A stretch of DNA of 64,000 nucleotides from an uncultured Bacteroidales bacterium (GTDB lineage Bacteria > Bacteroidota > Bacteroidia > Bacteroidales > CAIXZF01), in the NCBI GenBank assembly GCA_964605655.1, contig CAZSDK010000020.1:6974-70973 (forward strand), read 5' to 3'. The notes below the pieces were generated by a model. It worked only from the letters and a program-made list of their open reading frames with translations. It ran no database searches and was not told where the DNA came from. Made by a program: the position numbers and the translations under genes. Within the stretch, counting starts at the first letter, position 1, and each line of letters opens with the position of its first letter. This document shows positions 1 to 64,000 of the stretch, one piece after another.

Positions 1-3000
1 TATTCCCAAAGGGCTCCTGTTGTATAGAAGTAGGTGAGAGTGCTGTCGAAATCATCTATGAATGGGACCACGAAGGTGGGAATCCCGAAGAGGTTGACTT
101 TGGTGGTATCGTTCAGATGGTTGGCGTCGTCAAGCAGGTCGGAATAGATTTTAATAGTATAGCTTCCGTTAGGCACGAAGTACAAATTAGTAAAACCGTA
201 GTGGATGCTGTCACCAGGTTTCATCATTCCATTCCATGTCTCCGTAACGACTGGCTGGTTGGCTACCTGATATTTGATCTGGGTGGTGTAGATCGTATCC
301 ATCCCAAAGTTATTCAGCCTTACATCGATGGCCAGGTTGGTACCGGCATTGTGAATTCCCTGGGGAGCATATACGTGATCAACACCTGCGTCGATATGGT
401 ACGGAATGGTGATCTGGAACTCATCAATAGCAGTACCTGTATATTGCACAGATCCATCGGAAGTAAATACAAAGCGGAATCGGACCTGTCCAGATTGGTT
501 GAAAGCGGAAAGAAGGTAGGTTGCTTTTTTCCAGCCGTTTGAGCTTCCTGCCCAGGCAGGCTGGCTGGAACTGTAAATGTTGTTGGTGTACCAGTTGGTA
601 GCCAGGGGATCTCCTATTGAACCCAGGATATTCCATGAGGTTCCTCCATCCGTGCTGTATTCCAGTCGCGTGCCGTCATAGCTGGTCTCCGTGTTACTGT
701 TGTACCAGAAGGAAAGTTTAGCGTTGATGGCATTTGAAAAGTCGAAGAACTGGGTGGTCAGGATGCAACTTGCATTGGCGGTATAGGAACCCATGTTCAG
801 GTTGGTAGCCCATACCTTGGGTGGTGAGACTGCTGTGTTGGGGAAATTGCTGGAAGATACATTGCCAAGGATCCAATCGGTACCCCCAGCAGGAGTGGCA
901 ATAAAATCAGTTGGACCATCGAAGTTGTCATAAAAAGGCAGGGTATCCATGGGTATCCCATATATTTCCCTGCACAAGGTATCGTTGTATGCATTAGAAT
1001 CGTTGACGAGGTCGACCCAGGCACAGAGTTGATGGGAGCCGGCAGGCCAGGCAATGGCAGGGAAGGTGATCAGAACGGTCCCGTTGGAAAGAATGGGAGT
1101 AGAATAGGTTTGTATTACAGCTGGCTGGTTGTCAAGCCTGTACCCGATATCAACGCTGTTGATGACATTGAGACCCGGGTTTTTAATATTCACCTGGCAG
1201 GAAGTATTGAGGCCAGCAGGATAGGTGGGTGGGGGAGCCACAAAGTTCTTCATGGCAGCATCAATAGCAAGCTGGGGCATGATGAGGGCATTATAATCCT
1301 CGGTCTCACCGTAACTGTAGATACCACAGGGATGGACATTGAGTTGTGAACTGGTCTCCACCAGGACGACCCTCATCCTTGTCAGCCCGAGCAATGCAGT
1401 CACTGGTACATCCAGGGTTCCGGTGATGATCATATTGGAAGAAGTGTTGGGACCACTGGTAAATGCAGTCTCCGTTGCTTCATCAAAAATACCGTCGTAG
1501 TTCCAGTCGATAAAGATCTTAGCGCATACTGCGGTGAAGGAGGCTGAATAGATCGGACTGATGGTAACATCGTAAGTTTGGGCACGGGTAAACACCACTG
1601 AATTCAGTGTAGTGAAATTCGTATACAGGTTAATACTGCTGGAGTTGTTAAGAGTAGGCAAAGCATTGCCGTTGTTGAGGTTACTGACGGTAACATTACC
1701 GATATCTGATCCATAGGTATAATCTGCTCTTGAGAGGCAGTAAGGATACATGCTGTTGGTGACCGTAGCTGATGCTGTATCGTTCACATGATTGGCATCA
1801 AGAGGCACGTCCAGCCATGTTTTAATAAGGTAGGTCCCGAAAGCCGAGAGGTTGGCAGGGGTATTAAAGGTATAGGTGACCGTGTCACCTGGATTTAGAA
1901 CCGCACTGAAGGTATCGGTAACGGGTGCCTGGCCGTTGATGGAATACTTGATCGGGAAGTTGGTCATAAGCGAGGTCCCGTAGTTCCTGATTCTTGATTT
2001 AACGATCATGGCGTTGGTCAGGTTTACCCCGGAGACGGGGGCAACCACTGCCAGGGTAGATCCGTCGAAGGGTGGTGCCGCACCCACGTAGACGGTGTCA
2101 TTCGACCTGGGACCAATACAACCGTTGGTGCCGGTAGCCTGAGGATAATAAATGGTGGTACCGTAAAGAAGCGGAGTTGTATAATTGGGTCCCGTTGCGA
2201 TGGGGGTCCCTCCGGTCGGCACGTCATACCATGAAATGGAATAAGGTGAGGTGGCGGTGATGGTGGTGCTGTTGCCGTAGTTGATGAGCGTTGAGGTTAC
2301 CCCGGGTGCCAGTGGCAAAGCTTTCGACTGTACCACTTTTACAAGGGTGTCATCATCATGGTTGGGATCACCGGTCAGGGTGACCCAGACTTTCACGTTG
2401 TAATTCACGTCCACACCTACAGTGCTCAGGTCAATAAGATTGGTAAAAGTAAAAGTAAGTGAGTCATTAGGCATAATGATACCAGGAACAGGTTCTGTGG
2501 TAACAGGGGCAGAAGGGCTTCTTCTGAAACTGGCGGTAAGGTTCCCGTTTATGGGATTGAGTCCGTTGTTCACAATCGTCACTCTCACCGTATCATATCC
2601 CAAACCGCAGCCGCTGATGGTCGGGTTCAGTATTCTTCCTATGGCAGCGTCCTGGGCAGCAGGAAGTTTAATCGAGAAGTCATCGATGGAGAACCCGTCG
2701 TATTGAATTGAGCCATCGGCAGTGAAAATGAAACGGAACCTGACCTGTCCGGCTACATTGTTAAGAAGGCTCAAGCGGTATTTACATTTCTTCCAGCCAT
2801 TGGTCGGGCCTCCGGCCCAGGCAGGTTGATTCGAGCTGTAAATGGAGTAGGTGTACCAGTTGGTGGCCAGGGGGTCCCCAATAGTTCCTAAAAGGTTCCA
2901 GGTGGTGCCGTTGGTGGTATACTCCAGCCTGGTACCATCATAACTGGTCTCAGTGTAATAATTGATCCAGAATGACATTCTGGCGTCCACTGCATTGGAA

Positions 3001-4172
3001 AAGTCGAAAACCGGGGAAGTAAGAATACAATAGGCACTTGCACCATATACGGTACTCAGGTTTACATCCCAGGCGTTGGGCGGTGTATGGGCGTTGTTGG
3101 TGGAATTGTAACTGGGCGTACCCAGCTCCCAGGTGGAGCTCTGGTTAGTTCCGCCGTAACTGGGTGTCCATAAGTTGGTGATGATATCGAAGGGATCATA
3201 AAAGGGGAAGGTAATACCCCCGAAGGCCTTAAACTGAATACAACTGGAAGTGGGGTTGATAGCCCAGTTGTGTGCAATGGAATTATCATAGGCCTTAACA
3301 TACCAGCATACACTGTCTGAATCACTCACCATAGGCAGAACTGCTTTCATGGTGTCCAAACCAAGGTGTATCATACCGGCAGTGTCAGCCGGGCCGTTAT
3401 TCACTGAATAGATCACATAAGCAGTGTCGATACCACTCTGGTCCTGTATTTTGGCTTTGATGGTGAATGGTCCGAGGCTGTAAATAACACCCTGGGGATA
3501 TGGATTTAAAAGGGTGATCACCGGCGGGATCAGTTCTGAAGGCGCCATGGTTACCTTGATGTTATCGAGGTACCAGCCTTTGTTTGAGTTGGGGCCGGGG
3601 TTACCTCCGTCGGCGAGTTTGAAACGGATCTTAGCATTGGTAACATTGCCCACATAGGACGAAATATCAAAAGTTTCTGCTCTCCACCAGGTGTTCTGAG
3701 GGAGGGCCGTATTGCTTGAAGGTTGCCAAAGCCCTGCATAAGAACTCGCATTGAAACGGTTCCCATTGACCGTATATTGGCCTGTCCCCATATAAAAGCT
3801 TCCGGAAACGACAGACCAGGTATTTCCGTCATCATTGGAAACCTCAATGGTAGCAATATCCAGGTAATCGACCTTGCAGATCTGGGAAAAATTCAGAATG
3901 ACATAGGTATTACCAACGGTATTGAATGATGGAGAAGTCATATAAACCGTTGTTCCGGTCTTCACCTGGCAGGAGTCGGAACGCAGGCTCGTGGCAGTGT
4001 AATGCAGGCGGGTGTTAATGTTCCAGGTAAAGGTTCCTGAAGGAGTATTGGAGTAGGTCATACTATCATCAAGACTGGGCAACTCAAAATCTTCATGAAA
4101 CACCACCACCTGCCCTTTTAATCCTACAACAGACAGAAACAAGGCCAATATGAGGAAAGAAATTTTATTCAT
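1..4172 (-). CDS. Giant secreted multidomain surface protein, partial (N-terminal ~1390 aa; the C-terminus lies beyond the window edge). Tandem paralog of 4206..9773.
   Basis: It is absent from the ORF track because it has no stop inside the window. The minus-strand frame is open from the ATG at 4172 (hand translation MNKISFLILALFLSVVGLKGQVVVFHEDFELPSLDDSMTY...) down to position 1. No ORF of 60 aa or more is reported in that frame over 4 kb. The translation aligns colinearly, at roughly 80-85% aa identity by eye, with residues 1 to ~1340 of the neighbouring 1855-aa protein, with a constant offset of about 5600 nt. Confidence 0.8.
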   Translation of the reverse strand, partial: MNKISFLILALFLSVVGLKGQVVVFHEDFELPSLDDSMTYSNTPSGTFTWNINTRLHYTATSLRSDSCQVKTGTTVYMTSPSFNTVGNTYVILNFSQICKVDYLDIATIEVSNDDGNTWSVVSGSFYMGTGQYTVNGNRFNASSYAGLWQPSSNTALPQNTWWRAETFDISSYVGNVTNAKIRFKLADGGNPGPNSNKGWYLDNIKVTMAPSELIPPVITLLNPYPQGVIYSLGPFTIKAKIQDQSGIDTAYVIYSVNNGPADTAGMIHLGLDTMKAVLPMVSDSDSVCWYVKAYDNSIAHNWAINPTSSCIQFKAFGGITFPFYDPFDIITNLWTPSYGGTNQSSTWELGTPSYNSTNNAHTPPNAWDVNLSTVYGASAYCILTSPVFDFSNAVDARMSFWINYYTETSYDGTRLEYTTNGTTWNLLGTIGDPLATNWYTYSIYSSNQPAWAGGPTNGWKKCKYRLSLLNNVAGQVRFRFIFTADGSIQYDGFSIDDFSIKLPAAQDAAIGRILNPTISGCGLGYDTVRVTIVNNGLNPINGNLTASFRRSPSAPVTTEPVPGIIMPNDSLTFTFTNLIDLSTVGVDVNYNVKVWVTLTGDPNHDDDTLVKVVQSKALPLAPGVTSTLINYGNSTTITATSPYSISWYDVPTGGTPIATGPNYTTPLLYGTTIYYPQATGTNGCIGPRSNDTVYVGAAPPFDGSTLAVVAPVSGVNLTNAMIVKSRIRNYGTSLMTNFPIKYSINGQAPVTDTFSAVLNPGDTVTYTFNTPANLSAFGTYLIKTWLDVPLDANHVNDTASATVTNSMYPYCLSRADYTYGSDIGNVTVSNLNNGNALPTLNNSSSINLYTNFTTLNSVVFTRAQTYDVTISPIYSASFTAVCAKIFIDWNYDGIFDEATETAFTSGPNTSSNMIITGTLDVPVTALLGLTRMRVVLVETSSQLNVHPCGIYSYGETEDYNALIMPQLAIDAAMKNFVAPPPTYPAGLNTSCQVNIKNPGLNVINSVDIGYRLDNQPAVIQTYSTPILSNGTVLITFPAIAWPAGSHQLCAWVDLVNDSNAYNDTLCREIYGIPMDTLPFYDNFDGPTDFIATPAGGTDWILGNVSSSNFPNTAVSPPKVWATNLNMGSYTANASCILTTQFFDFSNAINAKLSFWYNSNTETSYDGTRLEYSTDGGTSWNILGSIGDPLATNWYTNNIYSSSQPAWAGSSNGWKKATYLLSAFNQSGQVRFRFVFTSDGSVQYTGTAIDEFQITIPYHIDAGVDHVYAPQGIHNAGTNLAIDVRLNNFGMDTIYTTQIKYQVANQPVVTETWNGMMKPGDSIHYGFTNLYFVPNGSYTIKIYSDLLDDANHLNDTTKVNLFGIPTFVVPFIDDFDSTLTYFYTTGALWE

Positions 4173-4205
4173 TACAGATGTCAATTAACGTTTATAATCA
4201 TTCTT

Positions 4206-7200
4206 TTAGCGGGTGACTACCATTTTCTTTACGATCTTTTTCTGGTCGAAGATCACGTAATAATAATACACTCCTGGTTGCCATTTATCAGTTTCCAGGG
4301 TGATCAGATGTTCTCCTTCCGTGAGTTTCTTTTCCATTCTCCAGATCGACTGCCCGAGGGTATTCAGGACTTCAAACCTGAGATCACCGGCTTTTGGGAG
4401 GTTCACCATAATGTCAGTCCTGCCTTCGGTCGGATTGGGCATGTTTTGGGAGACATAGAATTGGTCAGTAGCATTTTCAGGAAGCCACAGATAGAGTTCT
4501 TCCAGTTTGGAGCACAGGGTGTCGTTCTTACGATATCCGTCATCCCCAAAGTCGGAAAAGGCACACAGGTAATAATAACCCAGGTAATCGTATGCGTATC
4601 TGTGTTGAAAATCATACTGAACTGAATCTCCTGGATCCAAAGCCGGGTTAAGGCTCAACAACTCATTCACCACGAGCATGGTGTCTGCTATGGTGTATCC
4701 GACAGGAATTTCAGTGACCGGATTCAGTCCCACATTTTTTATCATCACCTTAACGGTAGTGGAGTCTCCGTGAATGGTCTGGTTGATGGGGTTAATGATA
4801 CGGCTCACCAGTATGTCAAAATCAGGGGATATGGCGATCAGGCTGCTGCAGCTGGTATCGTTGTTGAAATAGGTGTCAAGCGGCAGATCAGTGAAGGCAC
4901 AGAGGTAATAATTGGTGAGAGGTGCAGGATAAGGAGGGAAGGTGTAGTTGACCGAATTATCAGGGTACAGCGTGCCGGTCCAGTTACCCACATTCACTGT
5001 GACTCCGTTGATCTGGTATTTCACTGGTATGGTGTACAGGGTGTCGGTACCAAAATTCTTGATCCTGACCGTTACCAGGATATCAGTTCCATACGTGGTT
5101 TGGCCTACAGGCTGTATGATGGATGTCACCCCTGCATCTTTCGGGATCTTGGGTGAGGTAAGTCTGAAGTCATCGATAGCCCATCCTGCAGCCACTGTAT
5201 TGGGGTATATTACGGTAAAAGTGAAACGGAATTGGGTCGGTTGGGCAAAGTCAGTGATCACTGTAAGGTCGTAAGCTGATTTGTGCCATCCGGGGACGCC
5301 ACCATTGCCACTCCAGCCGACGATGTTGTTGGTGTACCAGTTTACGGCAAAAGGATCGCCCATCCATCCCAGTTTTTTCCACCCTGTGGTACTCAGGTAT
5401 TCGATCATTCCTCCGTCATCAGCCTGAGTCTCAACCCAATGATAAAATGTCAACGAATCATAACCGGAAGTAACAAAATCAAACATGGGGGAATAGAGGA
5501 AGTCCAACTGTCCGGTCCGGATATAGTTTCCGTCCAGGTTGGTTTTCCAGCAGAAAGGAGGTGAAAGAGCGTAATTAATGTTACTGTTCGTCGGAAGTCC
5601 GTGTTCCCACTGGGTGCCAATGGGGTACCAGTAAGAAAGGGTAGAGTCAAAGCTGTCCTCGTAGGGTGGAATAAACGTAGGTATACCAAAAAGATTGATC
5701 TTGGTAGTGTCATTCAGATGGTTCTGTTCATTCAGCAGGTCGGAATATACGGTGAGTGTATAGTTTCCTTCAGGCACGCTGTATGGATTGGTGAACTGGT
5801 ATAAGGTGGAGGCTCCGGGGTTCAGGGTTCCGAGCCAGGTTTCCACGGTTGGTACCATGTTGTTGATCTTATATTTGATATCCACCTGGTGGAGGGTGTC
5901 GCTGCCGAAGTTCACCAGCCTGACCAGGGGTGCCTGCTGGGTGAAGGCAACAGCCGTTCCGATAGGTGAAAGGATGGAATCCACGCCGGCATCGTTGGGA
6001 TAGGGTACGGTGATCTGGAAATCGTCGATAGCCATTCCATTGTAGATTCCCGAGCCATCGCTGTTGAAGAGGAACCGGAATCTCATGGTGCCGGCCATAT
6101 TGAAATTGGAGAGGAGATAAGTCGCCTTGATCCAGCCATTAGAATTACCTGCCCAGGCAGGCTGGTTGGTGCTGTAAATCGTGTTGGTGTACCAGTTGAT
6201 GCCCAGCGGATCACCGACCGATCCCAGCAAATTCCAGGTGATCCCTCCGTCAAGGCTATATTCCAGCCTTGTACCATCGTAATAAAATTCGGTGTTATAA
6301 TTCATCCAGAAGGAGAGCTTGGCATTGATCGCAGTGGTAAAGTCAAAGATCTGGGTGGTGAGTATACAATTGGCGTTGTTAGTATATCCGCCCGAAATAT
6401 TGAGGTTGGTCGCCCAGACATCGGGTGCGGAATGGGCCGTGGCGGGGAATCCTGCTGTGGGTGCACCGTGGATCCAGTTGGTGCCAGTCGATGAAGATGC
6501 CGTAAATTTGACCACTCCGTCAAAATTGTCATAATAGGGAAGACTGTCAACCGGAACACCGATAACCGTTTTGCAAAGGGTGTCGTTGTAAGAATTGGAA
6601 TCGTTTAAAAGCACGACCCAGGCACAAACATTATGAGTGCCCGTGGGCCAGGTTATAGCGGGGAAGATGATATTTGCCGTTGTATTGGTCGGAATGGGAG
6701 TGTTATAAGCAAGATTTACCGTAGGGTTGTTGTCCAGGCGGTAGAAAACATGAAGGCTGTCTATTGCGTTGAGCCCTACGTTTTTTATGATCACTTCACA
6801 AGGTGTGGTGGTGCCCTGGGGGTAGGAAACCGCAGGAGTTACAATGTTGGTCATGGCAGCATCAAAGGGCAGCTGCGGCATGATCATGGCATTGTAGTCT
6901 TCAGTCTCTCCGTAATTATAGATTCCGCATGGGTGAACATCAAGCAGGGAGTATGTCTGGTTCAGCACCACCCTGAAGCGTGTCAGCCCAAGATGAGCCG
7001 TAACAGGGACAGCGATCACCCCGGTGAAGTTGGTATTGGAGGAGGTGGTTGGTCCTCCCGAGAATGCTGTTTCGGTGGCTTCATCAAAAACCCCGTCGTA
7101 ATTCCAGTCAATGAAGACCTTGGCATAGCAGGTCACATGAGAAGACTGGTAGATGGTCTTAATGGTGATATTATAGGTCTGGCCACGGGATAAGACAACA

Positions 7201-9773
7201 GGTGTCAGATTGGTGAAATTAGTATACAGGTTGACACTGTTGGCATTCCCCGTAGTGGGATAAGGATTTCCATTGTTCAGGTTGCTGATGGTCACATTTC
7301 CGATGTCAGAGTCCCAGGTATAGTCGGCCCTGGAGGTACAGTAGGGGTACATATTATTGGTGACCAGGGCTGTCACCGTATCATTCACATGGTTGGCATC
7401 ACCGGTCACCTCAAGCCAAACTTTGAAGTTATAGTTTCCAAAGGCCGAAAGGTTGGCAGGTGTGGTAAAGGTATAGGTGATGGTATCGCTGGGGTTCAGC
7501 ACGGCAGTATAGGTTTCCGAAACCGGGGCCTGGCCGTTGATGGAATATTTCATCAGGAAGTTGGTCATGGGAGAAGTACCATAGTTCCTGATCCTTGCCT
7601 TCACTATTTCAGTATTAGTAAGGTTGATACCTGTCACCGGGGCAATAAATGCCAGGGTGGAACCGTCGAAGGGGGGAGCAGCACCAACAAACACGGTGTC
7701 TTGTGCCCTGGGCCCCGTACATCCGTTGGGCGCGGTAGCCTGCGGGTAATAGATAGTGGTGCCGTACAAAAGCGGGGTTATATAAGTAGGTCCGGTCGAC
7801 AGTGAGGTACCACCCGTGGGTACAGGGTACCAGGTGATGGTATTGTTGGGAGAAATGGCCGTAATGGTGGCACTGTTCCCGTAGTTGATGGAAACCGAAC
7901 TGACCGTTGGGGCCGGGGGCACTGCCAGTGAAGTGATGGCCTTGACCAGGGTATCGTCGCCATGATTGGGATCTCCGTTAAGGTTGGTCCAGACTTTAAT
8001 ATTATAGGTAACATCATTGGCTCCTGTACTCAGGTTGATCAAGGTGGAAAAGGTATATAAGAGCGAATCATTGGGCATGATGGTGCCGGTAACCGGTTCG
8101 GTAACGATGGGTGAGGCCGGATCCCGCTGATAGCTGACTGTCAGGTTGCCGTTGATAGGATTCAGTCCGTTGTTCACTATTTTAACTCTTACAGTATCAT
8201 TACCCAGTCCGCAACCACCCAGGCTCGGACCCAGAATCTTTCCCATTCCTGCATCCTGGGGTGAAGGCAGGACAATAGAGAAATCATCAATGGAGAAACC
8301 GTCGATGTTATAGGATGCGTCGGCATTGAAAATAAAACGGAAACGTACTTGACCAACCGCATTATTCAACATGCTCAGCCTGATCTTACTCATTTTCCAT
8401 CCGCCGGAATTGCCTTCCCAGGCAGGCTGGTTAGTGGCGTTGATGGTAGCTGAGTACCAATTTATGGCACCGGGGAACCCGATGCTTCCCAGAAGATTCC
8501 ATGTGGTGCCGTTGGTAGTATACTCCAACCGCGTACCGTCCCATCCATCTTCCGTGTTATAATTTAACCAGAAGGACATTCGGGCGTCCACCGCGTTCGA
8601 AAAGTCGAATACAGGGGAGGTGAGGATACAATAGGCACTGCTGGCATAGGCAGAGCTGAGGTTGACATCCCAGGCGTTGGGTGGTGAATGGGTGCTGTTG
8701 GTCGCACCAAAATTGGGTGTTCCCAGTTGCCAGGTGGAATTCTGGTTGGAACCTCCGTAACTGGGCGTCCATAAATTGGTTACTATGTCAAATGGGTCAT
8801 AGAAGGGGAAGGTGATACCACCATACGCTTTAAACTTGATACAACTTGTGGTGGGATTCACCGCCCAGTTGTGGGCAAGCGAATTATCGATGGCTTTGAC
8901 ATACCAGCAAACGCTGTCTGAATCAGAAACCATGGGAAGGACTGCTTTCATGGTATCCAGTCCGAGGTGGACCATTCCTGCCGTGTCGTCCGGGCCGTTA
9001 TTGATTGAATAAACAACAAAAGCCGTATCAATGCCACTCTGGTCCTGTATCTTTGCCTTGATAGTAAAAGGTCCCAGGCTGTAAAGAATGGATTGAGGGT
9101 AAGGATTGAGAAGGGTGATCACGGGAGGGATCAGCTCGGAAGGGGCCATGGTGACCTTGAGATTATCAAGGTACCATCCTTTATTCGAGTTGGGACCGGG
9201 GTTACCTCCGTCGGCAAGTTTGAAACGGACCCTGGCATTGGTAACATTGCCCACATAGGAAGAGATGTCAAAAGTTTCTGCTCTCCACCAGGTATTCTGG
9301 GGAAGGGCTGTGTTGCTGGAAGGCTGCCAAAGCCCGGCATAGGAACTGGCGTTAAACCGGTTTCCGTTGACCGTATATTGGCCGGTCCCCATATAGTAGG
9401 TTCCGGATACAACCGACCAGGTATTCCCGTTGTCATTCGAGGCCTCAATCGTGGCAATATCCAGGTAATCGACCTTGCATATCTGAGAGAAACTGAACAG
9501 TACGTATGTATTACCAACAGTGCTGAACGATGGTGAGGTCAGATATACCGTCGTTCCTGTCTTTACCTGGCACGAATCCGATCGAAGGCTGCCTGCCGTA
9601 TAATGCAGACGCGTATTGATCCCCCAGGCGAATCCTGCTGTTGGCGTGGAAAAATAGGAGACACTGTCATCCAGACTCGGTAACTCAAAATCCTCATGAA
9701 AGACGACAACCTGCCCGAAGGAGGCCATGCCGGTAAGAATTAGGACAACGAAAAAGAGTAAGGTCTTTTTCAT
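4206..9773 (-). CDS. Giant (1855 aa) secreted multidomain surface/adhesin-like protein with a T9SS type A C-terminal sorting domain
   Basis: Signal peptide MKKTLLFFVVLILTGMASFGQ. Four jelly-roll modules of MAM/choice-of-anchor-J-like type share the motif CILT..FDF...A..SFW.NYNTE..DGTRLEY...G.TWNLLGS.G.P..NWY. About six CARDB-like modules carry the motif DAG.......G......V.NFG/NNG...... ending in N..ND. A GEVED-like module ends HPCGIYNYGETEDYNAMI. An Ig-like insert is PAPTVSS..ITWY.VPTGGTSL. The C-terminal ~80 aa (NMPNPTEGRTDIMVNL...GVYYYYVIFDQKKIVKKMVVTR) is typical of a Por secretion tail. Confidence 0.9.
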   Translation of the reverse strand: MKKTLLFFVVLILTGMASFGQVVVFHEDFELPSLDDSVSYFSTPTAGFAWGINTRLHYTAGSLRSDSCQVKTGTTVYLTSPSFSTVGNTYVLFSFSQICKVDYLDIATIEASNDNGNTWSVVSGTYYMGTGQYTVNGNRFNASSYAGLWQPSSNTALPQNTWWRAETFDISSYVGNVTNARVRFKLADGGNPGPNSNKGWYLDNLKVTMAPSELIPPVITLLNPYPQSILYSLGPFTIKAKIQDQSGIDTAFVVYSINNGPDDTAGMVHLGLDTMKAVLPMVSDSDSVCWYVKAIDNSLAHNWAVNPTTSCIKFKAYGGITFPFYDPFDIVTNLWTPSYGGSNQNSTWQLGTPNFGATNSTHSPPNAWDVNLSSAYASSAYCILTSPVFDFSNAVDARMSFWLNYNTEDGWDGTRLEYTTNGTTWNLLGSIGFPGAINWYSATINATNQPAWEGNSGGWKMSKIRLSMLNNAVGQVRFRFIFNADASYNIDGFSIDDFSIVLPSPQDAGMGKILGPSLGGCGLGNDTVRVKIVNNGLNPINGNLTVSYQRDPASPIVTEPVTGTIMPNDSLLYTFSTLINLSTGANDVTYNIKVWTNLNGDPNHGDDTLVKAITSLAVPPAPTVSSVSINYGNSATITAISPNNTITWYPVPTGGTSLSTGPTYITPLLYGTTIYYPQATAPNGCTGPRAQDTVFVGAAPPFDGSTLAFIAPVTGINLTNTEIVKARIRNYGTSPMTNFLMKYSINGQAPVSETYTAVLNPSDTITYTFTTPANLSAFGNYNFKVWLEVTGDANHVNDTVTALVTNNMYPYCTSRADYTWDSDIGNVTISNLNNGNPYPTTGNANSVNLYTNFTNLTPVVLSRGQTYNITIKTIYQSSHVTCYAKVFIDWNYDGVFDEATETAFSGGPTTSSNTNFTGVIAVPVTAHLGLTRFRVVLNQTYSLLDVHPCGIYNYGETEDYNAMIMPQLPFDAAMTNIVTPAVSYPQGTTTPCEVIIKNVGLNAIDSLHVFYRLDNNPTVNLAYNTPIPTNTTANIIFPAITWPTGTHNVCAWVVLLNDSNSYNDTLCKTVIGVPVDSLPYYDNFDGVVKFTASSSTGTNWIHGAPTAGFPATAHSAPDVWATNLNISGGYTNNANCILTTQIFDFTTAINAKLSFWMNYNTEFYYDGTRLEYSLDGGITWNLLGSVGDPLGINWYTNTIYSTNQPAWAGNSNGWIKATYLLSNFNMAGTMRFRFLFNSDGSGIYNGMAIDDFQITVPYPNDAGVDSILSPIGTAVAFTQQAPLVRLVNFGSDTLHQVDIKYKINNMVPTVETWLGTLNPGASTLYQFTNPYSVPEGNYTLTVYSDLLNEQNHLNDTTKINLFGIPTFIPPYEDSFDSTLSYWYPIGTQWEHGLPTNSNINYALSPPFCWKTNLDGNYIRTGQLDFLYSPMFDFVTSGYDSLTFYHWVETQADDGGMIEYLSTTGWKKLGWMGDPFAVNWYTNNIVGWSGNGGVPGWHKSAYDLTVITDFAQPTQFRFTFTVIYPNTVAAGWAIDDFRLTSPKIPKDAGVTSIIQPVGQTTYGTDILVTVRIKNFGTDTLYTIPVKYQINGVTVNVGNWTGTLYPDNSVNYTFPPYPAPLTNYYLCAFTDLPLDTYFNNDTSCSSLIAISPDFDILVSRIINPINQTIHGDSTTVKVMIKNVGLNPVTEIPVGYTIADTMLVVNELLSLNPALDPGDSVQYDFQHRYAYDYLGYYYLCAFSDFGDDGYRKNDTLCSKLEELYLWLPENATDQFYVSQNMPNPTEGRTDIMVNLPKAGDLRFEVLNTLGQSIWRMEKKLTEGEHLITLETDKWQPGVYYYYVIFDQKKIVKKMVVTR

Positions 9774-10070
9774 AGATATTTTCGTTTTTGGTGAAAATTC
9801 AGTTAACTATAATAAATTTATAAGCAAACACCCTCACCACTCAAGCGATGATTTTCTTTGTAAGTAACCGAAAACCAACGCAATGATGAGCTATTCGCTA
9901 TATTCACTTCTGATATATAACTACAAAACAATAAAAGAGGATAAAGTTACAACTTTCCCCTGACATAATACAAGCTTATTTTAACACAATGATAGACTGA
10001 ACGGATTCAAACAGGGTTGCCTTGATCAGCGACAGATTAACAAGTCTTTGTTAAATTTTTCCTGGGCAGA

Positions 10071-11369
10071 TTAAATAACCTCTGCTACCACGAAGGTGCT
10101 TCCCCCTATCAGCACCAGGTCATCTGCCGAAGCATGCCGTAAGGCATCCTGGTAAGCCTCCTTAACAGAGGAATAAGCACTCCCGTGTAAACCGGCCTTC
10201 GATGCCAGCTCTTTCAGGAGGTTCTCATCCATACCTCTGGGAATATAGGCCTTACAGAAATAATACCTGGCATTGGCGGGCAATAAGGAAAGTATGGAGT
10301 CCACTTCCTTGTCATTGACCATCCCTAAAACGAAATGAAGATGGGAGTATGTCAGTTGGTGCAAATGGGTCATCAGCTCGGTGATGCCTGCCTCATTATG
10401 GCCTGTATCACAGATCACCCTGGGATGGCTTCCGATTTGTTCCCACCTACCCCTGAACCCGGTTTTTGCGATGACCTGCCGGCAACCTTTTTTCAAGTCA
10501 GCAGGTGTGATCTGATAACCCAATGCTGTTAAAACCCTGCAGGATTCCATCACCGTCAGAAGGTTCTTCTGCTGATAGATTCCGGTCAGTGGGCATTGGA
10601 GTCGTTTGATACATAAATCCTCTACCTTGAAGAGGTCTCCGCTGAGCATGGGGGAGGGTGATTCATGGGTGGTGAGGTTTCTCCAATGGAAGATCTTATC
10701 CGCAAAACTCATGGGAGCGTTGAGATCAGCCGCTTTGCTGACAAAAACCCCGGCCACCTCAGCTTGAAACTCCCCCACAACCAGAGGCACACCCGCTTTG
10801 ATGATGCCTGCTTTTTCTGTGGCTATGGCTTTTAAAGTGTTGCCCAGGAACTGTATATGGTCTTTACTGATATTCGTGATGATGCTTAGGACCGGATCTA
10901 CCACATTGGTCGAATCCAGCCTGCCACCCATTCCCGTTTCAACGACGGCAATATCTACTTCATTTTCAGCAAAATACTCCATCGCAAGTCCGAAAGTCAT
11001 CTCGAAAAACGAAGGATTCAGGGAGCGAAATGCGGATTCGTGGGTATTGATGAATTCGACCACCCTTTTTTTAGGGATCATTTTCCCGTTGATACGGATC
11101 CTCTCCCTGAAGTCTTTTAAATGGGGCGAGGTATAGAGGCCGGTCTTGTAACCTGCTGACTGTAGGATAGAAGCGATCAGGTGGGAGGTAGATCCTTTGC
11201 CGTTGGTACCTGCCACATGAACGGACTTGAACTTCCGCTGAGGGTTACCGAGAAGGTCGCACAGGGCTATGGTGGTATCGAGGTTTGCTTTGTAGGCGGC
11301 GGCTCCTATGCGGTGAAACATGGGCAGCTGCTGATTCAGGAAGTCCAGTGTTTGATGATAGGTTCTCAA
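10071..11369 (-). CDS. folC: Bifunctional folylpolyglutamate synthase / dihydrofolate synthase
   Basis: 432 aa. Mur-ligase P-loop HVAGTNGKGST. Length and overall motif pattern are typical of FolC. There is a 4-nt overlap with the upstream tonB-like gene. Confidence 0.9.
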   Translation of the reverse strand: MRTYHQTLDFLNQQLPMFHRIGAAAYKANLDTTIALCDLLGNPQRKFKSVHVAGTNGKGSTSHLIASILQSAGYKTGLYTSPHLKDFRERIRINGKMIPKKRVVEFINTHESAFRSLNPSFFEMTFGLAMEYFAENEVDIAVVETGMGGRLDSTNVVDPVLSIITNISKDHIQFLGNTLKAIATEKAGIIKAGVPLVVGEFQAEVAGVFVSKAADLNAPMSFADKIFHWRNLTTHESPSPMLSGDLFKVEDLCIKRLQCPLTGIYQQKNLLTVMESCRVLTALGYQITPADLKKGCRQVIAKTGFRGRWEQIGSHPRVICDTGHNEAGITELMTHLHQLTYSHLHFVLGMVNDKEVDSILSLLPANARYYFCKAYIPRGMDENLLKELASKAGLHGSAYSSVKEAYQDALRHASADDLVLIGGSTFVVAEVI

Positions 11370-12220
11370 TTTTGGAGAACAAAGTGATAGGTGATGGTTC
11401 CTTTCTGCTCTTCCGGTGCGTTGGGATTAGGACTGAACTTGGCCTTGAGGGCGGCCTGCTGGGCAAGCCTCTGAAGGGTGATGCTGGATGTATTGGTGCC
11501 TTTGGCTCCTGCTTCGGCACGTACCACTTCTCCTTGTTTGTTCACCCATATCCTAACCACCACTTTCCCGGCTTCATTGGCCCTGTATTCAGGTTTGGGT
11601 AAAGAGATCTGGGTTCTGCCGCTCAGGTCAAAGGTAGGACCTATCCCGTTGCCTGATCCTGTCCCGACCCCGAACCCTGATCCTGTCCCATCTCCTGATC
11701 CCGGCTGTCCGTAATGGTTTTTGCTGTAAAGGGATCCGTCGGGATGTCCCTGGTCGCCGGGTTTCCCGGTCTCCCCCTCACTGCTGCCTCCGCCTTTTGA
11801 GGATTTCTTGTACAAGGCTCTTGGATTCACGACCGGATCATTGATCTTCACCACTGGGGCAGGCTGGGTCGCCTCATTCTTCTTGGAAGCCGGAACAGCG
11901 GGAGCTTCCTCAAAATCCTGAGTCACCACATTGTCATCGCTTTGGTTCGTTCCGGTCTTCTGGGTCACCTCCGACTCTATGGCTGAAAGGTCTTTGGTAT
12001 TGACATCCAGGAACTCCTCCGACTGCACATCTCCCATGCCTTCGTCGGAATTGCCAAAATTCACCTCCAGTCCGGAACCTCCTCCAACCATGGGATAGGG
12101 AGGGATGGGGGTACGCAGTACGATCAGGAACAATGCTCCCAGTATCAGGGCATGGAACACTACCGTGAGGATCCACGCCAGGGGCTTGTTGGTATTTTCA
12201 GAATGCTGGGTCATGGTCAC
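11366..12220 (-). CDS. tonB: Energy transducer TonB
   Basis: N-terminal TM helix (WILTVVFHALILGALFLIVL), a low-complexity G/P/S-rich linker, and a C-terminal TonB-C-like domain (GKVVVRIWVNKQGEVVRAEAG...TITYHFVLQ). It sits directly after exbB-exbD with 4-nt overlaps. Confidence 0.8.
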   Translation of the reverse strand: MTMTQHSENTNKPLAWILTVVFHALILGALFLIVLRTPIPPYPMVGGGSGLEVNFGNSDEGMGDVQSEEFLDVNTKDLSAIESEVTQKTGTNQSDDNVVTQDFEEAPAVPASKKNEATQPAPVVKINDPVVNPRALYKKSSKGGGSSEGETGKPGDQGHPDGSLYSKNHYGQPGSGDGTGSGFGVGTGSGNGIGPTFDLSGRTQISLPKPEYRANEAGKVVVRIWVNKQGEVVRAEAGAKGTNTSSITLQRLAQQAALKAKFSPNPNAPEEQKGTITYHFVLQN

Positions 12221-12618
12221 TTTTGCATGGTCTTGGTAGCAAGGACCATTTTAATTTTGACCTTATTCCCTATCTGCAGAACATCTACCAGGTCCTGAAC
12301 CGTAAGCGCATTGTCAAACCGCAGCACTACCGTGGGTTCTGTAATATTCACCGTGGCTTTTTGAAGCTCCGGCTCCAGCTGCTCAAAAGGAACCAGCTGG
12401 TTATTCAGGTAGTACTGTTTGTCGGCGGTGACTGATAATGACACTTGCTGCTTGGAAATGGCCTGGGAAGTAGTGGCTTTGGGAAGCATTAATTTGATGA
12501 CCGAAGGGTTGACCAGGGTGGAAATGATCAAAAAGAACAACAACAGGAAGAACATGATGTCATTCAGCGACCCCGTGTACACTTCGGCTTGGAAACTGCC
12601 TCTTTTTCTAAGGTTCAT
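12217..12618 (-). CDS. exbD: Biopolymer transporter ExbD/TolR
   Basis: 133 aa with a single N-terminal TM helix (DIMFFLLLFFLIISTL), the family-typical size and layout. It lies between exbB and tonB. Confidence 0.85.
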   Translation of the reverse strand: MNLRKRGSFQAEVYTGSLNDIMFFLLLFFLIISTLVNPSVIKLMLPKATTSQAISKQQVSLSVTADKQYYLNNQLVPFEQLEPELQKATVNITEPTVVLRFDNALTVQDLVDVLQIGNKVKIKMVLATKTMQK

Positions 12619-12620
12619 GA

Positions 12621-13352
12621 TCAGGCCTCCTTTTGAAGTACATCCAGGAATTCCCTTGCACCATCTTCAAGAGTAAAGACAACTTTGTCGAGCAATATGT
12701 TCAGATAATGGTATCCGGTGTAGGCTAAAACCCCTATGATCAGACCCGTGGCACTGGTGATCATCTTTTCATAGAGGCCTCCGGCGATGATCCCGATGCT
12801 GATGTTATCGGTCAGAGATATGTTATAAAAGATCTTGATCACACCCATGATGGTACCGATAAACCCGAGCATGGGCGCTATACCGGCCACGATGCCGAGG
12901 ATCTTCAGGTTTTTTTCCAGCTTGGTGATCTCGTACCGGCCCACACTTTCCAATGACCTCTCAATCTCATCGAAAGGTCTTCCGACCCGTCCCAATCCCT
13001 TCTCCACCATCCTGGAAATAGGGGAGTTGATCGATTTGCAGAGGGCTTTGGCCGAATCAAGCTTGTAATCGAAGATGAAATCCCGGATGTTGTTCATGAA
13101 ATTGGTGCTCACTTTCCCTGCCTTCTTGATGGCGATCAGCCTTTCAAAAAAGAAATAAACGGCAAGAAGGGAAAGAATAAACAAGGGGATCATGATGACC
13201 CCTCCCTTTAAGACGAGTCCCCAAAGTGTTAAGGTATCAACGGTGGGCGGGAGGGCTGCCGGGGCTGTGACAGTTTGTGTCACTGCCGGATGAAGCGTGT
13301 CGACAACCTGTTGAACAGGCTGGGTGATCTGAAGAAGAAATCCATGGTTCAT
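12621..13352 (-). CDS. exbB: MotA/TolQ/ExbB proton-channel protein
   Basis: 243 aa with three TM segments and the conserved C-terminal motif region (IAPMLGFIGTIMGVIKIF...GGLYEKMITSATGLIIGV). Confidence 0.85.
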   Translation of the reverse strand: MNHGFLLQITQPVQQVVDTLHPAVTQTVTAPAALPPTVDTLTLWGLVLKGGVIMIPLFILSLLAVYFFFERLIAIKKAGKVSTNFMNNIRDFIFDYKLDSAKALCKSINSPISRMVEKGLGRVGRPFDEIERSLESVGRYEITKLEKNLKILGIVAGIAPMLGFIGTIMGVIKIFYNISLTDNISIGIIAGGLYEKMITSATGLIIGVLAYTGYHYLNILLDKVVFTLEDGAREFLDVLQKEA

Positions 13353-13576
13353 GGGTAGAGGCTTTGAATGAAGGTTGGTAAAAGTAATATTTTATCCCTC
13401 TGAACCTGATTTACTTGAGTTTCACTTGTTAACACTCATCTGTTAATTGATGGAATAACTGCCTCATGTCTCCTTTTATTGCTCTAATACCGGTTTCAGG
13501 ATGTAATTTTACATTTTCCGCAAGATTCATAGGATGCGATTGTCAAATGAACACCGCTGTACCGAGTTAGATTAAG

Positions 13577-14182
13577 ATGACGGATCAGGAACTGGTTGAG
13601 AAAATCTTAAAGGATGAACCTGCTGCCTTTCGCAGCCTGGTCGAGGCCTATCAGGACCGGGTTTTCCGGACGGCCTTTGGCCTGCTGAATAACAGGGAGG
13701 ATGCCGAAGACATTGCACAGGAAGTATTTGTTGAGGTTTACCGCTCCCTTTCCCGTTTCAGGGGGGAATCCAGGATTTCGACCTGGCTTTACCGCATCAC
13801 CGTCAATAAGTCCATAAACCTGCTGAAGCGGTCTAAAAGACAGCAGTGGCCTGGTGAATGGTTCCCTTTGAACCTTGGTAAGATGAATGCCGGGGCTGAA
13901 ATCCGGGCCGTTGAATATTCCACGCCCCATTCCCGTATGGAACATCAGGAACTGGGAAAGATTCTGGATGAAGCCATCCGTTCACTTCCGGAAAAACAGA
14001 GGATCGCATTTACTTTACATAAGGTGGAAGACCTTCCTCATAAAGAAATCGCCGAGATCATGAACACGACGGCTTCCTCCGTGGAGTCCCTGATCTTCAG
14101 GGCAAAACGTAACCTTCAGTTGCGGCTCATCCCTTATTATGAAAAAGGAAAATCGCAAGAAAAGAAAAATCAAATTGTCTAA
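13577..14182 (+). CDS. RNA polymerase ECF-type sigma-70 factor
   Basis: 201 aa. Region 2 (AEDIAQEVFVEVYRSLSRFRGESRISTWLYRITVNKSINLLKR) and region 4 HTH (LPEKQRIAFTLHKVEDLPHKEIAEIMNTTASSVESLIFRAKRNL). Confidence 0.9.
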   Translation: MTDQELVEKILKDEPAAFRSLVEAYQDRVFRTAFGLLNNREDAEDIAQEVFVEVYRSLSRFRGESRISTWLYRITVNKSINLLKRSKRQQWPGEWFPLNLGKMNAGAEIRAVEYSTPHSRMEHQELGKILDEAIRSLPEKQRIAFTLHKVEDLPHKEIAEIMNTTASSVESLIFRAKRNLQLRLIPYYEKGKSQEKKNQIV

Positions 14183-14190
14183 TCATCATC

Positions 14191-14697
14191 ATGCGAACGA
14201 ACCCAAAATTCTTAGCCATGAAATGCAAGGAGATACATAGTAAAATGTGGTCCTTCCTGGAAGGTGAACTGCACACAGCGGAGCAGAAAGCCATGGAGGA
14301 ACATTTAGAAGTTTGCCCGGATTGCAGGAGTGATTTGGAAAGGCTTACAGTGTACTTCAAACTTCTTGAAGAAAGGAAAGAGATGGAGATCAACCCTTAT
14401 TTCTTCACCCGTCTTCAGCAAGCCCTCAGCGATGAAAGTATTGGTCCTGACCCTGTTATTAGAAGAGTGCCGGTCCTGGTCCGCTGGGTAGCCATGCCCC
14501 TCACCCTGGTAGTGGCCTTGTTCCTGGGCGTGACCCTCATCACTCATTCCTACTGGAAAAAGAATCTGAACGCCACTGATAACAGTTTGACAATGAGTCC
14601 TTATGAAGAATTCTTCCTGGGGGACACGGATGAGAATTTTTACGATACCTATTTCCTTTCAACAGCTGCATCAAACAATGAAACGCAAACCCCTTAA
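14191..14697 (+). CDS. Anti-sigma factor (zf-HC2 type, single-pass membrane)
   Basis: It lies immediately downstream of the ECF sigma gene. Zinc-finger motif H-x3-C-x2-C (HLEVCPDCRSDL) and one TM helix (WVAMPLTLVVALFLGVTLI). The true start may be the internal Met at 14218 (MKCKEIH...). Confidence 0.7.
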   Translation: MRTNPKFLAMKCKEIHSKMWSFLEGELHTAEQKAMEEHLEVCPDCRSDLERLTVYFKLLEERKEMEINPYFFTRLQQALSDESIGPDPVIRRVPVLVRWVAMPLTLVVALFLGVTLITHSYWKKNLNATDNSLTMSPYEEFFLGDTDENFYDTYFLSTAASNNETQTP

Positions 14698-14711
14698 TGG
14701 TCCTTTGAATC

Positions 14712-15320
14712 ATGCAACAACTGCTTAATAAAAAATGGATGGCCTGGGTGGTCTTATTGTTACTCATACTGAATATCAGTGCTTTGGGAACAATTCTTTA
14801 TTTTACTCATTTTCACGGGAGACCTCCGGCCGAAGAGGCGGGCCCTGCCGTCATGCCCGGCGAGGGAATGCTCGTTCGTGAATTGGGATTCAACGAAGTG
14901 CAGAAAGACAGTTTGCGGAAAAGCAGGGAGGCACTCTTTAATGAGACCATGGAGAAAAGACATTCCATGAGGGAAAAAAGAAGGGAACTGATTACGGAGA
15001 TCGCAAAAGACAATCCTGATACGAACTTACTGAGCGCCATCTCCGATTCCATGGTCTTGTTGCAGTCGGACCTGAGGGAAGCCACCATCCATCATGTACT
15101 CAGAATCAAAAAGATATGCAGCGCTGAACAAGCCAAACGTCTGACAGGCTTTTACCAGGATCTGTTTTTCAGCGAGAGACCCGGTCTGGGTCCCGGTGCC
15201 GGAAGACAGTTCAGGATGGGCCAGGGTAGGCCTCCGGAGCAGGGTCCAATGAGAGATGACTCCTCCCCGCATCCCAGGCGGTGGAGAGGGGGGCAGGACC
15301 GGCCTGGTCGCCAGGAATAA
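14712..15320 (+). CDS. Membrane-anchored periplasmic Spy/CpxP-like (LTXXQ-type) protein with an R/G/P-rich tail
   Basis: N-terminal TM anchor (WMAWVVLLLLILNISALGTIL), helical LTXXQ-like repeats (FNEVQKDSL, CSAEQAKRL) and a C-terminal low-complexity RGP tail. It is the third gene of the ECF module. Confidence 0.6.
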   Translation: MQQLLNKKWMAWVVLLLLILNISALGTILYFTHFHGRPPAEEAGPAVMPGEGMLVRELGFNEVQKDSLRKSREALFNETMEKRHSMREKRRELITEIAKDNPDTNLLSAISDSMVLLQSDLREATIHHVLRIKKICSAEQAKRLTGFYQDLFFSERPGLGPGAGRQFRMGQGRPPEQGPMRDDSSPHPRRWRGGQDRPGRQE

Positions 15321-15346
15321 TGATATAATATTAATTTCTAAAAACA

Positions 15347-15868
15347 TTGAAAATGAAAAGGTTAAATTATTTGATCGCAGGAACATTGGTATTTGGATAC
15401 CTTATTGTTTTCCTTGGTTCTACAGAGGTTGTTGCACAGGAAAGAGGCCGGGGTGGCAGAGGGAACCTCCCGGAACACAGATATTGCAGAAATGCCCCTG
15501 ACTCAGCCGAAATGGCCGGGCCGGTAAAGATGCACAGGATCCCCGACCTGACGAAAGAACAGTCGGAAAAAATGGAAAAGATCCAGCTCAGTCTTCATAA
15601 AGAAATGCTTCCCTTGAAAAACCAACTGGAAGAAAAGAAAGCCCACTTGCGGACGCTCAGCTCCGCTGACAAACCGGACCAGGCTGCCATCAACCAGACC
15701 ATTGATGAGATTTCACTGCTGAAAGCTTCCATGATGAAGAAGAAAAACGCTGCGCATCAGGAGATCAGGGCGCTGCTTACCGATAAGCAGAGAGTTCTTT
15801 TTGACTCAAGACAAGGTAAAAAGGGAAAGGGAAGGAATGGCGGTATGGGTGGCCGTGGAGGGTGGTAG
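15347..15868 (+). CDS. Periplasmic Spy/CpxP-family chaperone-like protein
   Basis: Signal peptide, two LTXXQ motifs (DLTKEQSEKM, LLTDKQRVLF) and a G/R-rich tail (GKGRNGGMGGRGGW). Confidence 0.7.
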   Translation: MKMKRLNYLIAGTLVFGYLIVFLGSTEVVAQERGRGGRGNLPEHRYCRNAPDSAEMAGPVKMHRIPDLTKEQSEKMEKIQLSLHKEMLPLKNQLEEKKAHLRTLSSADKPDQAAINQTIDEISLLKASMMKKKNAAHQEIRALLTDKQRVLFDSRQGKKGKGRNGGMGGRGGW

Positions 15869-15957
15869 TCAGCAGTCGGCAGTCAGCGGTCGGCAGTGTG
15901 CAGTTGGCAGTTGGCAGTAAAGCAGTTGGCAGTTGCCAGTTGGCAGTTGGCAGTCGG
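15869..15957. repeat. Heptad tandem array (CAGTYRG / GGCAGTY)n, about 12-13 units
   Basis: Read directly: cagtcgg cagtcag cggtcgg cagtgtg cagttgg cagttgg cagtaaag cagttgg cagttgc cagttgg cagttgg cagtcgg. It starts one nucleotide after the stop codon of 15347..15868. Confidence 0.9.
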
Positions 15958-16094
15958 CCACTTCTGATCTCTGGGTTCTCGGTTCGCAATTTGACATTAT
16001 AATTTCGTAAATCAAGCTCATTTTTATTTTCACCGCAGAGCCGCGAAGGCGCGGAGAAGGGGAAGTAGTCTGCAGTCAGCAGCCGGCAGTAAAG

Positions 16095-16161
16095 CAGTGT
16101 ACCAGTTAATCAGTGTACCAGTTAATCAGTGTACCAGTTAATCAATGTACCAGTGTATCAG
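16095..16161. repeat. 16-bp tandem repeat cagtgtaccagttaat x4.2
   Basis: Three perfect units (16095-16142), one variant unit caatgtaccagtgtat, and a partial unit. Confidence 0.95.
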
Positions 16162-16201
16162 ATGAATAGCCTTCTTGCATCCTTGCCTTCTGGCCTTCTG
16201 G

Positions 16202-16245
16202 CCATCTTACCTTATCAAACATCCCTGCGTCTCTGCGGTAAAAAA
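16202..16245. repeat. Conserved core of a dispersed intergenic element (copy A)
   Basis: ccatcttaccttatcaaacatccctgcgtctctgcggtaaaaa matches 46709..46761 (ccatcttgccttatcgaacatccct[ctgcgacccg]gcgtctctgcggtgaaaa) apart from 3 substitutions and one ~10-nt insertion. Its 3' part is the inverted complement of ttttcaccgcagag at 16027-16040. Confidence 0.85.
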
Positions 16246-16437
16246 TCCTCTTTATCTGTCGGGATGACGGGATGCGGGATGATTGCACGTGGGTACGTTA
16301 TGACGTGAGATCGTATGCACGTTATGGGCCTGATATTCTGGGCAATAGGATCTGGTAGATGAAAGGAATAAGGAAAAGTAGCAGGTAATAATATAAAGTA
16401 ATAGTATGAAGTAAAAGAGGACTGTCCGTTCCGCGGT

Positions 16438-17502
16438 TTATTTCATCCAGATGCTGCCTCCACAGTGATCCTTCTCTGAACCGGTCACGGAAGACAGAAC
16501 ATTGATCTCCCCGTACCAGCGAAGCACTCCTAAAAAAGCAAACACCACTGCCTCTTTGAAGTCCACCAGCAGACTGTCCGGGACTTCGACCTTTTCACCC
16601 GATAATTTTCTGATCCTTTCAAGGAGGAATTTGTTGTGAGCCCCGCCACCCGTGGCCAGGAGCGTGCCCCTCTGCCCTGACTGTAAGGAAGCAGCCACTT
16701 GTTGTGCAATATGTTCGGTAACTGTTCGAAGACAATGCCTGACCTCCCCGGAACAGGGTTGCAGCAAGGGCAGAAATACTGATTCAAACCATTCCCTTCC
16801 CAGTGATTTCGGAGGAGGCAATTCATAAAACGAAAGCCGGTTCAATGAAAGCAGAAGATCATCCAGTACTTCTCCTTCTTCCGCCAGGTGGCCATTATCA
16901 TCGTAATCCTTCCCCTCAAGGCCTGCCAGGTAGTTCAGGGCCAGGTTGCAAGGACTGATGTCGTGGGCAATCCGCCTGCCCCGGAGGTCATAAGAGATAT
17001 TGGCAAAGCCGCCTAAGTTCAGGCAGTATTCATAGGAAGAAAAGAGCAGGGCATCACCTACCGGTACCAGCGGAGCACCCTGTCCGCCCAGGGCTACGTC
17101 CATGCTTCTGAAATCGCAGACTACGGGCAGCGAGGCGGCAGCTCCCAGGGCCGGCCCCGAACCGATCTGCAAGGTAAGACCCAGGTCAGGACGGTGATAA
17201 ATGGTATGCCCGTGGGATGCCGCCAGATCGGGCCTCATCCCTGTTTCATCCACCAAATTCTTCACTAAGGTCCCCAGGTACTGTCCATATTCCCGGTCCA
17301 GCAAACTTAGAGCGTATCCATCGAGTGAGGAGGCTGAGCTCAGCCTTTCTTTCCATTGGTCCGGATAACCAATGGTCCTGGCGGCAAGTAGCTGATACCG
17401 CCATTTACCGTCTGTCTTTTCAAATTCACACAATGCCAGGTCCACCCCATCGAGTGACGTGCCTGACATAATACCGACAGCTCTTATACTGTTCATTATC
17501 AT
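16438..17502 (-). CDS. anmK: Anhydro-N-acetylmuramic acid kinase
   Basis: 354 aa. N-terminal signature GIMSGTSLDGVDLAL and ASKHA-fold motifs (LATGGGAHNKFL). Confidence 0.9.
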   Translation of the reverse strand: MIMNSIRAVGIMSGTSLDGVDLALCEFEKTDGKWRYQLLAARTIGYPDQWKERLSSASSLDGYALSLLDREYGQYLGTLVKNLVDETGMRPDLAASHGHTIYHRPDLGLTLQIGSGPALGAAASLPVVCDFRSMDVALGGQGAPLVPVGDALLFSSYEYCLNLGGFANISYDLRGRRIAHDISPCNLALNYLAGLEGKDYDDNGHLAEEGEVLDDLLLSLNRLSFYELPPPKSLGREWFESVFLPLLQPCSGEVRHCLRTVTEHIAQQVAASLQSGQRGTLLATGGGAHNKFLLERIRKLSGEKVEVPDSLLVDFKEAVVFAFLGVLRWYGEINVLSSVTGSEKDHCGGSIWMK

Positions 17503-17506
17503 TAAT

Positions 17507-18796
17507 TTAAACAGATTCTAACAGCTTCTCCAGGGCCATGCCACGAGACCCCTTAATTAATATGGTATAGGAGGACAAAGGATATTTAAACAGGTAATCT
17601 TTCAGGGAGGAAACATCAGAAAAAGAGACAAGGCCGGGATTCTTGTTCAGACGGTGAAAGACAGGTCCCGCAAGAAATACTTTTATGCCCGTGATCTTGG
17701 AAAGCTCATGGAGGATTTTCAAATGTTCTTCCTCTTCCTGTTCGCCCAGTTCAAACATATCTCCGAGGATCATCGCTTTAGGGCCTCCTTCCATACTCCG
17801 GAAACTTTCGATAGCTGCTTTCATACTCGTCGGATTGGCATTATAGGCATCCATCACCAGGGTGTTACGGGCAGTCGGGAGCAGCTGCGACCTGTTGTTG
17901 CCGGGAATATACGATTCAATGGCAGAGACGATTTTCTCAGGAGGCACTTTATAAAATAATCCGACAGCGATGGCAGCCAGGATGTTATCTGTGTTATAAG
18001 AGCCAATCAGGCGTGAATGGACTTCGTACACATCCTTTCCTGATTCAAAGGCTACCCTGACGAAGGGATCTGCACCCAGAAACCGTCCCCTGAAAGTAGC
18101 CTCGTCTGTCTCACCGTAGAGAATCCGATTCCCTCCTTCCGTGATTTCTTTTAAAACCTTTTGACCTGCATTGACGAAAAGAGGTCCATTCCGGCCGGCG
18201 ACATAGTCATAAAGGGCTCTTTTAGTAAGAATGATGTTCTCCAGGCTGCCGAATCCTTCGAGGTGGGCCACCCCGATGCTGGTGATCAGTCCTGCATTGG
18301 GTTCGGCAATACGGCAGAGATCCATGATTTCACCGGGATGGTTGGCTCCCATCTCGATGATGGCGAAAGTTGTTTCGGGATTGATCCCGAGCAGGGTGAG
18401 AGGGACACCGATATGATTGTTCAGGTTTCCCTGGGTGGAGGTCACCGTGAAAGCCTCTGAAAGTACTGCCCTGATCAGTTCTTTAGTGGTTGTTTTTCCG
18501 TTGGTGCCTGTGATGCCAAGGACCGGTATGCTGAATGGTCGCCGGTGATGCTGTGCCAGTGACTGTAAGGCCTGAAGAACGTCAGGCACCAGCAGGTACC
18601 GTTCATCTTTCCGGTAAATTTCCTGGTCGATGATGGCATAGGAAGCTCCTTTTTCAAGAGCATCCGCGGCAAAGGCATTCCCATTGAAGGAATCCCCTTT
18701 CAGGGCAAAAAACAGGCATCCCGGCTGTATGTTCCTTGAGTCGGTGGAGACCTTTGGATGTTGGGCAAAGAGGGGGTAGAGTTCTTCCGGTTTCAT
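17507..18796 (-). CDS. murF: UDP-N-acetylmuramoyl-tripeptide--D-alanyl-D-alanine ligase
   Basis: 429 aa. VSTDSRNIQPGCLFFALKG and P-loop GITGTNGKTTTKE, a Mur ligase layout. Confidence 0.9.
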   Translation of the reverse strand: MKPEELYPLFAQHPKVSTDSRNIQPGCLFFALKGDSFNGNAFAADALEKGASYAIIDQEIYRKDERYLLVPDVLQALQSLAQHHRRPFSIPVLGITGTNGKTTTKELIRAVLSEAFTVTSTQGNLNNHIGVPLTLLGINPETTFAIIEMGANHPGEIMDLCRIAEPNAGLITSIGVAHLEGFGSLENIILTKRALYDYVAGRNGPLFVNAGQKVLKEITEGGNRILYGETDEATFRGRFLGADPFVRVAFESGKDVYEVHSRLIGSYNTDNILAAIAVGLFYKVPPEKIVSAIESYIPGNNRSQLLPTARNTLVMDAYNANPTSMKAAIESFRSMEGGPKAMILGDMFELGEQEEEEHLKILHELSKITGIKVFLAGPVFHRLNKNPGLVSFSDVSSLKDYLFKYPLSSYTILIKGSRGMALEKLLESV

Positions 18797-18858
18797 AGGA
18801 TGAAAAAAACCCCATCACCTTACAGGGAATGGGGTTCTTGTCGATAAATACGGTATTA

Positions 18859-20352
18859 TTATTTCCCGCCGACCGGCACCGGGCTGCCGACGCGCACCAT
18901 GGCACAACGGAATCCGATATCATCGGTGGATTGTTTTACGTCAAGGAACCTTCTCGATCCGGGGCTCAGCCAGTAAGCACGGTCTTTCCAGGAACCGCCT
19001 TTATAAACCCTGGCACTGTCATTGATCATGGAGGTACTGGAATAATCATACACGTCCTTGGTGGTGTTTTCTTCGGAAGTGTTCAGCCAGTTCTGATTGT
19101 TGATGGAAGAAGCATAATCACCATCCAGGTAGTTGATGTTATCGGCTTTCCTGTAATTCCTGCGGTTCAGACTTTCTTCCACGGTGACATCGCGCCACAC
19201 GATACGTCCAAGGCTGTCTTTCTCGGAGATATACCCTTCGGTATCTCTTTGCTGGGTTTTGTAGACATTACCCCTGAAAGGCCTGAAATCATCTTCATCT
19301 TCAAAAGAAAGAGGTCTGTAGACGTCCATAACCCATTCAGAGACATTGCCTGCCATGTTGTAAAGGCCATAGTCATTGGGCCAGTACGAAAGCACCGGAC
19401 CAGGGATATCGGAACCGTCGTTCAGGTTACCGGCAACGCCCATATAGTCGCCACGGCCTCTCATAAAGTTGGCGGTGAAATTGCCATAGAATTTATCGTC
19501 GGTGGTACGGGTAAAGTTCCCGTTCCAGGGATAATTTCTTCTTTCAACGATACGCTCATACTGTGTGTTCCCGATGAGGCCCAGTGCAGCATATTCCCAT
19601 TCGGCTTCAGTCGGCAGCCGGTAACGGGGAAGAAGGATCCCGTCTTCGATCCTGACGATCCTCTCACCGGTCCCGCTGGGGTTAAGATCTTCAAGCGGCG
19701 ATCTGACCAGTCCCTGGTACTGGCCCAACAGATAAGCATCGGTATTGAAATTGTCGGCGCTGGTCTGATCGATGTTCCAGTCAAGGATACCTTGTTCAAT
19801 AAGGATCATTTCATTGACACGGTCGGTTCTCCAGGCACAATAGTCACTGGCCTGGTTCCAGTTAACACCTACCACCGGATAATCCCGGTAAGCCGGATGT
19901 CTCAGGTACAGCTCCACCAGAGGTTCGTTGAAAGCCAGGCGGGCACGCCATACCAGTGAGTCAGGCAATGCTTTGCGGTAAACCTCCGGGTAGTCCATCC
20001 CATAGATACGCTTGGTCCAATAAAGGTACTCAAGGTAGTCGAGGTTCCTGACTTCGGTTTCATCCATGTAGAAGGATGAAACAGTGACCCTCTTGGGGAT
20101 GTTGTTCCAGCTGTACATCACGTTGTCCTGGGTATTACCCATAACGAAGGTACCTCCTTCAATCAGTACCAATCCGGGGCCGGTGGCCTGGTCAACAAAA
20201 TCAGCAACTTCAAAACCACCGTTTTCAGAGTTGTTGTATTCCCAGCCGGTACTGTTGGATACCTCCTGGGAACAGGAAACCAAGGCGAGTGCCAGTATTC
20301 CGAGGGCAACCTGACTCAGGATTTTGATCTTCCTTTTCATATCATTAATCAT
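18859..20352 (-). CDS. gldJ: Gliding-motility/T9SS-associated lipoprotein GldJ (FGE-sulfatase/SUMF1-like fold)
   Basis: Lipoprotein signal (ALALVSCSQ). FGE-like motifs (PVVGVNWNQASDYCAWR, YRLPTEAEWEYAA, NMAGNVSEWV, KGGSW, IGFRCA). The murF-adjacent position, next to porU/porV, matches my recollection of Flavobacterium johnsoniae. Confidence 0.8.
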   Translation of the reverse strand: MINDMKRKIKILSQVALGILALALVSCSQEVSNSTGWEYNNSENGGFEVADFVDQATGPGLVLIEGGTFVMGNTQDNVMYSWNNIPKRVTVSSFYMDETEVRNLDYLEYLYWTKRIYGMDYPEVYRKALPDSLVWRARLAFNEPLVELYLRHPAYRDYPVVGVNWNQASDYCAWRTDRVNEMILIEQGILDWNIDQTSADNFNTDAYLLGQYQGLVRSPLEDLNPSGTGERIVRIEDGILLPRYRLPTEAEWEYAALGLIGNTQYERIVERRNYPWNGNFTRTTDDKFYGNFTANFMRGRGDYMGVAGNLNDGSDIPGPVLSYWPNDYGLYNMAGNVSEWVMDVYRPLSFEDEDDFRPFRGNVYKTQQRDTEGYISEKDSLGRIVWRDVTVEESLNRRNYRKADNINYLDGDYASSINNQNWLNTSEENTTKDVYDYSSTSMINDSARVYKGGSWKDRAYWLSPGSRRFLDVKQSTDDIGFRCAMVRVGSPVPVGGK

Positions 20353-20376
20353 TCAAAGGTTCTTAAGACATTCTAA

Positions 20377-21414
20377 CTAAAACGACGGGCAATTTATTTT
20401 TCTGACCCTGGCTTTTTTCTCCGGGCAGGGGAAAAGCCAGCTGAAAGAGATTTCATGTGCACCGCCGGTGATATTGGTCAGTTTGGATACGGTCAGGTCA
20501 TAACTGTACCCAAGCTGGAATGAAGCTTGTTCAAAGCCTGCAAGCAGGATAAAGGCGTCGGCATTGTTGAAATTCTGCCTGAACCACAAACCGCCGACAA
20601 AAGGATACCGGTTGAAATAGACCCCGTAATTGATCTGCTCAAAGTTTTGCTGGCGCTGGTAGAGGATGTTGGGAGAAAGAGTGGGGTCATAGAGCTCACG
20701 ATTGTGCCCGCTTTTTCTTTTCAGATTGATGATACCTCCCATATGACCGGTGATCTTCATGTTCAGCTTGCTGCTGATCTCACTGTAAAAACCTTCATTG
20801 GGTTGTGTGAGGTGATGGATGGCGACGCCACCGAAAAAGCTCTTTCCATTACTCAGAAGAAATCCGGTCGAAAAGTCGGCAAAACCGATGCTGAGCTTTG
20901 CTGGTCTTTGCTCAGCGGTGTTGTTTACAAAGCCAAATCGCGGGTCTATCATATCAGGGAAAGTAAGCTTGTCCCAGTCAATCTTTCTCTGCATGTAAGT
21001 AGCCTGGAACCCGGTGTTCAGGAACCACTTCCTGTTCAGGGTCAACCTGTAAGAGTAAATTCCGCTTGCTGTATTGGTAGTAAGGGCGCCTTCACCGGCA
21101 CGGTCCGACCAGGCAAGGATTCCCACTCCGCCGGAGATCCGGTCCCAGTATTGGTCGTAAGAGGCACTGTAAGTTACATAAGTGCCTGAAATGGCAGGCC
21201 ATTGATTACGGTAATTGAAGCTGAGCCGCGGACATACTTTAGAACCGGCAAGGGCTGGATTCAGGTACAGTGGATTCGCGTAAAATTGCGAGAAGATGGG
21301 ATCCTGCGCCTGTACCGGCCGTTCGCTAAGAAACAGCAGTAACATAATGATCAGGCAACTTAGCTTCTTGAACATATCGAAAAGTAGGATGTTGATAAAT
21401 TTTTGAGAATACAA
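20377..21414 (-). CDS. PorP/SprF-family T9SS membrane protein
   Basis: Signature N-terminus after the signal peptide, QDPIFSQFYANPLYLNPALAG, and beta-barrel-like alternating sequence to the end. A more plausible start is the internal Met at 21375 (MFKKLSCLIIMLLLFL...). It lies 24 bp upstream of gldJ. Confidence 0.85.
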   Translation of the reverse strand: MYSQKFINILLFDMFKKLSCLIIMLLLFLSERPVQAQDPIFSQFYANPLYLNPALAGSKVCPRLSFNYRNQWPAISGTYVTYSASYDQYWDRISGGVGILAWSDRAGEGALTTNTASGIYSYRLTLNRKWFLNTGFQATYMQRKIDWDKLTFPDMIDPRFGFVNNTAEQRPAKLSIGFADFSTGFLLSNGKSFFGGVAIHHLTQPNEGFYSEISSKLNMKITGHMGGIINLKRKSGHNRELYDPTLSPNILYQRQQNFEQINYGVYFNRYPFVGGLWFRQNFNNADAFILLAGFEQASFQLGYSYDLTVSKLTNITGGAHEISFSWLFPCPEKKARVRKINCPSF

Positions 21415-21721
21415 TATTACGACATTTTTCGAAAAAAAAACCTTTTACCAAATTTTTAATCGGCGGCACATCCTATGAGTATCCAGTTTATACTCGACCC
21501 TCAGCGGAAAGTTACGATGCATCACCATTTTCAAATCATCCGTCCATGTATGTTATGATTTGATGTTTCTGCCTGTCTTTGGCTCTATCGAAAACTGTTG
21601 TAGTGAATAACTTGGAAATCATGGAATTGTTGCGGAAATTTGCAGTGAATATAATAATCAGGGGCGTTGGTTGTTATTATTTAGCTTCCTCTAAAGCCTT
21701 TCATCCCTTAAAAACTGGTAC

Positions 21722-24700
21722 ATGAGTCATAGATGCTCCATTATTACTTTTCTGATATTATGGGTGTTGACTGGATCTGCCTCTCTTTCGGCACAGGAGG
21801 CGGTGAATGCTTCACACCGGGAGATCAGGTGGCTGGGGATCAGGACTTTTGACGACAGCCTCCTGCCTCAAAACAGGTTCTTGTATTTTCAGGGCGCCAC
21901 CTTCATTTCCTCTGAATCTCCCTTGCCTTCTTACCAGGAGGTCATCCCCAATCCTTCCGGCAAAATTGCAATATCAGCCGGGCTTACCAATACCCGTTTT
22001 GAAGATCTTAACCCCGAAGAACAATCGTTGATCCAAAATCCGGAAGGAATTGGAAAAGAAGTCCTGTTAACCCTGGACCCAGTATATCAGCAAAAAAAAT
22101 CGTTTACTAACATCACCTTTTTCCCTTTCAGGAGGGATCCGCTTACAGGCCATCTGCAGCGGCTGCTGAGTTTCGATCTGGAAATCAGCTACCAGGATGA
22201 TCTTGCCGGAGACCTTCCCTCCAGGACCTTTGCATCCCATTCCGTGCTTTCATCCGGTGACTGGTACAAGATGGGAGTGGGTGTCACCGGAATCTTCCGC
22301 ATCACTTACCAGGACCTGGTGTCCTTCGGTCTCAACCCTTCCACATTCGATCCCAGGCAAGTTAGGATCTACGGGAACGGCGGAGGCATGCTCCCTGAAA
22401 AAAATGTTGAATTCCGGTATGACGACCTGGTCGAGAATGCCATCGTGGTGGTTGGTGAAGAGGATGGTACTTTCGACCCCGGTGATTATATCCTGTTTTA
22501 CGGTCAAGCTCCCAATGTCTGGAAATACAACGACATCCTTCAGAAATTCACCCATTATAATCACCTGTATACCAACCTGAATTACTATTTCCTCACCACC
22601 GACCTCGGCCCTGGCAAAAGGGTTTCTGTCATTCCTCAGGTCACAGAACCCTTTACTCACAGGGTTGTCCGTTTCAATGACTATGCCGCCCATGACCTTG
22701 ACCAGAGAAATCTTATAAAATCCGGAAAGGTATGGTACGGTGAAGTCTTTGATATCATCACTACCCAGGATCTTCCAGCCTTCAGCTTCCCCAACATCGA
22801 CGGGGACACCCCGCTCAGGATGGATGTGGATTTTGCCGCCCGTGCCAACGTCAACAGCACCATCAAAGTTTATGTGAACAACGGGGAAGCGATCAACGCA
22901 CAGATACCCCCGATATCTCCTCAGTATAACACCGACTATGCCGCGGCTTTTAACACCAGTAAGACTTTTTACCTGAATATCCCGACGGTCAATGTCAGGG
23001 TGAAATACCTTCCGCCTGCGTCTGATGCCATGGGATGGCTTAATTATGTGGAATTCAATGTGACCCGTTACCTTTCCATGGTAGGGGATCAGATACCCTT
23101 CAGGAATATTACGACCCTTGGTGAAGGGAACATTACCGAGTTTGCCATGGGCAATGCCACCTCCCAGGTCAAAATATGGGATGTCACCAATCCTCTGGAA
23201 CCAGGACTCGTCACGGCTCAATTAACCGGCGACAGCCTGATTTTCCGTTCCCCGACCGACAGCCTGAGGGAATTTATCGCTTTTAACGGAAACTCATTCC
23301 ATACGGTGGCTGCTGCCACTAAAATTCCCAACCAGGACCTTCATGCCACGCCCGAGTACGACATGATCATAGTGGCCCACCCCCTGTTCATGTCACAAGC
23401 CAATGAACTGGCACAGATTCACCGTGATGAAGGATTAAGTGTGTTCGTGGTGACCCCTTCTCTCATTTATAATGAATTTTCCTCCGGAGCCCAGGATGTT
23501 GGTGCCATCAGGGATTTTGTCCGGTTGCTTTACCTCAATGCCACTCCGGGCCATGAGCCAAAATACCTTTTACTGTTTGGTGACGGATCATACGATTACA
23601 AAGGCATCATTAATAACAACACCAATTTTGTCCCTACTTTCCAATCTTCCAGTTCACTAAAACCAACGGATTCCTATGTTACCGATGACTTTTTCGGATT
23701 GATGGACCCCGGGGAAGGAGGGGATGCCTATGGCACTCTGGACCTGGGTGTGGGCAGGTTTCCCGTGAAGACCACCGAGGAAGCGGATTACATTCTGCTC
23801 AAGATCAAGCGGTACATGGGATTGATACCGCAAACACAGGGGAATAACTATTCCAACAGTATTCCGCGCCTGGGAGAATGGAGAAACATGGTTTGTTTTG
23901 TAGCCGATGACCAGGATAACAACATGCACCTGGACCAGGCTGAGGATCTCTCGACCTATATTGACACGGCCTTCGATGCTTACAATATCGACAAGATCTA
24001 TTTTGATGCTTATAAGCAGCAGTCCACCCCCGGAGGACAGAGATTTCCGGAAGTGACCGCCGACATCAACAAAAGAATGGCCAAGGGAGCCCTGATCGTG
24101 AATTATACCGGTCATGGCGGGGAAACCGGGTGGGCTCACGAGAGGGTCCTGGAAATCTCAGACATCAACAGCTGGAACAATAGCTGGGACATGCCGGTTT
24201 TTGTCACCGCCACCTGTGAATTCAGCCGCTTCGATGACCCTGAAAGGACCTCGGCCGGGGAATTTGTCTTCCTTAATCCCGTTGGTGGGGGTATCTCCCT
24301 GTTCACCACCACCCGCCTTTCGTTCTCTTCTTCCAATTTCGCTCTGAACATGAATTTCTATTATCATGTTTTTGATAAGATCGATGGTCGTCCGCTCAGA
24401 ATGGGTGAAGTGATCATGAAAGCCAAGACCCCGTCTAACCCCAATATCAGGAATTTCGTGCTCCTGGGAGATCCCGCCCTGGGATTGGTTTGTCCCAGGT
24501 ATTCTGTTGCTACTTCTTCGGTGAATGGAAATCCTGTTTCCTCGGTGCCTGATACCATCAGGGCGTTCTCACAGGTGACCATCACAGGATACATCCAGGA
24601 CGATAACGGTTTGAAGATCAATGATTTTAACGGGACTCTCTACCCCACTATTTTTGATAAGCCCATCACCGTCACCACGCTCGGGAACGACGATGAAAGT

Positions 24701-25579
24701 CCTCCCACCACTTTTTCTCTCCAAAAGAATGTTCTTTACAAGGGTAAAGTCAGTGTCGTCAACGGAGATTTCAGCTTCACCTTCATTGTGCCCAGGGATA
24801 TCGCCTATAAATTCGGTGCCGGAAAGATCAGTTATTATGCCCAGAACGGAGTCACTGATGCCCATGGATCCTACGAAAACATCATCATAGGAGGATCAGA
24901 GACCAATTTCGAGGAGGATATTACCGGTCCTGATATACAGGTATTTATGAATGATACCAATTTCAGGTTTGGAGGATTGACCGACCAGAATCCGGTGCTG
25001 CTTTGTTATGTGTCAGATATTCATGGCATTAACATGGTTGGCAATGGAATTGGTCATGACATTGTTGCCGTTCTGGATGAGGATACGGAGAACTCTCTGG
25101 TACTGAATGACTATTATGAATCAGACCTGGATTCTTATCAAAGCGGAAGGATACAATATCCGTTTTTCGATTTGTCGGAAGGCTTGCACACGCTCAGGGT
25201 AAAGGTTTGGGACGTCTATAATAATTCATCGGAAGCTTATACTGAATTTGAGGTGATCTCAAACGGCAGTATGTATATTGACAATCTGATGAATTATCCG
25301 AACCCTTTTATCGACCAGACTTCCTTTGTTTTCAATCATAATCAGCCGGGCACCAACCTTGAGGTGGAGATCCAGATCTTTTCCATGTTGGGAGAGCAGG
25401 TGAAAACTCTGAAATATGATTTGTTTACCGAAGGATACAAAGCGGGCCCCATTCGTTGGGACGGAAGAAGTGCCCAGGGAGGCCGGCTGAACCGCGGAAT
25501 GTATCTTTACAGGCTTACGGTAAGAAATCCCAAAGGGGAGACGGTGGAAAAGAATTCTAAGTTAATAGTGCTGAAATAG
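21722..25579 (+). CDS. porU: T9SS C-terminal signal peptidase/sortase PorU (peptidase C25 family)
   Basis: 1285 aa with a signal peptide. Gingipain-like C25 catalytic region (YLLLFGDGSYDYKG; NYTGHGGETGWAHE; FVTATCEFSRFDDP) and its own C-terminal Por tail (NYPNPFIDQTSFVF...GMYLYRLTV...LIVLK). It is followed by porV. Confidence 0.85.
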   Translation: MSHRCSIITFLILWVLTGSASLSAQEAVNASHREIRWLGIRTFDDSLLPQNRFLYFQGATFISSESPLPSYQEVIPNPSGKIAISAGLTNTRFEDLNPEEQSLIQNPEGIGKEVLLTLDPVYQQKKSFTNITFFPFRRDPLTGHLQRLLSFDLEISYQDDLAGDLPSRTFASHSVLSSGDWYKMGVGVTGIFRITYQDLVSFGLNPSTFDPRQVRIYGNGGGMLPEKNVEFRYDDLVENAIVVVGEEDGTFDPGDYILFYGQAPNVWKYNDILQKFTHYNHLYTNLNYYFLTTDLGPGKRVSVIPQVTEPFTHRVVRFNDYAAHDLDQRNLIKSGKVWYGEVFDIITTQDLPAFSFPNIDGDTPLRMDVDFAARANVNSTIKVYVNNGEAINAQIPPISPQYNTDYAAAFNTSKTFYLNIPTVNVRVKYLPPASDAMGWLNYVEFNVTRYLSMVGDQIPFRNITTLGEGNITEFAMGNATSQVKIWDVTNPLEPGLVTAQLTGDSLIFRSPTDSLREFIAFNGNSFHTVAAATKIPNQDLHATPEYDMIIVAHPLFMSQANELAQIHRDEGLSVFVVTPSLIYNEFSSGAQDVGAIRDFVRLLYLNATPGHEPKYLLLFGDGSYDYKGIINNNTNFVPTFQSSSSLKPTDSYVTDDFFGLMDPGEGGDAYGTLDLGVGRFPVKTTEEADYILLKIKRYMGLIPQTQGNNYSNSIPRLGEWRNMVCFVADDQDNNMHLDQAEDLSTYIDTAFDAYNIDKIYFDAYKQQSTPGGQRFPEVTADINKRMAKGALIVNYTGHGGETGWAHERVLEISDINSWNNSWDMPVFVTATCEFSRFDDPERTSAGEFVFLNPVGGGISLFTTTRLSFSSSNFALNMNFYYHVFDKIDGRPLRMGEVIMKAKTPSNPNIRNFVLLGDPALGLVCPRYSVATSSVNGNPVSSVPDTIRAFSQVTITGYIQDDNGLKINDFNGTLYPTIFDKPITVTTLGNDDESPPTTFSLQKNVLYKGKVSVVNGDFSFTFIVPRDIAYKFGAGKISYYAQNGVTDAHGSYENIIIGGSETNFEEDITGPDIQVFMNDTNFRFGGLTDQNPVLLCYVSDIHGINMVGNGIGHDIVAVLDEDTENSLVLNDYYESDLDSYQSGRIQYPFFDLSEGLHTLRVKVWDVYNNSSEAYTEFEVISNGSMYIDNLMNYPNPFIDQTSFVFNHNQPGTNLEVEIQIFSMLGEQVKTLKYDLFTEGYKAGPIRWDGRSAQGGRLNRGMYLYRLTVRNPKGETVEKNSKLIVLK

Positions 25580-25617
25580 AATTTGTTTCACAAACAATAA
25601 GGATTATAAATAATCGT

Positions 25618-25625
25618 TACCTTTG
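25618..25625 (+). promoter_or_regulatory. Bacteroidetes -7 promoter box TAnnTTTG (tacctttg) upstream of porV
   Basis: Exact consensus match 30 nt upstream of the porV ATG. Confidence 0.5.
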
Positions 25626-25655
25626 CACCACTTTTAAAAACCCAACGCTTTTCTC

Positions 25656-26858
25656 ATGATCATCAGCAATGGTAGACTCCGTTTGGCATTGATGCTTATT
25701 TTCCTGCCAATGTCCATCCATGTCTTTGCACAGGATAATTCACTGAACACCATAACCACCGCCGTTCCTTTCCTGATGGTGGCACCCGATTCCAGGGCAG
25801 GCGCCCTTGGTGATGCGGGTGTTTCTTCCACTCCCGATGCCAATTCCCTGCATTGGAATCCGGCGAAATTCGCCTTTATCGAAAAGGATATGGGTGTATC
25901 CATTTCCTACAGCCCCTGGCTTAAGGCCCTGGTCAACGATATTAACCTGGCTTATGTCACCGGGTATAAAAGAATTGATAAAATGTCGGCCTTTGGCGTA
26001 TCTCTCCTGTATTTCTCACTGGGAGATATCACTTTCACCGATTACATAGGCGTGGAGACCGGTAACTACCGGCCCAATGAATTCGCGGTGGACGGCACCT
26101 ATTCAAGGAAGTTTACCGATAACCTGTCCATGGCCATTTCAGGAAGGTATATCTACTCCAACCTGACCCTGGGACAGTTTGTCGACGGTCAGGAGACCCA
26201 TGCCGGCCAGTCGATCGCCACCGATGTGGCCTTTTATTACCGAAGGCTGTTGAAATTCAAGAACAACATGGACGGGCAGTGGGCTTTCGGTGCCAATATC
26301 TCCAATATCGGCTCGAAAATTTCATACACCTCCAGTACCGAGAGGGATTTTATCCCCACCAACCTCAGGCTGGGACCCTCCCTGACCCTTGACCTGGATG
26401 ATTACAACCGTATCTCCTTTATGGTTGACCTGAGTAAATTGCTGGTCCCCACTCCTCCCGAGTATCTCTTGTCAGAAAATAATACTCCCGTGCTGGATGC
26501 TAACGGAAATCCTGTCATCGCCAGGGGAAAAGACCCCAATGTAGGTATCGTGAAAGGGATGATACAGTCGTTCAACGATGCTCCCGGCGGTTCCAAGGAA
26601 GAATTAAGGGAGATCAATTACTCCGCTGGTGTTGAGTATTGGTATGACAAGCAATTTGCCGTCAGGGGAGGTTATTTCTACGAAAACATGTACAAGGGTA
26701 ACCGCAAGTATTTTACACTGGGTGCCGGATTGAAATATAACGTTTTTGGCCTGGACTTCTCCTACCTCATACCTATGGAACAGCGTAACCCACTGGAAAA
26801 CACCATCCGTTTCTCCCTGCTGTTCGACATGGATGCTTTCAAAGAGCAGAACAACTAA
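25656..26858 (+). CDS. porV: T9SS outer-membrane shuttle protein PorV (LptO)
   Basis: 400 aa with a signal peptide. N-terminal signature ITTAVPFLMVAPDSRAGALGDAGVSSTPDANSLHWNPAKFAF, and an FadL-like beta-barrel sequence ending in an aromatic-rich C-terminus. Confidence 0.85.
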   Translation: MIISNGRLRLALMLIFLPMSIHVFAQDNSLNTITTAVPFLMVAPDSRAGALGDAGVSSTPDANSLHWNPAKFAFIEKDMGVSISYSPWLKALVNDINLAYVTGYKRIDKMSAFGVSLLYFSLGDITFTDYIGVETGNYRPNEFAVDGTYSRKFTDNLSMAISGRYIYSNLTLGQFVDGQETHAGQSIATDVAFYYRRLLKFKNNMDGQWAFGANISNIGSKISYTSSTERDFIPTNLRLGPSLTLDLDDYNRISFMVDLSKLLVPTPPEYLLSENNTPVLDANGNPVIARGKDPNVGIVKGMIQSFNDAPGGSKEELREINYSAGVEYWYDKQFAVRGGYFYENMYKGNRKYFTLGAGLKYNVFGLDFSYLIPMEQRNPLENTIRFSLLFDMDAFKEQNN

Positions 26859-27340
26859 TGTTTCCTTATAGGATAGGCTTTGGCCTTGATGTCCACCGGC
26901 TGGAACCCAACCGGGTTTTCATGCTTGGAGGTATTCAGATCCCGCATGATAAGGGCGCTATAGGCCATTCCGATGCCGACACCCTGATCCATGCCGTTTG
27001 TGACGCCCTGCTGGGAGCTGCCGACCTGAGGGATATAGGGTTTCATTTCCCTGATTCTTCGGCTTCTTACAAAGGTATCGACAGTAAGATCCTTCTAAAA
27101 GAGGTGGCTGAAAAGGTAGCAGCCTCAGGATTCACCATCGGCAATATCGATGTAACGGTAGTCCTGCAAATACCAAAATTGTCCCCCTACATTCCAGAAA
27201 TGAAAACGGTCCTTGCAGGCATTATGGGCATCCTGCCTGAACAATTGTCCATCAAGGCGAAGACCTCAGAACTTCTGGGCTTTGAAGGAAGGGAAGAGGG
27301 CCTGACAGTGTACGCTGTAGCTCTTCTTCAGAAAAACTGA
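26858..27340 (+). CDS. ispF: 2-C-methyl-D-erythritol 2,4-cyclodiphosphate synthase
   Basis: 160 aa. IGFGLDVHRL ... GHSDADTLIHAVCDALLGA. The start overlaps the porV stop (TAATG). Confidence 0.95.
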   Translation: MFPYRIGFGLDVHRLEPNRVFMLGGIQIPHDKGAIGHSDADTLIHAVCDALLGAADLRDIGFHFPDSSASYKGIDSKILLKEVAEKVAASGFTIGNIDVTVVLQIPKLSPYIPEMKTVLAGIMGILPEQLSIKAKTSELLGFEGREEGLTVYAVALLQKN

Positions 27341-27849
27341 GACACTTCTTTTTTTAGAAATTCGGTGGCGGTAGCCAGAGGGGGTTTTTCTGTTTTCAGA
27401 TAATTTTCGAAAATCTTCTGTGCCAGGTCCATGCTTTGAGCCTCCTGTGGCAATTCTGAGGCTGACTGGTTGATGATGCGGATCAATTCTTCCTTCCCGG
27501 TTTTAACCATCTCCCAACTTTTCACCGTGAGATAGACCTGTAGGGAAAGGTTGTGCTCATATTCCTCCCTAATTGCCTGTACCAAAGCAGATTGCAGCCT
27601 CCTGGCATCCATCTCCGGCTGGTTGACCCTCAGGATCAGGTTGGCGGGAGAGATCCTTTCAAGGAAAAGGACCACCCTCTCATAAGCCTGTAACCGTATC
27701 GGGGTGATGGTGGACCTGTTCTGGTCTCTCCAGGCGGCCTGACGGTTTTTCTGTTCATTATCGAAAAAGAACTTCACGGTAAGGACCATGGCAGCACCCA
27801 TGACCAGGGAAGGAAGAATATACTTCAGGATTTCAGCAATATCATTCAT
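27328..27849 (-). CDS. Hypothetical membrane-anchored protein
   Basis: 173 aa with one N-terminal TM helix (ILPSLVMGAAMVLTVKFFF) and a helical remainder. I recognise no family. Coding-like composition and clean boundaries. Confidence 0.55.
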   Translation of the reverse strand: MNDIAEILKYILPSLVMGAAMVLTVKFFFDNEQKNRQAAWRDQNRSTITPIRLQAYERVVLFLERISPANLILRVNQPEMDARRLQSALVQAIREEYEHNLSLQVYLTVKSWEMVKTGKEELIRIINQSASELPQEAQSMDLAQKIFENYLKTEKPPLATATEFLKKEVSQFF

Positions 27850-27931
27850 GGCAACAAGAGATTTCCAATACGCAAATTTCTGATTATTTATTCATTGTAT
27901 TGTTAAGATGTTAACAGTTTTGAAAAATTTG

Positions 27932-27939
27932 TACCTTTG
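27932..27939 (+). promoter_or_regulatory. -7 promoter box TAnnTTTG (tacctttg) upstream of the aminotransferase gene
   Basis: Exact consensus match; it would give a leader of about 105 nt. Confidence 0.4.
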
Positions 27940-28051
27940 TTCTTTGATCTGCAACAATCTCTGAGTTTCCCCCGGTAAGTGAATGAATGACTTTCCGGGA
28001 TGAGACCAGAGGTTTTCGTTTTGGTGAAACTCTTAAACTATCTTAACTACT

Positions 28052-29257
28052 ATGGAAAACTTACTGTCTAAAAGGGTCAATAATCTCGCGGAATCGGAAA
28101 CCCTTGCCATGACCAGGATAAGTCGTGAGCTGCAGGCACAGGGACATAAGGTGATCAATCTGAGCATCGGGCAACCTGACTTCCACACCCCACAATTCAT
28201 CAAAGATGCAGCTGTTGAGGCCCTTGAGCAAAACTACACCCAGTACTCTCCTGTCCCGGGTTATCTCGACCTGAGAGAAGCCATCTGCGAAAAACTGCTG
28301 AGGGATAACCAGCTTCCTTATACTCCCGACCAGATCGTGGTCAGCACCGGGGCCAAGCAGTCGCTGGCCAACCTGGTGCTTTGCCTAATCAATCCCGGTG
28401 ACGAGGTCATCCTGCCGGTCCCTTTCTGGGTGAGCTACAAAGAAATGGTGAAACTCGCCGAGGGTACTTCGGTATACCTCCCTACCACCATTGCCACCGA
28501 CTTCAAGGTCACTCCTGAGCAGTTGGAGAATGCCATCACTCCCCGAACCAAGATGTTCATGTTCTCGAGTCCCTGCAATCCTTCAGGATCGGTGTACACG
28601 AAAGAGGAGCTGAAAGCACTGGCAGCAGTGTTTGCCAGGCATCCCCAGGTATTTGTGGTATCGGATGAGATCTATGAACTGATACAGTTCGCCCATAAGC
28701 ATGAGACCATTGCCCAGTTCCCGGAAATCAAAGACCAGGTCATCGTGGTCAACGGCGTGTCAAAAGGTTTTGCAATGACGGGCTGGCGTGTAGGATACAT
28801 CGCGGCTCCAAAGTTCATCGCCAAGGCTTGTGACAAGTTACAGGGACAGGTCACTTCGGGTACCTGCAGCATCGCTCAGAGAGCCACCTTGAAAGCGCTT
28901 TTAAAGGATCCCTCGGATGACAGGGATCTTCAGACTATGGTTCAGGCTTTCAGGGAAAGGAGGGATCTGTTGCTGGAGATGCTGAAAGATATTCCCGGTT
29001 TGAAGACCAATGTTCCTGAAGGTGCTTTTTATGTCTTTGCCGATTGCACCCATTATTTCGGAAAGACGGATGGGACCAAAACCATCCGTGATGCCAACGA
29101 CCTGAGTTTCCACCTTCTTTACCAGGCTTTTGTTGCCACGGTCTCAGGTTCTGCCTTTGGTGATCCTTCCTGTATTCGTCTCTCCTATGCGACCTCCAAA
29201 GAACAGTTGAAGGAAGCAGTGGAAAGGATCAGGGTTTGCCTGGCAGCACTCCGTTAG
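28052..29257 (+). CDS. Pyridoxal-phosphate-dependent aminotransferase, class I (aspartate aminotransferase-like)
   Basis: 401 aa. PLP-lysine motif NGVSKGFAMTGWRVGY, plus LSIGQPDF and SPCNPSG motifs. Confidence 0.9.
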   Translation: MENLLSKRVNNLAESETLAMTRISRELQAQGHKVINLSIGQPDFHTPQFIKDAAVEALEQNYTQYSPVPGYLDLREAICEKLLRDNQLPYTPDQIVVSTGAKQSLANLVLCLINPGDEVILPVPFWVSYKEMVKLAEGTSVYLPTTIATDFKVTPEQLENAITPRTKMFMFSSPCNPSGSVYTKEELKALAAVFARHPQVFVVSDEIYELIQFAHKHETIAQFPEIKDQVIVVNGVSKGFAMTGWRVGYIAAPKFIAKACDKLQGQVTSGTCSIAQRATLKALLKDPSDDRDLQTMVQAFRERRDLLLEMLKDIPGLKTNVPEGAFYVFADCTHYFGKTDGTKTIRDANDLSFHLLYQAFVATVSGSAFGDPSCIRLSYATSKEQLKEAVERIRVCLAALR

Positions 29258-29267
29258 ACGTTTTTTT

Positions 29268-29311
29268 AGCCGAGGGACTCCATCCCCTTAAGGGGATGGA
29301 GTCCCTCGGCT
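29268..29311 (+). terminator. Perfect 44-bp palindrome (22-bp stem) followed by a T-rich tract; intrinsic terminator of the aminotransferase gene
   Basis: agccgagggactccatcccctt|aaggggatggagtccctcggct, followed by aattatttt. It starts 11 nt after the stop codon. Confidence 0.75.
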
Positions 29312-29424
29312 AATTATTTTGGCCCCTTAAGGGGATTGAGTCCCTCTGCTAATTATTTTGGCCCCTTAAGGGGATGGAGTCCCTCTGCTATTTTTTTTGG
29401 CCCCCTCAGGGGGATTGAGTCCCT
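29284..29424. repeat. 39-bp tandem repeat x3.6, each unit carrying the palindromic core CCCCTTAAGGGG
   Basis: Units begin at 29284, 29323 and 29362, with a partial unit at 29401. The unit is ccccttaaggggatKgagtccctcKgctaattattttgg. The array fills the gap between the convergent aminotransferase and aspS genes. Confidence 0.9.
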
Positions 29425-29431
29425 TAAGTAC

Positions 29432-31183
29432 TTACTCCGGCTTCTGAATGGAGAGATTCAACTCACGGAGCTGTTCCTGTTTGATGGGGGAGGGGGCATC
29501 GATCATCATGTCGCGACCGGCGTTATTTTTCGGGAAAGCGATGAAATCCCTGATGGATTCCTGGCCGCCGAACAAAGCACACCAGCGGTCAAAGCCGAAA
29601 GCGATTCCGCCATGGGGAGGGGCCCCGAATTCAAATGCATTCATCAGGAAGCCAAACTGTTGCTGGGCATCTTCTTCGGTGAACCCGAGTATCCTCAGCA
29701 TCTTGTTCTGTAAAGCCTTGTTGTGGATACGAATGGACCCGCCACCGATCTCAACCCCATTGATCACCAGGTCGTATGCATTGGCCCTGACGGCTCCCGG
29801 ATCGGTATCAAGCAGGGGCAGGTCTTCCGGTTTTGGGGAAGTAAACGGATGGTGCATGGCATAAAACCTCCTGGTCTCTTCATCCCACTCCAGTAAGGGG
29901 AAGTCGGTGACCCACAAGGGTTTGAATTCATTGTTCTTTCTAAGACCCAGCAGGTTACCCATGTGCAGACGGAGCTCACACAGGGCTTTTCTTGTCCTGG
30001 CAGCCTCTCCTGCGAGTATCAGCACCAGGTCACCAGGCTGGGCATCAAAATGAAGAAGGATGGCTTTGAGGTCATCCTGGCCGAAAAACTTGTCGACGGA
30101 GGATTTCACCGAACCATCAGTGCCGAGTTTAATATAGACCAGTCCGGCTGCACCGATCTGAGGTTTTCTCACAAAATCGGTGAGCTCATCGAGTTGTTTT
30201 CTGCTATATTCACTGCAACCTTTGGCATTGATTCCGACGACCAGGGAAGCATCATCAAAGACCTTGAATCCTTTGCCCTGCACCATAGGAGTGATTTCGA
30301 CGAAGGTCATCCCGAAACGTATATCTGGTTTGTCGCTGCCGTATTGTTTCATGGCATTGGTATAATTCATCCGGGGAAGTGTCTCAATATCTTTATTTAA
30401 GATGGTCTTGAACAGATGACGGGCCAGCCCCTCAAAGGTGGTGAGGATATCTTCCTGTGTCACGAACGACATTTCGCAGTCAATCTGGGTGAACTCAGGC
30501 TGGCGGTCGGCACGCAGGTCTTCATCCCTGAAGCATCTTACAATCTGGAAATATCGGTCGAAACCGGCCACCATGAGAATCTGCTTATACGTCTGAGGAG
30601 ACTGGGGCAGGGCGTAAAATTCACCCGGATTCATGCGGGAAGGGACCACAAAATCACGGGCGCCTTCCGGTGTGGATTTGATCATGTAAGGGGTCTCGAT
30701 CTCCAGGAAGTGATTGTTATTGAGGTAATTCCTTGTTTCAAAGGCCATCCGGTGTCTCAGTTCCATATTGTCTTTCAGTACCGGTCTCCTTAGATCCAGG
30801 TACCTGAATTTCATGCGGATCTCATCGCCTCCGTCGGTATTGTTTTCGATGGTAAAGGGGGGCAGGACAGATTCATTCAAAATGGAGAAAGTATCGACCA
30901 GAATCTCGATGTCGCCGGTCGGCATCTTGGGATTTTTATTGCTTCTTTCGGCTACCATTCCGGTGGCGCTGATCACCCATTCCCTGCCCAGTTGGCGGGC
31001 TTCTTCACATAATGATGCATTGGCTTCCATGTTGAAGACCAGCTGTGTGATGCCATAACGGTCGCGCAGGTCAATGAAAGTCATCCCTCCCAGGTCCCGC
31101 GAACGCTGGACCCAGCCGCTGAGGGTCACCCTGGTTTTTTCATCTGCAATTCTAAGTTCTCCGCATGAATGAGTTCGAAGCAT
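29432..31183 (-). CDS. aspS: Aspartate--tRNA ligase
   Basis: Class II aaRS motifs ([40 protein letters not shown]). I place the start at Met 31183 ([11 protein letters not shown]), because an exact -7 box sits at 31205-31212 inside the longer track ORF (29432..31207). Confidence 0.93.
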
Positions 31184-31204
31184 AATGTTCTTGATTTTGA
31201 CCGG

Positions 31205-31212
31205 CAAAGGTA
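31205..31212 (-). promoter_or_regulatory. -7 promoter box (minus-strand tacctttg) for aspS
   Basis: Plus-strand caaaggta is the reverse complement of TACCTTTG, 22 nt upstream of ATG 31183. Confidence 0.5.
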
Positions 31213-31392
31213 ATCAGAATCCCAACAATTGGGGAAGGGGTTGATTCTTTATCTTAGCAAAAAATGCATTGATTATGGAGCCTTTGGATATAAAAGGTAT
31301 CATGGAACGTGCCATGTTGTCGTTCGACCAATACCTGGGTTTTGACCAGTCAAAACGGATTACACTGCTAAAAGCGGAGGCTTGGTAAGGGA

Positions 31393-31851
31393 TCAGGGTT
31401 TCATCCATTCATACAGCTGATAATGGTCGCCGTTCATCCCGAGAAGATCATACACCTTCCGGGCACCGTGGTTGGTAAGATCGACGTACAGACGTATCCC
31501 TTTTACATCCTGGGTTTCAATGACTTTCTCCCTGATAAATTCATACATCCGCCGGAAAACACCCAGACGCCTGAATTCAGGCAGTACATAAACCGATTGT
31601 ATCCACCATACGTCCCCGTTCCTCCAGTCACTCCATTCAACAGTGATCATCAGGGAGGCGATCAGTTGTCCTTCCTTCAGTGCAACAAAGTAACGTCCTT
31701 TGTTGGGGTCGGAGAACACGGCGCTGACACCTGCCAAAAGTACATCAGGATCTAACCGAAGACCTTCTGTTTCCTTTGCCAGCATCTGCTGGAAATGGAT
31801 AATGCCCTGAAGATGCGCCTTTTCAGCCCGGGTGATGATAATATCTGACAT
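31393..31851 (-). CDS. GNAT-family N-acetyltransferase
   Basis: Acetyl-CoA-binding-like segment (VLPEFRRLGVFRRMYEFI) and typical size when started at Met 31851 (MSDIIITRAEK...). The longer track ORF (to 31956) would overlap the purF promoter and start. Confidence 0.75.
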   Translation of the reverse strand: MSDIIITRAEKAHLQGIIHFQQMLAKETEGLRLDPDVLLAGVSAVFSDPNKGRYFVALKEGQLIASLMITVEWSDWRNGDVWWIQSVYVLPEFRRLGVFRRMYEFIREKVIETQDVKGIRLYVDLTNHGARKVYDLLGMNGDHYQLYEWMKP

Positions 31852-31909
31852 CCGTCTGCTCCAATATCTGAACGAAGATAATAAAATCAGAGAAATGCAA
31901 AATCTTACA

Positions 31910-31917
31910 TACCTTTG
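31910..31917 (+). promoter_or_regulatory. -7 promoter box TAnnTTTG (tacctttg) for purF
   Basis: Exact consensus match 19 nt upstream of ATG 31936. It overlaps the track ORF start at 31915, which argues for the later start. Confidence 0.55.
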
Positions 31918-31935
31918 CTCCTTAATAATGAGTCT

Positions 31936-33837
31936 ATGAGCGATGCGATCAAGCATGAATGTGGAATTGCCCTCGTTCGCCTTTTAAAACCGCTCGAATA
32001 TTATCAGTCGAAATACGGAACATCCATATACGGGCTGAACAAGCTTCACCTGCTCATGGAGAAGCAGCATAACAGGGGCCAGGACGGGGCAGGGATTGGA
32101 TGTGTCAAATTCGACATGAAACCCGGATCCCACTACATCAACCGTTCACGCTCCAATGCTGCCAACCCGATAGAAATCATCTTCCGTAAGGTTTTCGATC
32201 AACTCAAGGATATCCATGAACGTTGTCCCCACCGCCTCCAGGATCCTGGCTGGCTGAAAGAGAATGTCGACTTCACCGGGGAATTGTTCCTGGGCCACCT
32301 GCGCTACGGGACTTTTGGCAGGTACAACCTGGAATATATCCACCCGGTGATGAGGGAAAACAACTGGATTACCCGTAACCTGGTCCTGGTGGGCAATTTC
32401 AACCTGACAAACGTTCAGGAACTGTTCACCAAGCTGATCGAACTGGGGCAATATCCGACGGAAACCTCCGATACGGTGACCATCCTCGAGAAGATCGGAC
32501 ATTTCCTTGATGAGGAGAACGAGACCTTGTACCAGGAATTTAAAAAAGAAGGACTCCTTAAAAAGGATATCTCTCATCTCATAGCCAAGCATCTGGACAT
32601 CAAAACGATACTGATCAATTCCAGTAAGGAATGGGATGGCGGCTATGCTTTGGCCGGCATGTTTGGTCATGGCGACAGCTTTGTATTGAGAGATCCTGCC
32701 GGGATCCGGCCTGCCTTTTATTATTGTGATGACGAGGTGGTGGTGGCCGCTTCCGAAAGGCCGGCCATACAAACTACGTTCAACGTCAGTGCCTCGAAGA
32801 TCATGGAGCTCACACCCGGACATGCCCTGATTATCAAGAAAGACGGGAGCCTGGGTGAGCATCTGATCCGCCCGCCGGTGGAGAAGAAATCCTGTTCCTT
32901 CGAGAGGATCTATTTCTCCAGGGGTTCGGATAAGGACATCTATGAGGAAAGGAAGAAGCTGGGTAAGTTCCTGTGCCCTTCTATCCTGGAGGCCATTGGC
33001 TACGATCTTGAAAACACGGTGTTTTCTTATATCCCCAACACTGCTGCCGTTGCTTTTTACGGTCTGCAGAAAGAAATGGACGCTTATTGCAACCGCGTTG
33101 CCAGGGAAAAGATCCTTAACCTGGGCCGTGTGCCCACCGCTGAAGAACTGGACCATATCCTTTCCCTGCGTCCCCGGCTGGAGAGGGTAGCCATTAAAGA
33201 CAATGCGCTCCGTACCTTCATCACTGCCGATCTGCATCGCGATGACCTGGTGGCGCACGTTTATGACATCACCTATGGCACCATCAGGGAAGGTATTGAT
33301 AGCCTGGTGGTCCTGGATGATTCTATCGTTAGGGGGACTACTCTGAAACACAGTATCCTCAGGATCCTTGCACGCCTGCATCCAAAGAAAATTGTGGTGG
33401 CTTCCTCCGCACCCCAGATACGGTTTCCCGACTGTTATGGAATTGACATGGCCCGGCTGAGTGATTTTGTTGCCTTCCAGGCTGCCGTTGCCCTGTTGAA
33501 TGAGACCCACCAGGAACATATCATCAACGAGGTCTATAAGAAATGCAAGGAGCAGGAACTGCTGCCGAAAGAGAGAGCGGTTAATTTCGTGAAAGAGATC
33601 TACAAACCTTTTCTGCCGGACCAGGTCTCTGATAAGATTTCCGAGTTGTTGACACCCAAGGGGATACAATCAGAGGTACAGATCGTCTTCCAGAAGATTG
33701 AAGACCTTCATGATGCCTGTCCGAACGATCTGGGGGACTGGTATTTTACAGGAGACTATCCGACACCCGGTGGGAACAGGGTTGCCAACCGTTCTTTCAT
33801 CAATTACATAGAGGGTCGCTCGGAAAGGGCTTATTAA
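31936..33837 (+). CDS. purF: Amidophosphoribosyltransferase (long, class II glutamine amidotransferase form)
   Basis: N-terminal MSDAIKHECGIALVRL (catalytic Cys after a short propeptide), the NRGQDGAGI motif and the PRT motif VVLDDSIVRGTT. Confidence 0.9.
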   Translation: MSDAIKHECGIALVRLLKPLEYYQSKYGTSIYGLNKLHLLMEKQHNRGQDGAGIGCVKFDMKPGSHYINRSRSNAANPIEIIFRKVFDQLKDIHERCPHRLQDPGWLKENVDFTGELFLGHLRYGTFGRYNLEYIHPVMRENNWITRNLVLVGNFNLTNVQELFTKLIELGQYPTETSDTVTILEKIGHFLDEENETLYQEFKKEGLLKKDISHLIAKHLDIKTILINSSKEWDGGYALAGMFGHGDSFVLRDPAGIRPAFYYCDDEVVVAASERPAIQTTFNVSASKIMELTPGHALIIKKDGSLGEHLIRPPVEKKSCSFERIYFSRGSDKDIYEERKKLGKFLCPSILEAIGYDLENTVFSYIPNTAAVAFYGLQKEMDAYCNRVAREKILNLGRVPTAEELDHILSLRPRLERVAIKDNALRTFITADLHRDDLVAHVYDITYGTIREGIDSLVVLDDSIVRGTTLKHSILRILARLHPKKIVVASSAPQIRFPDCYGIDMARLSDFVAFQAAVALLNETHQEHIINEVYKKCKEQELLPKERAVNFVKEIYKPFLPDQVSDKISELLTPKGIQSEVQIVFQKIEDLHDACPNDLGDWYFTGDYPTPGGNRVANRSFINYIEGRSERAY

Positions 33838-33840
33838 GCT

Positions 33841-35019
33841 TTACATCAGTTTCTGGTACACCTGCCACCAGCGGTTGGGGATATCGTCTTTGCAGGCGGT
33901 CTGGTAGTCCTGGTAAGAGCAGGGCACCAGGTAATGTCTCTCGTACTTGGTCTTCAGGTTGGTCTGAACAGGCACCTCCATCCACCAGCGGTCGCTTTTC
34001 TTGCTTTTAAAGAATACCATTTCATCTTTGTGACCGGAAATGGAGACGAGGTATTTGATATAATGCTCTTTTTCAAGCATGGGGAAGTCATGTTTCCTGT
34101 TGTAATAACCTTCCAGGAAGTACCAGATCATTTGGGCCACCAGGTGGGTGGTCTGGCCGTGGTTATCGCAGGAAGGGTTCACCTCATAAAACCCGATGGA
34201 GGTCAGTTTGTCGCTTAACCCGGCATACCGTACGATCTGGCACATCTCTTCACCGTAGAATCCATGGGGAGAGGCATTGCCATTGCCGGGAGCGTCGGAA
34301 TGCCTTACCGATGAGATGTCGACGCTTACAATATCTGCATTTCTCACGATGGGTTCGACCTCTTCGAGGTTGGAACGGACGATGCCAAGACGGTAGGTGT
34401 CGAAAAGCAGGTTCTTCATCAGCCTGATGGCGTCCTGGTCGACAAAATAAGTCTGGTATCCTATGTTGGCGAAGTTGAACAGGTAGTTCGGCTGATGCAT
34501 GATGATCCGGCTCAGGTACGACTGCGACGTACATTCGTCTTCGGTCTTGCCCAGGTCGAAAGAGGAATCCACGGTAACGATGTTGATGATCTGTCCCAGG
34601 TCCTCATAAGCCTTATAGTTGGCATAGGTAAGGTCCTGGCTTCCTCCGATGATAACAGGGATGATCCCGGCCTTCAGGAGTTCAGATACGACAGTGCTTA
34701 CAGCAAAATAAGTGTCTTCCACATCGAAGCCCTGCTTGATGTTGCCCAGGTCCACGATCCTGGGATTGTTGGCACCCGGATAGAGCATGTACAGGTAATC
34801 CCTGATCAGGTCGGGCGCCAGGGCACACCCGCTGTTATTCACAGCAAAACGGTCTTCTTTCACGCCAATGAGCGCGATATCAGTCTCCGTGATCTCAGGA
34901 AAATCTCCTTCTCTCAGGTAACTCCTGAAAAGATCACCTAGCCTTTTTCTCTGATTTTCAGCACAATACTTGAACTGGAACAGTTCCGCCGGCTCAAAAT
35001 AAAGCGACAAATCTATCAT
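33841..35019 (-). CDS. Arginase/ureohydrolase-family protein (formimidoylglutamase-like)
   Basis: 392 aa. Metal-binding-type motifs of the family (VIIGGSQDLT, TVDSSFDL, VSVDISSVRHSDAPG). Confidence 0.7.
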   Translation of the reverse strand: MIDLSLYFEPAELFQFKYCAENQRKRLGDLFRSYLREGDFPEITETDIALIGVKEDRFAVNNSGCALAPDLIRDYLYMLYPGANNPRIVDLGNIKQGFDVEDTYFAVSTVVSELLKAGIIPVIIGGSQDLTYANYKAYEDLGQIINIVTVDSSFDLGKTEDECTSQSYLSRIIMHQPNYLFNFANIGYQTYFVDQDAIRLMKNLLFDTYRLGIVRSNLEEVEPIVRNADIVSVDISSVRHSDAPGNGNASPHGFYGEEMCQIVRYAGLSDKLTSIGFYEVNPSCDNHGQTTHLVAQMIWYFLEGYYNRKHDFPMLEKEHYIKYLVSISGHKDEMVFFKSKKSDRWWMEVPVQTNLKTKYERHYLVPCSYQDYQTACKDDIPNRWWQVYQKLM

Positions 35020-35028
35020 ACCATATTA

Positions 35029-37365
35029 TTAGGATTTCCTCCTGATCGCTTTACGTGGAGATTTGCTTTTGGTTTCAACACTGTGGGCAATGATGGCTTT
35101 GCAGTCGTCCAGGTTCAGTTTTTCAGGGTCTTTTCCTTTGGGAATTTTATGATTTTCTCTTCCTACGGCAATATAAGGACCATAACGCCCATTCAGCACC
35201 TTAATTGTTGGTTCTTCGGGGAACTCCCTGATCAGCTTTTTCTCGTTAATATTCCTTTTTTCCATGATGATCTCAATGGCTCTTTCCTGGTTTACTGTAT
35301 GAGGGTCATCGGTTTTCGGAAGGGAATAGAAAGCATTCTTATGTTTAATATAAGGACCAAACCTGCCAATACCCGCGACCATCTCGGCTTCTTCAAACTC
35401 TCCGACATTCCTGGGAAGTTTGAAAAGATCGAGAGCCTGTTCCAGGGTGACTGTTTCCAGGGTCAGTTCCTTACCCAGCCTGGCAAACCTCGGTTTTTCA
35501 TCACTTTCGGTATCACCAAGTTGGACCATGGGGCCATACTTGCCGATCTTCACGAAAACATTCTTGCCGGTTTTAGGATCTGTTCCCAGCAGCTTTTCTC
35601 CCGTGAATTTGGTGGTCTTGGTCTGGGTTTCTTCTATCTGTGCGTGGAAGGGAAAGTAAAAGTCTTTGATCACCTCGTTCCATACCCTTTTACCCGCTGC
35701 CACCTTATCAAACTCTTCTTCCACCTCGGCAGTAAAATTATAGTCGATGATATGCTGGAAAAACTGCAGGAGGAATTTATTCACCAGGGTCCCGATATCG
35801 GTCGGGAAGAGTTTGGCTTTTTCATAGCCTGCTTTTTCGTTCTTCACAGAGACCTTGATACTCCCTTTTTTAAGGGCCAGAATGGTGTAATCTCTTTTAA
35901 CGCCCTCCTTGTCACCTTTGACCACGTATTCTCTTTTCTGAATAGTAGAGATGGTGGGGGCATAGGTAGAAGGTCTTCCGATTCCCAGTTCTTCCAGCTT
36001 TTTCACAAGACTTGCCTCGGTATACCGGGCAGGAATGGGAGAAAAACGCTGGGTGGCCTTGATATCGTCGGTAAGCAGGACCTGCCCCTTTTCAACCGGG
36101 GGAAGCACATCATCTTTATCTTCCTGTGTATCATCATCATCGAAAGATTCCTTGTACACTTTCAGGAATCCGTCGAAGGTGATGACTTCACCCCTGGCGA
36201 GGAATTTCTCGGTGGAATTGGAGATATCAATGGTAACCACAGTCTTTTCTACCAGGGCGTCGGCCATCTGCGAGGCGATCGCACGTTTCCAGATGAGGTC
36301 ATAGAGCCTTTGCTGGGCCACATCACCGTTGATCTCCTGATGATTCATATAGGTGGGCCGGATGGCTTCATGAGCCTCCTGTGCTCCTTTGGACTTGGTG
36401 GTATATTTTCTTGTTTTGACATACTGGGGGCCAAAAGTCCTGGTAATCTCTTCCTTGGCCATGCCCAGGGCAAGATTGGAGAGGTTCACCGAGTCGGTCC
36501 TCATGTAGGTGATCTTACCTGACTCATAAAGCTGCTGGGCTACCGTCATGGTTTTCGATACCGAAAATCCCAGTTTTCTGCTTGCCTCCTGCTGGAGGGT
36601 GGAGGTGGTAAAAGGAGGGGCGGGTGATTTTTTGGATGGCTTTGTTTCCACTCCTTCCACTGTGAAGGTCGAAGTTTTGCAGTTTTCAAGGAATGCCATG
36701 GCTTCATCCTGGGTATCGTACTTTCTGGAGAGCTCAGCTTCCATTTTTACGATGCCTTCATCGGTGATCACATCAAAAAGGGCAGTCACTTTAAAAGCCG
36801 ACTGGCTCACAAAACTCTTGACATCATCCTCTCTTTCTACGATAAGCCGCACGGCTACCGACTGCACCCTTCCTGCTGAAAGAGAAGGTTTCACTTTCTT
36901 CCACAATAAGGGTGACAGTTCAAATCCGACCAGGCGGTCCAATACCCTTCTTGCTTGCTGGGCGTTGACCAGGTTGCGGTCTATCTTCCTCGGATTCTCG
37001 ATGGCACCAAGGATGGCATTCTTCGTAATCTCATGAAAGACAATCCGTTTTATCCTGGCTTCTTCCAGGTTCAGCGTTTCCACCAGGTGCCAGCTGATGG
37101 CTTCTCCTTCACGGTCCTCGTCCGTTGCTAGCCAGATCACCTCTGCCTCCTGGGAAACCTTCTTCAGGTCTGCGACTACTTTCTTTTTTTCCGGGGATAT
37201 CTCATATAAAGGAAGAAATCCTTTCTCAATATCCACCCCCAACAGCTTTTTGGAGAGGTCCCGAACATGTCCAAAACTGGATTTAACAAGGAATTCCTTT
37301 CCCAGAAATCCTTCAATGGTTTTGGCTTTGGCCGGGGACTCAACGATGACGAGATTTTTCGGCAT
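35029..37365 (-). CDS. topA: DNA topoisomerase I (type IA)
   Basis: 778 aa. TOPRIM N-terminus MPKNLVIVESPAKAKTIEGFLG, DEDREGE, the active-site region ITYMRTDS, and C-terminal repeated GRFGPYI / GRYGPYI motifs. Confidence 0.95.
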   Translation of the reverse strand: MPKNLVIVESPAKAKTIEGFLGKEFLVKSSFGHVRDLSKKLLGVDIEKGFLPLYEISPEKKKVVADLKKVSQEAEVIWLATDEDREGEAISWHLVETLNLEEARIKRIVFHEITKNAILGAIENPRKIDRNLVNAQQARRVLDRLVGFELSPLLWKKVKPSLSAGRVQSVAVRLIVEREDDVKSFVSQSAFKVTALFDVITDEGIVKMEAELSRKYDTQDEAMAFLENCKTSTFTVEGVETKPSKKSPAPPFTTSTLQQEASRKLGFSVSKTMTVAQQLYESGKITYMRTDSVNLSNLALGMAKEEITRTFGPQYVKTRKYTTKSKGAQEAHEAIRPTYMNHQEINGDVAQQRLYDLIWKRAIASQMADALVEKTVVTIDISNSTEKFLARGEVITFDGFLKVYKESFDDDDTQEDKDDVLPPVEKGQVLLTDDIKATQRFSPIPARYTEASLVKKLEELGIGRPSTYAPTISTIQKREYVVKGDKEGVKRDYTILALKKGSIKVSVKNEKAGYEKAKLFPTDIGTLVNKFLLQFFQHIIDYNFTAEVEEEFDKVAAGKRVWNEVIKDFYFPFHAQIEETQTKTTKFTGEKLLGTDPKTGKNVFVKIGKYGPMVQLGDTESDEKPRFARLGKELTLETVTLEQALDLFKLPRNVGEFEEAEMVAGIGRFGPYIKHKNAFYSLPKTDDPHTVNQERAIEIIMEKRNINEKKLIREFPEEPTIKVLNGRYGPYIAVGRENHKIPKGKDPEKLNLDDCKAIIAHSVETKSKSPRKAIRRKS

Positions 37366-37387
37366 GGTCCGTTTTTTAAAAGTGGCA

Positions 37388-37395
37388 CAAAAGTA
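37388..37395 (-). promoter_or_regulatory. -7 promoter box (minus-strand tacttttg) for topA
   Basis: Plus-strand caaaagta, 23 nt upstream of the topA ATG. Confidence 0.5.
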
Positions 37396-37460
37396 ATATA
37401 TTTTTAAAACCTGCTTTTCAGAATATCCATATTAATATGGTAGGTTCAGAAGCAACAAAC

Positions 37461-37468
37461 TAATTTTG
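37461..37468 (+). promoter_or_regulatory. -7 promoter box TAnnTTTG (taattttg), about 190 nt upstream of miaB
   Basis: Exact consensus match. Its transcript would include the palindromic element at 37528-37621. Confidence 0.4.
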
Positions 37469-37527
37469 CAGCAAATTGTTTAATTCTTTGACTTATTTTG
37501 AAAAGAGGTCGTCTCATAAGGCTGAAA

Positions 37528-37621
37528 ATGCTTCGACTCCCCTCAGCATGACATTTGATTATCAATGTTTTGTCATATTGAGCGCCTGCCCGCCGGCAGG
37601 CAGGTAGTCGAAATATTGACA
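37528..37621. repeat. Nested inverted-repeat (REP/MITE-like) element
   Basis: Left arm atgcttcgactcccctcagcatgaca (37528-37553). Right arm tgtcatattgagcg-[cctgcccgccggcaggcagg]-tagtcgaaatattgaca (37571-37621). The arms are imperfect reverse complements (ctcagcatgaca vs tgtcatattgag; ttcgact vs agtcgaa). The right arm carries an inserted GC hairpin. Confidence 0.75.
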
Positions 37622-37656
37622 AAACACTAATTATAAGACAGCCTCCTATTATATAG

Positions 37657-39006
37657 ATGCATTTTACCTCGACAGTGGAAAAAAACAAGAAACTTTTTAT
37701 CGAGACCTACGGTTGCCAGATGAACTTCTCCGACAGTGAGATCGTGGGTTCTATCATGAAAGAAGGGGGTTATGACCTGACCGCAGACCTTCATGCCGCC
37801 GATGTGATCTTTGTCAATACCTGTTCCATCAGGGATAATGCGGAACAGAGGGTAAGGAAGAGACTCAGGGAATTCAACGCCCTGAAGAAAAAAAATCCAA
37901 GCCTGGTCGTGGGCTTGCTGGGTTGTATGGCAGAAAGGGTGAAGGAGGAGTTGTTCGAACAGGAGAAACTGCTTGATATTATTGCCGGTCCTGATTCCTA
38001 TCGCGACCTTCCCAGGCTTATGTCGGCCGTGGAGGAAGGACAGAAGGCAGTCAACCTGATCCTTTCGGCGGATGAGACCTATGCCGATATTTCCCCGGTG
38101 CGGCTCGGAAGCAATAGGGTGTCGGCCTTTATCTCTATTATGAGAGGCTGCGAGAACTTTTGTGCGTACTGCGTGGTACCCTATACCAGGGGGACAGAGA
38201 GGAGCCGTGATCCGAGGTCCATCCTGGCCGAAGCCAAAGACCTGTTTGACAAAGGATACCGGGAGGTGACCCTGCTTGGTCAGAATGTCAACTCCTATCA
38301 GTACGAGTCCGACGGCAAACGGATGGATTTCCCTGACTTGCTTGACGCTGTGGCCTCCATAGATCCTTTCTTAAGGGTTCGTTTTGCGACATCACACCCC
38401 AAAGATCTCAGCGACAAGCTGATAGAGACCATTGCCCGGCGACCCAACCTATGCCGTTCCATCCATCTGCCGGTTCAGTCGGGCAGCAGCAAAGTGCTGT
38501 GGGATATGAACAGGAACTATACCAGGGAATGGTACCTGGGAAGGATACAGGCGATTCGTAATGCCATTCCCGGATGCATGATCTCCACCGATATTATTGC
38601 CGGCTTTTGTGGTGAGACCGAGGCTGACCACAGGGAGACCCTGTCCCTGATGGAGGAAGTCGGATTTGATTATGCCTATATGTTCAAGTATTCGGAAAGA
38701 GCAGGCACATTTGCAGCTGGTACCAAAACCGACGATGTTGATGAAGTCACAAAGTCGCGCCGCCTGCAGGAGATCATCGATTTTCAGGGAAGGCTCTCCC
38801 TCGCTTCCAACCGTCGTGATATTGGCTTGACTTTCGAAGTGCTGGTGGAAGGTACTTCCAAACGATCTGCCCAAAAACTGGCCGGCCGGAACAGCCAGAA
38901 CAAAATGGTGGTATTCCCTTCACAGGGACAGCAAGCAGGAGACTATGTAAAGGTGATGGTTCGGGATTGTACGGCAGCCACCCTGTTGGGTGACATTGTT
39001 TCCTGA
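37657..39006 (+). CDS. miaB: tRNA-2-methylthio-N6-dimethylallyladenosine synthase (radical SAM methylthiotransferase)
   Basis: 449 aa. N-terminal ETYGCQMNFSDSE, radical SAM CxxxCxxC (GCENFCAYCVVP) and a C-terminal TRAM-like domain. Confidence 0.9.
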   Translation: MHFTSTVEKNKKLFIETYGCQMNFSDSEIVGSIMKEGGYDLTADLHAADVIFVNTCSIRDNAEQRVRKRLREFNALKKKNPSLVVGLLGCMAERVKEELFEQEKLLDIIAGPDSYRDLPRLMSAVEEGQKAVNLILSADETYADISPVRLGSNRVSAFISIMRGCENFCAYCVVPYTRGTERSRDPRSILAEAKDLFDKGYREVTLLGQNVNSYQYESDGKRMDFPDLLDAVASIDPFLRVRFATSHPKDLSDKLIETIARRPNLCRSIHLPVQSGSSKVLWDMNRNYTREWYLGRIQAIRNAIPGCMISTDIIAGFCGETEADHRETLSLMEEVGFDYAYMFKYSERAGTFAAGTKTDDVDEVTKSRRLQEIIDFQGRLSLASNRRDIGLTFEVLVEGTSKRSAQKLAGRNSQNKMVVFPSQGQQAGDYVKVMVRDCTAATLLGDIVS

Positions 39007-39010
39007 AAGC

Positions 39011-40033
39011 TTACACACTCATTTCCCCTCTCATGGGAGTCTGCAGCCAGTGTATGGTTTCATCCCTGCTCATTTTCTTGCCGAGAAGGAACATCAGCTT
39101 GGTGAGGGCGGCTTCGGTAGTAATGTCATACCCACCAATAATCCCTAATTCTCCGAGACGTGCACTGGTCTCATATTTCCCGATTTCCACCGTTCCGCCC
39201 TTGCATTGGGTCACGTTGAAAAGAATCAATCCCTGTTCCACTGATTGATGGAGAGCATCCAGGAACCAGGAATCGGTGGGTGCATTGCCCGAGCCAAAGG
39301 TCTCAAGGATCACTGCTTTTAACCCTTCAGTGCCAAGAATGGAATGAACCACCTTTGGGGTGATCCCCGGGTATAACTTGAGGAGAGCGATATTGCCATC
39401 CAGATCTTTATGGATCTTTAACTTACGGAAGTTGGGCCTCAGGATGAATTCCCTGTTGTACTTAATATTGACCCCAATCTCGGCCAGCACCGGGAAGTTA
39501 CCCGACATGAAGGCCTGGAAATGTTCCGCATTGACCTTGGTGGTCCGGTTTCCACGATATAGCTTATTTTCAAAGCATAAGGTGACTTCAGGTACGATGG
39601 GTGTTCCCTCATCGTAGGCTGCGGCTATTTCAATGGCGTTGATGAAGTTCTCCCTTCCGTCATTCCTCACCACTCCCATCGGCAACTGAGACCCGGTGAA
39701 AACAACCGGCTTGTTCAGGTTCTCCAGCATGAAACTCAGCGCAGAAGCGCTGTAAGCCATGGTATCAGAACCATGTAACACCACAAAACCATCGTAGGAT
39801 TCGTAATGGCTCCCGATAACCTCCGCAATTTTTACCCAGAAAGAGGGCTGCATGTTCGAGGAGTCGAGCAATGGATCGAAAGAATGGATATCAATGTGAT
39901 AATTGAAGTTCTCAAGAAGAGGGATGTGATGGTAAACATGCCCAAAATCAAAGGGACGCAATGTGCCGGTTTCCCTGTCCTGCATCATGCCGATGGTGCC
40001 TCCGGTATAGATGACCAATATGGATGAAGTCAT
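39011..40033 (-). CDS. ansA: Type I L-asparaginase
   Basis: 340 aa. ILVIYTGGTIGM active-site motif and HGSDTMAYSAS. Confidence 0.9.
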   Translation of the reverse strand: MTSSILVIYTGGTIGMMQDRETGTLRPFDFGHVYHHIPLLENFNYHIDIHSFDPLLDSSNMQPSFWVKIAEVIGSHYESYDGFVVLHGSDTMAYSASALSFMLENLNKPVVFTGSQLPMGVVRNDGRENFINAIEIAAAYDEGTPIVPEVTLCFENKLYRGNRTTKVNAEHFQAFMSGNFPVLAEIGVNIKYNREFILRPNFRKLKIHKDLDGNIALLKLYPGITPKVVHSILGTEGLKAVILETFGSGNAPTDSWFLDALHQSVEQGLILFNVTQCKGGTVEIGKYETSARLGELGIIGGYDITTEAALTKLMFLLGKKMSRDETIHWLQTPMRGEMSV

Positions 40034-40128
40034 TTCTCTGCCTGTGGTTTGTGGAGTAAAGATAAACGGAATTCATTAACTTTACAACGAAGAAACACGG
40101 CTGATTGTCCAACTCAAAACCTCAACAG

Positions 40129-41517
40129 ATGGCAAAAGTTTTTCTCACTTTCTGCTTGATTGGAATACTGATGTTTCCAATGCGTTCATTTTCACAAGTT
40201 TGTGACTATTTTGATTCAGGCCAGAACCTGGGTTCTGATCCCACATTCGGGGTGGCCCTGGGTGACTTCGACGGGGACGGCGACCAGGATGCCTTTACCG
40301 TGGATGCTTACAATGACCTGGAAATCTATTTCAATAACGGAAGCGGTATCTTCAGCCTCAGTCAGACCATCACACCGGCTGCCGGTGAAGGTGATAATTT
40401 CGGGGTGCACCTGGCTGATGTCGACAACGACGGAGACCTGGATGCCATTGTGGTCCCATTTTACAACTCTGCCAGCCTCAAAATCTATAAAAACAACGGT
40501 GCCGGGAACTTTACTCTTTTCCAGGCCGTGTCCTCGAACCTGGGTTGCCATTTTGCAGGGATCGGGGATCTTGACGGGGATAATGATACAGATGTATTCT
40601 TGCCCGGATGGATGTCATCTGAGACCAAGGTCTTTCTGAATAACGGGAACGGGATGTATACTCAGTTTTCTTCTCTGACCCTTACCAATTTCGGAGGAAG
40701 TAATGATGTGGCCATGGCCGATGCCGACGGGGACGGTGACCTCGATGCCATTGTCGTTTCAAGTAACGCAGGCGGAAGGCTGTTGATAAATGACGGAACC
40801 GGGACCTTTACCGACAGTGGTCAGACTCTGGGTAATACCAGCGACAGCTATTACACGGTGGAAGCCGGTGACATTGAAAAAGACGGAGATGCCGATGTCA
40901 TCATCGGAGGGATGTATGCCCCGCTCACCGCACTGACCAACAATGGTTCAGGTGTATTTAGTCCAATGGCAACTTATCTGAGCAGCAACTATGACAAGGA
41001 TATGCTTTTGCTCGACTATGACAATGACAACGATCCCGATGTATTCGTTTCCACGTATGGAGGACACGGGCTGGAGGTGTGGAACAACGATGGCTCGGGA
41101 AATCTGTCGTTATGCTATGAGAACGTATCTCCCATGCCGGAGACTTATTCCCATGGATTTGATATAGGGCTTCTCAACGGAGATGTGTATTATGATGCCT
41201 TTATGGGCGAATTCGGCAGCGACGGGGATAAGGTGTTTTTCGGGGATCCTTCGGTGGGCCTTCCGAACCGGGAACCCTTCACTTTTCAGCTGTCTCCCAA
41301 TCCGGCCGGAAACTGGCTGGACCTCGGTATCGAGGGGAATTCCCGTGCTTTACAAATGGAAATTTTTGACGCCAGGGCTTGTTTACTCATGGCGACAAAC
41401 CTCATCGGGTCCGATAATTATTCTCTGAATATCAGTGGTTTAGGTACGGGGCTTTATCTCCTGGTTTTAACCGATGAATGGGGACAGCGTTTTACGTCCA
41501 GATTTATAAAGGATTAA
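40129..41517 (+). CDS. FG-GAP/VCBS-repeat protein with a T9SS type A C-terminal sorting domain
   Basis: Repeated DxDGDGDxD calcium-binding-type loops (GDFDGDGDQDAF, DVDNDGDLDAIV, GDLDGDNDTDVF, DADGDGDLDAIV, DIEKDGDADVI). C-terminal tail LSPNPAGNWLDL...GLYLLVLTDEWGQRFTSRFIKD. The track ORF starts at a TTG (40105); the ATG at 40129 (MAKVFLTF...) gives a normal signal peptide. Confidence 0.8.
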   Translation: MAKVFLTFCLIGILMFPMRSFSQVCDYFDSGQNLGSDPTFGVALGDFDGDGDQDAFTVDAYNDLEIYFNNGSGIFSLSQTITPAAGEGDNFGVHLADVDNDGDLDAIVVPFYNSASLKIYKNNGAGNFTLFQAVSSNLGCHFAGIGDLDGDNDTDVFLPGWMSSETKVFLNNGNGMYTQFSSLTLTNFGGSNDVAMADADGDGDLDAIVVSSNAGGRLLINDGTGTFTDSGQTLGNTSDSYYTVEAGDIEKDGDADVIIGGMYAPLTALTNNGSGVFSPMATYLSSNYDKDMLLLDYDNDNDPDVFVSTYGGHGLEVWNNDGSGNLSLCYENVSPMPETYSHGFDIGLLNGDVYYDAFMGEFGSDGDKVFFGDPSVGLPNREPFTFQLSPNPAGNWLDLGIEGNSRALQMEIFDARACLLMATNLIGSDNYSLNISGLGTGLYLLVLTDEWGQRFTSRFIKD

Positions 41518-41538
41518 CAGAACATCCTCAGGGAATTT

Positions 41539-42558
41539 TTACTGAACAAAATTCAGGATCTCCCCGGTGGGAATTTCCATCATACAACGGAAATGCCCTT
41601 TCGGACACTTTTCATATCCCAGTTTAGAGCAGGGACGGCAGGAGAGGTCCTTGACTTCCAGGATCTTTGATCTTGCGGAGGTCCCTTCAGGGTAGTAAGG
41701 GTACATTCCGAAGCTGGGGATGGTGTTTCCCCAGACAGAGATAATATCCTTCGAAAAAGCGGCCGCAATATGCATGAGTCCGGTGTCATGGGTGATGACC
41801 TGGTCGCAGGCTTTCAACAGCAAAGCCGACTCATGAAGGGTCAGCAGGCCGGTAGTGTTGTAAATATGTTTTGATTGACCTGGTGTTGGATTATCTATTG
41901 TTCCGGATCTCAATGGCAGTTGATTCACAAGGAATTCTGCTGTTGCACGATCTTCCGGTCCGCCAAGCAGGACCAGGGGTTTGTGTATCTTTTCGCAGAG
42001 CGTCAGCAGCTTTTCTTTGGGTAACTGTTTCGTAGCGTGTTTCCCCCCGATCACCAGGCAAACATATCCCTGTCGTGGCAGTCCCGGGATCTTCGCATAA
42101 GGGTCTACTCCTTCAGGGATAAAGTAATCCAGACCTTTTCCATCATTGGTGATATGGAAGCCGGATACGGATTGAAAATACCGGTCAACGATATGGATGT
42201 CGGGCAAAAGATCAATTTTTAGCTTACAGATCAGGAATTTACGGATGTTGAGTTTGCTGAAGGTGGAAAAGGGTTTGAAAAGTTTGATCAGTATGCTCCA
42301 CGATCTGAGATTCTTATGAAGGTCGATCAGGTGGTCATAGTTTTCCATACGAAGGGCAGGAACCACTTCGCTGATGCTTTTCCTGATGGTGAATATTTTA
42401 TCGATGTAGGGGTTGGCTTCGATCACCGGAAGAAAAACTTCCTTGGTGAGGTAGTGCACCTGGCAGCCGGGGAGCTGTTCTTTCAGGCAACGGACGACAG
42501 GGGTGGTAAGAACGATGTCACCGATGGAACTGAAACGTATGACCAGGATCTTCTTCAC
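41539..42558 (-). CDS. Glycosyltransferase family 9 (LPS heptosyltransferase-like)
   Basis: The N-terminus VKKILVIRFSSIGDIVLTTPVVRCLK is typical of GT9, with GNTIPSFGMYPY... later in the protein. I place the start at GTG 42558. The upstream 87 codons of the track ORF are antisense to tatD and look non-protein-like. Confidence 0.8.
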   Translation of the reverse strand: MKKILVIRFSSIGDIVLTTPVVRCLKEQLPGCQVHYLTKEVFLPVIEANPYIDKIFTIRKSISEVVPALRMENYDHLIDLHKNLRSWSILIKLFKPFSTFSKLNIRKFLICKLKIDLLPDIHIVDRYFQSVSGFHITNDGKGLDYFIPEGVDPYAKIPGLPRQGYVCLVIGGKHATKQLPKEKLLTLCEKIHKPLVLLGGPEDRATAEFLVNQLPLRSGTIDNPTPGQSKHIYNTTGLLTLHESALLLKACDQVITHDTGLMHIAAAFSKDIISVWGNTIPSFGMYPYYPEGTSARSKILEVKDLSCRPCSKLGYEKCPKGHFRCMMEIPTGEILNFVQ

Positions 42559-42624
42559 GGCCTTGTTTTGAGCAAAGTTAAGAACATTGCGATTACCTTT
42601 GCCTCTGAAATTCACTGCTGAAAC

Positions 42625-43443
42625 ATGATGCTGATTGACACCCACGCCCATTTGTATCTGGATGATTATAAGGATGACCGCGATTTGATGGTCCGGAGAG
42701 CCCTGGATGAGGGAGTCAGGTATATGCTGCTGCCCCGTATCGACAGCAGGACCCACCAGGCGATGATGTCGATGGCAGCACAGTTCCCTGACTCCTGCCT
42801 TCCTATGATGGGCCTTCATCCCACCAGCGTGAAGGAAGACTGGGAGTCGGAACTTGCCCTGGTGGAGGAAGGGCTCAAATCAGGCTCATACTGTGCTGTC
42901 GGCGAGGTGGGCATCGACCTGTACTGGGACCAGACCTACCGTAAAGAGCAGGAGAAGGTTTTCGTTAAGGAGATGGAATGGTCGTTGATGTATGGACTGC
43001 CCCTGGTGATCCATACTCGTAATTCACTTGAAATCACCATCGCCCTGATCAAGGATTTCAATGATCGTCGTCTGACCGGCGTTTTTCATTGTTTCCCCGG
43101 CACGGAGGAACAGGCTGAGGAGGTGATCGGGATGAGATTTATGCTGGGCATCGGAGGCGTGGTGTCCTACAAGAATTCTCAGATGTCGAAAGTGGTGGAA
43201 GCCATTCCGTTGGAACACCTCGTCCTGGAGACCGATGCCCCTTTTCTTTCCCCTCACCCCAAAAGAGGCATGAGAAATGAGAGTGCTTTTGTTGCTTATG
43301 TGGCCCGAAAAATAGCCGAGATCAAAAACACCGGCCCCGAAGAGGTAGCCGGGGTCACTACTGATAATGCCTTAAGATTATTTCCTTCGATTAACCTCCG
43401 AAACCCGCCACCTTACGGGACTCCGCAAAGACCTTTGCATTAA
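42625..43443 (+). CDS. tatD: TatD-family metal-dependent hydrolase/DNase
   Basis: [39 protein letters not shown]. The 3' end overlaps convergent sdhB by 53 nt. Confidence 0.9.
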
Positions 43444-44164
43444 TGAACTGACGGTTTAGCCTGGCGATATTGGTGAGTTTGATTTCTTTCGGACACTCGG
43501 CTTCGCAGGCACCGGTATTGGTACAGTTGCCAAATCCTTCTTCATCCATGGTCCTGACCATATTCTGAACCCTTTCCACGGCCTCAGGCATCCCCTGTGG
43601 CAGCAACACCAACTGCGATACCTTGGCACTTACGAACAACATGGCCGAAGCATTCTTACAGGCTGCCACGCAGGCCCCGCAACCGATACAGGCTGCGGCA
43701 TCCATTGCCAGATCAGATGAGTATTTAGGAACAGGGATGGCATTGGCATCCTGGGCCCCGCCGGTGTTCACCGAAGTATATCCTCCTGACTGAATGATCC
43801 GGTCAAAGGCAGAGCGGTCTACCATCAGGTCCTTGATTACCGGGAAAGCTCTTGAACGCCAGGGTTCAATCACCACGGTCTGTCCGTCCCTGAAATTCCG
43901 CATGTGCATCTGGCACACCGTGATGGCCTTGTCAGGGCCGTGAGGTCTTCCATTGATATACAGGCTGCACATGCCGCAGATGCCCTCCCTGCAGTCATGG
44001 TCGAAAACAACGGGATCTTCTCCTTTGTACACAAGCTTCTCATTCAGGATGTCCAGCATCTCCAGGAAAGAACAGTTGGGTGAGATATCATCGAGGTGAT
44101 AGGTTTCAAACCTTCCTTTGGAATGGTGGTCTTTTTGTCTCCAGATCTTTAACTTCAGCTTCAT
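43391..44164 (-). CDS. sdhB: Succinate dehydrogenase/fumarate reductase iron-sulfur subunit
   Basis: 257 aa. 2Fe-2S Cys cluster ([15 protein letters not shown]), then 4Fe-4S and 3Fe-4S clusters ([11 protein letters not shown]; [12 protein letters not shown]). Confidence 0.9.
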
Positions 44165-44206
44165 GGATGGTTATTTTTCAATGATCATCAACAAGTTCAA
44201 TGACAA

Positions 44207-46144
44207 CTATTTATAATTTCTTTGTTTCACCTCGATAAATTCATAATCGAGGGATTCTTTATGGAGAAGGTGTTGGTCGCTGCCCTGGTATTCCCAGGCT
44301 GCGACATATTTGAAATCCTCGTCGTTTCTGAGGGCTTCACCGTCAGGGGTCTGGTACTCCTCCCTGAAATGTCCGCCGCAGCTTTCTTTACGATTGAGGG
44401 CATCCATGGCTATCAGCTCGCCCAGTTCCAGGAAGTCGGCCACCCTGCATGCCTTCTCCAGCTCGGTGTTCAGGCTGTCAGGCGTGCCGGGGATAAACAC
44501 ATCTTTCCAGAATTCCTCCCTGAGTTCCCTGATCAGGGTGATGCCTTTCTTCAGTCCTGTTTCATTTCTTCCCATACCAACATATTCCCACATGATCTTG
44601 CCAAGTTTCTTGTGGAAATGGTCGACAGAGTTCTTTCCTTTCACATTCATGAGCTTCTGGATGTGTTCGGCCACGTCTTTTTCCGTCTGTTCGAACTCGG
44701 GCAGGTCGGTTTTCATCCGGGGCACTTTGATCTGGTCGGAGAGATAATTTTGGATCGTGAAGGGGATGACAAAAAATCCGTCGGCCAGTCCCTGCATCAG
44801 GGCGGAAGCGCCGAGCCTGTTGGCACCGTGATCGCTGAAGTTGGCTTCTCCCAGCACAAACAGGCCAGGGATGGTCGTCTGCAGCTCATAGTCCACCCAG
44901 ATGCCGCCCATAGTGTAATGCACGGCAGGGTAAATCATCATCGGGGTCTCATAAGGGTTCTCGTCGACGATCTTCTCATACATCTGGAAAAGGTTGCCAT
45001 AACGTTCCTCGATCACATTCTTTCCTAAACGGGCAATGGATTCCGAGAAGTCGAGGAAGACGGCCAGACCGGTTTCCCCAACGCCAAAGCCGGCGTCGCA
45101 TCTTTCTTTGGCGGCCCTGGAGGCCACATCCCTGGGGACGAGGTTCCCAAAGGCAGGATAACGGCGTTCCAGGTAGTAATCACGATCTTCTTCTTTTATC
45201 TGGTTCGGTCTGAGCTTACCATGACGGAGAGCCTCGGCGTCGGCCAGGTTTTTGGGGACCCAGATACGGCCGTCGTTGCGGAGGCTCTCGCTCATCAGGG
45301 TGAGTTTAGACTGGTAGTCACCATGTACAGGGATGCAGGTGGGATGGATCTGGGTGAAACAGGGATTTCCGAAGAAAGCACCTTTTTTATAGGCCTGCCA
45401 GATCGCACTTGCGTTCGATCCCATCGCGTTGGTGGACAGGAAAAACACATTCCCGTAGCCTCCGGTGGCCAATACCACGGCATGGGCAAAATGCCGCTCC
45501 AGCTTCCCGGTGACCAGGTTACGGGTGATGATTCCCCTGGCCTTACCGTCGACCACCACCAGGTCCTGCATCTCCTGGCGATAGTACAGTTTTACCGTAC
45601 CCTTCTTGATCTGGCGGCTCAGTGATCCGTAGGCACCCAGCAGCAACTGCTGTCCTGTCTGCCCCCTGGCATAAAAGGTACGGGAGACCTGAGCCCCTCC
45701 GAAGGAACGGTTATCGAGTAATCCGCCGTAGTCACGGGCAAAAGGCACACCCTGGGCCACACAATGGTCGATGATCAGGTTGCTGACCTCGGCCAGACGG
45801 TAGACATTGGCTTCCCTGGCCCGGTAATCGCCTCCTTTTATGGTGTCATAAAAGAGACGGTAAATGCTGTCCCCGTCATTCTGGTAGTTCTTGGCTGCAT
45901 TGATCCCCCCCTGGGCAGCGATGCTGTGTGCCCGCCGCGGACTGTCCTGATAGCAGAAGTTCTTGACATTGAATCCAAGCTCACCCAGACTGGCTGCCGC
46001 TCCTGCACCGGCAAGACCGGTGCCGACAACGATAATATCCAGCTTTCTTTTGTTAGATGGGTTGACCAGGTTCTGGTGGGATTTAAAATACGACCACTTC
46101 TGTTCCAGTGGCCCTGCAGGAATCTTCGGATCTAAACGCGACAT
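44207..46144 (-). CDS. sdhA: Succinate dehydrogenase/fumarate reductase flavoprotein subunit
   Basis: 645 aa. FAD dinucleotide fold [18 protein letters not shown], the covalent-FAD His region [14 protein letters not shown], and [10 protein letters not shown]. Confidence 0.9.
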
Positions 46145-46172
46145 AGATTTGGTATAAAGACTTTAGTACCCT

Positions 46173-46180
46173 CAAAAATA
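46173..46180 (-). promoter_or_regulatory. -7 promoter box (minus-strand tatttttg) directly upstream of sdhA
   Basis: Plus-strand caaaaata, 29 nt upstream of the sdhA ATG. Confidence 0.45.
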
Positions 46181-46305
46181 AATATTAATCATGTTGACCG
46201 GATGGGTTTCCATCCAGAAATTGCATGAGGACAGGCTTAAATAGAATAGGTATAAATAATGGTCTGGGCAGCGAGGTGAAATCAGCAGGATGAAAACGGT
46301 TAGTC

Positions 46306-46349
46306 GGGATGCGGGATGCGGGATGCGGATGCGGGATGCGGGATGCGGG
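46306..46349 (+). repeat. Heptad tandem array (GGGATGC)n, 6 units; canonical G-quadruplex-forming pattern
   Basis: gggatgc gggatgc gggatgc ggatgc gggatgc gggatgc ggg. These are G3 tracts separated by 4-nt loops. Confidence 0.9.
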
Positions 46350-46509
46350 ATAGTTCCAGTGGGCAGTCAGCAGTCAGCAGTCGGTGGGCAGTGAAGTCCA
46401 TGTCGTTATATTTCAAGGTTATACATTATCAATTATCAACTATTAATTATCAACTTTTACCTCGTAGAGGTTATCTACCTGTAGCAAAGAGTCAGCCGGT
46501 TGAATATTT

Positions 46510-46559
46510 CCCCTCCCCGTTATCATCCCAATCGAAGAAACAACCTTTGTGGGGAGGGG
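46510..46559. other. Hairpin with a 9-bp C/G stem (cccctcccc ... ggggagggg) and a 32-nt loop
   Basis: Read directly. It lies inside the 1.2-kb non-coding stretch. Confidence 0.7.
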
Positions 46560-46652
46560 CGAGAGGAGGGTAAGACTGGAATTCTAATATTCACTAAATC
46601 AGTGAGATGAATTCTGTTAGATGAAAGCTGGCAGTATAAGCAGTTGGCAACC

Positions 46653-46676
46653 GGGAAACGGGATTCGGGATACGGG
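46653..46676 (+). repeat. Second heptad G-tract array (gggaaac gggattc gggatac ggg); G-quadruplex motif
   Basis: Four G3 tracts with three 4-nt loops, period 7. Confidence 0.85.
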
Positions 46677-46708
46677 ATGGCAATTCATTCTTGCATTCTC
46701 CCTTCTTG

Positions 46709-46761
46709 CCATCTTGCCTTATCGAACATCCCTCTGCGACCCGGCGTCTCTGCGGTGAAAA
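46709..46761. repeat. Conserved core of the dispersed intergenic element (copy B)
   Basis: It matches 16202..16245 (see that feature). Its 3' part, ctctgcggtgaaaa (46748-46761), is the inverted complement of tttttaccgcagag at 46810-46823. Confidence 0.85.
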
Positions 46762-47055
46762 GGACGATAATTAGTGGTTCCTCAACATTCATGGGTTTCA
46801 TAGAAGTATTTTTTTACCGCAGAGAAACAGAGACGCAGAGTTTTTCTGCATCTGTCTTGATAAAAATATCGTTTCTCAGTCTTCTTTTCACCACTTGAGG
46901 CACTTAAGGTGTTGTGAATGTGAATCTTATTGTGGGAGTCAATCACTAACAGCTGCTTTACAATCATTGCACTGACCACTAACCTGGCAACCTTTGAGGG
47001 AGCTCTCATTAAGGGATTGAGGCTCCGGCGGTGAAAAGCGCACAAGGCATCCCCG

Positions 47056-47208
47056 GGGATGCTTGGTGGCCAGTACCACCCAACGGTTGTCCTTTTGGAG
47101 TTTTATCTCGAAGTCTGTCTTGAACTCCTCTATTTTCAGCTGGTTTTGTAGGTTATATCTTATCCTAAGTGCACGGGTTATTGCATATAAATTACGAATT
47201 ATATGCAA
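47056..47208 (-). pseudogene. Possible 5' remnant of an IS transposase gene (DUF772/InsH-N-like N-terminus)
   Basis: The 89-aa ORF begins ...IRYNLQNQLKIEEFKTDFEIKLQKDNRWVVLATKHP. This resembles, from memory only, the N-terminal pattern (..NRWV.LA..IPW) of a Bacteroidetes IS5-like transposase family. The rest of the ORF is unlike a transposase and there is no DDE domain. Confidence 0.25.
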
Positions 47209-47367
47209 GTATTTTTAAATATACTCGCTATATGTTATTAATAATCAGATTTATATGAATCTTTACTGTGCCCTATTTAGACTATTTATTAATTACTGTA
47301 ATCAAAAAGTTTTAGCTGATAAAATTTACTATTGTTATAAATTTGTTTATTAAAGTCAGACCTTCTA

Positions 47368-48948
47368 ATGACTCTTATCAAATTGCAAATGAGTTATCCT
47401 GAGGCAAATACCAGTAAACATATAAAGAGTATTATATTTATATTTGTATTTTCATCTTTGTTAATGATAGCATCTGGTCAAAATAGTCCCGATGCCAAGA
47501 GAGATTATGTCTGGGTGTTTGGGAATAATTATTATGCTCCTTGCAATACTGAATATAAACTTGATTTCAATAATTATCCTGATATTGTTTCCGGATTCAC
47601 ACACACTATTCATCTTGATCTGAATAATGCTTCTATTTGCGATACGAATGGTTCTTTACTTTTTTTTACCAATGGACAGGAGGTCGTCGACAGGTTAGGG
47701 AATATCATGCCTAATGGTGATTCACTTACCTATACAGACTTTTATCAGTATCTTAATCAGTTCAATTTAGGGCCCTGGTGGCCACAGTCAGTACTTATTC
47801 TTCCAAATCCGGTCTTTAATAACATATACTATATCTTACATCTTCGTATTGAGTGGCTTAATGGAATCACCGGGGAAGGGCCTGTGGCAACCGGACTTAT
47901 GATGAGTACTGTTGATATGACCCTTCATGACGGTTTTGGAGATGTCATCAGCAAAAACCAGTTACTCATCGATGACACCTTATTTAATGGAATGAACGCC
48001 ACAAGACATGGAAATGGCAGGGACTGGTGGATTATTGCCCCAACCAGAACAACAGGGATTTGTTATAAGTTACTTTTGGATCCCGAAGGAGTACACATCA
48101 TTGAATCTCCACCAAACAATAATTTCAATAATACAGTCTACACGCCATATACTGTGATGTCGCCGGATGGGAGCAAGTTCATTTATACCGGACATGGTTC
48201 AAATCATCCTGTTTACTGCTATAGTTTCGACCGTTGTCTTGGTACGATGAATGAAATTGAAAATTTCACTGTTCCGGATGATTATTTTGGATATAGCGTA
48301 TCCGTCTCTTCAAATTCTCAATATCTATATTTAATAAGTGAAATGCATATTTATCAATTTGATCTTACGGTTTCTCCCATTGCAAGCAGTAAAATACTTG
48401 TAGCTGTTTATGATGGATATAGCCCTACCTATAATCCTCCTGCTTTTAGTTTTTCACAATTAGGCCCGGATAATAAAATTTATATAGGTGCTGGCAATTC
48501 CACTTTTATTCATGTTATTGAGAATCCTGATTTAGAAGGAATGAACTGTAATGTTGTACAACGAGCTCTCACTATGCCAGGTTGCAGTCTTTACGGCTCT
48601 ATGCCAAAACTGCCTAACTTTCGGCTTGGGAGTTTGGTAGGATCCGACTGTGATAGTTTAATTACTAGTGCAATAGAAACCTCAAAAAGTTCCGCAGGTA
48701 AAATAACCTTCGCCCCCAATCCGGCAAACGACTATATCCGCTTTGATTTCAGTGAATTAACCACGAATCATCCTATGCAGTTTTTCATTAGTGACGACCT
48801 TGGAAGAGAGATGGATATGTTGAATATTGCACCATTCCAGGGTTTTTTCAACTACGATGTTAGAAAGTTAGCTGATGGATTATACATTGGTTTATTGAAA
48901 AACCAGAATGGAATGTTAGGAAAGGTCAAGTTCATAGTGAATAAATAG
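47368..48948 (+). CDS. Low-GC T9SS cargo protein of unknown function (beta-propeller-like) with a type A C-terminal sorting domain
   Basis: 526 aa with a signal-anchor. Repeated blade-like motifs (ICDTNGSLLFFTNG, HGNGRDWWII, SPDGSKFIYTG, LGPDNKIYIG). C-terminal tail FAPNPANDYIRFDF...DGLYIGLLKNQNGMLGKVKFIVNK. Sampled 60-nt lines give about 23-32% GC, against about 47% in neighbouring genes. Confidence 0.75.
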   Translation: MTLIKLQMSYPEANTSKHIKSIIFIFVFSSLLMIASGQNSPDAKRDYVWVFGNNYYAPCNTEYKLDFNNYPDIVSGFTHTIHLDLNNASICDTNGSLLFFTNGQEVVDRLGNIMPNGDSLTYTDFYQYLNQFNLGPWWPQSVLILPNPVFNNIYYILHLRIEWLNGITGEGPVATGLMMSTVDMTLHDGFGDVISKNQLLIDDTLFNGMNATRHGNGRDWWIIAPTRTTGICYKLLLDPEGVHIIESPPNNNFNNTVYTPYTVMSPDGSKFIYTGHGSNHPVYCYSFDRCLGTMNEIENFTVPDDYFGYSVSVSSNSQYLYLISEMHIYQFDLTVSPIASSKILVAVYDGYSPTYNPPAFSFSQLGPDNKIYIGAGNSTFIHVIENPDLEGMNCNVVQRALTMPGCSLYGSMPKLPNFRLGSLVGSDCDSLITSAIETSKSSAGKITFAPNPANDYIRFDFSELTTNHPMQFFISDDLGREMDMLNIAPFQGFFNYDVRKLADGLYIGLLKNQNGMLGKVKFIVNK

Positions 48949-49039
48949 GGTTTGGCGAAAAGACAATAATATCGCTTGAGATCGTAAATTCTGCAATCTG
49001 ATTTCTGACTTCGGGCATTCGTATTGTTGGATGCCGGCC

Positions 49040-49558
49040 TTAGCTGTCAGGTTTTTCATTTCGCAGGGAATCCATGACCGCGTGTATGATCTCTGCCACA
49101 TGCCGGTCGGAATCCTTTTCAAAATGGAGCAGCTGATAGACCCTGAAACTTTTTAACTTCATGATATTCCTGGTAATGTCGAGGACATATTTATGCAGGA
49201 ACGGCAGGATGCCACCTGCCTGGTGGTATTGCTGGGAATGAGTCAGTTCGTGGATCAGCCATTTGATGTCTACTTCCCTGCCCAGGTCGACAGGCTTCGG
49301 GAAAAATACCTGTCGTCCAAAGGTTATCGCCAGGCGCTTTCCGGTCTTTTTCACCGCCGAATACCTGACCTTTCCAAGGTCGAAACTAAAGTACGGTTGT
49401 AAGGCTTTTTGGAGGGGCACTGGCAGTCTGTGCCACCTTCCGCCGGACTTCACCCACAGCAAAATGTAATAAGCGAATAAAAAAGGGAGAATCAGCAGGT
49501 CCAAAATTACAGACAGTACTGCCATTACGCATTTCTTTAAGAACTTAACGAATCCCAT
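49040..49558 (-). CDS. Small membrane-anchored DUF4157 (zincin HExxH) domain protein
   Basis: 172 aa with an N-terminal hydrophobic region. LPVPLQKALQPYFSFDLGKVRYS...ITFGRQVFFPKPVDLGREVDIKWLIHELTHSQQY matches the DUF4157 pattern (...D.S.VR...A.T.G..I.F......LL.HELTHV.Q) as I recall it. Confidence 0.65.
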   Translation of the reverse strand: MGFVKFLKKCVMAVLSVILDLLILPFLFAYYILLWVKSGGRWHRLPVPLQKALQPYFSFDLGKVRYSAVKKTGKRLAITFGRQVFFPKPVDLGREVDIKWLIHELTHSQQYHQAGGILPFLHKYVLDITRNIMKLKSFRVYQLLHFEKDSDRHVAEIIHAVMDSLRNEKPDS

Positions 49559-49631
49559 CTTTGGCCGGTTTGCAACAACAAGTTATTGTAACTCAATCGG
49601 TATTTACAGAACGAAGATAATGAAATTTCCT

Positions 49632-50954
49632 TTAAAAGGAAAGTGCCGACCGGTAAACCCTGACCGCTCTCTTCCTGGCCTCTTCATGATCTACAACAGG
49701 TGCCGGATCTTCATCAGCAGCCTCCTGGATCCAATGAGTTATGTACTTCTTATCAGGATCAAACTTCCTGGCCTGCTCGTGAGGGTTGAACACCCTGAAA
49801 TACGGGGCTGCATCGCATCCGCACCCTGCTGCCCACTGCCAGTTGCCGTTGTTCGACGAAAGCTCATAATCGAACAGCTTCCGGGCAAAATAGGCTTCTC
49901 CCCACCTCCAGTCAATGAGCAGATGTTTGGTCAGAAAGCTGGCTGTCACCATACGCACCCTGTTGTGCATGAACCCCGTCTCATTCAGCTCTCTCATGCC
50001 GGCATCCACCAGCGGGTAACCGGTCCTGCCTTCACACCAGGCATGAAACATGCCTTCGTCGTTGATCCAGGGAATACGGTCATACCTGGTTTTGAAGGAG
50101 TGCTTTTCCACGTCGGGAAAATGAAAGAGGATCATCATGAAGAACTCCCTCCAGATAAGCTCCTGCAGCCAGGTCTCATTCAGTTCCCTTCCCAGCCGCA
50201 CCATCTCCCTGATGCTCACCGTACCAAAACGTAAAGGCACACCCATCCGGCTGGTGTTTTGTGAAGGCAGGTTGCGGACCAGGTGATAAGAAGTGAGGAC
50301 GGACACTTCAGGACGTTCAGGGGGGATCTCAATGGGAAAACTCTCAAAACCAATTTCCTCAAGGGAAGGCATGGGTTCTTCCTCCATCTGGTGAAGCCTC
50401 TCAAGCAGAGATTCACCCGGATAGGTCTTCAGACTGGTGGTTTCAAGCTTTTGTCTCCATTTTTTTGAATAGGGAGTAAAGACGGTGTAAGGAGACCCGT
50501 CTTCTTTCACCACATCCGACTTTTCAAAGATCACTTGGTCGCCAAATGATAAAAAAGATATTCCTTTTGAATGAAGGAAATCTTTGATTTTCAAGTCTCT
50601 GTCAACAGCATACGGTTCATAGTCGTGGTTGGTATAAACCGCTTTGATATGAAACCGTTCAGTGATCTTTCTGAATGCTTCCAAAGGATCATCTTTCATG
50701 ACGAGGAGCGTGGAGCCACTGGCTGCAAATGCTCTGTGCAGTTTTTCAAGGACCTGATGGATAAAGACCATCCTCCGGTCTTTTTTATACTGAAGTTTTC
50801 CGAGGATGCAGGTGTCGAAAATGAAGACCGGCAACACCGGTAACCCGCTTTTTAATGCCTCGTAAAGCCCGTGGTTGTCATGGAGCCTCAAGTCTCTGCG
50901 AAACCAGAAAAGGACCAGTTCGACCGTGTCAGATGCGGGTTTACCGGATTCCAT
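49632..50954 (-). CDS. Deoxyribodipyrimidine photolyase / cryptochrome-family flavoprotein
   Basis: 440 aa. N-terminal LFWFRRDLRLHDNHGL. FAD-binding domain motifs WREFF, TGYPLVDAGMRELNETGFMHNRVRMVTASFL and NNGNWQWAAG. Confidence 0.9.
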   Translation of the reverse strand: MESGKPASDTVELVLFWFRRDLRLHDNHGLYEALKSGLPVLPVFIFDTCILGKLQYKKDRRMVFIHQVLEKLHRAFAASGSTLLVMKDDPLEAFRKITERFHIKAVYTNHDYEPYAVDRDLKIKDFLHSKGISFLSFGDQVIFEKSDVVKEDGSPYTVFTPYSKKWRQKLETTSLKTYPGESLLERLHQMEEEPMPSLEEIGFESFPIEIPPERPEVSVLTSYHLVRNLPSQNTSRMGVPLRFGTVSIREMVRLGRELNETWLQELIWREFFMMILFHFPDVEKHSFKTRYDRIPWINDEGMFHAWCEGRTGYPLVDAGMRELNETGFMHNRVRMVTASFLTKHLLIDWRWGEAYFARKLFDYELSSNNGNWQWAAGCGCDAAPYFRVFNPHEQARKFDPDKKYITHWIQEAADEDPAPVVDHEEARKRAVRVYRSALSF

Positions 50955-51087
50955 TTTTCTTCCCTCCGGCAGCAGAATTCTTTGACGGATGAATAACCAT
51001 GTAAATCATATCGATCGTTAATTTGCAGTATTTTCGTTCATTCATGCAAAGTTACAAATCAGACAGCTTTCACCTAAATTTCCACTT

Positions 51088-51930
51088 ATGTCAGATGGTG
51101 TATCAGACTTTTATGAGGATATTTCCTTTTTCGATGAGCTTCCCTTCTGGTCAGCTCCTTTCGGGATTGAATTGCTGAAACATTTGAAATTCAGGAAGTT
51201 TATTCAGGTCCTTGACATCGGTCCCGGTACCGGATTTCCCCTGCTGGAAGCAGCGCAACGGCTGGGCCCCACCTGCACGGTTTTCGGACTGGAGCCCTGG
51301 CAGGAGGCCAGGACCAGGATGCTCGACAAGATCAGGAATTACCGGATTAAGAATGTGGTTGTAATGAACGGGGAAGCAGAAGACATGCCATTTGAGGATG
51401 GTACCTTCAGTTGCATTCTGTCCAACAACGGCCTGAACAATGTGAAGGACATCGATCAGGTGTTGAGGGAGTGTTACCGGGTTACCAGACCGGGAGCCCA
51501 GTTGCTCTTTACCTGCAACCTGCCCGGGACCATGGCAGAATTCTACCAGGTCCTGGAGGATGTCTTAAGCCGGCACCAGGGTATGGTGGGTAATGGCGGG
51601 GTGGAGGATATTAAAAGGAAGATACAGACCCATATTCGGGAAAAAAGAAAAGAAGCCGGAGAATGGGCATCCCTGGTGGAAAAGCACGGGTTCCGGGTGG
51701 AGGATATCCGGGAAGAGGCCTTCAGTTATGGTTTTGCTGACGGGACCAGTCTTTTAAATTATCATTTTATCCGCCTGGCCTTTTTCCCCTCCTGGCAGGA
51801 ATTAATCCCGGAAGCATACAGAGTGGAGGTTTTCAGCGAAGTGGAAAAACAACTCAATGATACGGCCGCAGAAAAGGGGGCAGTGTCACTGACGGTTCCT
51901 TTTGCCTGCTATGATTGCAGCAGGAAATGA
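51088..51930 (+). CDS. Class I SAM-dependent methyltransferase
   Basis: Motif I VLDIGPGTGFPLLEAA, post-I and motif II regions (FEDGTFSCILSNNGLNNV; RVTRPGAQLLF). Confidence 0.8.
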   Translation: MSDGVSDFYEDISFFDELPFWSAPFGIELLKHLKFRKFIQVLDIGPGTGFPLLEAAQRLGPTCTVFGLEPWQEARTRMLDKIRNYRIKNVVVMNGEAEDMPFEDGTFSCILSNNGLNNVKDIDQVLRECYRVTRPGAQLLFTCNLPGTMAEFYQVLEDVLSRHQGMVGNGGVEDIKRKIQTHIREKRKEAGEWASLVEKHGFRVEDIREEAFSYGFADGTSLLNYHFIRLAFFPSWQELIPEAYRVEVFSEVEKQLNDTAAEKGAVSLTVPFACYDCSRK

Positions 51931-51962
51931 TCCTTTCAACAATACTTCCGGATTGTCTTTAA

Positions 51963-52637
51963 TTACGATTGAGGAATTTCCAGGGCACGGTTAATAAACC
52001 TGACCAGCGGATGCATGGCTTGGTAAACTTCAATGAAATATTCTTTGATTTTACTGTCGGCCAGGGATGGGTCGGTAAAATACTCACCTACAATGTAGTG
52101 TTTAAACTTCAGCAGGTTAATATCCGGCCATGATGGATCATACCCTTGCGGTGCTTTTTTCAGCTCATCACCCACCAGGTCGAGTTCCTTAAAATGACTG
52201 ACAAAGGATTTGGCTTTGAGGATCTTTTTAAACTCATCCACATGATAATAAATCTCCTCCCGCACCATCTTCAGCTTGTCGGAAGGCGGCATGTAAAGCC
52301 CACCTCCTGCAAATGATTTTCCTCCTGGTTCCAGGTGGAGGTAATAACCGGCAAATGTGCTTTTTCTTCCGCCACGGGCGATGAAAGTACCCATGTTGGT
52401 CTTGTAAGGGGTTTTATCATTTGAAAACCTTGTATCCCTAAAGATCCTGAATACACAGTCCTTCGATTTGGGTGATCCAATGGTGGTATCGAAGCTCCTG
52501 ACCCCGGTGATCAGCGAGTCAGTGAGGGCTTCCAGCATTTTTCGGTTCGATTCGTACCAGGTCCGGTTCCGGTCGAACCATTCCCGGTTGTTGTTGCTGC
52601 TGAGCTGGGTAAGAAATTGGATGGGATCTGATAACAT
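51963..52637 (-). CDS. DUF2461 (TIGR02453) family protein
   Basis: 224 aa. NNNREWFDRNRTWYE, FRIFRDTRFSNDKTPYKTNMG, GYYLHLEPG..FAGGGLYMP. Confidence 0.8.
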   Translation of the reverse strand: MLSDPIQFLTQLSSNNNREWFDRNRTWYESNRKMLEALTDSLITGVRSFDTTIGSPKSKDCVFRIFRDTRFSNDKTPYKTNMGTFIARGGRKSTFAGYYLHLEPGGKSFAGGGLYMPPSDKLKMVREEIYYHVDEFKKILKAKSFVSHFKELDLVGDELKKAPQGYDPSWPDINLLKFKHYIVGEYFTDPSLADSKIKEYFIEVYQAMHPLVRFINRALEIPQS

Positions 52638-52659
52638 GGGCTTGAATTTGGTTTGATCC

Positions 52660-52667
52660 CAAAAATA
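52660..52667 (-). promoter_or_regulatory. -7 promoter box (minus-strand tatttttg) for the DUF2461 gene
   Basis: Plus-strand caaaaata, 23 nt upstream of the ATG at 52637. Confidence 0.5.
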
Positions 52668-52808
52668 CGAAATACACCGACATCTTGAGATTTCTATAAT
52701 ATTACTACCTTTGCAGCAAATCCTGTCATATAATTTAGATTCATTCTAAACGTTATCAGAAGTCTGATGAGGTTTGGTGAAGAATTATGAATAAAATTTT
52801 GGAAGTTC

Positions 52809-54020
52809 GTGAGTAAGGAAGGAAGAAATAATTTGATTGATAGAGTGAGGTTTATTAGATGGATAGGGGTTAGCCTGGTTGTGCTGATCACGTCAGGTGT
52901 TTATGCACAGACCACTTCTATCACGCAGATGCTGAACTACCCGGAAGGCACGGTCCTGGTGGCTGCCCATCGCGGTGATATACTGAATTACCCTGAAAAC
53001 AGCATCAGTGCCATTGAATCCTGTATCCGCCGAGGAATAGACATTGTTGAGATTGATGTACAGATGACGAAGGACCATCAACTGATCCTCATGCATGATG
53101 TCACCATCAACCGCACCACCAATGGTAAGGGTAAAGTGGGCAAGCACACTTTGAAAAAGCTGAAGATGCATAAGCTGCGTGGACCTGGCGGAAGGATCTG
53201 GGACGAGCGGGTGCCGACCCTGGAGGAGGCCATCCGGACGGCAAGGGGAAGGATTATTCTGAACCTGGATAAGAGCAGCCGTTTCCTGGATCAGATCCTG
53301 GTGATGCTGGACACCATGGACGCCAGGCAGACCGTGATCTTTAAAGGAGTGTTCGGGTACGAATTCCTGAGAAGGAAGATTGAGGAGAATCCTCAGGGTC
53401 CCTTGATGATGCCCATCATGTATTATAAAAAGAGGGCAGATCTTGACACTTTCCTCACCAAAGGACAGCCCAGGCTGGCTGAACTGATCCTTTCCAACGA
53501 TACCAACAATATGGTCACCCCGGATGGGCAGGCGCTCTTTCGCAGGAACAACTGCAGGATCTGGTACAATGCTTTTTACAAGAGCATGTCGCTGGGGTTC
53601 TCTGAAAACGAGAATGCCCTGATGACCTGGGACAGCCTGATCGCTCACGGGGCCTTTATCATTCAGACCGACTATCCTTTCGAGCTGATGCAGCACCTGA
53701 TCAACATTGGAAGAAGGCAGCCGCCGGCGGGATGGCAGAATGTGAACCTGGCTTCCCTGCCTTTCAAGATTCCGGTGATGCTGGCCGATACCACTCAGGA
53801 CACCATTGCCCAGGTGGTCCCGGTCGTTATTAAGAAAGCCACACCTCCTCCGGTGAGCAAATCCCATCAGAAAAAGGTTTATCACAAGATCCGCCAGGGG
53901 GATACCTTGTCTCATCTGGCAGTGAAATATAAAACGACGGTTTCGGACATCTGTAAACTGAATAAAAGTCTGAAACCCACCACTACCCTGAAGCTGGGCC
54001 GGAAGATCAGGGTAAAATAA
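52809..54020 (+). CDS. Secreted glycerophosphodiester phosphodiesterase (GDPD) with a C-terminal LysM domain
   Basis: GTG start and signal-anchor. GDPD motifs VAAHRGD..YPENSISAIESCIRRGIDIVEIDVQMTKDHQLILMHDVTINRTTNG. C-terminal LysM YHKIRQGDTLSHLAVKYKTTVSDICKLNKSLKPTTTLKLGRKIRV. Confidence 0.8.
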   Translation: MSKEGRNNLIDRVRFIRWIGVSLVVLITSGVYAQTTSITQMLNYPEGTVLVAAHRGDILNYPENSISAIESCIRRGIDIVEIDVQMTKDHQLILMHDVTINRTTNGKGKVGKHTLKKLKMHKLRGPGGRIWDERVPTLEEAIRTARGRIILNLDKSSRFLDQILVMLDTMDARQTVIFKGVFGYEFLRRKIEENPQGPLMMPIMYYKKRADLDTFLTKGQPRLAELILSNDTNNMVTPDGQALFRRNNCRIWYNAFYKSMSLGFSENENALMTWDSLIAHGAFIIQTDYPFELMQHLINIGRRQPPAGWQNVNLASLPFKIPVMLADTTQDTIAQVVPVVIKKATPPPVSKSHQKKVYHKIRQGDTLSHLAVKYKTTVSDICKLNKSLKPTTTLKLGRKIRVK

Positions 54021-54023
54021 GCC

Positions 54024-55127
54024 TTAGAATTTCTTTCTGAAACCGAGGTGGGTATATACGGGACGTTCCCCACCGTCAGCAGGTCTGCTGATGATGCCCT
54101 GGTTGACGACGTACATGCAGGAACTGCCTCCCTGGTCGCAGGCCATGGCTGACCAGGCACCAAAACCAAGCAGGATCTGACCGCATTCCTCCATGGTCAG
54201 TCCCAGGCTGTGTCCGGGTTTCCTTCCGTCCACCACCATCAGGTAAGCTTTCCATCCCGATTCATCGATACCCACGATGGTCCTCGGGTAGGAGTTGTTC
54301 TTTGTCCCGTCCCTGGGATCAATCTGTACCTTGCCTTCCTGAAGCAGGTCGAACCTTCCCCAGATAGCCTGGAACATGTTCTCTGCCGGGATGGTGATCA
54401 CCTCCCTGTCAGGAGAATAAAAGGCCCTGCCTTTCTGATCGAAATACACGAAGGGTCTTTTGTCGGTGTCTTTCATCAGCAAAGGAACTCCGTTCACCAT
54501 ATAGTTACCGGTCCATTGTCCCAGTGGCGCCTTGAGTCCGGGTGTCTCCCCGGCTTCCCCGTTAACAGCCACTTCAGCCTTAAAACGACTGCCAAAAGCG
54601 GAGGTCTTCTCTTTTACAAGAATATGAGTATCCAGAACGGCTTCATACTGAGTAAGGTCAATGGTAGCAACATAAGCCACTGCCTCGGGAGAGGAAAACC
54701 TGAGCCTGATGACCTGGCATCCTGAAGTGGCGTACATCACCTCTTTTTTTACGGCCGTATCTCTGGTCTTGATGGTCAGCCGCTGCACCTCCTTTGGCAG
54801 GACAGCCGATGGGCCGGTCTCTTGGGTGGTCGTCATCACAGGCGGACTCATCCTCAGTTCGGCTTCCTGCTCCTTATGTTTCCATTGGTTATCGAACAAT
54901 ACAGCACCGGCGATGATCATAGAACACAGCATGGCAGCGGAAAAGAAGATGACTCTTGCTTTGTGGTCCAGTCCGATGACTTTTCTGCCCAGGATAAGGA
55001 GAAAGAGGATCCAGAAGGTTCCGGAAATCAGCAACCACAACAACAGTTGCAGCGCCAGGGGCATCTGCATCAGCCTCCATAGCAGGGCGTCGAGGTTGTC
55101 GAGAAAAATATTGACCTGGTCTCCCAT
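54024..55127 (-). CDS. Membrane-anchored phosphodiester glycosidase family protein (NAGPA/DUF2233)
   Basis: Two N-terminal TM helices. The C-terminal domain PRTIVGIDESGWKAYLMVVDGRKPGHSLGLTMEECGQILLGFGAWSAMACDQGGSSCMYV is typical of the family. Confidence 0.75.
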   Translation of the reverse strand: MGDQVNIFLDNLDALLWRLMQMPLALQLLLWLLISGTFWILFLLILGRKVIGLDHKARVIFFSAAMLCSMIIAGAVLFDNQWKHKEQEAELRMSPPVMTTTQETGPSAVLPKEVQRLTIKTRDTAVKKEVMYATSGCQVIRLRFSSPEAVAYVATIDLTQYEAVLDTHILVKEKTSAFGSRFKAEVAVNGEAGETPGLKAPLGQWTGNYMVNGVPLLMKDTDKRPFVYFDQKGRAFYSPDREVITIPAENMFQAIWGRFDLLQEGKVQIDPRDGTKNNSYPRTIVGIDESGWKAYLMVVDGRKPGHSLGLTMEECGQILLGFGAWSAMACDQGGSSCMYVVNQGIISRPADGGERPVYTHLGFRKKF

Positions 55128-56125
55128 CAGCGAATCCTTATTTTTTGTTTCGGACGGATGATGTCGGTGGGTCTCATCCTGTTCAATGACAAGAGTTTAG
55201 ATAAAGGAATACTGTGCCTGGCAGCGATACTGCTCAGGGTATCTCCTTTGACTACCGTGTGGTACCTGGGCTTCTCCTTCTTCCCGGGAACAGGTGCTGC
55301 CGGCTTCTCTGATCCGGAAAGTGTGTCTGAGTTCAGTGCAAGCGTGTCGGTCCCTGCCTCAAGGATCCCCCGGTTCAGACAGGGGCAAAAGATCTGTTTT
55401 TGAACCTCCGTGATGAGAAACTCGTTAAAAGGCTTGTAATTCAGTATCTTCTCCCTCACATGCGGATATCCAGCCCCGTTACCATCGGTACACTGTACCC
55501 AGTATTCCAGTCCCTGCCGGTTGTTCAGCCCGCAGAACTGCATCAGGGTGAGGGTGGACAGCAGTCCCGACTGATGCCATCCGTTCCAGCAATGGATATA
55601 TACGGGTCCTTTCGAAGGATCATCTATCCTGGCTTTGATGTCGGAAAAGAACACCTTCAGTGAACTGTCAATGAGTTCTGGCTCAGAGGAATATATGAAC
55701 CCGGATTCCTTCAGGGAATCCAGGATGTTATCAGGGTATCTTTCTTTAAAATTCTTGGAATACAGGTAAATCCCTTTTGTAAACCCTGCTTTCCGCAGAT
55801 TGGTGATTCCGTTCAGGGGCAATGGGTTTCTGAAATAGGATCTTTTTTGAGAGGGTCTCAGGTAAAGGTTGTCACCTCCTCCCCTGTAAAGAACATCATG
55901 GAGTACGACCCTGAAGTTTCTTACACCCGATAAACTGTCGAACCCAAGTCCATGGTTATCAACAAGTAGCGTTGTGGCAGAATCCAGTCCAAAACGGTCA
56001 TGCTTACTGCATAAACTGTCGGGAAGGTTGCTGTTTGCCCTGATTTCAGTATGTAAACAAAAAAAACTGGAGCAAAGAAGGAGCAGTGTTTTAAAAAATA
56101 GGTCAGGTAAGGTCCGGGCTCTCAT
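55127..56125 (-). CDS. Secreted PTP-fold (tyrosine/dual-specificity phosphatase-like) protein with a C-X5-Q P-loop variant and a C-terminal LysM domain
   Basis: Signal peptide. NFRVVLHDVLYRGG ... GPVYIHCWNGWHQSG follows the layout of the Y_phosphatase2/3 families, but Gln occupies the P-loop Arg position. LysM YHTVVKGDTLSSIAARHSIPLSKLLSLNRMRPTDIIRPKQKIRI. It overlaps both neighbours by 1 nt and 23 nt. Confidence 0.65.
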   Translation of the reverse strand: MRARTLPDLFFKTLLLLCSSFFCLHTEIRANSNLPDSLCSKHDRFGLDSATTLLVDNHGLGFDSLSGVRNFRVVLHDVLYRGGGDNLYLRPSQKRSYFRNPLPLNGITNLRKAGFTKGIYLYSKNFKERYPDNILDSLKESGFIYSSEPELIDSSLKVFFSDIKARIDDPSKGPVYIHCWNGWHQSGLLSTLTLMQFCGLNNRQGLEYWVQCTDGNGAGYPHVREKILNYKPFNEFLITEVQKQIFCPCLNRGILEAGTDTLALNSDTLSGSEKPAAPVPGKKEKPRYHTVVKGDTLSSIAARHSIPLSKLLSLNRMRPTDIIRPKQKIRIR

Positions 56126-58565
56126 TTTTGCGATGTTTTCTTAAACGCCTTATAATCAGCACGATACCTGTAATAAGTACTACTAATCCGACCAACGCGG
56201 GAATCCCTGCCCTGAAAATCAGTTCACGGGGAAGGAGATCAAATGTCGTCGTACGGGATACCAGTTTCACGGACCAGTCCAGGGGATTTTTTTTGTTATT
56301 CCATGATTCATATTTGAGAACTCCCTTTTCTGAACTCACCAGGAAGTGGTTTTTCACATTTAGCAGGGCATCAGGAATGTTGACGTACATGCTGTCGATC
56401 CACTGGTCATCATCATCAATAAGAACGAAGGCCCTGGATTGACGGAAAATGTTGTCCATTTCTGATTGGAGCAATAAACCGGAAAAGTTCCTGTTCACTC
56501 TTCTCCAGGCAGTAGAGTCATTACAAATGACCAATGACTGCCCGGGTTTCAGGGATGAGTCAGGAAATGCTATGGACCAGTGGCTGTTATCTTCATACAG
56601 TCTGGTTCCCCTGAGCTTCACCGGAGATTCACCCTGGTTCTTGATTTCCAGCCAGTGCATGTCCCTTTTTACCTGCATCGTACAGTAGAACCTGTTCATG
56701 ATGAGCTGGTTCCTTTTTTCCGACATGTCCTTATGAACATAAAGGGCATTCAGCCTGAGGTTGTCGCTGATGGTAATGGTTTTTACAGGCACTGAATCTC
56801 CGTCTTCCATCCATTTTTTGAACTTGTACAGATGATTTTCACCGGTAGCTTCTACCTTCAATGGAAGCTTGGAGAAGAATATTCCGCTGATATTCTGGAA
56901 CCTGAGGTCCGATTCATTGATCCTGAGGGAGTGGAGGGTTTTAATGTTGGTGGCGATCAGGATCCTGGAAGTATCGGCCAGGTTAAACTGGAGTTGAAGC
57001 TGCTTGTAAGCTGCAGCCGGCATCTTTCTGTAAAAATGTTCCAGCCAGCCAACATTCCTGTTCCATGACTTCACCGATTCATGCCAGATGTTATTCCTCC
57101 GCCTCACATGGCGGGGAATTTCAGGTTCTATTTTCTTTTTAAAATACTGCACCTTTCTGAGCAGGCTGTCGGACCGGAGGTAGGTGGACAGCAGAAGGCA
57201 ATACTGGTTGATGAACCTTGTTTTCATCTCTTGGTTGGCGATGAGCGAGCGCAGCAATATGGTGGCAAAATAGGGATTGTACCATTCTGTCTGTTCCGGG
57301 CTCAGACGTTCTGCCAGGAAGTTTTTCTTAATGAAGACACTGCCTGCAGAAGCATCCCCGTCATAAAAGATCCAGCGGTAACGGTTATCGAGATTGGAGG
57401 CTTTCCAGAATTTCAGATTGCCTCTTGAATCGATGTTGGCATGAAAGATCTGCAATATGGAGAAATTGAGGTAATTATCAACATCGATCTTTTTGTTTAT
57501 CTCAGCCGGAAATTCGGGTGACTGGTTTTGGTGGATGGCATATTGTACAACCTTGTCGTAATGTTTGTTGTAAACCCCGCGCTCCTGCAGGATGATGGTA
57601 GAATCAGGATCGGCATGATGGTTATAGATCAGGAAGTTTTTATTCACTTTCTCCCTGAAATTATAGATTCCGAAATATAGTCCGTTCACATACAGTATCC
57701 CCTGTTGGTAAGCCATTTGGTCCAGGCCGAGGTCCTGGGCGATGGAACTGACACAAACATCCTTGAAACGGGTCCCGTATTGGTCACCACCAGAAGTTCT
57801 GATGACCAGGCTTTTGAATTTATTGAAAGGTTTGTTTTCGAAAAATTTGTATTCCAGGCAGTCGTCACCATAATTCTCATGGGCGATGAGCTGGAGAGAT
57901 TTCTCCGGAAGGGCCAGGGTGAACCCTCCGTGAGGTTTGACGCCATAAGCTCCGTACTCCACTAACTTCCCCTGGTAGAAGAACTCTGCGTAGCAGTCGA
58001 TCTCCTTTTTCTTCAAAGCATTGCCATGGTTAATGATCATATTATCCTCGGTAATTTCCCTGGACCCTTCGGTGATCCCGTCGGGCGGGAAAAAAGCTTC
58101 CGGGTTCACGCTGATACAGAGGATGGGAAGCTGGTGGCGGTTTTTAACCACGAAAGAGGCGCAATAGATGGTGTCTGTCTTTCTGCCTCTCTGACTGATC
58201 CGGCATTGCAGGTTCACCATGCTGTCGATCCGGATGGGTACATTGTATTTAAGGGGGCTCCCGGATGTCAGATGATTCTTTTGATAGAACAGCTGCATCC
58301 CCGGCGGTAGGGTAAATCTCAGATAAAAGGCCGAGTCATAAATACCAGGCTGATGAGAAAGCTTAACCTGGTATCTGTCCAGGCTCTGCAAAGGCCGGTA
58401 GAACAGAACAGGTTTCCTGTGGACCTTCTTCTTTTTCTTTTTCTTTACCTGATTTTCCTTCTTTTTCCCTTCTGAGGGTGCCTGGCCCGGGACCTCTGAA
58501 ACAACCATGAGAAAAGCCAGAAAAAGTATGGCAGTTAAAAAGGTATGTGCAATTCTTCTTGCCAA
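56103..58565 (-). CDS. CotH-family kinase-like protein with a lamin-tail domain (LTD) and a C-terminal TM anchor
   Basis: 820 aa. Signal-anchor plus a Lys-rich stretch. CotH-like core (VDNYLNFSILQIFHANIDSRGNLKFWKA...YRWIFYDGDAS). LTD-like segment (HWLEIKNQGESPVKLRGTRLYEDNSHWSIAFPDSSLKPGQSLVICND). C-terminal TM helix IPALVGLVVLITGIVLII. Confidence 0.75.
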   Translation of the reverse strand: MARRIAHTFLTAILFLAFLMVVSEVPGQAPSEGKKKENQVKKKKKKKVHRKPVLFYRPLQSLDRYQVKLSHQPGIYDSAFYLRFTLPPGMQLFYQKNHLTSGSPLKYNVPIRIDSMVNLQCRISQRGRKTDTIYCASFVVKNRHQLPILCISVNPEAFFPPDGITEGSREITEDNMIINHGNALKKKEIDCYAEFFYQGKLVEYGAYGVKPHGGFTLALPEKSLQLIAHENYGDDCLEYKFFENKPFNKFKSLVIRTSGGDQYGTRFKDVCVSSIAQDLGLDQMAYQQGILYVNGLYFGIYNFREKVNKNFLIYNHHADPDSTIILQERGVYNKHYDKVVQYAIHQNQSPEFPAEINKKIDVDNYLNFSILQIFHANIDSRGNLKFWKASNLDNRYRWIFYDGDASAGSVFIKKNFLAERLSPEQTEWYNPYFATILLRSLIANQEMKTRFINQYCLLLSTYLRSDSLLRKVQYFKKKIEPEIPRHVRRRNNIWHESVKSWNRNVGWLEHFYRKMPAAAYKQLQLQFNLADTSRILIATNIKTLHSLRINESDLRFQNISGIFFSKLPLKVEATGENHLYKFKKWMEDGDSVPVKTITISDNLRLNALYVHKDMSEKRNQLIMNRFYCTMQVKRDMHWLEIKNQGESPVKLRGTRLYEDNSHWSIAFPDSSLKPGQSLVICNDSTAWRRVNRNFSGLLLQSEMDNIFRQSRAFVLIDDDDQWIDSMYVNIPDALLNVKNHFLVSSEKGVLKYESWNNKKNPLDWSVKLVSRTTTFDLLPRELIFRAGIPALVGLVVLITGIVLIIRRLRKHRKNESPDLT

Positions 58566-58653
58566 ATCTGTTCAGATTGGTTATTATCTAACAAAATCAG
58601 TGTAGCAGGTTCTTTTTCTGATGGTTATCAGTTAAGCAAAAATAGGTTAAATC

Positions 58654-59874
58654 TTAATGCAAAGAGTGGTTCTTTTCATATTCGTAAATTACTTTACCAA
58701 GTTCTCTTAAAAATGGCAGTCCAACCTGATCCAGTTCGTAGACACCGTCTCCCACGATGCCGTCTTTATTGACATATATTACACAGCTGAGAAAAAACTC
58801 CACCCGGTTGCAGGCATCGTGAAAATAGGCTGCATCCACCAGAAAGCCATAGGCCTGGCCCACTATATTCATGATTTTAAGGTCAGGACGGATGATGGCT
58901 GCCGTGTCACTGCCATAATACAGATAATTGGTCATGGCTTCATAATACGTGCTGTCCGAACGGATGGAGGCCAGATCGGACTGTGAGGGCAGGCAAGCCA
59001 GTACCTCCTTCAAATATTGGCGGTCCTGTTTGGTGAGACGCAGCTTGGTGTTGAAGTTCTCAGGATACATGATCTTTTGAAGGAGATCATGGGTCACATC
59101 GAGCGGCAGGCAATTCTTTTCTGAAAAATCTTTAGGATGGTGAAGTAGTTTCCCCCCTTCCATACAGGCGTCTCCGACTTTCATGTTTTTCAATGGGGGA
59201 CGGTAGGTTGTTGCATTGAAGCTGGGAGGCTGGTAATGGAGCTTTTTCCCTGCATTGCTGAAGAACGTAAAAGAGTTCGTATACCTGTTTTCTTCGGTGT
59301 TACACCTGTTGAAGCGGATCAGGACTCTGGCATCGCGGTATCCCAGTTCTCTGAATCTCTGGTTAATAGTTTGCTGTCCAAGGAACTCGTATAAGCGGTT
59401 ATACGCATCGTTGTTGCTCACGATCAAGGCTTTTTTCATATAGCTGTCTAGGGTAGGGACGGAGTCCCTGGCCGTTGGATCAATGGTCACCGCTTCCTGG
59501 CAGGAATGCCCGGCACCGATTTTAAGACGGGTATCTTTGGTGATTCCTTTTTTGTTCAGCGAGTTCAGTTTTTCCAGAGTAAATAAGGCAAGAGGGAGTT
59601 TAACCGTACTCGCGGGATTAAAATACTCCCCAGGACGATAACGGAAAGTATGGGTTACCAGGCTGGTCGAGGTATCGTTGTGGTGGACGATCCTGGTATA
59701 CAGGATCTGAAGCCGGAATTCATCGGCATGCCCGGCTACTTCTGAAAGGAAGGGAGAGTCAGAGAGAATTTCCCGGAGAAGCGATGAGTCAGCACCGGAA
59801 TAGAGGTGCTGGGTTCTCGCTGTAAGGCCCAGTAAGAATCCAAGGATCAACAGTATGGACCATCTCCGGCACAT
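58654..59874 (-). CDS. Class A beta-lactamase-fold serine hydrolase (secreted)
   Basis: S-x-x-K motif (PASTVKLPLA) and S-x-N motif (IVSNNDAYNRL). I place the start at Met 59874 (MCRRWSILLILGFLLGL, a signal peptide). The longer track ORF (to 60072) would overlap the upstream gene. Confidence 0.7.
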   Translation of the reverse strand: MCRRWSILLILGFLLGLTARTQHLYSGADSSLLREILSDSPFLSEVAGHADEFRLQILYTRIVHHNDTSTSLVTHTFRYRPGEYFNPASTVKLPLALFTLEKLNSLNKKGITKDTRLKIGAGHSCQEAVTIDPTARDSVPTLDSYMKKALIVSNNDAYNRLYEFLGQQTINQRFRELGYRDARVLIRFNRCNTEENRYTNSFTFFSNAGKKLHYQPPSFNATTYRPPLKNMKVGDACMEGGKLLHHPKDFSEKNCLPLDVTHDLLQKIMYPENFNTKLRLTKQDRQYLKEVLACLPSQSDLASIRSDSTYYEAMTNYLYYGSDTAAIIRPDLKIMNIVGQAYGFLVDAAYFHDACNRVEFFLSCVIYVNKDGIVGDGVYELDQVGLPFLRELGKVIYEYEKNHSLH

Positions 59875-59885
59875 GGAAAGTGACC

Positions 59886-61091
59886 CTAGGGTTTTCTGGT
59901 GATTACCATCTGGTTCTGGCCTTTGGTCATCCAGTGATACCCCAGTGAAAAGGGCAGGGATCCGCGGTAATGGCTGGAATCGGCATAGGCGGCTGCCAGG
60001 TCTTTTTGGTAGAAATTCCTGCTGAAATCTTCCACAGGCAGGAGATAAACTCCATACAGTTCCACCTTCCATTCTTTCTCTGTGAAATACCTGAATGGTA
60101 TTCCTGTGTCGTCCTGAACAAGGAATCGGGATTTCTCAAGGACCAGCTTCCTCATTTTTGTGAACGAACGAAAGGAAAGAAGGTACGACCCTGCTTTAAT
60201 GAAGGTATTGACCTGAGGCAGTTGCTCAACATACCTGAAAATACCCGGGTTCAGGGTTTGTCCTTTTTCCGAAAGGTCACAGGAAAAATACCTCAGTATC
60301 TGTATTTTGGAAGTGGCCTGGTTTCTCATGGTGATCTGAACCCCCTTAACCGGGGTGTTCCCTTTCCATGGCTTCCATTCGGCAAGGGTCACCTGACCTG
60401 AGGAGTCCAGGCTCACCTGCTGCACGGCAATCACTTCATGACCCGTCCGTGCCACCGACCAGAGCAACATCGGGAGCATTCCTGAAAGCTGCGCCTTGTA
60501 CCTGGTGTCAAGATGCATGTTCTTGGTCATGAAATAGCTTTTGGAATAGATGTCCCTGAAGGCATAATCCACTGCTGAGAGATAACCATTGATCTCTGCC
60601 GGCTTCATCAGGGAAAAGTCCGGTATGGAACCCACCTTTTCGAGGGCCATCAGATGGTATACCGAAGCATTGGGATACATCCAGGCAGCATGAAGAAAAT
60701 CCCCTCCTGACAAAGGATAGAGGCAGGGGAGGGTATCATTTTGTTGGTTCCTGATCATGTTACTGTCGTTCCACTTCCTTATGGGCAGAAGCCTGGAGGT
60801 CTCTATGGCTGAGACTTTTCGGCCCACTTCAGAACAATAGTTCCTCAGAAAGACCTTGTCCATGTATCCCGTCAGGTGGTTATCAGAGGAGTCCATCCCT
60901 GAAAGAACTCTCGCGTAATCATTACTGACACTGTCGATGGGCAAGGTCCCCTTTGTGCTTAAACCCATGGAATCAGTCTCGTTTGTGACTACGGACTGTG
61001 TCGACTCCATGGGACGTTTGAAATCAGAACAAGAAATAATGAGACCCCAGAGAATAAAAAGGAATAGTGGCAGAGAATTTCGTTTAGACAT
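59886..61091 (-). CDS. Hypothetical lipoprotein (first gene of the CotH cluster)
   Basis: A start at Met 61091 gives a lipobox (MSKRNSLPLFLFILWGLIISCS). I recognise no family. It ends 11 nt before the next gene. Confidence 0.6.
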   Translation of the reverse strand: MSKRNSLPLFLFILWGLIISCSDFKRPMESTQSVVTNETDSMGLSTKGTLPIDSVSNDYARVLSGMDSSDNHLTGYMDKVFLRNYCSEVGRKVSAIETSRLLPIRKWNDSNMIRNQQNDTLPCLYPLSGGDFLHAAWMYPNASVYHLMALEKVGSIPDFSLMKPAEINGYLSAVDYAFRDIYSKSYFMTKNMHLDTRYKAQLSGMLPMLLWSVARTGHEVIAVQQVSLDSSGQVTLAEWKPWKGNTPVKGVQITMRNQATSKIQILRYFSCDLSEKGQTLNPGIFRYVEQLPQVNTFIKAGSYLLSFRSFTKMRKLVLEKSRFLVQDDTGIPFRYFTEKEWKVELYGVYLLPVEDFSRNFYQKDLAAAYADSSHYRGSLPFSLGYHWMTKGQNQMVITRKP

Positions 61092-61153
61092 AGTATTGTT
61101 TCTTTTCGTAAAGGAATCGGATCGATGAAGCCGGTCCATCATCCAAAGTGATG

Positions 61154-61161
61154 CAAAAATA
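61154..61161 (-). promoter_or_regulatory. -7 promoter box (minus-strand tatttttg) upstream of the CotH-cluster operon
   Basis: Plus-strand caaaaata, about 63 nt upstream of ATG 61091. Confidence 0.4.
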
Positions 61162-61269
61162 GAGGATTCAATTGAAAAAGACCGAAATGATGATACAGGA
61201 GTGAAGGGATGCTGTGCAGGTGCTTGTCATTGTTTTTCAATATAACTTGCAATAGGAGCTTAATTTAAC

Positions 61270-61277
61270 TATTTTTG
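61270..61277 (+). promoter_or_regulatory. -7 promoter box TAnnTTTG (tatttttg) for 61294..63003
   Basis: Exact consensus match 17 nt upstream of the ATG. Confidence 0.5.
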
Positions 61278-61293
61278 CTATAAGAACCTTACT

Positions 61294-63003
61294 ATGAGAG
61301 CCGTTCTGGTCATAGGGATTTTATTCCAGGTGTTATTTTTATGTCCCGAAGGGCGATGCCAGTGTTCCTGCACTGCCTCTTCCGACACCACCATCTGCAA
61401 AGGGACCAAAGCCTTCCTTAACGTCACCGCACCTTACCTGATCTTCGGATATCAATGGAGTCCGGCCTATGGCCTGAATGCCGCATACTATCAGAACCCT
61501 GCTGCCATGCCGGCGGTCACGACCACCTATACCGTAAGCGTCAGTACGCTGATCGATTCAAACCTCATCATCAACGGTGATTTTGAGGATGGGAATACAG
61601 GCTTTACGAGCAACTACATCTACAATCCGACCAGTGTCTGGAATGAAGGTACCTATGCAGTCACTACCAATCCCCAGTCGGTCCACTCCAATTTTTCTCC
61701 CTGTCCCGATCATACCAGCGGCACCGGAAAGATGATGGTCGTCAATGGAGCTGCACTGGCTAATACTTCCATCTGGTGTGAAACAGTTACCGTCTTGCCG
61801 AATACCCTGTACGCTTTTTCAACCTGGCTGTGTTCGGTCCATCCTGTTAACCCGGCGGTATTGCAGTTCTCCATCAACGGGGTGGTGCTGGGTTCCCCCT
61901 TCTCGGCTACAGCAACCACCTGTCAGTGGCTGCAGTTTTATGAGGTCTGGAATTCCGGGACAGCGACCTCGGCCAATATTTGCATCGTGAACCAGAATAC
62001 CTCCTTGGACGGCAATGATTTCGCCCTCGACGATATATCATTCAAGCCCTTTTGTGTTGCAGTCGACAGCGTGACGGTGTTTGTCGATCATGTTTTTGCT
62101 GATGCAGGTCCCGACACGGCAGTCTGCCGCGGAGATTCCGTCAGGCTTCATGCTTCCGGCGGCACGGGCTATCACTGGGACTCTGGTCATAATACACAGA
62201 TTGTGAATTTATTACCTGCAACCGACACCATCTATTTTGTGACGGTGACGGATTATCTGGGCTGCAAAGGAGAAGACAGTGTCAGGGTGTCTCTTTTGCC
62301 TATACCTCAGGTCGAAGCCGGCCCTGACCAGCAGATTTGCCGTGGTGATACTGCCGTTCTCACGGCGAGCGGAGGAGTGAGCTACACCTGGACCAATGGT
62401 GCCCTGACCCAGACCACTGTAGTAAGCCCCCCGCTGACGAGCAGCTACTATGTTACAGCCGTTGACACCAACGGTTGCGAAAACTACGACAGCCTCTGGG
62501 TCAGGATAAGGCCCAATCCTGTCATCAGCCTGGGCGGCGACACAGAGATCTGTCCTGACTCCGCTGCCTCACTTACCGCATCCGGTGCGATGTCGTATTC
62601 CTGGCAACCCTGGGAATTCCTTTCTGATTCCACCGGGCAAACCGTCAATGCCACCATCCAGGACAATACCACCTTTGCCGTTGTCGGCACCGATGAATAT
62701 GGTTGCAGGGATACGTCGTACATTACCGTTGAGGTGACCGAATGCGGGCTCGAGATCCCAAATGTTTTTACTCCCAATGATGACATGACCAACGATCTCT
62801 TTCACATCGATTACAAGGGAAAGAAAAAGTACCTGTTGAAGGTTTATAACCGTTGGGGACGCCTGCTTTTTGAAACGGAGGATAAAAACAGTTTCTGGGA
62901 TGGGAAATGCAGTGGTTCTCCCGTTCCCGACGGAGTGTACTTCTATATCCTGACACTGGATAAGGATCATTACCAGGGGGCAGTGACAGTGATCCGTGAT
63001 TGA
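61294..63003 (+). CDS. Secreted protein with a CBM-like module, four Cys-containing Ig-like repeats and a T9SS type B (gliding motility-associated, CHU_C-like) C-terminal domain
   Basis: NLIINGDFEDGNTGF (CBM4/9-like start). Repeats are of the form AGPD..(V/I)C.GD...L.ASGG..Y.W. C-terminal IPNVFTPNDDMTNDLFHIDYKGKKKYLLKVYNRWGRLLFETEDKNSFWDGKCSGSPVPDGVYFYIL. Confidence 0.8.
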   Translation: MRAVLVIGILFQVLFLCPEGRCQCSCTASSDTTICKGTKAFLNVTAPYLIFGYQWSPAYGLNAAYYQNPAAMPAVTTTYTVSVSTLIDSNLIINGDFEDGNTGFTSNYIYNPTSVWNEGTYAVTTNPQSVHSNFSPCPDHTSGTGKMMVVNGAALANTSIWCETVTVLPNTLYAFSTWLCSVHPVNPAVLQFSINGVVLGSPFSATATTCQWLQFYEVWNSGTATSANICIVNQNTSLDGNDFALDDISFKPFCVAVDSVTVFVDHVFADAGPDTAVCRGDSVRLHASGGTGYHWDSGHNTQIVNLLPATDTIYFVTVTDYLGCKGEDSVRVSLLPIPQVEAGPDQQICRGDTAVLTASGGVSYTWTNGALTQTTVVSPPLTSSYYVTAVDTNGCENYDSLWVRIRPNPVISLGGDTEICPDSAASLTASGAMSYSWQPWEFLSDSTGQTVNATIQDNTTFAVVGTDEYGCRDTSYITVEVTECGLEIPNVFTPNDDMTNDLFHIDYKGKKKYLLKVYNRWGRLLFETEDKNSFWDGKCSGSPVPDGVYFYILTLDKDHYQGAVTVIRD

Positions 63004-63075
63004 CCGCTCACAAAGAAATTGTAATTTTTTGTATATTCAGATAAAATTCATATCTTGCCCGCTTATTCCTGAACT

Positions 63076-64000
63076 ATGGCGAAAAAAGTAAATATCATTG
63101 GCGCCGGTATTGCCGGCCTATCGGCAGGATGCTACCTTCAAATGAATGGTTTCGAGACGGAGATCTTTGAGTTGCATAACCTACCCGGCGGCTTATGCAC
63201 TTCGTGGACCAAGGACCAGTATACCATCGACGGATGTCTTCACTGGCTGGTAGGATCTTCTCCCTCCGATCCCTTTTATTCTCTCTGGAGTGAGCTTGTG
63301 GACATGACAAAGCTCAGCTTTTTCGACCACGAGGAGTATTTCCGGGTAGAGGACGAAAAAGGCAGGGTCATCAGGGTGTTTACCGATATGGGGAGACTGG
63401 AGAAGGAGATGCTTGAGAAGGCCCCGGAGGACCAGGAACTGATCATGGAATTTGTCCAGGCCGTGAAGAAGCTGGACAAGATGCATCTGCCCATGGGAAA
63501 GCCGCAGGAATTGATGAACCTGTTCGAGCTCACCGGTATGATGGTGAACTTCATGCCCTTTTTTGGATTCATCAATAAGTGGAATAAGATCAATGCAGGA
63601 GAATATTCGGAGAAATTCAGCAACCCCTTATTGAAGAAGATGTTCGAATTTGCTTTCCTGCCGGAGATGTCGATGTTCTTTGTGCTGTTTGTTTTTGTCT
63701 GGTTGAACCGGCGCAGCGCGGGATACCCCCTCGGAGGGTCGTTGAAGTTCTCCAGGGAGATAGAAAAACGGTATCTTGATCTAGGCGGAAAAGTAAACTA
63801 TCACCACAGGATCCAAAAGATCAATACCCGTCAGAAAGGTGACAGGCAGGAAGCCTGTGGTGTCACTACTTCGGATGGAAAGACCTTTGAGTCCGATTAT
63901 GTGATTTCGGCTGCTGACGGCTATTCAACCATCTTTGAAATGTTGGGTGGAAAGTTCCTGAATGAAAAGATTAAGTTTTATTACAGAAAGTACCCCATTT
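63076..64000 (+). CDS. NAD(P)/FAD-dependent oxidoreductase, phytoene desaturase (CrtI)-like, 3'-truncated by the window edge
   Basis: It is absent from the ORF track because it has no stop in the window. Hand translation from ATG 63076: MAKKVNIIGAGIAGLSAGCYLQMNGFETEIFELHNLPGGLCTSW..., a Rossmann GxGxxG fold. The frame stays open to position 64000. Confidence 0.8.
   Translation, partial: MAKKVNIIGAGIAGLSAGCYLQMNGFETEIFELHNLPGGLCTSWTKDQYTIDGCLHWLVGSSPSDPFYSLWSELVDMTKLSFFDHEEYFRVEDEKGRVIRVFTDMGRLEKEMLEKAPEDQELIMEFVQAVKKLDKMHLPMGKPQELMNLFELTGMMVNFMPFFGFINKWNKINAGEYSEKFSNPLLKKMFEFAFLPEMSMFFVLFVFVWLNRRSAGYPLGGSLKFSREIEKRYLDLGGKVNYHHRIQKINTRQKGDRQEACGVTTSDGKTFESDYVISAADGYSTIFEMLGGKFLNEKIKFYYRKYPI

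Follow-up and report, generated by a model that had tools for sequence, protein, structure and literature searches.

The intergenic region at 46304-46840 of the window (the whole 64,000-nt stretch of Bacteroidales DNA analyzed here), designated island B, is crowded with short repeats and shares a core and several modules with a second region, island A. A preliminary description, made from the letters of the window, saw in the two islands a dispersed family with a common module set and expandable tandem arrays and suggested that it could be a single MITE- or REP-like element or a recombination or regulatory site. What kind of element, then, is island B? It was found to be a gene-less patchwork that joins at least three separate repeat systems, not one element. 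Because these juxtaposed systems differ strongly in taxonomic range, a single MITE- or REP-like element with defined termini was abandoned as an explanation.

Composition of islands A and B

Island B is placed between two divergent promoters, and its neighbors are sdhA (sdhAB) and a type IX secretion (T9SS) cargo gene. All nine modules that had been listed for it were recovered where they had been placed (Table 1). Island B consists of one composite unit (unit 1), then a second (unit 2), and then a further half-hairpin with S words. The G array is a G3N4 repeat with predicted G-quadruplex potential. The ttttcacc end of the S words (46886-46909) pairs with ggtgaaaag at 47030-47038, and the fold of 46805-47050 had a z-score of −2.66. 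In island A, the T left arm pairs with 16227-16245, and the loop between them is filled by q/Q/P/K/C modules. Local alignment of island A with island B scored 69, whereas 300 dinucleotide-shuffled sequences averaged 21.9 ± 2.2 and reached at most 32 (z = 21); the similarity of the shared core is thus far above chance, as had been supposed.

Table 1. Coordinates of the parts of islands A and B within the window
Island	Feature	Position	Strand	Basis
A	Q array, ~13 heptads, starting 1 nt past the stop codon of an LTXXQ-family gene	15867-15958	+	TRF
A	ggcagtaaagcagttggca, counterpart of ggcagtataagcagttggca in island B	15913-15931	+	Sequence
A	T left arm, ttttCACCGCAGAG-CCGCGAAG-GCGCGGAG-aagggg	16027-16062	+	Arm pattern
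A	P-type 16-mer array (16087-16161) and K array (16169-16207)	16087-16207	+	TRF, alignment
A	C core ccatcttaccttatcaaacatccct, then T right arm gcgtctctgcggtaaaaaa	16202-16245	+	Copy alignment
A	G array, (CGGGATGA)x3	16260-16282	+	TRF
B	G array, (CGGGATG)x6.9, one unit shortened	46305-46351	+	TRF
B	Q/q array, (GCAGTCA/GGCAGTN)n, including gcagtcagcagtcagcagtcgg	~46361-46393	+	Module search and TRF
B	W array, (ATTATCA)n	46425-46459	+	TRF
B	X core, 113-bp dispersed element	46458-46570	+	13 genome copies
B	X 5' bipartite motif, CTCGTAGAG-N8-CCTGTAGC	46461-46485	+	Motif search
B	X 9-bp stem (C4TC4/G4AG4 hairpin), CCCCTCCCC and GGGGAGGGG	46510-46518 and 46551-46559	+	Sequence
B	Q fragment ggcagtataagcagttggca, start of the second composite unit	46630-46649	+	Copy alignment
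B	Second G-type array, (CGGGAWW)x3.9	46652-46678	+	TRF
B	K array, CT-rich octamers of CCTTCTTG/CATTCTTG type	46686-46716	+	9-copy alignment
B	C core ccatcttgccttatcgaacatccct, first half of the shared core as first described	46709-46733	+	6 copies with ≤2 mismatches
B	T right arm, (ctgcgacc)(cggcgtct)ctgcggtgaaaa, and outer flank gacgataattagtggtt	46734-46779	+	~29 arm copies in genome
B	gcgtctctgcggtgaaaa, second half of the shared core as first described	46744-46761	+	Sequence
B	T left arm, tttttttACCGCAGAG-AAACAGAG-ACGCAGAG	46809-46840	+	Arm pattern; pairs with 46747-46761
B	tttttaccgcagag, inverted partner of the core	46811-46824	+	49 nt downstream
B	S-type words, ttttcaccACTTGAGGCACTTAAGG	46886-46909	+	S element, 12 genome copies
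B	Degenerate end resembling the right arm, ggctccggcggtgaaaag	47021-47038	+	Fold of 46805-47050

Pfam returned no match for the small ORFs at 46316-46573, 46644-46898, 46782-47045, and 46939-47208. At the gathering score, Rfam had 0 matches in the whole window, and over 46100-47400 at E ≤ 5 it gave chance-level matches only (E = 0.45 and 3.8); a tRNA and tmRNA search found none. Two candidate origins were rejected. A decayed gene in island A or B was sought with six-frame pieces compared with the genome's own PF05635 and GxxExxY proteins, and all comparisons had E > 0.8. A remnant of a lost sdhC was ruled out as the source of island B by an intact sdhC at C19:33627-34262, and this origin is also undercut by five relatives in which sdhC is not beside sdhA either. 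Spurious ORFs of 80 to 90 aa arise from the islands (e.g., 46316-46573).

Order, orientation, and location of the modules

Genome-wide, 41 islands contain at least three modules, and their tandem arrays range from 3 to 18 units (median, 4), which bears out the dispersed family of common modules and variable tandem arrays first proposed. The family is more structured than the preliminary description saw: its modules keep a fixed order and point the same way. Of 147 adjacent pairs, 123 share an orientation (P = 3e-17), and two orders are seen, G>Q>P>W>X and G/Q/P>K>C>T. Counts for and against each order were 10:1 for Q>W, 8:0 for W>X, 7:1 for Q>P, and 5:0 for P>W in the former, and 6:0 for K>C, 5:0 for C>T, and 5:0 for G>K in the latter. 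Modules recur in two composite arrangements, G-Q-(P)-W-X (unit 1) and (G/Q/P)-K-C-T (unit 2).

Between ORFs lie 39 of the 41 islands; the other two look like spurious module matches. The island spacers are convergent in 14 cases, divergent in 10, and tandem in 15, against a genome baseline of 16%, 16%, and 69%, respectively. An association with operon starts and ends, raised earlier as a possibility, holds insofar as islands are enriched between operons, but they show no preferred direction with respect to the genes beside them (8 against 7). Their orientation likewise showed no association with GC skew or gene strand.

The arrays are built from species-specific 7- to 8-nt words, namely, CGGGATR (G), GGCAGTN (Q), ACCAGTRT, ATTATCA (W), and CCTTCTTG (K). 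TRF found 185 period-7 arrays genome-wide, with AATTATC (26), ATCCCGC (18), and ACGGGAT (10) as the top units, and 103 of 114 arrays of at least three units were outside long ORFs. Small genes bracketed by inverted word arrays were found in this genome at C5:44774, C11:12403, C2:149233, and C16:98780. The first two are PF05635 genes whose inverted arms are formed by the G word and the Q word, respectively. Since islands A and B have no gene or gene remnant inside and only their T arms are inverted, they share parts with such IVS-like word-hairpin cassettes but are not members.

Island modules abut 4 of 13 N-runs and 7 of 96 contig ends, which indicates that the arrays disturb assembly.

Comparison with relatives

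Relatives lack the islands in their orthologous spacers. The LTXXQ-anmK spacer, which measures 569 bp here and is filled by island A, is ~5 to 60 bp in three relatives (G003, G005, and G006), and the spacer upstream of sdhA is 1223 bp here and ~190 to 390 bp, without heptads, in five relatives. G word arrays gave 70 matches in this genome versus 0 in 40 relatives. When the W array plus X was used as the query, a few relatives (G006, G021, and G028) were matched, and only by the W part. As judged from these spacers and matches, the islands are a lineage-specific gain. A recombination or regulatory site found no support, given the absence from relatives' orthologous spacers and the lack of orientation bias.

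Element X and the Y1 transposase

X occurs in 13 copies with 82 to 96% identity in this genome only; species-genome and metagenome collections outside this genome yielded 0 matches. It has two GTAG tetranucleotides in CTCGTAGAG-N8-CCTGTAGC, then a 9-bp C4TC4/G4AG4 stem. The bipartite motif has 11 exact matches, 9 of them in X copies and 2 flanking the Y1 gene on C10, with 0 in relatives and in reversed-pattern controls. The C10 gene has the motif on both sides, and the motif was found nowhere else outside X. Local alignment of the X 5' end with the flanks of this gene scored 27 to 29 (shuffles, 14.3 ± 2.1); the similarity spans ~40 nt, and the rest of the flanking units is not dispersed. X may be a REP/PATE-like element and, since it has that gene's flanking motif, may be moved in trans by the C10 Y1 transposase. 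A check for a linked tyrosine transposase had been suggested earlier; it gave a promising candidate for X only and nothing for the 45-bp core.

The genome has three Y1_Tnp genes. The repeats flanking them are local and not dispersed, and no island module was found near any of the three. Y1 proteins scored 34 and 24 bits against the NCBIfam REP_Tyr_transpos model (cutoff, 80), which places them outside the RAYT clade, and 74 and 82 bits against an IS200/IS605 model (cutoff, 55). The fold z-score of X was only −1.2, and among the copies its stem has mismatches and no compensatory changes.

The C core and the T and S hairpins

What had first been described as the core proved to be array-CCTTATCRAACATCC fused to the right-hand arm of a hairpin made of CGCAGAG octamers, a combination present in 9 copies. 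A search with the 25-nt core recovered 6 copies in the genome with ≤2 mismatches, or 9 when the K-C(-T) context is scored, and the CTCTGCGGTRAAA arm has ~29 copies at 19 loci; reversed-pattern controls gave 0, and the core is thus present in more than the two copies first noticed. The 3' boundary is sharp, falling after GCGGTRAAA plus gaYgataatWagtggtt, and the 5' boundary is fuzzy, with word arrays there that differ in length. When 14 copies of X and 9 of K-C-T were aligned together with the adjoining sequence, no duplicated flank and no terminal inverted repeats appeared, and neither target-site duplications nor a terminal inverted repeat of the whole island was found. No instance of movement was observed, and no pair of empty and filled sites emerged among close strains.

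The C+T composite was sought in 185,579 species genomes and in metagenome contigs and found in none. The 21-nt T arm pattern occurs in at least 120 stretches from many bacterial phyla, complete chromosomes among them (chance expectation by our estimate, about 4), and in 19 viral contig stretches, and its sequence is almost unchanged across phyla. A literature search for the T arm strings CGCAGAGACGCAGAG and CGCAGAGGCGCAGAG found no relevant paper. In this genome the T outer flank recurs at C18:74160 and on C13 and C15. The arms of T and S consist of successive CGCAGAG-type octamers and terminate in GGTGAAA. The T left arm of island B forms a 15-bp stem with its partner (fold z = −2.7), and hairpin folds overall are modest (z-scores of −1.2 to −2.7).

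In other phyla and in one same-order relative, the CGCAGAG word hairpin encloses a gene for a GxxExxY (PD-(D/E)XK) nuclease, and T arms exactly bracket this gene in L067, L052, and the G035 cluster. No GxxExxY gene was found within T arms in this genome; at C15:64115, a fragment of such a gene lies between S hairpins. In the comparison with relatives, the GxxExxY gene was present in 30 of 41 genomes and many T arms in only 3 of 41, a distribution that holds no informative correlation. At 120 loci in other phyla, no PF05635 gene was found near T arms.

Discussion

Enterobacterial BIMEs and Streptococcus pneumoniae BOX elements are extragenic, multicopy mosaics with a fixed motif order in which some tandem modules are variable. 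The islands have the features of this class, being short motifs in fixed order that are extragenic, multicopy, and variable in module number, with hairpin potential and no coding capacity. However, they have no sequence relation to BIMEs or BOX, their variable modules are 7- to 8-nt word arrays rather than REP or boxB units, and they combine at least three unrelated repeat systems in only 41 islands. The arrays themselves resemble heptamer LSSR/STRR repeats in being dispersed, intergenic, tandem 7-nt arrays with a modal length of ~4 units and lineage-specific words. They differ in the words used (CGGGATR, GGCAGTN, ATTATCA, and ACCAGTRT), which presumably do not match those of cyanobacterial STRRs, and in being tied by syntax to the non-repeat cores X and K-C-T. 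The TAACTGA repeats of Beggiatoaceae have been proposed as binding sites for a protein (PMC4679880); the same paper summarizes the heptanucleotide LSSR survey published by Mrazek et al. in 2007. In its G3N4 composition, the G array is like the quadruplex-forming GGGNATC repeats of Xanthomonas and Nostoc (PMC4692102), the G-quadruplex being only predicted here.

In the ORF-bearing 23S rRNA IVS of Coxiella and Leptospira, the long stem consists partly of tandem heptamers whose number varies between strains, and the loop carries a PF05635 (S23p, Avd-like) gene (PMC4990558). The C5 and C11 PF05635 genes have this layout, with the G and Q words of the islands, whereas islands A and B are gene-less, have direct rather than inverted G and Q arrays, and lie between protein-coding genes, not in rRNA. 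X is similar to REP/REPIN-RAYT and IS200/IS605 PATE elements in that it is short, strand-specific, hairpin-bearing, and intergenic, with a GTAG 5' motif that flanks a Y1 gene. It differs in having only 13 copies and a Y1 protein that fits the IS200 model and not the curated RAYT model, and the tie to this gene extends to X alone, leaving out the core, the arrays, and T. Unlike MITEs, the islands show no terminal inverted repeats or target-site duplications in the X and K-C-T alignments. Finally, both islands carry T arms that fit the pattern seen across phyla in the GxxExxY word hairpins, but the arm here is fused to a species-specific K-C module, and the island A loop is filled with word arrays, not a gene.

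The explanation that we favor, with moderate confidence, is that islands A and B are noncoding accretions, lineage-specific BIME/BOX-like mosaic repeats that are selfish or neutral and vary by slippage. Composite units would be copied as blocks into new intergenic sites, the 7- to 8-nt arrays within them would then grow or shrink by replication slippage, and trans-acting enzymes would spread the parts. The parts differ in origin: T (and the related S) is one arm of a word hairpin, here gene-less, and the G and Q words are those of the arms of Avd-like four-helix-bundle (PF05635) genes, in a layout like that of the ORF-bearing 23S rRNA IVS. The islands are probably selfish or neutral in nature, yet the near-identity of the T arm across phyla argues that this arm is recognized by something, and "neutral" may be wrong there. 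Bacterial repeats of this kind are already known, though unexplained, and island B is a well-formed case of them and not a new system.

A bolder reading, which is possible but would be somewhat surprising, is that the syntax does not simply stem from descent of a single master copy but was left behind by mobile "word-hairpin" cassettes of a class not yet described, whose word arrays would be recognized in trans by the small proteins of loaded forms, with islands A and B as landing pads. The GxxExxY nuclease would recognize CGCAGAG/CACTTAAG-type arms, the Avd-like four-helix-bundle protein would recognize heptad arms, and the Y1 transposase would recognize X. New units would insert preferentially beside existing arrays, and islands A and B would record successive insertions. 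Were this the case, the near-identical T arm across phyla and phage contigs would mark horizontal spread.

The fixed syntax and strict co-orientation could instead mean a functional transcript or a protein-binding landscape. It appears unlikely that the islands are cis-regulatory or posttranscriptional landing pads, with arrays that bind an RNA- or DNA-binding protein and G3N4 quadruplexes that tune sdhAB, the T9SS cargo gene, or transcript ends. The position of island B between divergent promoters, the strict syntax and polarity, the median of 4 units, equal to the four-unit preference of quadruplex-forming GGGNATC repeats (PMC4692102), and the regulatory role proposed for heptamer repeats (PMC4679880) would fit such a function. 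However, the islands have no orientation bias relative to flanking genes, many are in convergent spacers, and the flanking genes are functionally unrelated; moreover, the words are absent from all 40 relatives, and where relatives have the matching housekeeping spacers, these work without them.

That the composite units are structured noncoding RNA genes with their own promoters (sRNAs, or RNase III-processed hairpins like excised IVS) is quite improbable. Although the modules are co-oriented as in a transcription unit, the T arms make 15-bp stems, and the related word hairpins resemble the RNase III-cut 23S rRNA IVS (PMC4990558), no Rfam match emerged even at E ≤ 5, fold z-scores were weak, and the X stem lacked covariation; the units lack conservation even among members of the genus, and their length differs greatly from copy to copy. 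Equally doubtful is the idea that a single RAYT transposase moves the whole island as one element family of REP/REPIN or MITE type, as might be supposed from the three Y1_Tnp genes and from the X 5' motif, with its two GTAGs, beside one of them. The repeats flanking the Y1 genes are local, with no island module nearby; the K-C-T core and the arrays lack a GTAG-hairpin structure; the Y1 proteins fall below the curated RAYT cutoff; the island is not delimited by terminal inverted repeats or target duplications; and its parts differ widely in taxonomic range. An assembly or binning artifact, with collapsed or chimeric draft repeats, is hardly credible as the source of the shared vocabulary, since, despite the modules that abut N-runs and contig ends, dozens of copies are embedded in long contigs between unique coding sequences, copies vary in substitutions and unit number, and the T hairpin is seen independently in other assemblies (at least 120 stretches), complete chromosomes included.

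To our knowledge, bacterial heptamer repeats (STRR and LSSR) have had no explanation for decades. This genome is a compact, well-defined case, with a strict array grammar and words common to Avd-like gene arms, and its arrays are fused to a hairpin arm that is near-identical across phyla and viral contigs and elsewhere encloses a GxxExxY nuclease gene. On the practical side, the islands lengthen spacers by 0.5 to 1 kb, break assemblies, and create spurious ORFs. The case also supplies concrete partner pairs for study, the nuclease with the hairpin and the Y1 transposase with the X motif.

Islands A and B and the genome-wide family

The best local alignment of islands A and B, two gene-less intergenic repeat patches, extends across the CT-rich run and the core to the CTCTGCGGTRAAAA end and scored 69, compared with 21.9 ± 2.2 (maximum, 32) for 300 dinucleotide shuffles (z = 21). 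The similarity of the shared core proposed in the preliminary description was thus significant, and each module listed there for island B was found at its position. Island B comprises two units, 3' of which lie a T left arm, S words, and a degenerate GGTGAAAAG end. In island A, which starts 1 nt past a stop codon, a loop of q/Q/P/K/C modules lies between T left and right arms; stop codons adjoin many arrays. G and Q words in both islands form direct rather than inverted arrays, and no gene remnant was found in either island.

In the assembly (3.39 Mb, 48 contigs, 48% G+C; window, C20:6974-70973), the 25-nt core is present in six copies at ≤2 mismatches, and nine copies were scored with context, showing a dispersed family that extends beyond two copies. 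The GCGYCTCTGCGGTRAAA arm has ∼29 copies at 19 loci, frequently as inverted pairs. A BLAST search of the genome with island B identified its ATTATCA array and C4TC4/G4AG4 hairpin as a separate dispersed repeat, the 113-bp core of which (X) occurs in 13 copies with 82 to 96% identity. TRF detected 185 period-7 and 150 period-8 arrays in which a few words predominate (median array length, 4 units; maximum, ∼18).

A scan covering ten modules yielded 94 clusters with at least two modules and 41 with at least three. Of 147 pairs of adjacent directional modules, 123 shared one orientation (p = 3e-17), and module order was near-invariant (Q>W, 10:1; W>X, 8:0; Q>P, 7:1; P>W, 5:0; K>C, 6:0; C>T, 5:0; G>K, 5:0). 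Two composite units resulted: G-Q-(P)-W-X (unit 1) and (G/Q/P)-K-C-T (unit 2), the latter often followed by S or gaYgataatWagtggtt. A further dispersed module, Y (∼111 bp, taagttagacaggaccttccc...ctcatctacagat), lies 3' of X in several copies, and three X copies have in common a ∼100-bp upstream segment that replaces the heptad arrays. Modules lie within 60 nt of 4 of 13 N-runs and within 150 nt of 7 of 96 contig ends.

Features of the islands and related loci (unprefixed positions are in the window; C, contig of this genome)
Feature	Position	Strand	Description
sdhA	44207-46144	minus	FAD_binding_2 + Succ_DH_flav_C
Gene for protein with type IX secretion (T9SS) sorting tail	47368-48948	plus
Island B spacer			1223 bp, divergent, between the two genes listed above
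Island B units 1; 2	46305-46570; 46630-46779
Island B T left arm	46809-46840
ATTATCA/hairpin repeat	46428-46573
Island A spacer			569 bp, convergent, LTXXQ-family gene/anmK; filled by island A
Island A T left; right arm	16027-16062; 16227-16245
39-bp tandem repeat	29284-29424		3.6 copies, 91% match, unit CCCCTTAAGGGGATGGAGTCCCTCTGCTAATTATTTTGG; unrelated to island words
Module G			CGGGATR
Module Q/q			GGCAGTN/CAGCAGT
Module P			ACCAGTRT
Module W			ATTATCA
Module K			CCTTCTTG
Module C			CTTATCRAACATCC
Module T			CTCYGCGGTRAAA
Module S			CACTTAAG words
Module X			113-bp core with C4TC4/G4AG4 hairpin
Module Y copies	C1:103305-103415; C8:12512-12623; C1:42140-42251
100-N scaffold gaps in or beside word arrays/hairpin repeats	C11:12050-12149; C14 ∼50999-51098; C2:148960-149058; C15:63885-63983
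Y1 transposase genes	C10:107380-108750; C14:107877-109001; C42:350-496
GxxExxY gene	C16:98780		inside CACNAATT-word inverted arms
GxxExxY gene fragment	C15:64115		S hairpins on both sides
∼0.7-kb GxxExxY segments	C2:10990-11900; C13:50700-51330		near-identical, one GxxExxY gene each
PF05635 gene	C5:44774		(CGGGATR)8 on one flank, ∼18 inverted units on the opposite flank
PF05635 gene	C11:12403		≥27 GGCAGTN units + 5 inverted units
PF05635 gene	C2:149233		flanked by GAGCCT hexamers
PF05635 gene	C25		flanking arrays absent
sdhC (b558 family, intact)	C19:33627-34262

Genomic context and predicted structure

Based on crude ORF calls, all 41 islands with at least three modules lie between ORFs except two, which resemble spurious module hits. 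Of the 41, 39 have a gene on each side and occupy 14 convergent, 10 divergent, and 15 tandem spacers, against a genome baseline of 16% convergent, 16% divergent, and 69% tandem. Island orientation was random with respect to flanking genes (8 versus 7) and followed neither GC skew nor the strand of local genes. In island B, the right and left T arms were predicted to pair as a 15-bp stem (z = −2.7), and X was predicted to fold weakly (z = −1.2); no fold was predicted for the G/Q region. Among X copies, the C4TC4/G4AG4 stem carries mismatches, and compensatory changes are absent.

Lineage specificity

The convergent LTXXQ gene and anmK are also neighbors in one genome of the same genus and two of the same family, with spacers of ∼5 to 60 bp versus 569 bp here. 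The spacer upstream of sdhA is ∼190 to 390 bp and heptad-free in five relatives. G-word arrays number 70 here versus 0 in 40 relatives (reversed control here, 0). X had no match in relatives or in the metagenome contigs searched, and the C+T composite had none in 185,579 species genomes or in metagenome contigs. A locus in a genome of the same genus (G002:C21 1360-1530) has an island B-like local layout with other words: a (CATTCT)n array leads straight into a T right arm (ctgcgtctactgcggttaaaa), and a T left arm (ttttcaccgcagaggcgcaaagacgcagag) follows ∼70 nt further.

No sdhC (cytochrome b) gene adjoins sdhA-sdhB (window 43391-47367); an intact one is on another contig. Because five relatives also have sdhA without adjoining sdhC, this absence is a family trait rather than a loss that island B brought about. 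The b558-type sdhC and the T9SS tail identify the organism as a member of Bacteroidota.

T arms and GxxExxY genes

The T-arm pattern CTYTGCGYCTCYGCGGTRAAA was found in more than 120 stretches, a minimum among the matches listed, versus ∼4 expected by chance by our estimate. Those matches include Chitinophagaceae, Saprospiraceae, Planctomycetota, Verrucomicrobiota, Acidobacteriota, Chloroflexota, Cyanobacteria, Nitrospirota, several proteobacterial classes, and others; IMG/VR viral contigs added 19 stretches. In context, the matches are hairpins, (T/C)ACCGC(AGAGRCGC)n - loop - (GCGYCTCT)nGCGGT(G/A)AAA. No published occurrence of the T arm sequence was found in the literature.

Support was obtained for a long T hairpin form with a GxxExxY nuclease gene inside. 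Such a gene lies exactly between the arms in an alphaproteobacterial MAG (locus L067) and in Auribacterota (L052), and arms adjoin one at locus L109. In G035, a genome of the same order, a GxxExxY gene lies among T hairpins clustered in tandem over 4 kb. That cluster (G035:C1:3027258-3030275, on to 3032494) contains at least 10 CGCAGAG/CTYAGCG-type hairpins, with the gene inside one.

No T-armed GxxExxY gene was found in the genome studied here, where one GxxExxY gene and one gene fragment are associated with other words (see table). S and T have TTTTCACC/GGTGAAAA ends in common. The C2 copy of the ∼0.7-kb GxxExxY segment is bounded by a ∼48-bp direct repeat (tatggcaccatgatctttccgctgaggtgaacaccttgggttgcg) that looks like a duplicated target or split host sequence.

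G/Q words and PF05635 genes

The array-flanked members of the four PF05635 genes in this genome match the layout of ORF-bearing 23S rRNA intervening sequences, in which heptamer number differs among Coxiella strains and the stem is cut by RNase III (PMC4990558). PF05635 is similar to Avd, a protein found in diversity-generating retroelements (PMC10053308).

X and the Y1 transposase

The three Y1_Tnp genes each have local, non-dispersed flanking repeats; the REP-like hairpin repeats of each were found beside that gene only. Similar Y1 genes are present in 29 of 41 genomes of the order. The X 5'-end motif, CTCGTAGAG-N8-CCTGTAGC, had 11 exact matches, 9 in X copies and 2 that bracket the C10 Y1 gene in the same orientation; there were none in 40 relatives or in reversed controls. 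X aligned with the C10 Y1 flank over ∼40 nt (score, 27 to 29 versus 14.3 ± 2.1 for shuffles). This motif and similarity suggest, with roughly even probability, that X may be a REP/PATE-like passenger of the C10 Y1 enzyme. The protein passed the IS200/IS605 model and failed the curated RAYT model; its closest homologue among relatives is 58% identical. The check for a linked tyrosine transposase yielded a lead for X only, whose motif flanks a Y1 gene; that protein failed the RAYT model, and Y1 flanking repeats are otherwise not dispersed.

Nature of the island family

The initial interpretation was right in part: the islands form a dispersed family with expandable modules. The family is a mosaic that combines three or more repeat systems whose histories differ, and it probably works like BIME/BOX elements.

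Follow-up and report, generated by a model that had tools for sequence, protein, structure and literature searches.

The phosphorylation cycle of the glucans starch and glycogen pairs the kinases GWD and PWD with the phosphatases SEX4, LSF2 or laforin. GWD is a dikinase, the cycle operates in the cytosol or plastid, where ATP is available, and the phosphatases have a canonical CX5R loop. The xylose kinase FAM20B and the phosphatase PXYLP1 handle a transient glycan mark in the Golgi lumen; this system is eukaryotic and depends on ATP import into the Golgi, and PXYLP1 is a histidine acid phosphatase, not a PTP-fold enzyme. TpbA of P. aeruginosa – a periplasmic DSP with the canonical CX5R loop, whose substrate is the diguanylate cyclase TpbB – has no LysM domain and no kinase partner. 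In the mannose-6-phosphate pathway, a GlcNAc-1-phosphotransferase is followed by the uncovering enzyme NAGPA, and the motif DGGGS is reported to be invariant among NAGPA orthologues (PMC13474241). The catalytic residues of B. subtilis CotH are D228 and D251 (PMC7821199). Gram-positive loci for the Pel polysaccharide have accessory CotH, a polyphosphate polymerase (VTC) and DUF4956 (10.1101/768473). No description of a locus with the composition reported here was found in the literature searched, in agreement with the initial annotation, which knew of no characterised pathway joining these families.

The window – the whole stretch of DNA analysed, 64,000 nucleotides from an uncultured Bacteroidales bacterium – contains a cluster of six genes. 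All six of the ORFs first annotated there, and all of their spacings, were reproduced from the ORF list:

52809–54020, plus strand, GDPD-LysM gene
54024–55127, minus strand, NAGPA gene
55127–56125, minus strand, PTP-like-LysM gene
56103–58565, minus strand, CotH gene
58654–59874, minus strand, beta-lactamase-fold gene, with Met at 59874 as start
59886–61142, minus strand, lipoprotein gene

There are gaps of 11 nt between the lipoprotein and beta-lactamase-fold genes and of 88 nt between the latter and CotH, and overlaps of 23 nt (CotH and PTP-like-LysM) and 1 nt (PTP-like-LysM and NAGPA). NAGPA and GDPD-LysM are convergent, with stop codons 3 nt apart. The mechanical ORF of the beta-lactamase-fold gene extends to 60072; a start at Met 59874 gives it a signal peptide and the 11-nt gap. 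The signal peptides, lipobox and TM anchors described earlier were seen again by hydropathy and inspection, the only means by which these features and localisation were called. All of the products appear to face the periplasm, as proteins that are probably anchored in the inner membrane or lipoproteins and not surface or T9SS proteins.

Three recurrent modules, each also found separately, are combined in the cluster as a mosaic: CotH and PTP-like-LysM (module A), a 2-TM NAGPA and the convergent GDPD-LysM (module B), and the lipoprotein and beta-lactamase-fold hydrolase (module C). The five minus-strand genes had been taken for a single operon, a view that does not fit this mosaic or the two boxes of the Bacteroidota -7 type (TAnnTTTG) found here:

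58637–58644, minus strand, TATTTTTG box in the 88-nt gap, ~70 nt upstream of the CotH start
61154–61161, minus strand, TATTTTTG box upstream of the lipoprotein gene

These suggest two minus-strand transcription units. The former may be an internal promoter that sets module C apart from A and B; the latter may be the promoter of module C. There are seven matches to this box in the window (3.1 expected), and by their position relative to the ORFs five of the seven directly precede a gene start.

The core of the cluster is module A, a CotH kinase-like enzyme predicted to sit at the inner membrane and a Cys-containing PTP/DSP-fold domain that its LysM would tether to peptidoglycan. Its features are:

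57024–57941, minus strand, CotH domain (aa 209–514; Pfam CotH 3.8e-34, above gathering score)
56388–56696, minus strand, LTD-like domain (aa 624–726; Pfam LTD 1.2e-07, sub-threshold)
56151–56207, minus strand, C-terminal TM of the CotH protein (aa 787–805; TM segment analysis)
55340–55999, minus strand, PTP/DSP-fold domain (aa about 43–262; AF2 and Foldseek)
55565–55594, minus strand, non-canonical P-loop H178-C-W-N-G-W-H-Q-S-G187 (alignment A1)
55133–55261, minus strand, C-terminal LysM after a linker (aa 289–331; Pfam LysM 1.2e-13)

The CotH-family kinase-like protein (820 aa, TTG start) also has a signal peptide, a poly-Lys tract, an N-terminal Ig-like region and a basic tail. The earlier CotH, NAGPA, GDPD and two LysM assignments all hold, with Pfam scores above gathering; the LTD domain has a Pfam match that falls just under it (32.5 vs 34.3 bits). 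D402 and D404 of CotH are invariant, and D379, N377 and K222 nearly so (alignment A2). The 23 residues from D379 to D402 equal the D228/D251 spacing of B. subtilis CotH (PMC7821199). The window CotH had no match among PDB sequences, being too diverged.

CotH and PTP-like-LysM are adjacent in relatives whose CotH proteins are only 25–54% identical, and 23 ORFs (1,030–1,185 aa) encode CotH-LTD-TM-loop-TM-PTP-like-LysM in a single chain. In the linker of the full-length fusions the TM is retained, followed by a short basic loop and then another helix that resembles a signal peptide, a hairpin that would place both domains on one, extracytoplasmic side, so the fused CotH and PTP-like domains are probably both periplasmic. 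The CotH/PTP-like split in the window falls exactly at the TM-TM loop of the fusion. CotH and PTP-like-LysM are an obligate pair and, since most relatives have them fused, one functional unit.

The PTP-like-LysM protein has an N-terminal signal peptide, as judged from hydropathy and inspection. A Pfam search with the window protein gives no phosphatase match. Its AF2 model (pLDDT 86), however, matches Cdc14, TpbA, PRL, PFA-DSP1 and LSF2 with a Foldseek probability of 1.0, and members of the family have Pfam matches to DSPc (12 of 26) and Y_phosphatase2 (10 of 26). Together these support the DSP/PTP fold proposed earlier, and the structure prediction suggested at that time bore it out. The implied enzymology did not fare as well: HCWNGWH is invariant across the family, and the P-loop, HCWNGWHQSG, is CX5Q and lacks the catalytic Arg, so phosphatase activity is not to be assumed. 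No conserved general-acid Asp was found in the family either (alignment A1), and the domain may therefore bind instead of hydrolysing, or use different chemistry.

Two features of module B are needed here:

53883–54017, plus strand, LysM of the GDPD protein (aa 359–403; Pfam)
54039–54581, minus strand, NAGPA catalytic domain (aa 183–363; Pfam NAGPA 8.3e-24)

The GDPD-LysM protein (403 aa, secreted, with a signal peptide) has the motifs HRG, E.D and HD, and Pfam matches above gathering score to GDPD (3.4e-23), DUF4996 (4.3e-12) and LysM (3.1e-11). Its top PDB match, among several GDPD structures, is the putative GDPD 3I10 of Bacteroides thetaiotaomicron (1.4e-45). Most GDPD homologues of about 380 aa or longer have a C-terminal LysM. 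The NAGPA/DUF2233 phosphodiester glycosidase (367 aa) has two TM helices (aa 28–46 and 59–77) and, in the family alignment, a conserved N-terminal MGDxVNxLxDD. In the same alignment the motif DGGGS does not hold for the window protein, which carries CDQGGS, i.e. DQGGS. Among the 29 closest loci of the reciprocal, NAGPA-anchored scan, GDPD is the convergent neighbour of NAGPA in 27 and CotH adjoins NAGPA in seven. A further 31 loci hold distant NAGPA genes, and in 9 of these a short CotH gene is adjacent.

In module C, the serine hydrolase of penicillin-binding (PBP)/beta-lactamase fold (406 aa from Met at 59874, with a signal peptide) had been called a class-A beta-lactamase fold. It does keep STVK (SxxK) and SNN and matches Pfam Beta-lactamase2 above gathering score (6e-15, N-terminal half only), but the class assignment was overstated: the KTG lysine is replaced (IVG, motif alignment), the NCBIfam class A model scores 22.9 against a cutoff of 200, and the PDB matches 4EWF and BlaB 2WUQ are both weak. 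The lipoprotein (418 aa) likely starts at M18 (61091), yielding MSKRNSLPLFLFILWGLIISC; it has the conserved motifs FYPFSGGDFLHA and DDTGIP, and an 'SC' lipobox is conserved in its family (alignment A3). It has zero matches in Pfam, NCBIfam and PADLOC, and none of its 123 homologues has a name. Structure prediction, also suggested earlier, gave an AF2 model with pLDDT 84 that matched no fold in the PDB (best E 6e-3, TM below 0.4). The lipoprotein is a new family, with a fold that the model predicts to be new. The pairing with the beta-lactamase-fold hydrolase is found in L025, L035, L048, L049, L108, L156 and L158. Module C is usually accompanied by an amino-acid permease, and in L048 and L049 the lipoprotein domain is fused downstream of the permease via a 13th TM. 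Standalone copies elsewhere consist of the lipoprotein, AA_permease and Beta-lactamase2, and one of them adjoins a glucosaminidase.

The linkage extends far beyond the source genome. When loci were grouped into lineages at 70% identity of the PTP-like domain, there were 19 CotH-linked lineages and 24 PTP-like lineages without CotH. NAGPA was found in 7 of the former, GDPD and the lipoprotein in 6 each, and the beta-lactamase-fold hydrolase in 5. At least one of these accessory families was present in 10 of the 19 CotH-linked lineages and in none of the 24 others (Fisher p = 5e-5). The combinations A+B, A+C and A+B+C recur with differing gene orders and with CotH proteins of only 25–54% identity; the full six-family set is also found in L048, L049 and L108, and CotH-NAGPA adjacency reaches distant marine lineages. 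Many CotH/PTP-like loci have no module B or C inside 10 kb, and NAGPA-GDPD pairs and module C are often found without CotH. Linkage among the modules is facultative. Only scattered Bacteroidota carry the cluster, a minority that comes for the most part from freshwater (lake and river metagenomes), and all cluster-bearing relatives are MAGs or metagenome contigs.

Genes for peptidoglycan enzymes are neighbours of CotH/PTP-like in several lineages: VanY, SH3_3, M23-LysM and transglutaminase-like in L048, SLT and two SPOR proteins in L035, and M74, M23-LysM and NlpC/P60 in L030 and L068. In L068, VTC and DUF4956 adjoin CotH and the PTP-like gene, and in L001 both are found some 10 kb away from CotH; neither is found within the 64-kb window. 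Across the cluster loci there is no conserved SusC/D pair, T9SS-secreted enzyme or regulator, and TonB-dependent receptors occur in L001, L008 and L158 only.

The favoured, if tentative, reading is that the cluster encodes a periplasmic system that adds, uncovers and removes phosphate esters carried by the peptidoglycan of the cell itself or by a GlcNAc-containing glycan bound to it. The gene layout, domain families, folds, fusions, recurring co-location and peptidoglycan-enzyme neighbours are observed; we infer substrate, direction, localisation and every catalytic step as follows. CotH would install phosphate, with polyphosphate as a lead for the donor, given VTC and DUF4956 near CotH/PTP-like in L068 and L001. 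NAGPA would cleave GlcNAc-1-phosphate caps and GDPD glycerol-phosphate diester caps, so that phosphomonoesters are left or removed, and the PTP-like domain would bind or hydrolyse the phosphorylated sugar. Module C would trim stem peptides and recycle the freed amino acids. The peptidoglycan context comes from the two LysM domains in the window and the autolysin-type and SPOR neighbours elsewhere, and the active-site-like motifs of CotH, PTP-like and GDPD are strongly conserved or present. The confirmed domain families, the fusions, the linkage seen from both PTP-like and NAGPA loci and the make-up of standalone module C also speak for it. ATP is not known to occur in the periplasm, which leaves a periplasmic kinase without an obvious phosphoryl donor, and we know of no phosphorylated peptidoglycan in Gram-negative bacteria. 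The DQGGS of the window NAGPA, against the reportedly invariant DGGGS (PMC13474241), also counts against this reading, as do the lack of VTC and DUF4956 in the window, the PTP-like domain's missing P-loop Arg and general-acid Asp, and the facultative linkage. The initial annotation, partly supported overall, had offered a cycle in the envelope that adds phospho-modifications to a peptidoglycan-associated substrate and takes them off again. That idea fits the new evidence best, given the CotH/PTP-like pair, the inner-membrane and lipoprotein anchoring, the lack of conserved SusC/D or regulator and the autolysin-type and SPOR neighbours, except that the phosphatase step is not assumable with a P-loop lacking Arg. 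The six genes together suggest that bacterial cell walls undergo a phosphate-ester chemistry not described before.

CotH might instead be a Ser/Thr protein kinase acting on periplasmic or peptidoglycan-associated proteins such as autolysins, with PTP-like-LysM reversing or reading the mark and NAGPA, GDPD and module C as mere cell-wall neighbours. The one CotH that has been characterised phosphorylates proteins encoded alongside it (PMC7821199), a kinase fused to a phosphatase is the classic arrangement for marking proteins reversibly, Foldseek ranks protein phosphatases highest (Cdc14, PRL and the DSP TpbA of P. aeruginosa), and autolysin genes are common neighbours. Inspection of the cluster's ORF translations, however, found no Ser/Lys/Arg-rich repeat substrate like CotB/CotG, the P-loop has no Arg, the ATP-donor problem is equal, and the repeated, significant linkage of NAGPA and GDPD to CotH is left unexplained; this is unlikely. 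That linkage also bears on the suggestion that A, B and C are independent modules that share only their place in an envelope-gene 'hot spot' and no substrate. Each module is found alone in many genomes, module C and A+B probably have separate promoters, and GDPD is on the opposite strand. Such a loose neighbourhood is nonetheless improbable, the most doubtful of the explanations considered, because the combinations recur despite 25–54% CotH identity and reshuffled gene orders, accessory genes are confined to the CotH-linked lineages in the comparison above, and CotH-NAGPA adjacency is seen even in distant marine lineages.

The other idea of the initial annotation was a toolkit that strips teichoic acid from Gram-positive sacculi. 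In this nutrient-scavenging reading the enzymes would break down imported fragments of foreign Gram-positive walls for phosphorus and nitrogen in oligotrophic water. GDPD would cut poly-glycerol-phosphate, NAGPA GlcNAc-1-P linkage units, the PTP-like protein would free phosphate, and module C and the permease would harvest peptide and amino acids. Hydrolase families suited to teichoic-acid-type linkages account for three of the enzymes, LysM could provide targeting, module C includes an amino-acid permease, and most carriers come from lake and river metagenomes; another point in favour is that phosphate-starved B. subtilis breaks down wall teichoic acid with GlpQ. Yet a kinase has no role in catabolism and CotH is the core of the linkage, no SusC/SusD, T9SS-secreted enzyme or regulator is conserved and TonB-dependent receptors are restricted to the three lineages named, the enzymes appear by hydropathy and inspection to be anchored in the inner membrane and not at the surface, and the SPOR and SLT neighbours indicate the cell's own division and wall machinery. 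Taken as a whole, teichoic-acid scavenging is quite unlikely and less favoured than phosphate-ester processing on the cell's own peptidoglycan.

Among described systems, Bacillus CotH shares Pfam family PF08757 and the spacing of acidic residues (D228/D251) with the window CotH, and in both cases a functional partner is encoded next door (CotB and CotG in Bacillus). The Bacillus protein is about 360 aa and acts on Ser-rich coat proteins in the cytoplasm of the mother cell, where ATP is present, whereas the window protein has 820 aa, a signal peptide, an LTD-like domain, a TM anchor and a PTP-like-LysM partner or fusion, and inspection of the ORF translations shows no CotB/G-like substrate in the cluster. 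The Pel loci likewise tie a non-spore CotH to a GlcNAc/GalNAc-type glycan context; PTP-like, LysM, NAGPA and GDPD genes are not described there (10.1101/768473). The window lacks VTC and DUF4956, and the trio of VTC, DUF4956 and CotH occurs with a PTP-like gene in L068 and L001. The mannose-6-phosphate NAGPA is of the same catalytic family (PF09992), and removal of a GlcNAc cap exposes a sugar phosphomonoester there, the logic proposed here as well; the window differs in DQGGS, in its bacterial 2-TM anchor and in having no Stealth-type phosphotransferase in the cluster Pfam annotation. GlpQ-type GDPDs and 3I10 share the catalytic GDPD motifs of the window protein, which differs in its DUF4996, C-terminal LysM and NAGPA pairing, its activity being predicted. 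FAM20B is a Fam20/CotH-related secretory-pathway kinase that also works with a phosphatase outside the cytosol. GWD has a fold unrelated to CotH, and the window P-loop is CX5Q with putative glycan activity. The glucan cycle nevertheless combines a kinase with a DSP-fold phosphatase and a carbohydrate-binding module (CBM there, LysM here), on an insoluble glycan there, and Foldseek matches the PTP-like model to, among others, LSF2 (4KYQ and 4KYR). TpbA resembles the PTP-like protein in its Cys-based DSP fold and Gram-negative periplasmic setting (Foldseek E about 4e-5).

The ORF coordinates place six genes between 52809 and 61142, exactly where the initial annotation had put them:

52809–54020, plus strand: GDPD-LysM gene
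54024–55127, minus strand: NAGPA gene
55127–56125, minus strand: PTP-like-LysM gene
56103–58565, minus strand: CotH gene
58654–59874, minus strand: gene for the beta-lactamase-fold protein (Met at 59874 chosen; the mechanical ORF reaches 60072)
59886–61142, minus strand: lipoprotein gene

The reported spacings are also right, with gaps of 11 nt and 88 nt, overlaps of 23 nt and 1 nt, and convergent stops 3 nt apart; the Met at 59874 gives the beta-lactamase-fold protein a signal peptide and yields the 11-nt gap. The domain calls hold, as GDPD, DUF4996, two LysM, NAGPA, CotH and Beta-lactamase2 all score above the Pfam gathering scores, with LTD in the window CotH protein just under threshold. 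None of the six proteins has an equivalog-level NCBIfam name. The cluster is flanked by genes for a CHU_C T9SS protein, DUF2461, a methyltransferase and a photolyase, and these are unrelated housekeeping genes, so its boundaries stand. The CHU_C and Por_Secre_tail genes, with their T9SS tails, point to a Bacteroidota genome. No Rfam RNA families were found within 51500–62000. PADLOC gave no defence-system match, and a defence-island reading was dropped. A 340-aa ORF on the minus strand (52893–53915) is antisense to the GDPD gene and was judged by eye to be a shadow ORF, because the strong domain matches belong to the GDPD frame.

A scan for sigma-70 promoters and intrinsic terminators gave results at chance level. 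Bacteroidota promoters differ from the sigma-70 type, so TAnnTTTG boxes were sought instead. The five minus-strand genes are tightly spaced, yet the 88-nt gap that precedes CotH holds a promoter-like TATTTTTG box. Another TATTTTTG box is found upstream of the lipoprotein gene; both are of the Bacteroidota -7 type (TAnnTTTG). A TACCTTTG box was seen by eye upstream of GDPD. The positions would fit two minus-strand transcription units and a plus-strand GDPD gene.

Elsewhere in the window, about 1.2 kb (46150–47367) has no ORF; it separates the succinate dehydrogenase genes from a 526-aa ORF with a weak Por_Secre_tail, in a segment of low GC content (46001–50000; 0.40–0.43, compared with ~0.48 elsewhere). 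A 172-aa protein with an eCIS_core domain is encoded at 49040–49558, and a very large ORF of 1,855 aa (4206–9773, minus strand) is found at the opposite end.

The CotH protein matches the Pfam CotH profile (PF08757) at 119.1 bits (cutoff 23.8), over profile positions 1–317 of 322. Its homologues are few, forming 35 clusters, the nearest 47% identical, and no PDB sequence matched at E = 10 with either the protein or the family profile as query. Across the family alignment, in which identity falls as low as 22%, D402 and D404 never vary, and K222, N377, D379 and N383 hardly do. The catalytic residue and metal-binding Asp of B. subtilis CotH are D228 and D251 (PMC7821199); D379 and D402 are likewise 23 residues apart, a comparison of spacing rather than of direct alignment. 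Directly after its signal peptide the window CotH carries a poly-Lys tract (KKKENQVKKKKKKKVHRK; 58466–58519, aa 16–33), seen in none of the homologous CotH N-termini inspected, which could be a polyanion binder or a lineage quirk.

The PTP-like protein has no Pfam match beyond LysM, even at E = 10, while its N-terminal 258 residues as query retrieved 83 homologue clusters. An AlphaFold (AF2) model of the domain, built on an alignment of 26 members (pLDDT 86), matches Cdc14, the P. aeruginosa phosphatase TpbA, PRL, Arabidopsis PFA-DSP1 and the starch phosphatase LSF2 with a Foldseek probability of 1.0; when members were scanned singly, 12 of the 26 matched DSPc and 10 matched Y_phosphatase2. 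The model has the PTP/DSP alpha/beta fold with a Cys at the strand-to-helix P-loop. Invariant in the alignment are Y-x-H-C-W-N-G-W-H, followed by (Q/A)-S-G, as well as R72, R81, C198 and a C-terminal CPC. The HCX5R(S/T) signature occurs in none of the 26 members: the Arg is replaced by Gln (Ala in two), and the strand-Cys-loop-helix register puts Gln185 at the CX5R arginine position. The ~30–40 residues upstream of C179 contain no invariant Asp that could be the general acid. The initial annotation of a PTP fold is thus correct. The predicted active site is strongly conserved but non-canonical, rich in Trp, Asn and His, and phosphatase activity cannot be assumed, because the P-loop Arg and a conserved general-acid Asp are missing. 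The family is rare, with a relative encoded in 385 of 185,579 species genomes and 75 clusters (50% identity) at E ≤ 1e-30 among 1.84 billion representative proteins. A standalone CX5Q form of ~245 aa, without LysM and without CotH nearby, was found at the genome loci L052–L088 in Kapabacteria, Ignavibacteria, Chloroherpeton and Bdellovibrio (e.g. L067, Bdellovibrio sp. HCB-162); its neighbours in Kapabacteria, Ignavibacteria and Bdellovibrio include no conserved partner.

The PTP-like domain makes up a single unit with CotH. Contig look-ups at other loci with relatives of the window genes found a LysM protein directly 3’ of CotH at three (L001, L002 and L003), and CotH and LysM on single proteins of 1,069–1,167 aa at two (L005 and L007). 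Local jackhmmer annotation of the CotH contig loci, together with 80 genome loci centred on the PTP-like domain, gave 23 ORFs encoding fused CotH-LTD-PTP-like-LysM proteins and ~10 further loci in which the CotH and PTP-like genes are adjacent but unfused. In every full-length fusion the linker consists of a strong TM, a short basic loop and a second hydrophobic, signal-peptide-like segment, and the N-termini are ordinary signal peptides. Because of this TM-loop-TM linker and these N-termini, both domains are predicted to lie on one extracytoplasmic side, with a membrane hairpin connecting them. The split between the window CotH and PTP-like genes falls exactly in the cytoplasmic loop of the fusion hairpin.

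The GDPD protein matches Pfam GDPD (PF03009) at 83.5 bits against a cutoff of 23.6 and reaches no NCBIfam equivalog cutoff; its HRG, E.D and HD catalytic motifs are present in an alignment (E 1.4e-45) to the putative GDPD of PDB entry 3I10. LysM (PF01476) is found in two of the cluster proteins (43.5 and 51.2 bits; cutoff 20.9), and most GDPD partners of ~380 aa or more have a C-terminal LysM. NAGPA (PF09992) scores 85.1 bits against a cutoff of 25 over profile positions 2–168 of 169. All ten full-length members of its subfamily share an N-terminal MGDxVNxLxDD motif, two TM helices linked by a basic loop and a CDQGGS motif. In vertebrate and other bacterial NAGPAs the DGGGS loop, which recognises the sugar-phosphate GlcNAc-1-P, is reported to be invariant (PMC13474241); in the subfamily the first Gly is Gln in 10 of 10, and Asp, the other two Gly and Ser remain.

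The class A label in the initial annotation goes further than the evidence. STVK (SxxK) and SNN are kept, but KTG is replaced by IVG with loss of the lysine, the NCBIfam bla_class_A score is 22.9 bits against a cutoff of 200, and Pfam Beta-lactamase2 spans positions 12–131 of 214 only. There is weak resemblance to structural-genomics ‘beta-lactamases’ and to BlaB, and the protein is, from these motifs, best called a putative PBP/beta-lactamase-fold serine hydrolase. The signal peptide of its lipoprotein neighbour ends, on inspection, in a lipobox Cys (...LWGLIISC), with ‘SC’ kept in the family consensus. The lipoprotein family comprises 123 clusters, all unnamed, and 24 members gave no Pfam or NCBIfam match even at E = 1. 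The lipoprotein model is confident (pLDDT 84) and has no significant match among PDB folds, the best being a weak methyltransferase-like Rossmann resemblance (TM < 0.4). Loci without CotH carry a trio of lipoprotein, amino-acid permease and Beta-lactamase2, once with a glucosaminidase neighbour; the window has the lipoprotein and the hydrolase without the permease. In two loci the lipoprotein forms a fusion with an APC-type amino-acid permease (L048:12344–14854 and L049:13440–15950). The lipobox-bearing signal peptide segment is retained there as a 13th TM, so the lipoprotein domain is predicted to stay periplasmic. A signal peptide kept as a TM is a design common to these fusions and the CotH-PTP-like fusions.

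The association of these genes is conserved beyond this genome. Many of the relatives derive from lake series such as those of Mendota and Erken. Loci grouped at 70% identity of the PTP-like core fell into 43 lineages, 19 CotH-linked and 24 CotH-less.

Accessory families nearby, in CotH-linked and CotH-less lineages
NAGPA: 7 of 19; 0 of 24
GDPD: 6 of 19; 0 of 24
Lipoprotein: 6 of 19; 0 of 24
Beta-lactamase-fold gene: 5 of 19; 0 of 24
At least one of the four: 10 of 19; 0 of 24

The difference for at least one accessory family is significant (Fisher’s exact test, p = 5e-5). The CotH proteins of linked loci are only 25–54% identical and gene orders vary, so a single inherited arrangement does not explain the linkage. 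A reciprocal metagenome scan anchored on NAGPA (65 loci) agrees. Among the 29 closest NAGPA loci, GDPD converges on NAGPA in 27, the two exceptions being contigs that end just past NAGPA, and CotH adjoins NAGPA in 7. The whole set is present at one metagenome locus, L108, where a CotH-PTP-like fusion is accompanied by NAGPA and GDPD, by the beta-lactamase-fold gene and by two paralogues of the lipoprotein. In 9 of 31 more distant loci, marine ones included, a short CotH (~390–465 aa where complete) overlaps or abuts NAGPA, and one of these also has a T9SS-tailed CotH-LTD. A 16-locus Flavobacteriales clade, with synteny that reflects close relatedness, was left out as evidence. In a distant lineage (L132:8763–15017) NAGPA has a DUF2804 gene on one side and two CotH genes on the other; the product of one of these carries LTD and a T9SS Por_Secre_tail and is hence predicted to be surface-exported.

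The window cluster is a combination of three modules (CotH with PTP-like-LysM, NAGPA with GDPD-LysM, and lipoprotein with hydrolase) that also occur separately, and linkage among them is facultative. Independent modules that are merely co-located would be one reading of this, but with accessory families in 10 of 19 lineages against 0 of 24 we consider it improbable.

The accessory genes beside CotH/PTP-like loci in other lineages are overwhelmingly those of peptidoglycan enzymes or binders, as at four loci:

L048: SH3_3, VanY, M23-LysM and a transglutaminase-like peptidase
L035: SLT lytic transglycosylase directly 3’ of the PTP-like gene; two SPOR-domain proteins
L030: M74 endopeptidase, M23-LysM and NlpC/P60 (contig begins within the PTP-like gene, CotH outside view)
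L068: NlpC/P60 and the lipoprotein family nearby; VTC (polyphosphate-polymerase-like) and DUF4956 directly upstream of CotH

The predicted periplasmic location of CotH raises the question of its phosphoryl donor, which would have to be something other than cytoplasmic ATP; we know of no phosphoryl donor in the periplasm. At L068:1689–6905 the order is VTC, DUF4956 membrane protein, CotH, a 262-aa gene and the PTP-like gene, and VTC and DUF4956 are present in L001 too (L001:1–764); neither is within the 64-kb window. A VTC-DUF4956-CotH trio is a known accessory set of Gram-positive Pel loci, for which a non-spore role of CotH has been suggested (10.1101/768473). VTC/DUF4956 beside CotH is possibly a clue to a non-ATP donor, and only a lead.

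Layout, families, folds, fusions, modular co-location and peptidoglycan-enzyme context together point, tentatively and somewhat short of an even chance, to a conserved periplasmic system, directed at peptidoglycan, that processes phosphate esters. Its location would be periplasmic, its target peptidoglycan or a peptidoglycan-bound GlcNAc glycan, and phosphate-ester chemistry its shared theme. In the most economical model, three routes would create or expose a sugar phosphomonoester: CotH would make it de novo, NAGPA would expose it by taking off a GlcNAc cap, and GDPD by taking off a glycerol cap. The PTP-like domain would bind or remove it, and the lipoprotein and hydrolase would serve stem-peptide handling and amino-acid recovery. 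What weighs most against it is that no periplasmic donor is known, that the P-loop Arg is missing and that the linkage is facultative. The cluster is related both to secreted CotH/Fam20-type kinase systems and to clusters that remodel the cell wall, two kinds already known. Phosphorylation of periplasmic proteins is a rival reading that we regard as unlikely. Scavenging of foreign teichoic-acid-bearing wall fragments, proposed in the initial annotation alongside an envelope phospho-cycle, seems slightly less likely still.

The literature searched includes no characterised locus joining these families, as the initial annotation had supposed, and PADLOC and Rfam gave nothing either; no paper in that literature links CotH to NAGPA/phosphodiester glycosidase, to LysM and peptidoglycan, or to Bacteroidota. 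Every domain family of the cluster except the lipoprotein is known. The literature searched contains no description of the fused CotH-PTP-like-LysM architecture, of the CX5Q variant of the PTP fold, of the NAGPA/GDPD-LysM pair or of the recurrent assembly of these parts with peptidoglycan enzymes. Two unannotated families are defined, one being the PTP-like domain with CX5Q and the other the lipoprotein that partners AA_permease and Beta-lactamase2. Outside spore-formers CotH kinases are common but, to our knowledge, have no known function there, and a conserved set of partners (fused PTP-like-LysM, NAGPA, GDPD and peptidoglycan enzymes) makes the question of non-spore CotH testable.

Within the favoured peptidoglycan-directed reading, a specific write-uncover-erase cycle, by which some Bacteroidota would reversibly phosphorylate their own peptidoglycan or a bound GlcNAc glycan in the periplasm, is likewise improbable. 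A CotH-type enzyme would write with a non-ATP donor, e.g. polyphosphate that a VTC/DUF4956 system exports; phosphodiester caps would be uncovered or trimmed by NAGPA and GDPD; and the LysM-tethered PTP-fold domain, whose CX5Q loop has many Trp, His and Asn residues, would read or erase. Such a cycle would give CotH its first glycan-kinase role and be the first case of a periplasmic kinase and phosphatase working as a pair on the cell wall, and the system could be categorically new if glycan phosphorylation were confirmed. With peptidoglycan as the target it would be a new class of Gram-negative cell-wall modification, which could affect autolysin control, resistance to lysozyme and phage, and phosphorus cycling in lakes. 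The uncovering by NAGPA and GDPD may be likened to the mannose-6-phosphate pathway, and the whole, if true, would parallel, in bacteria, the GWD/SEX4 cycle of starch and the FAM20B/PXYLP1 cycle.
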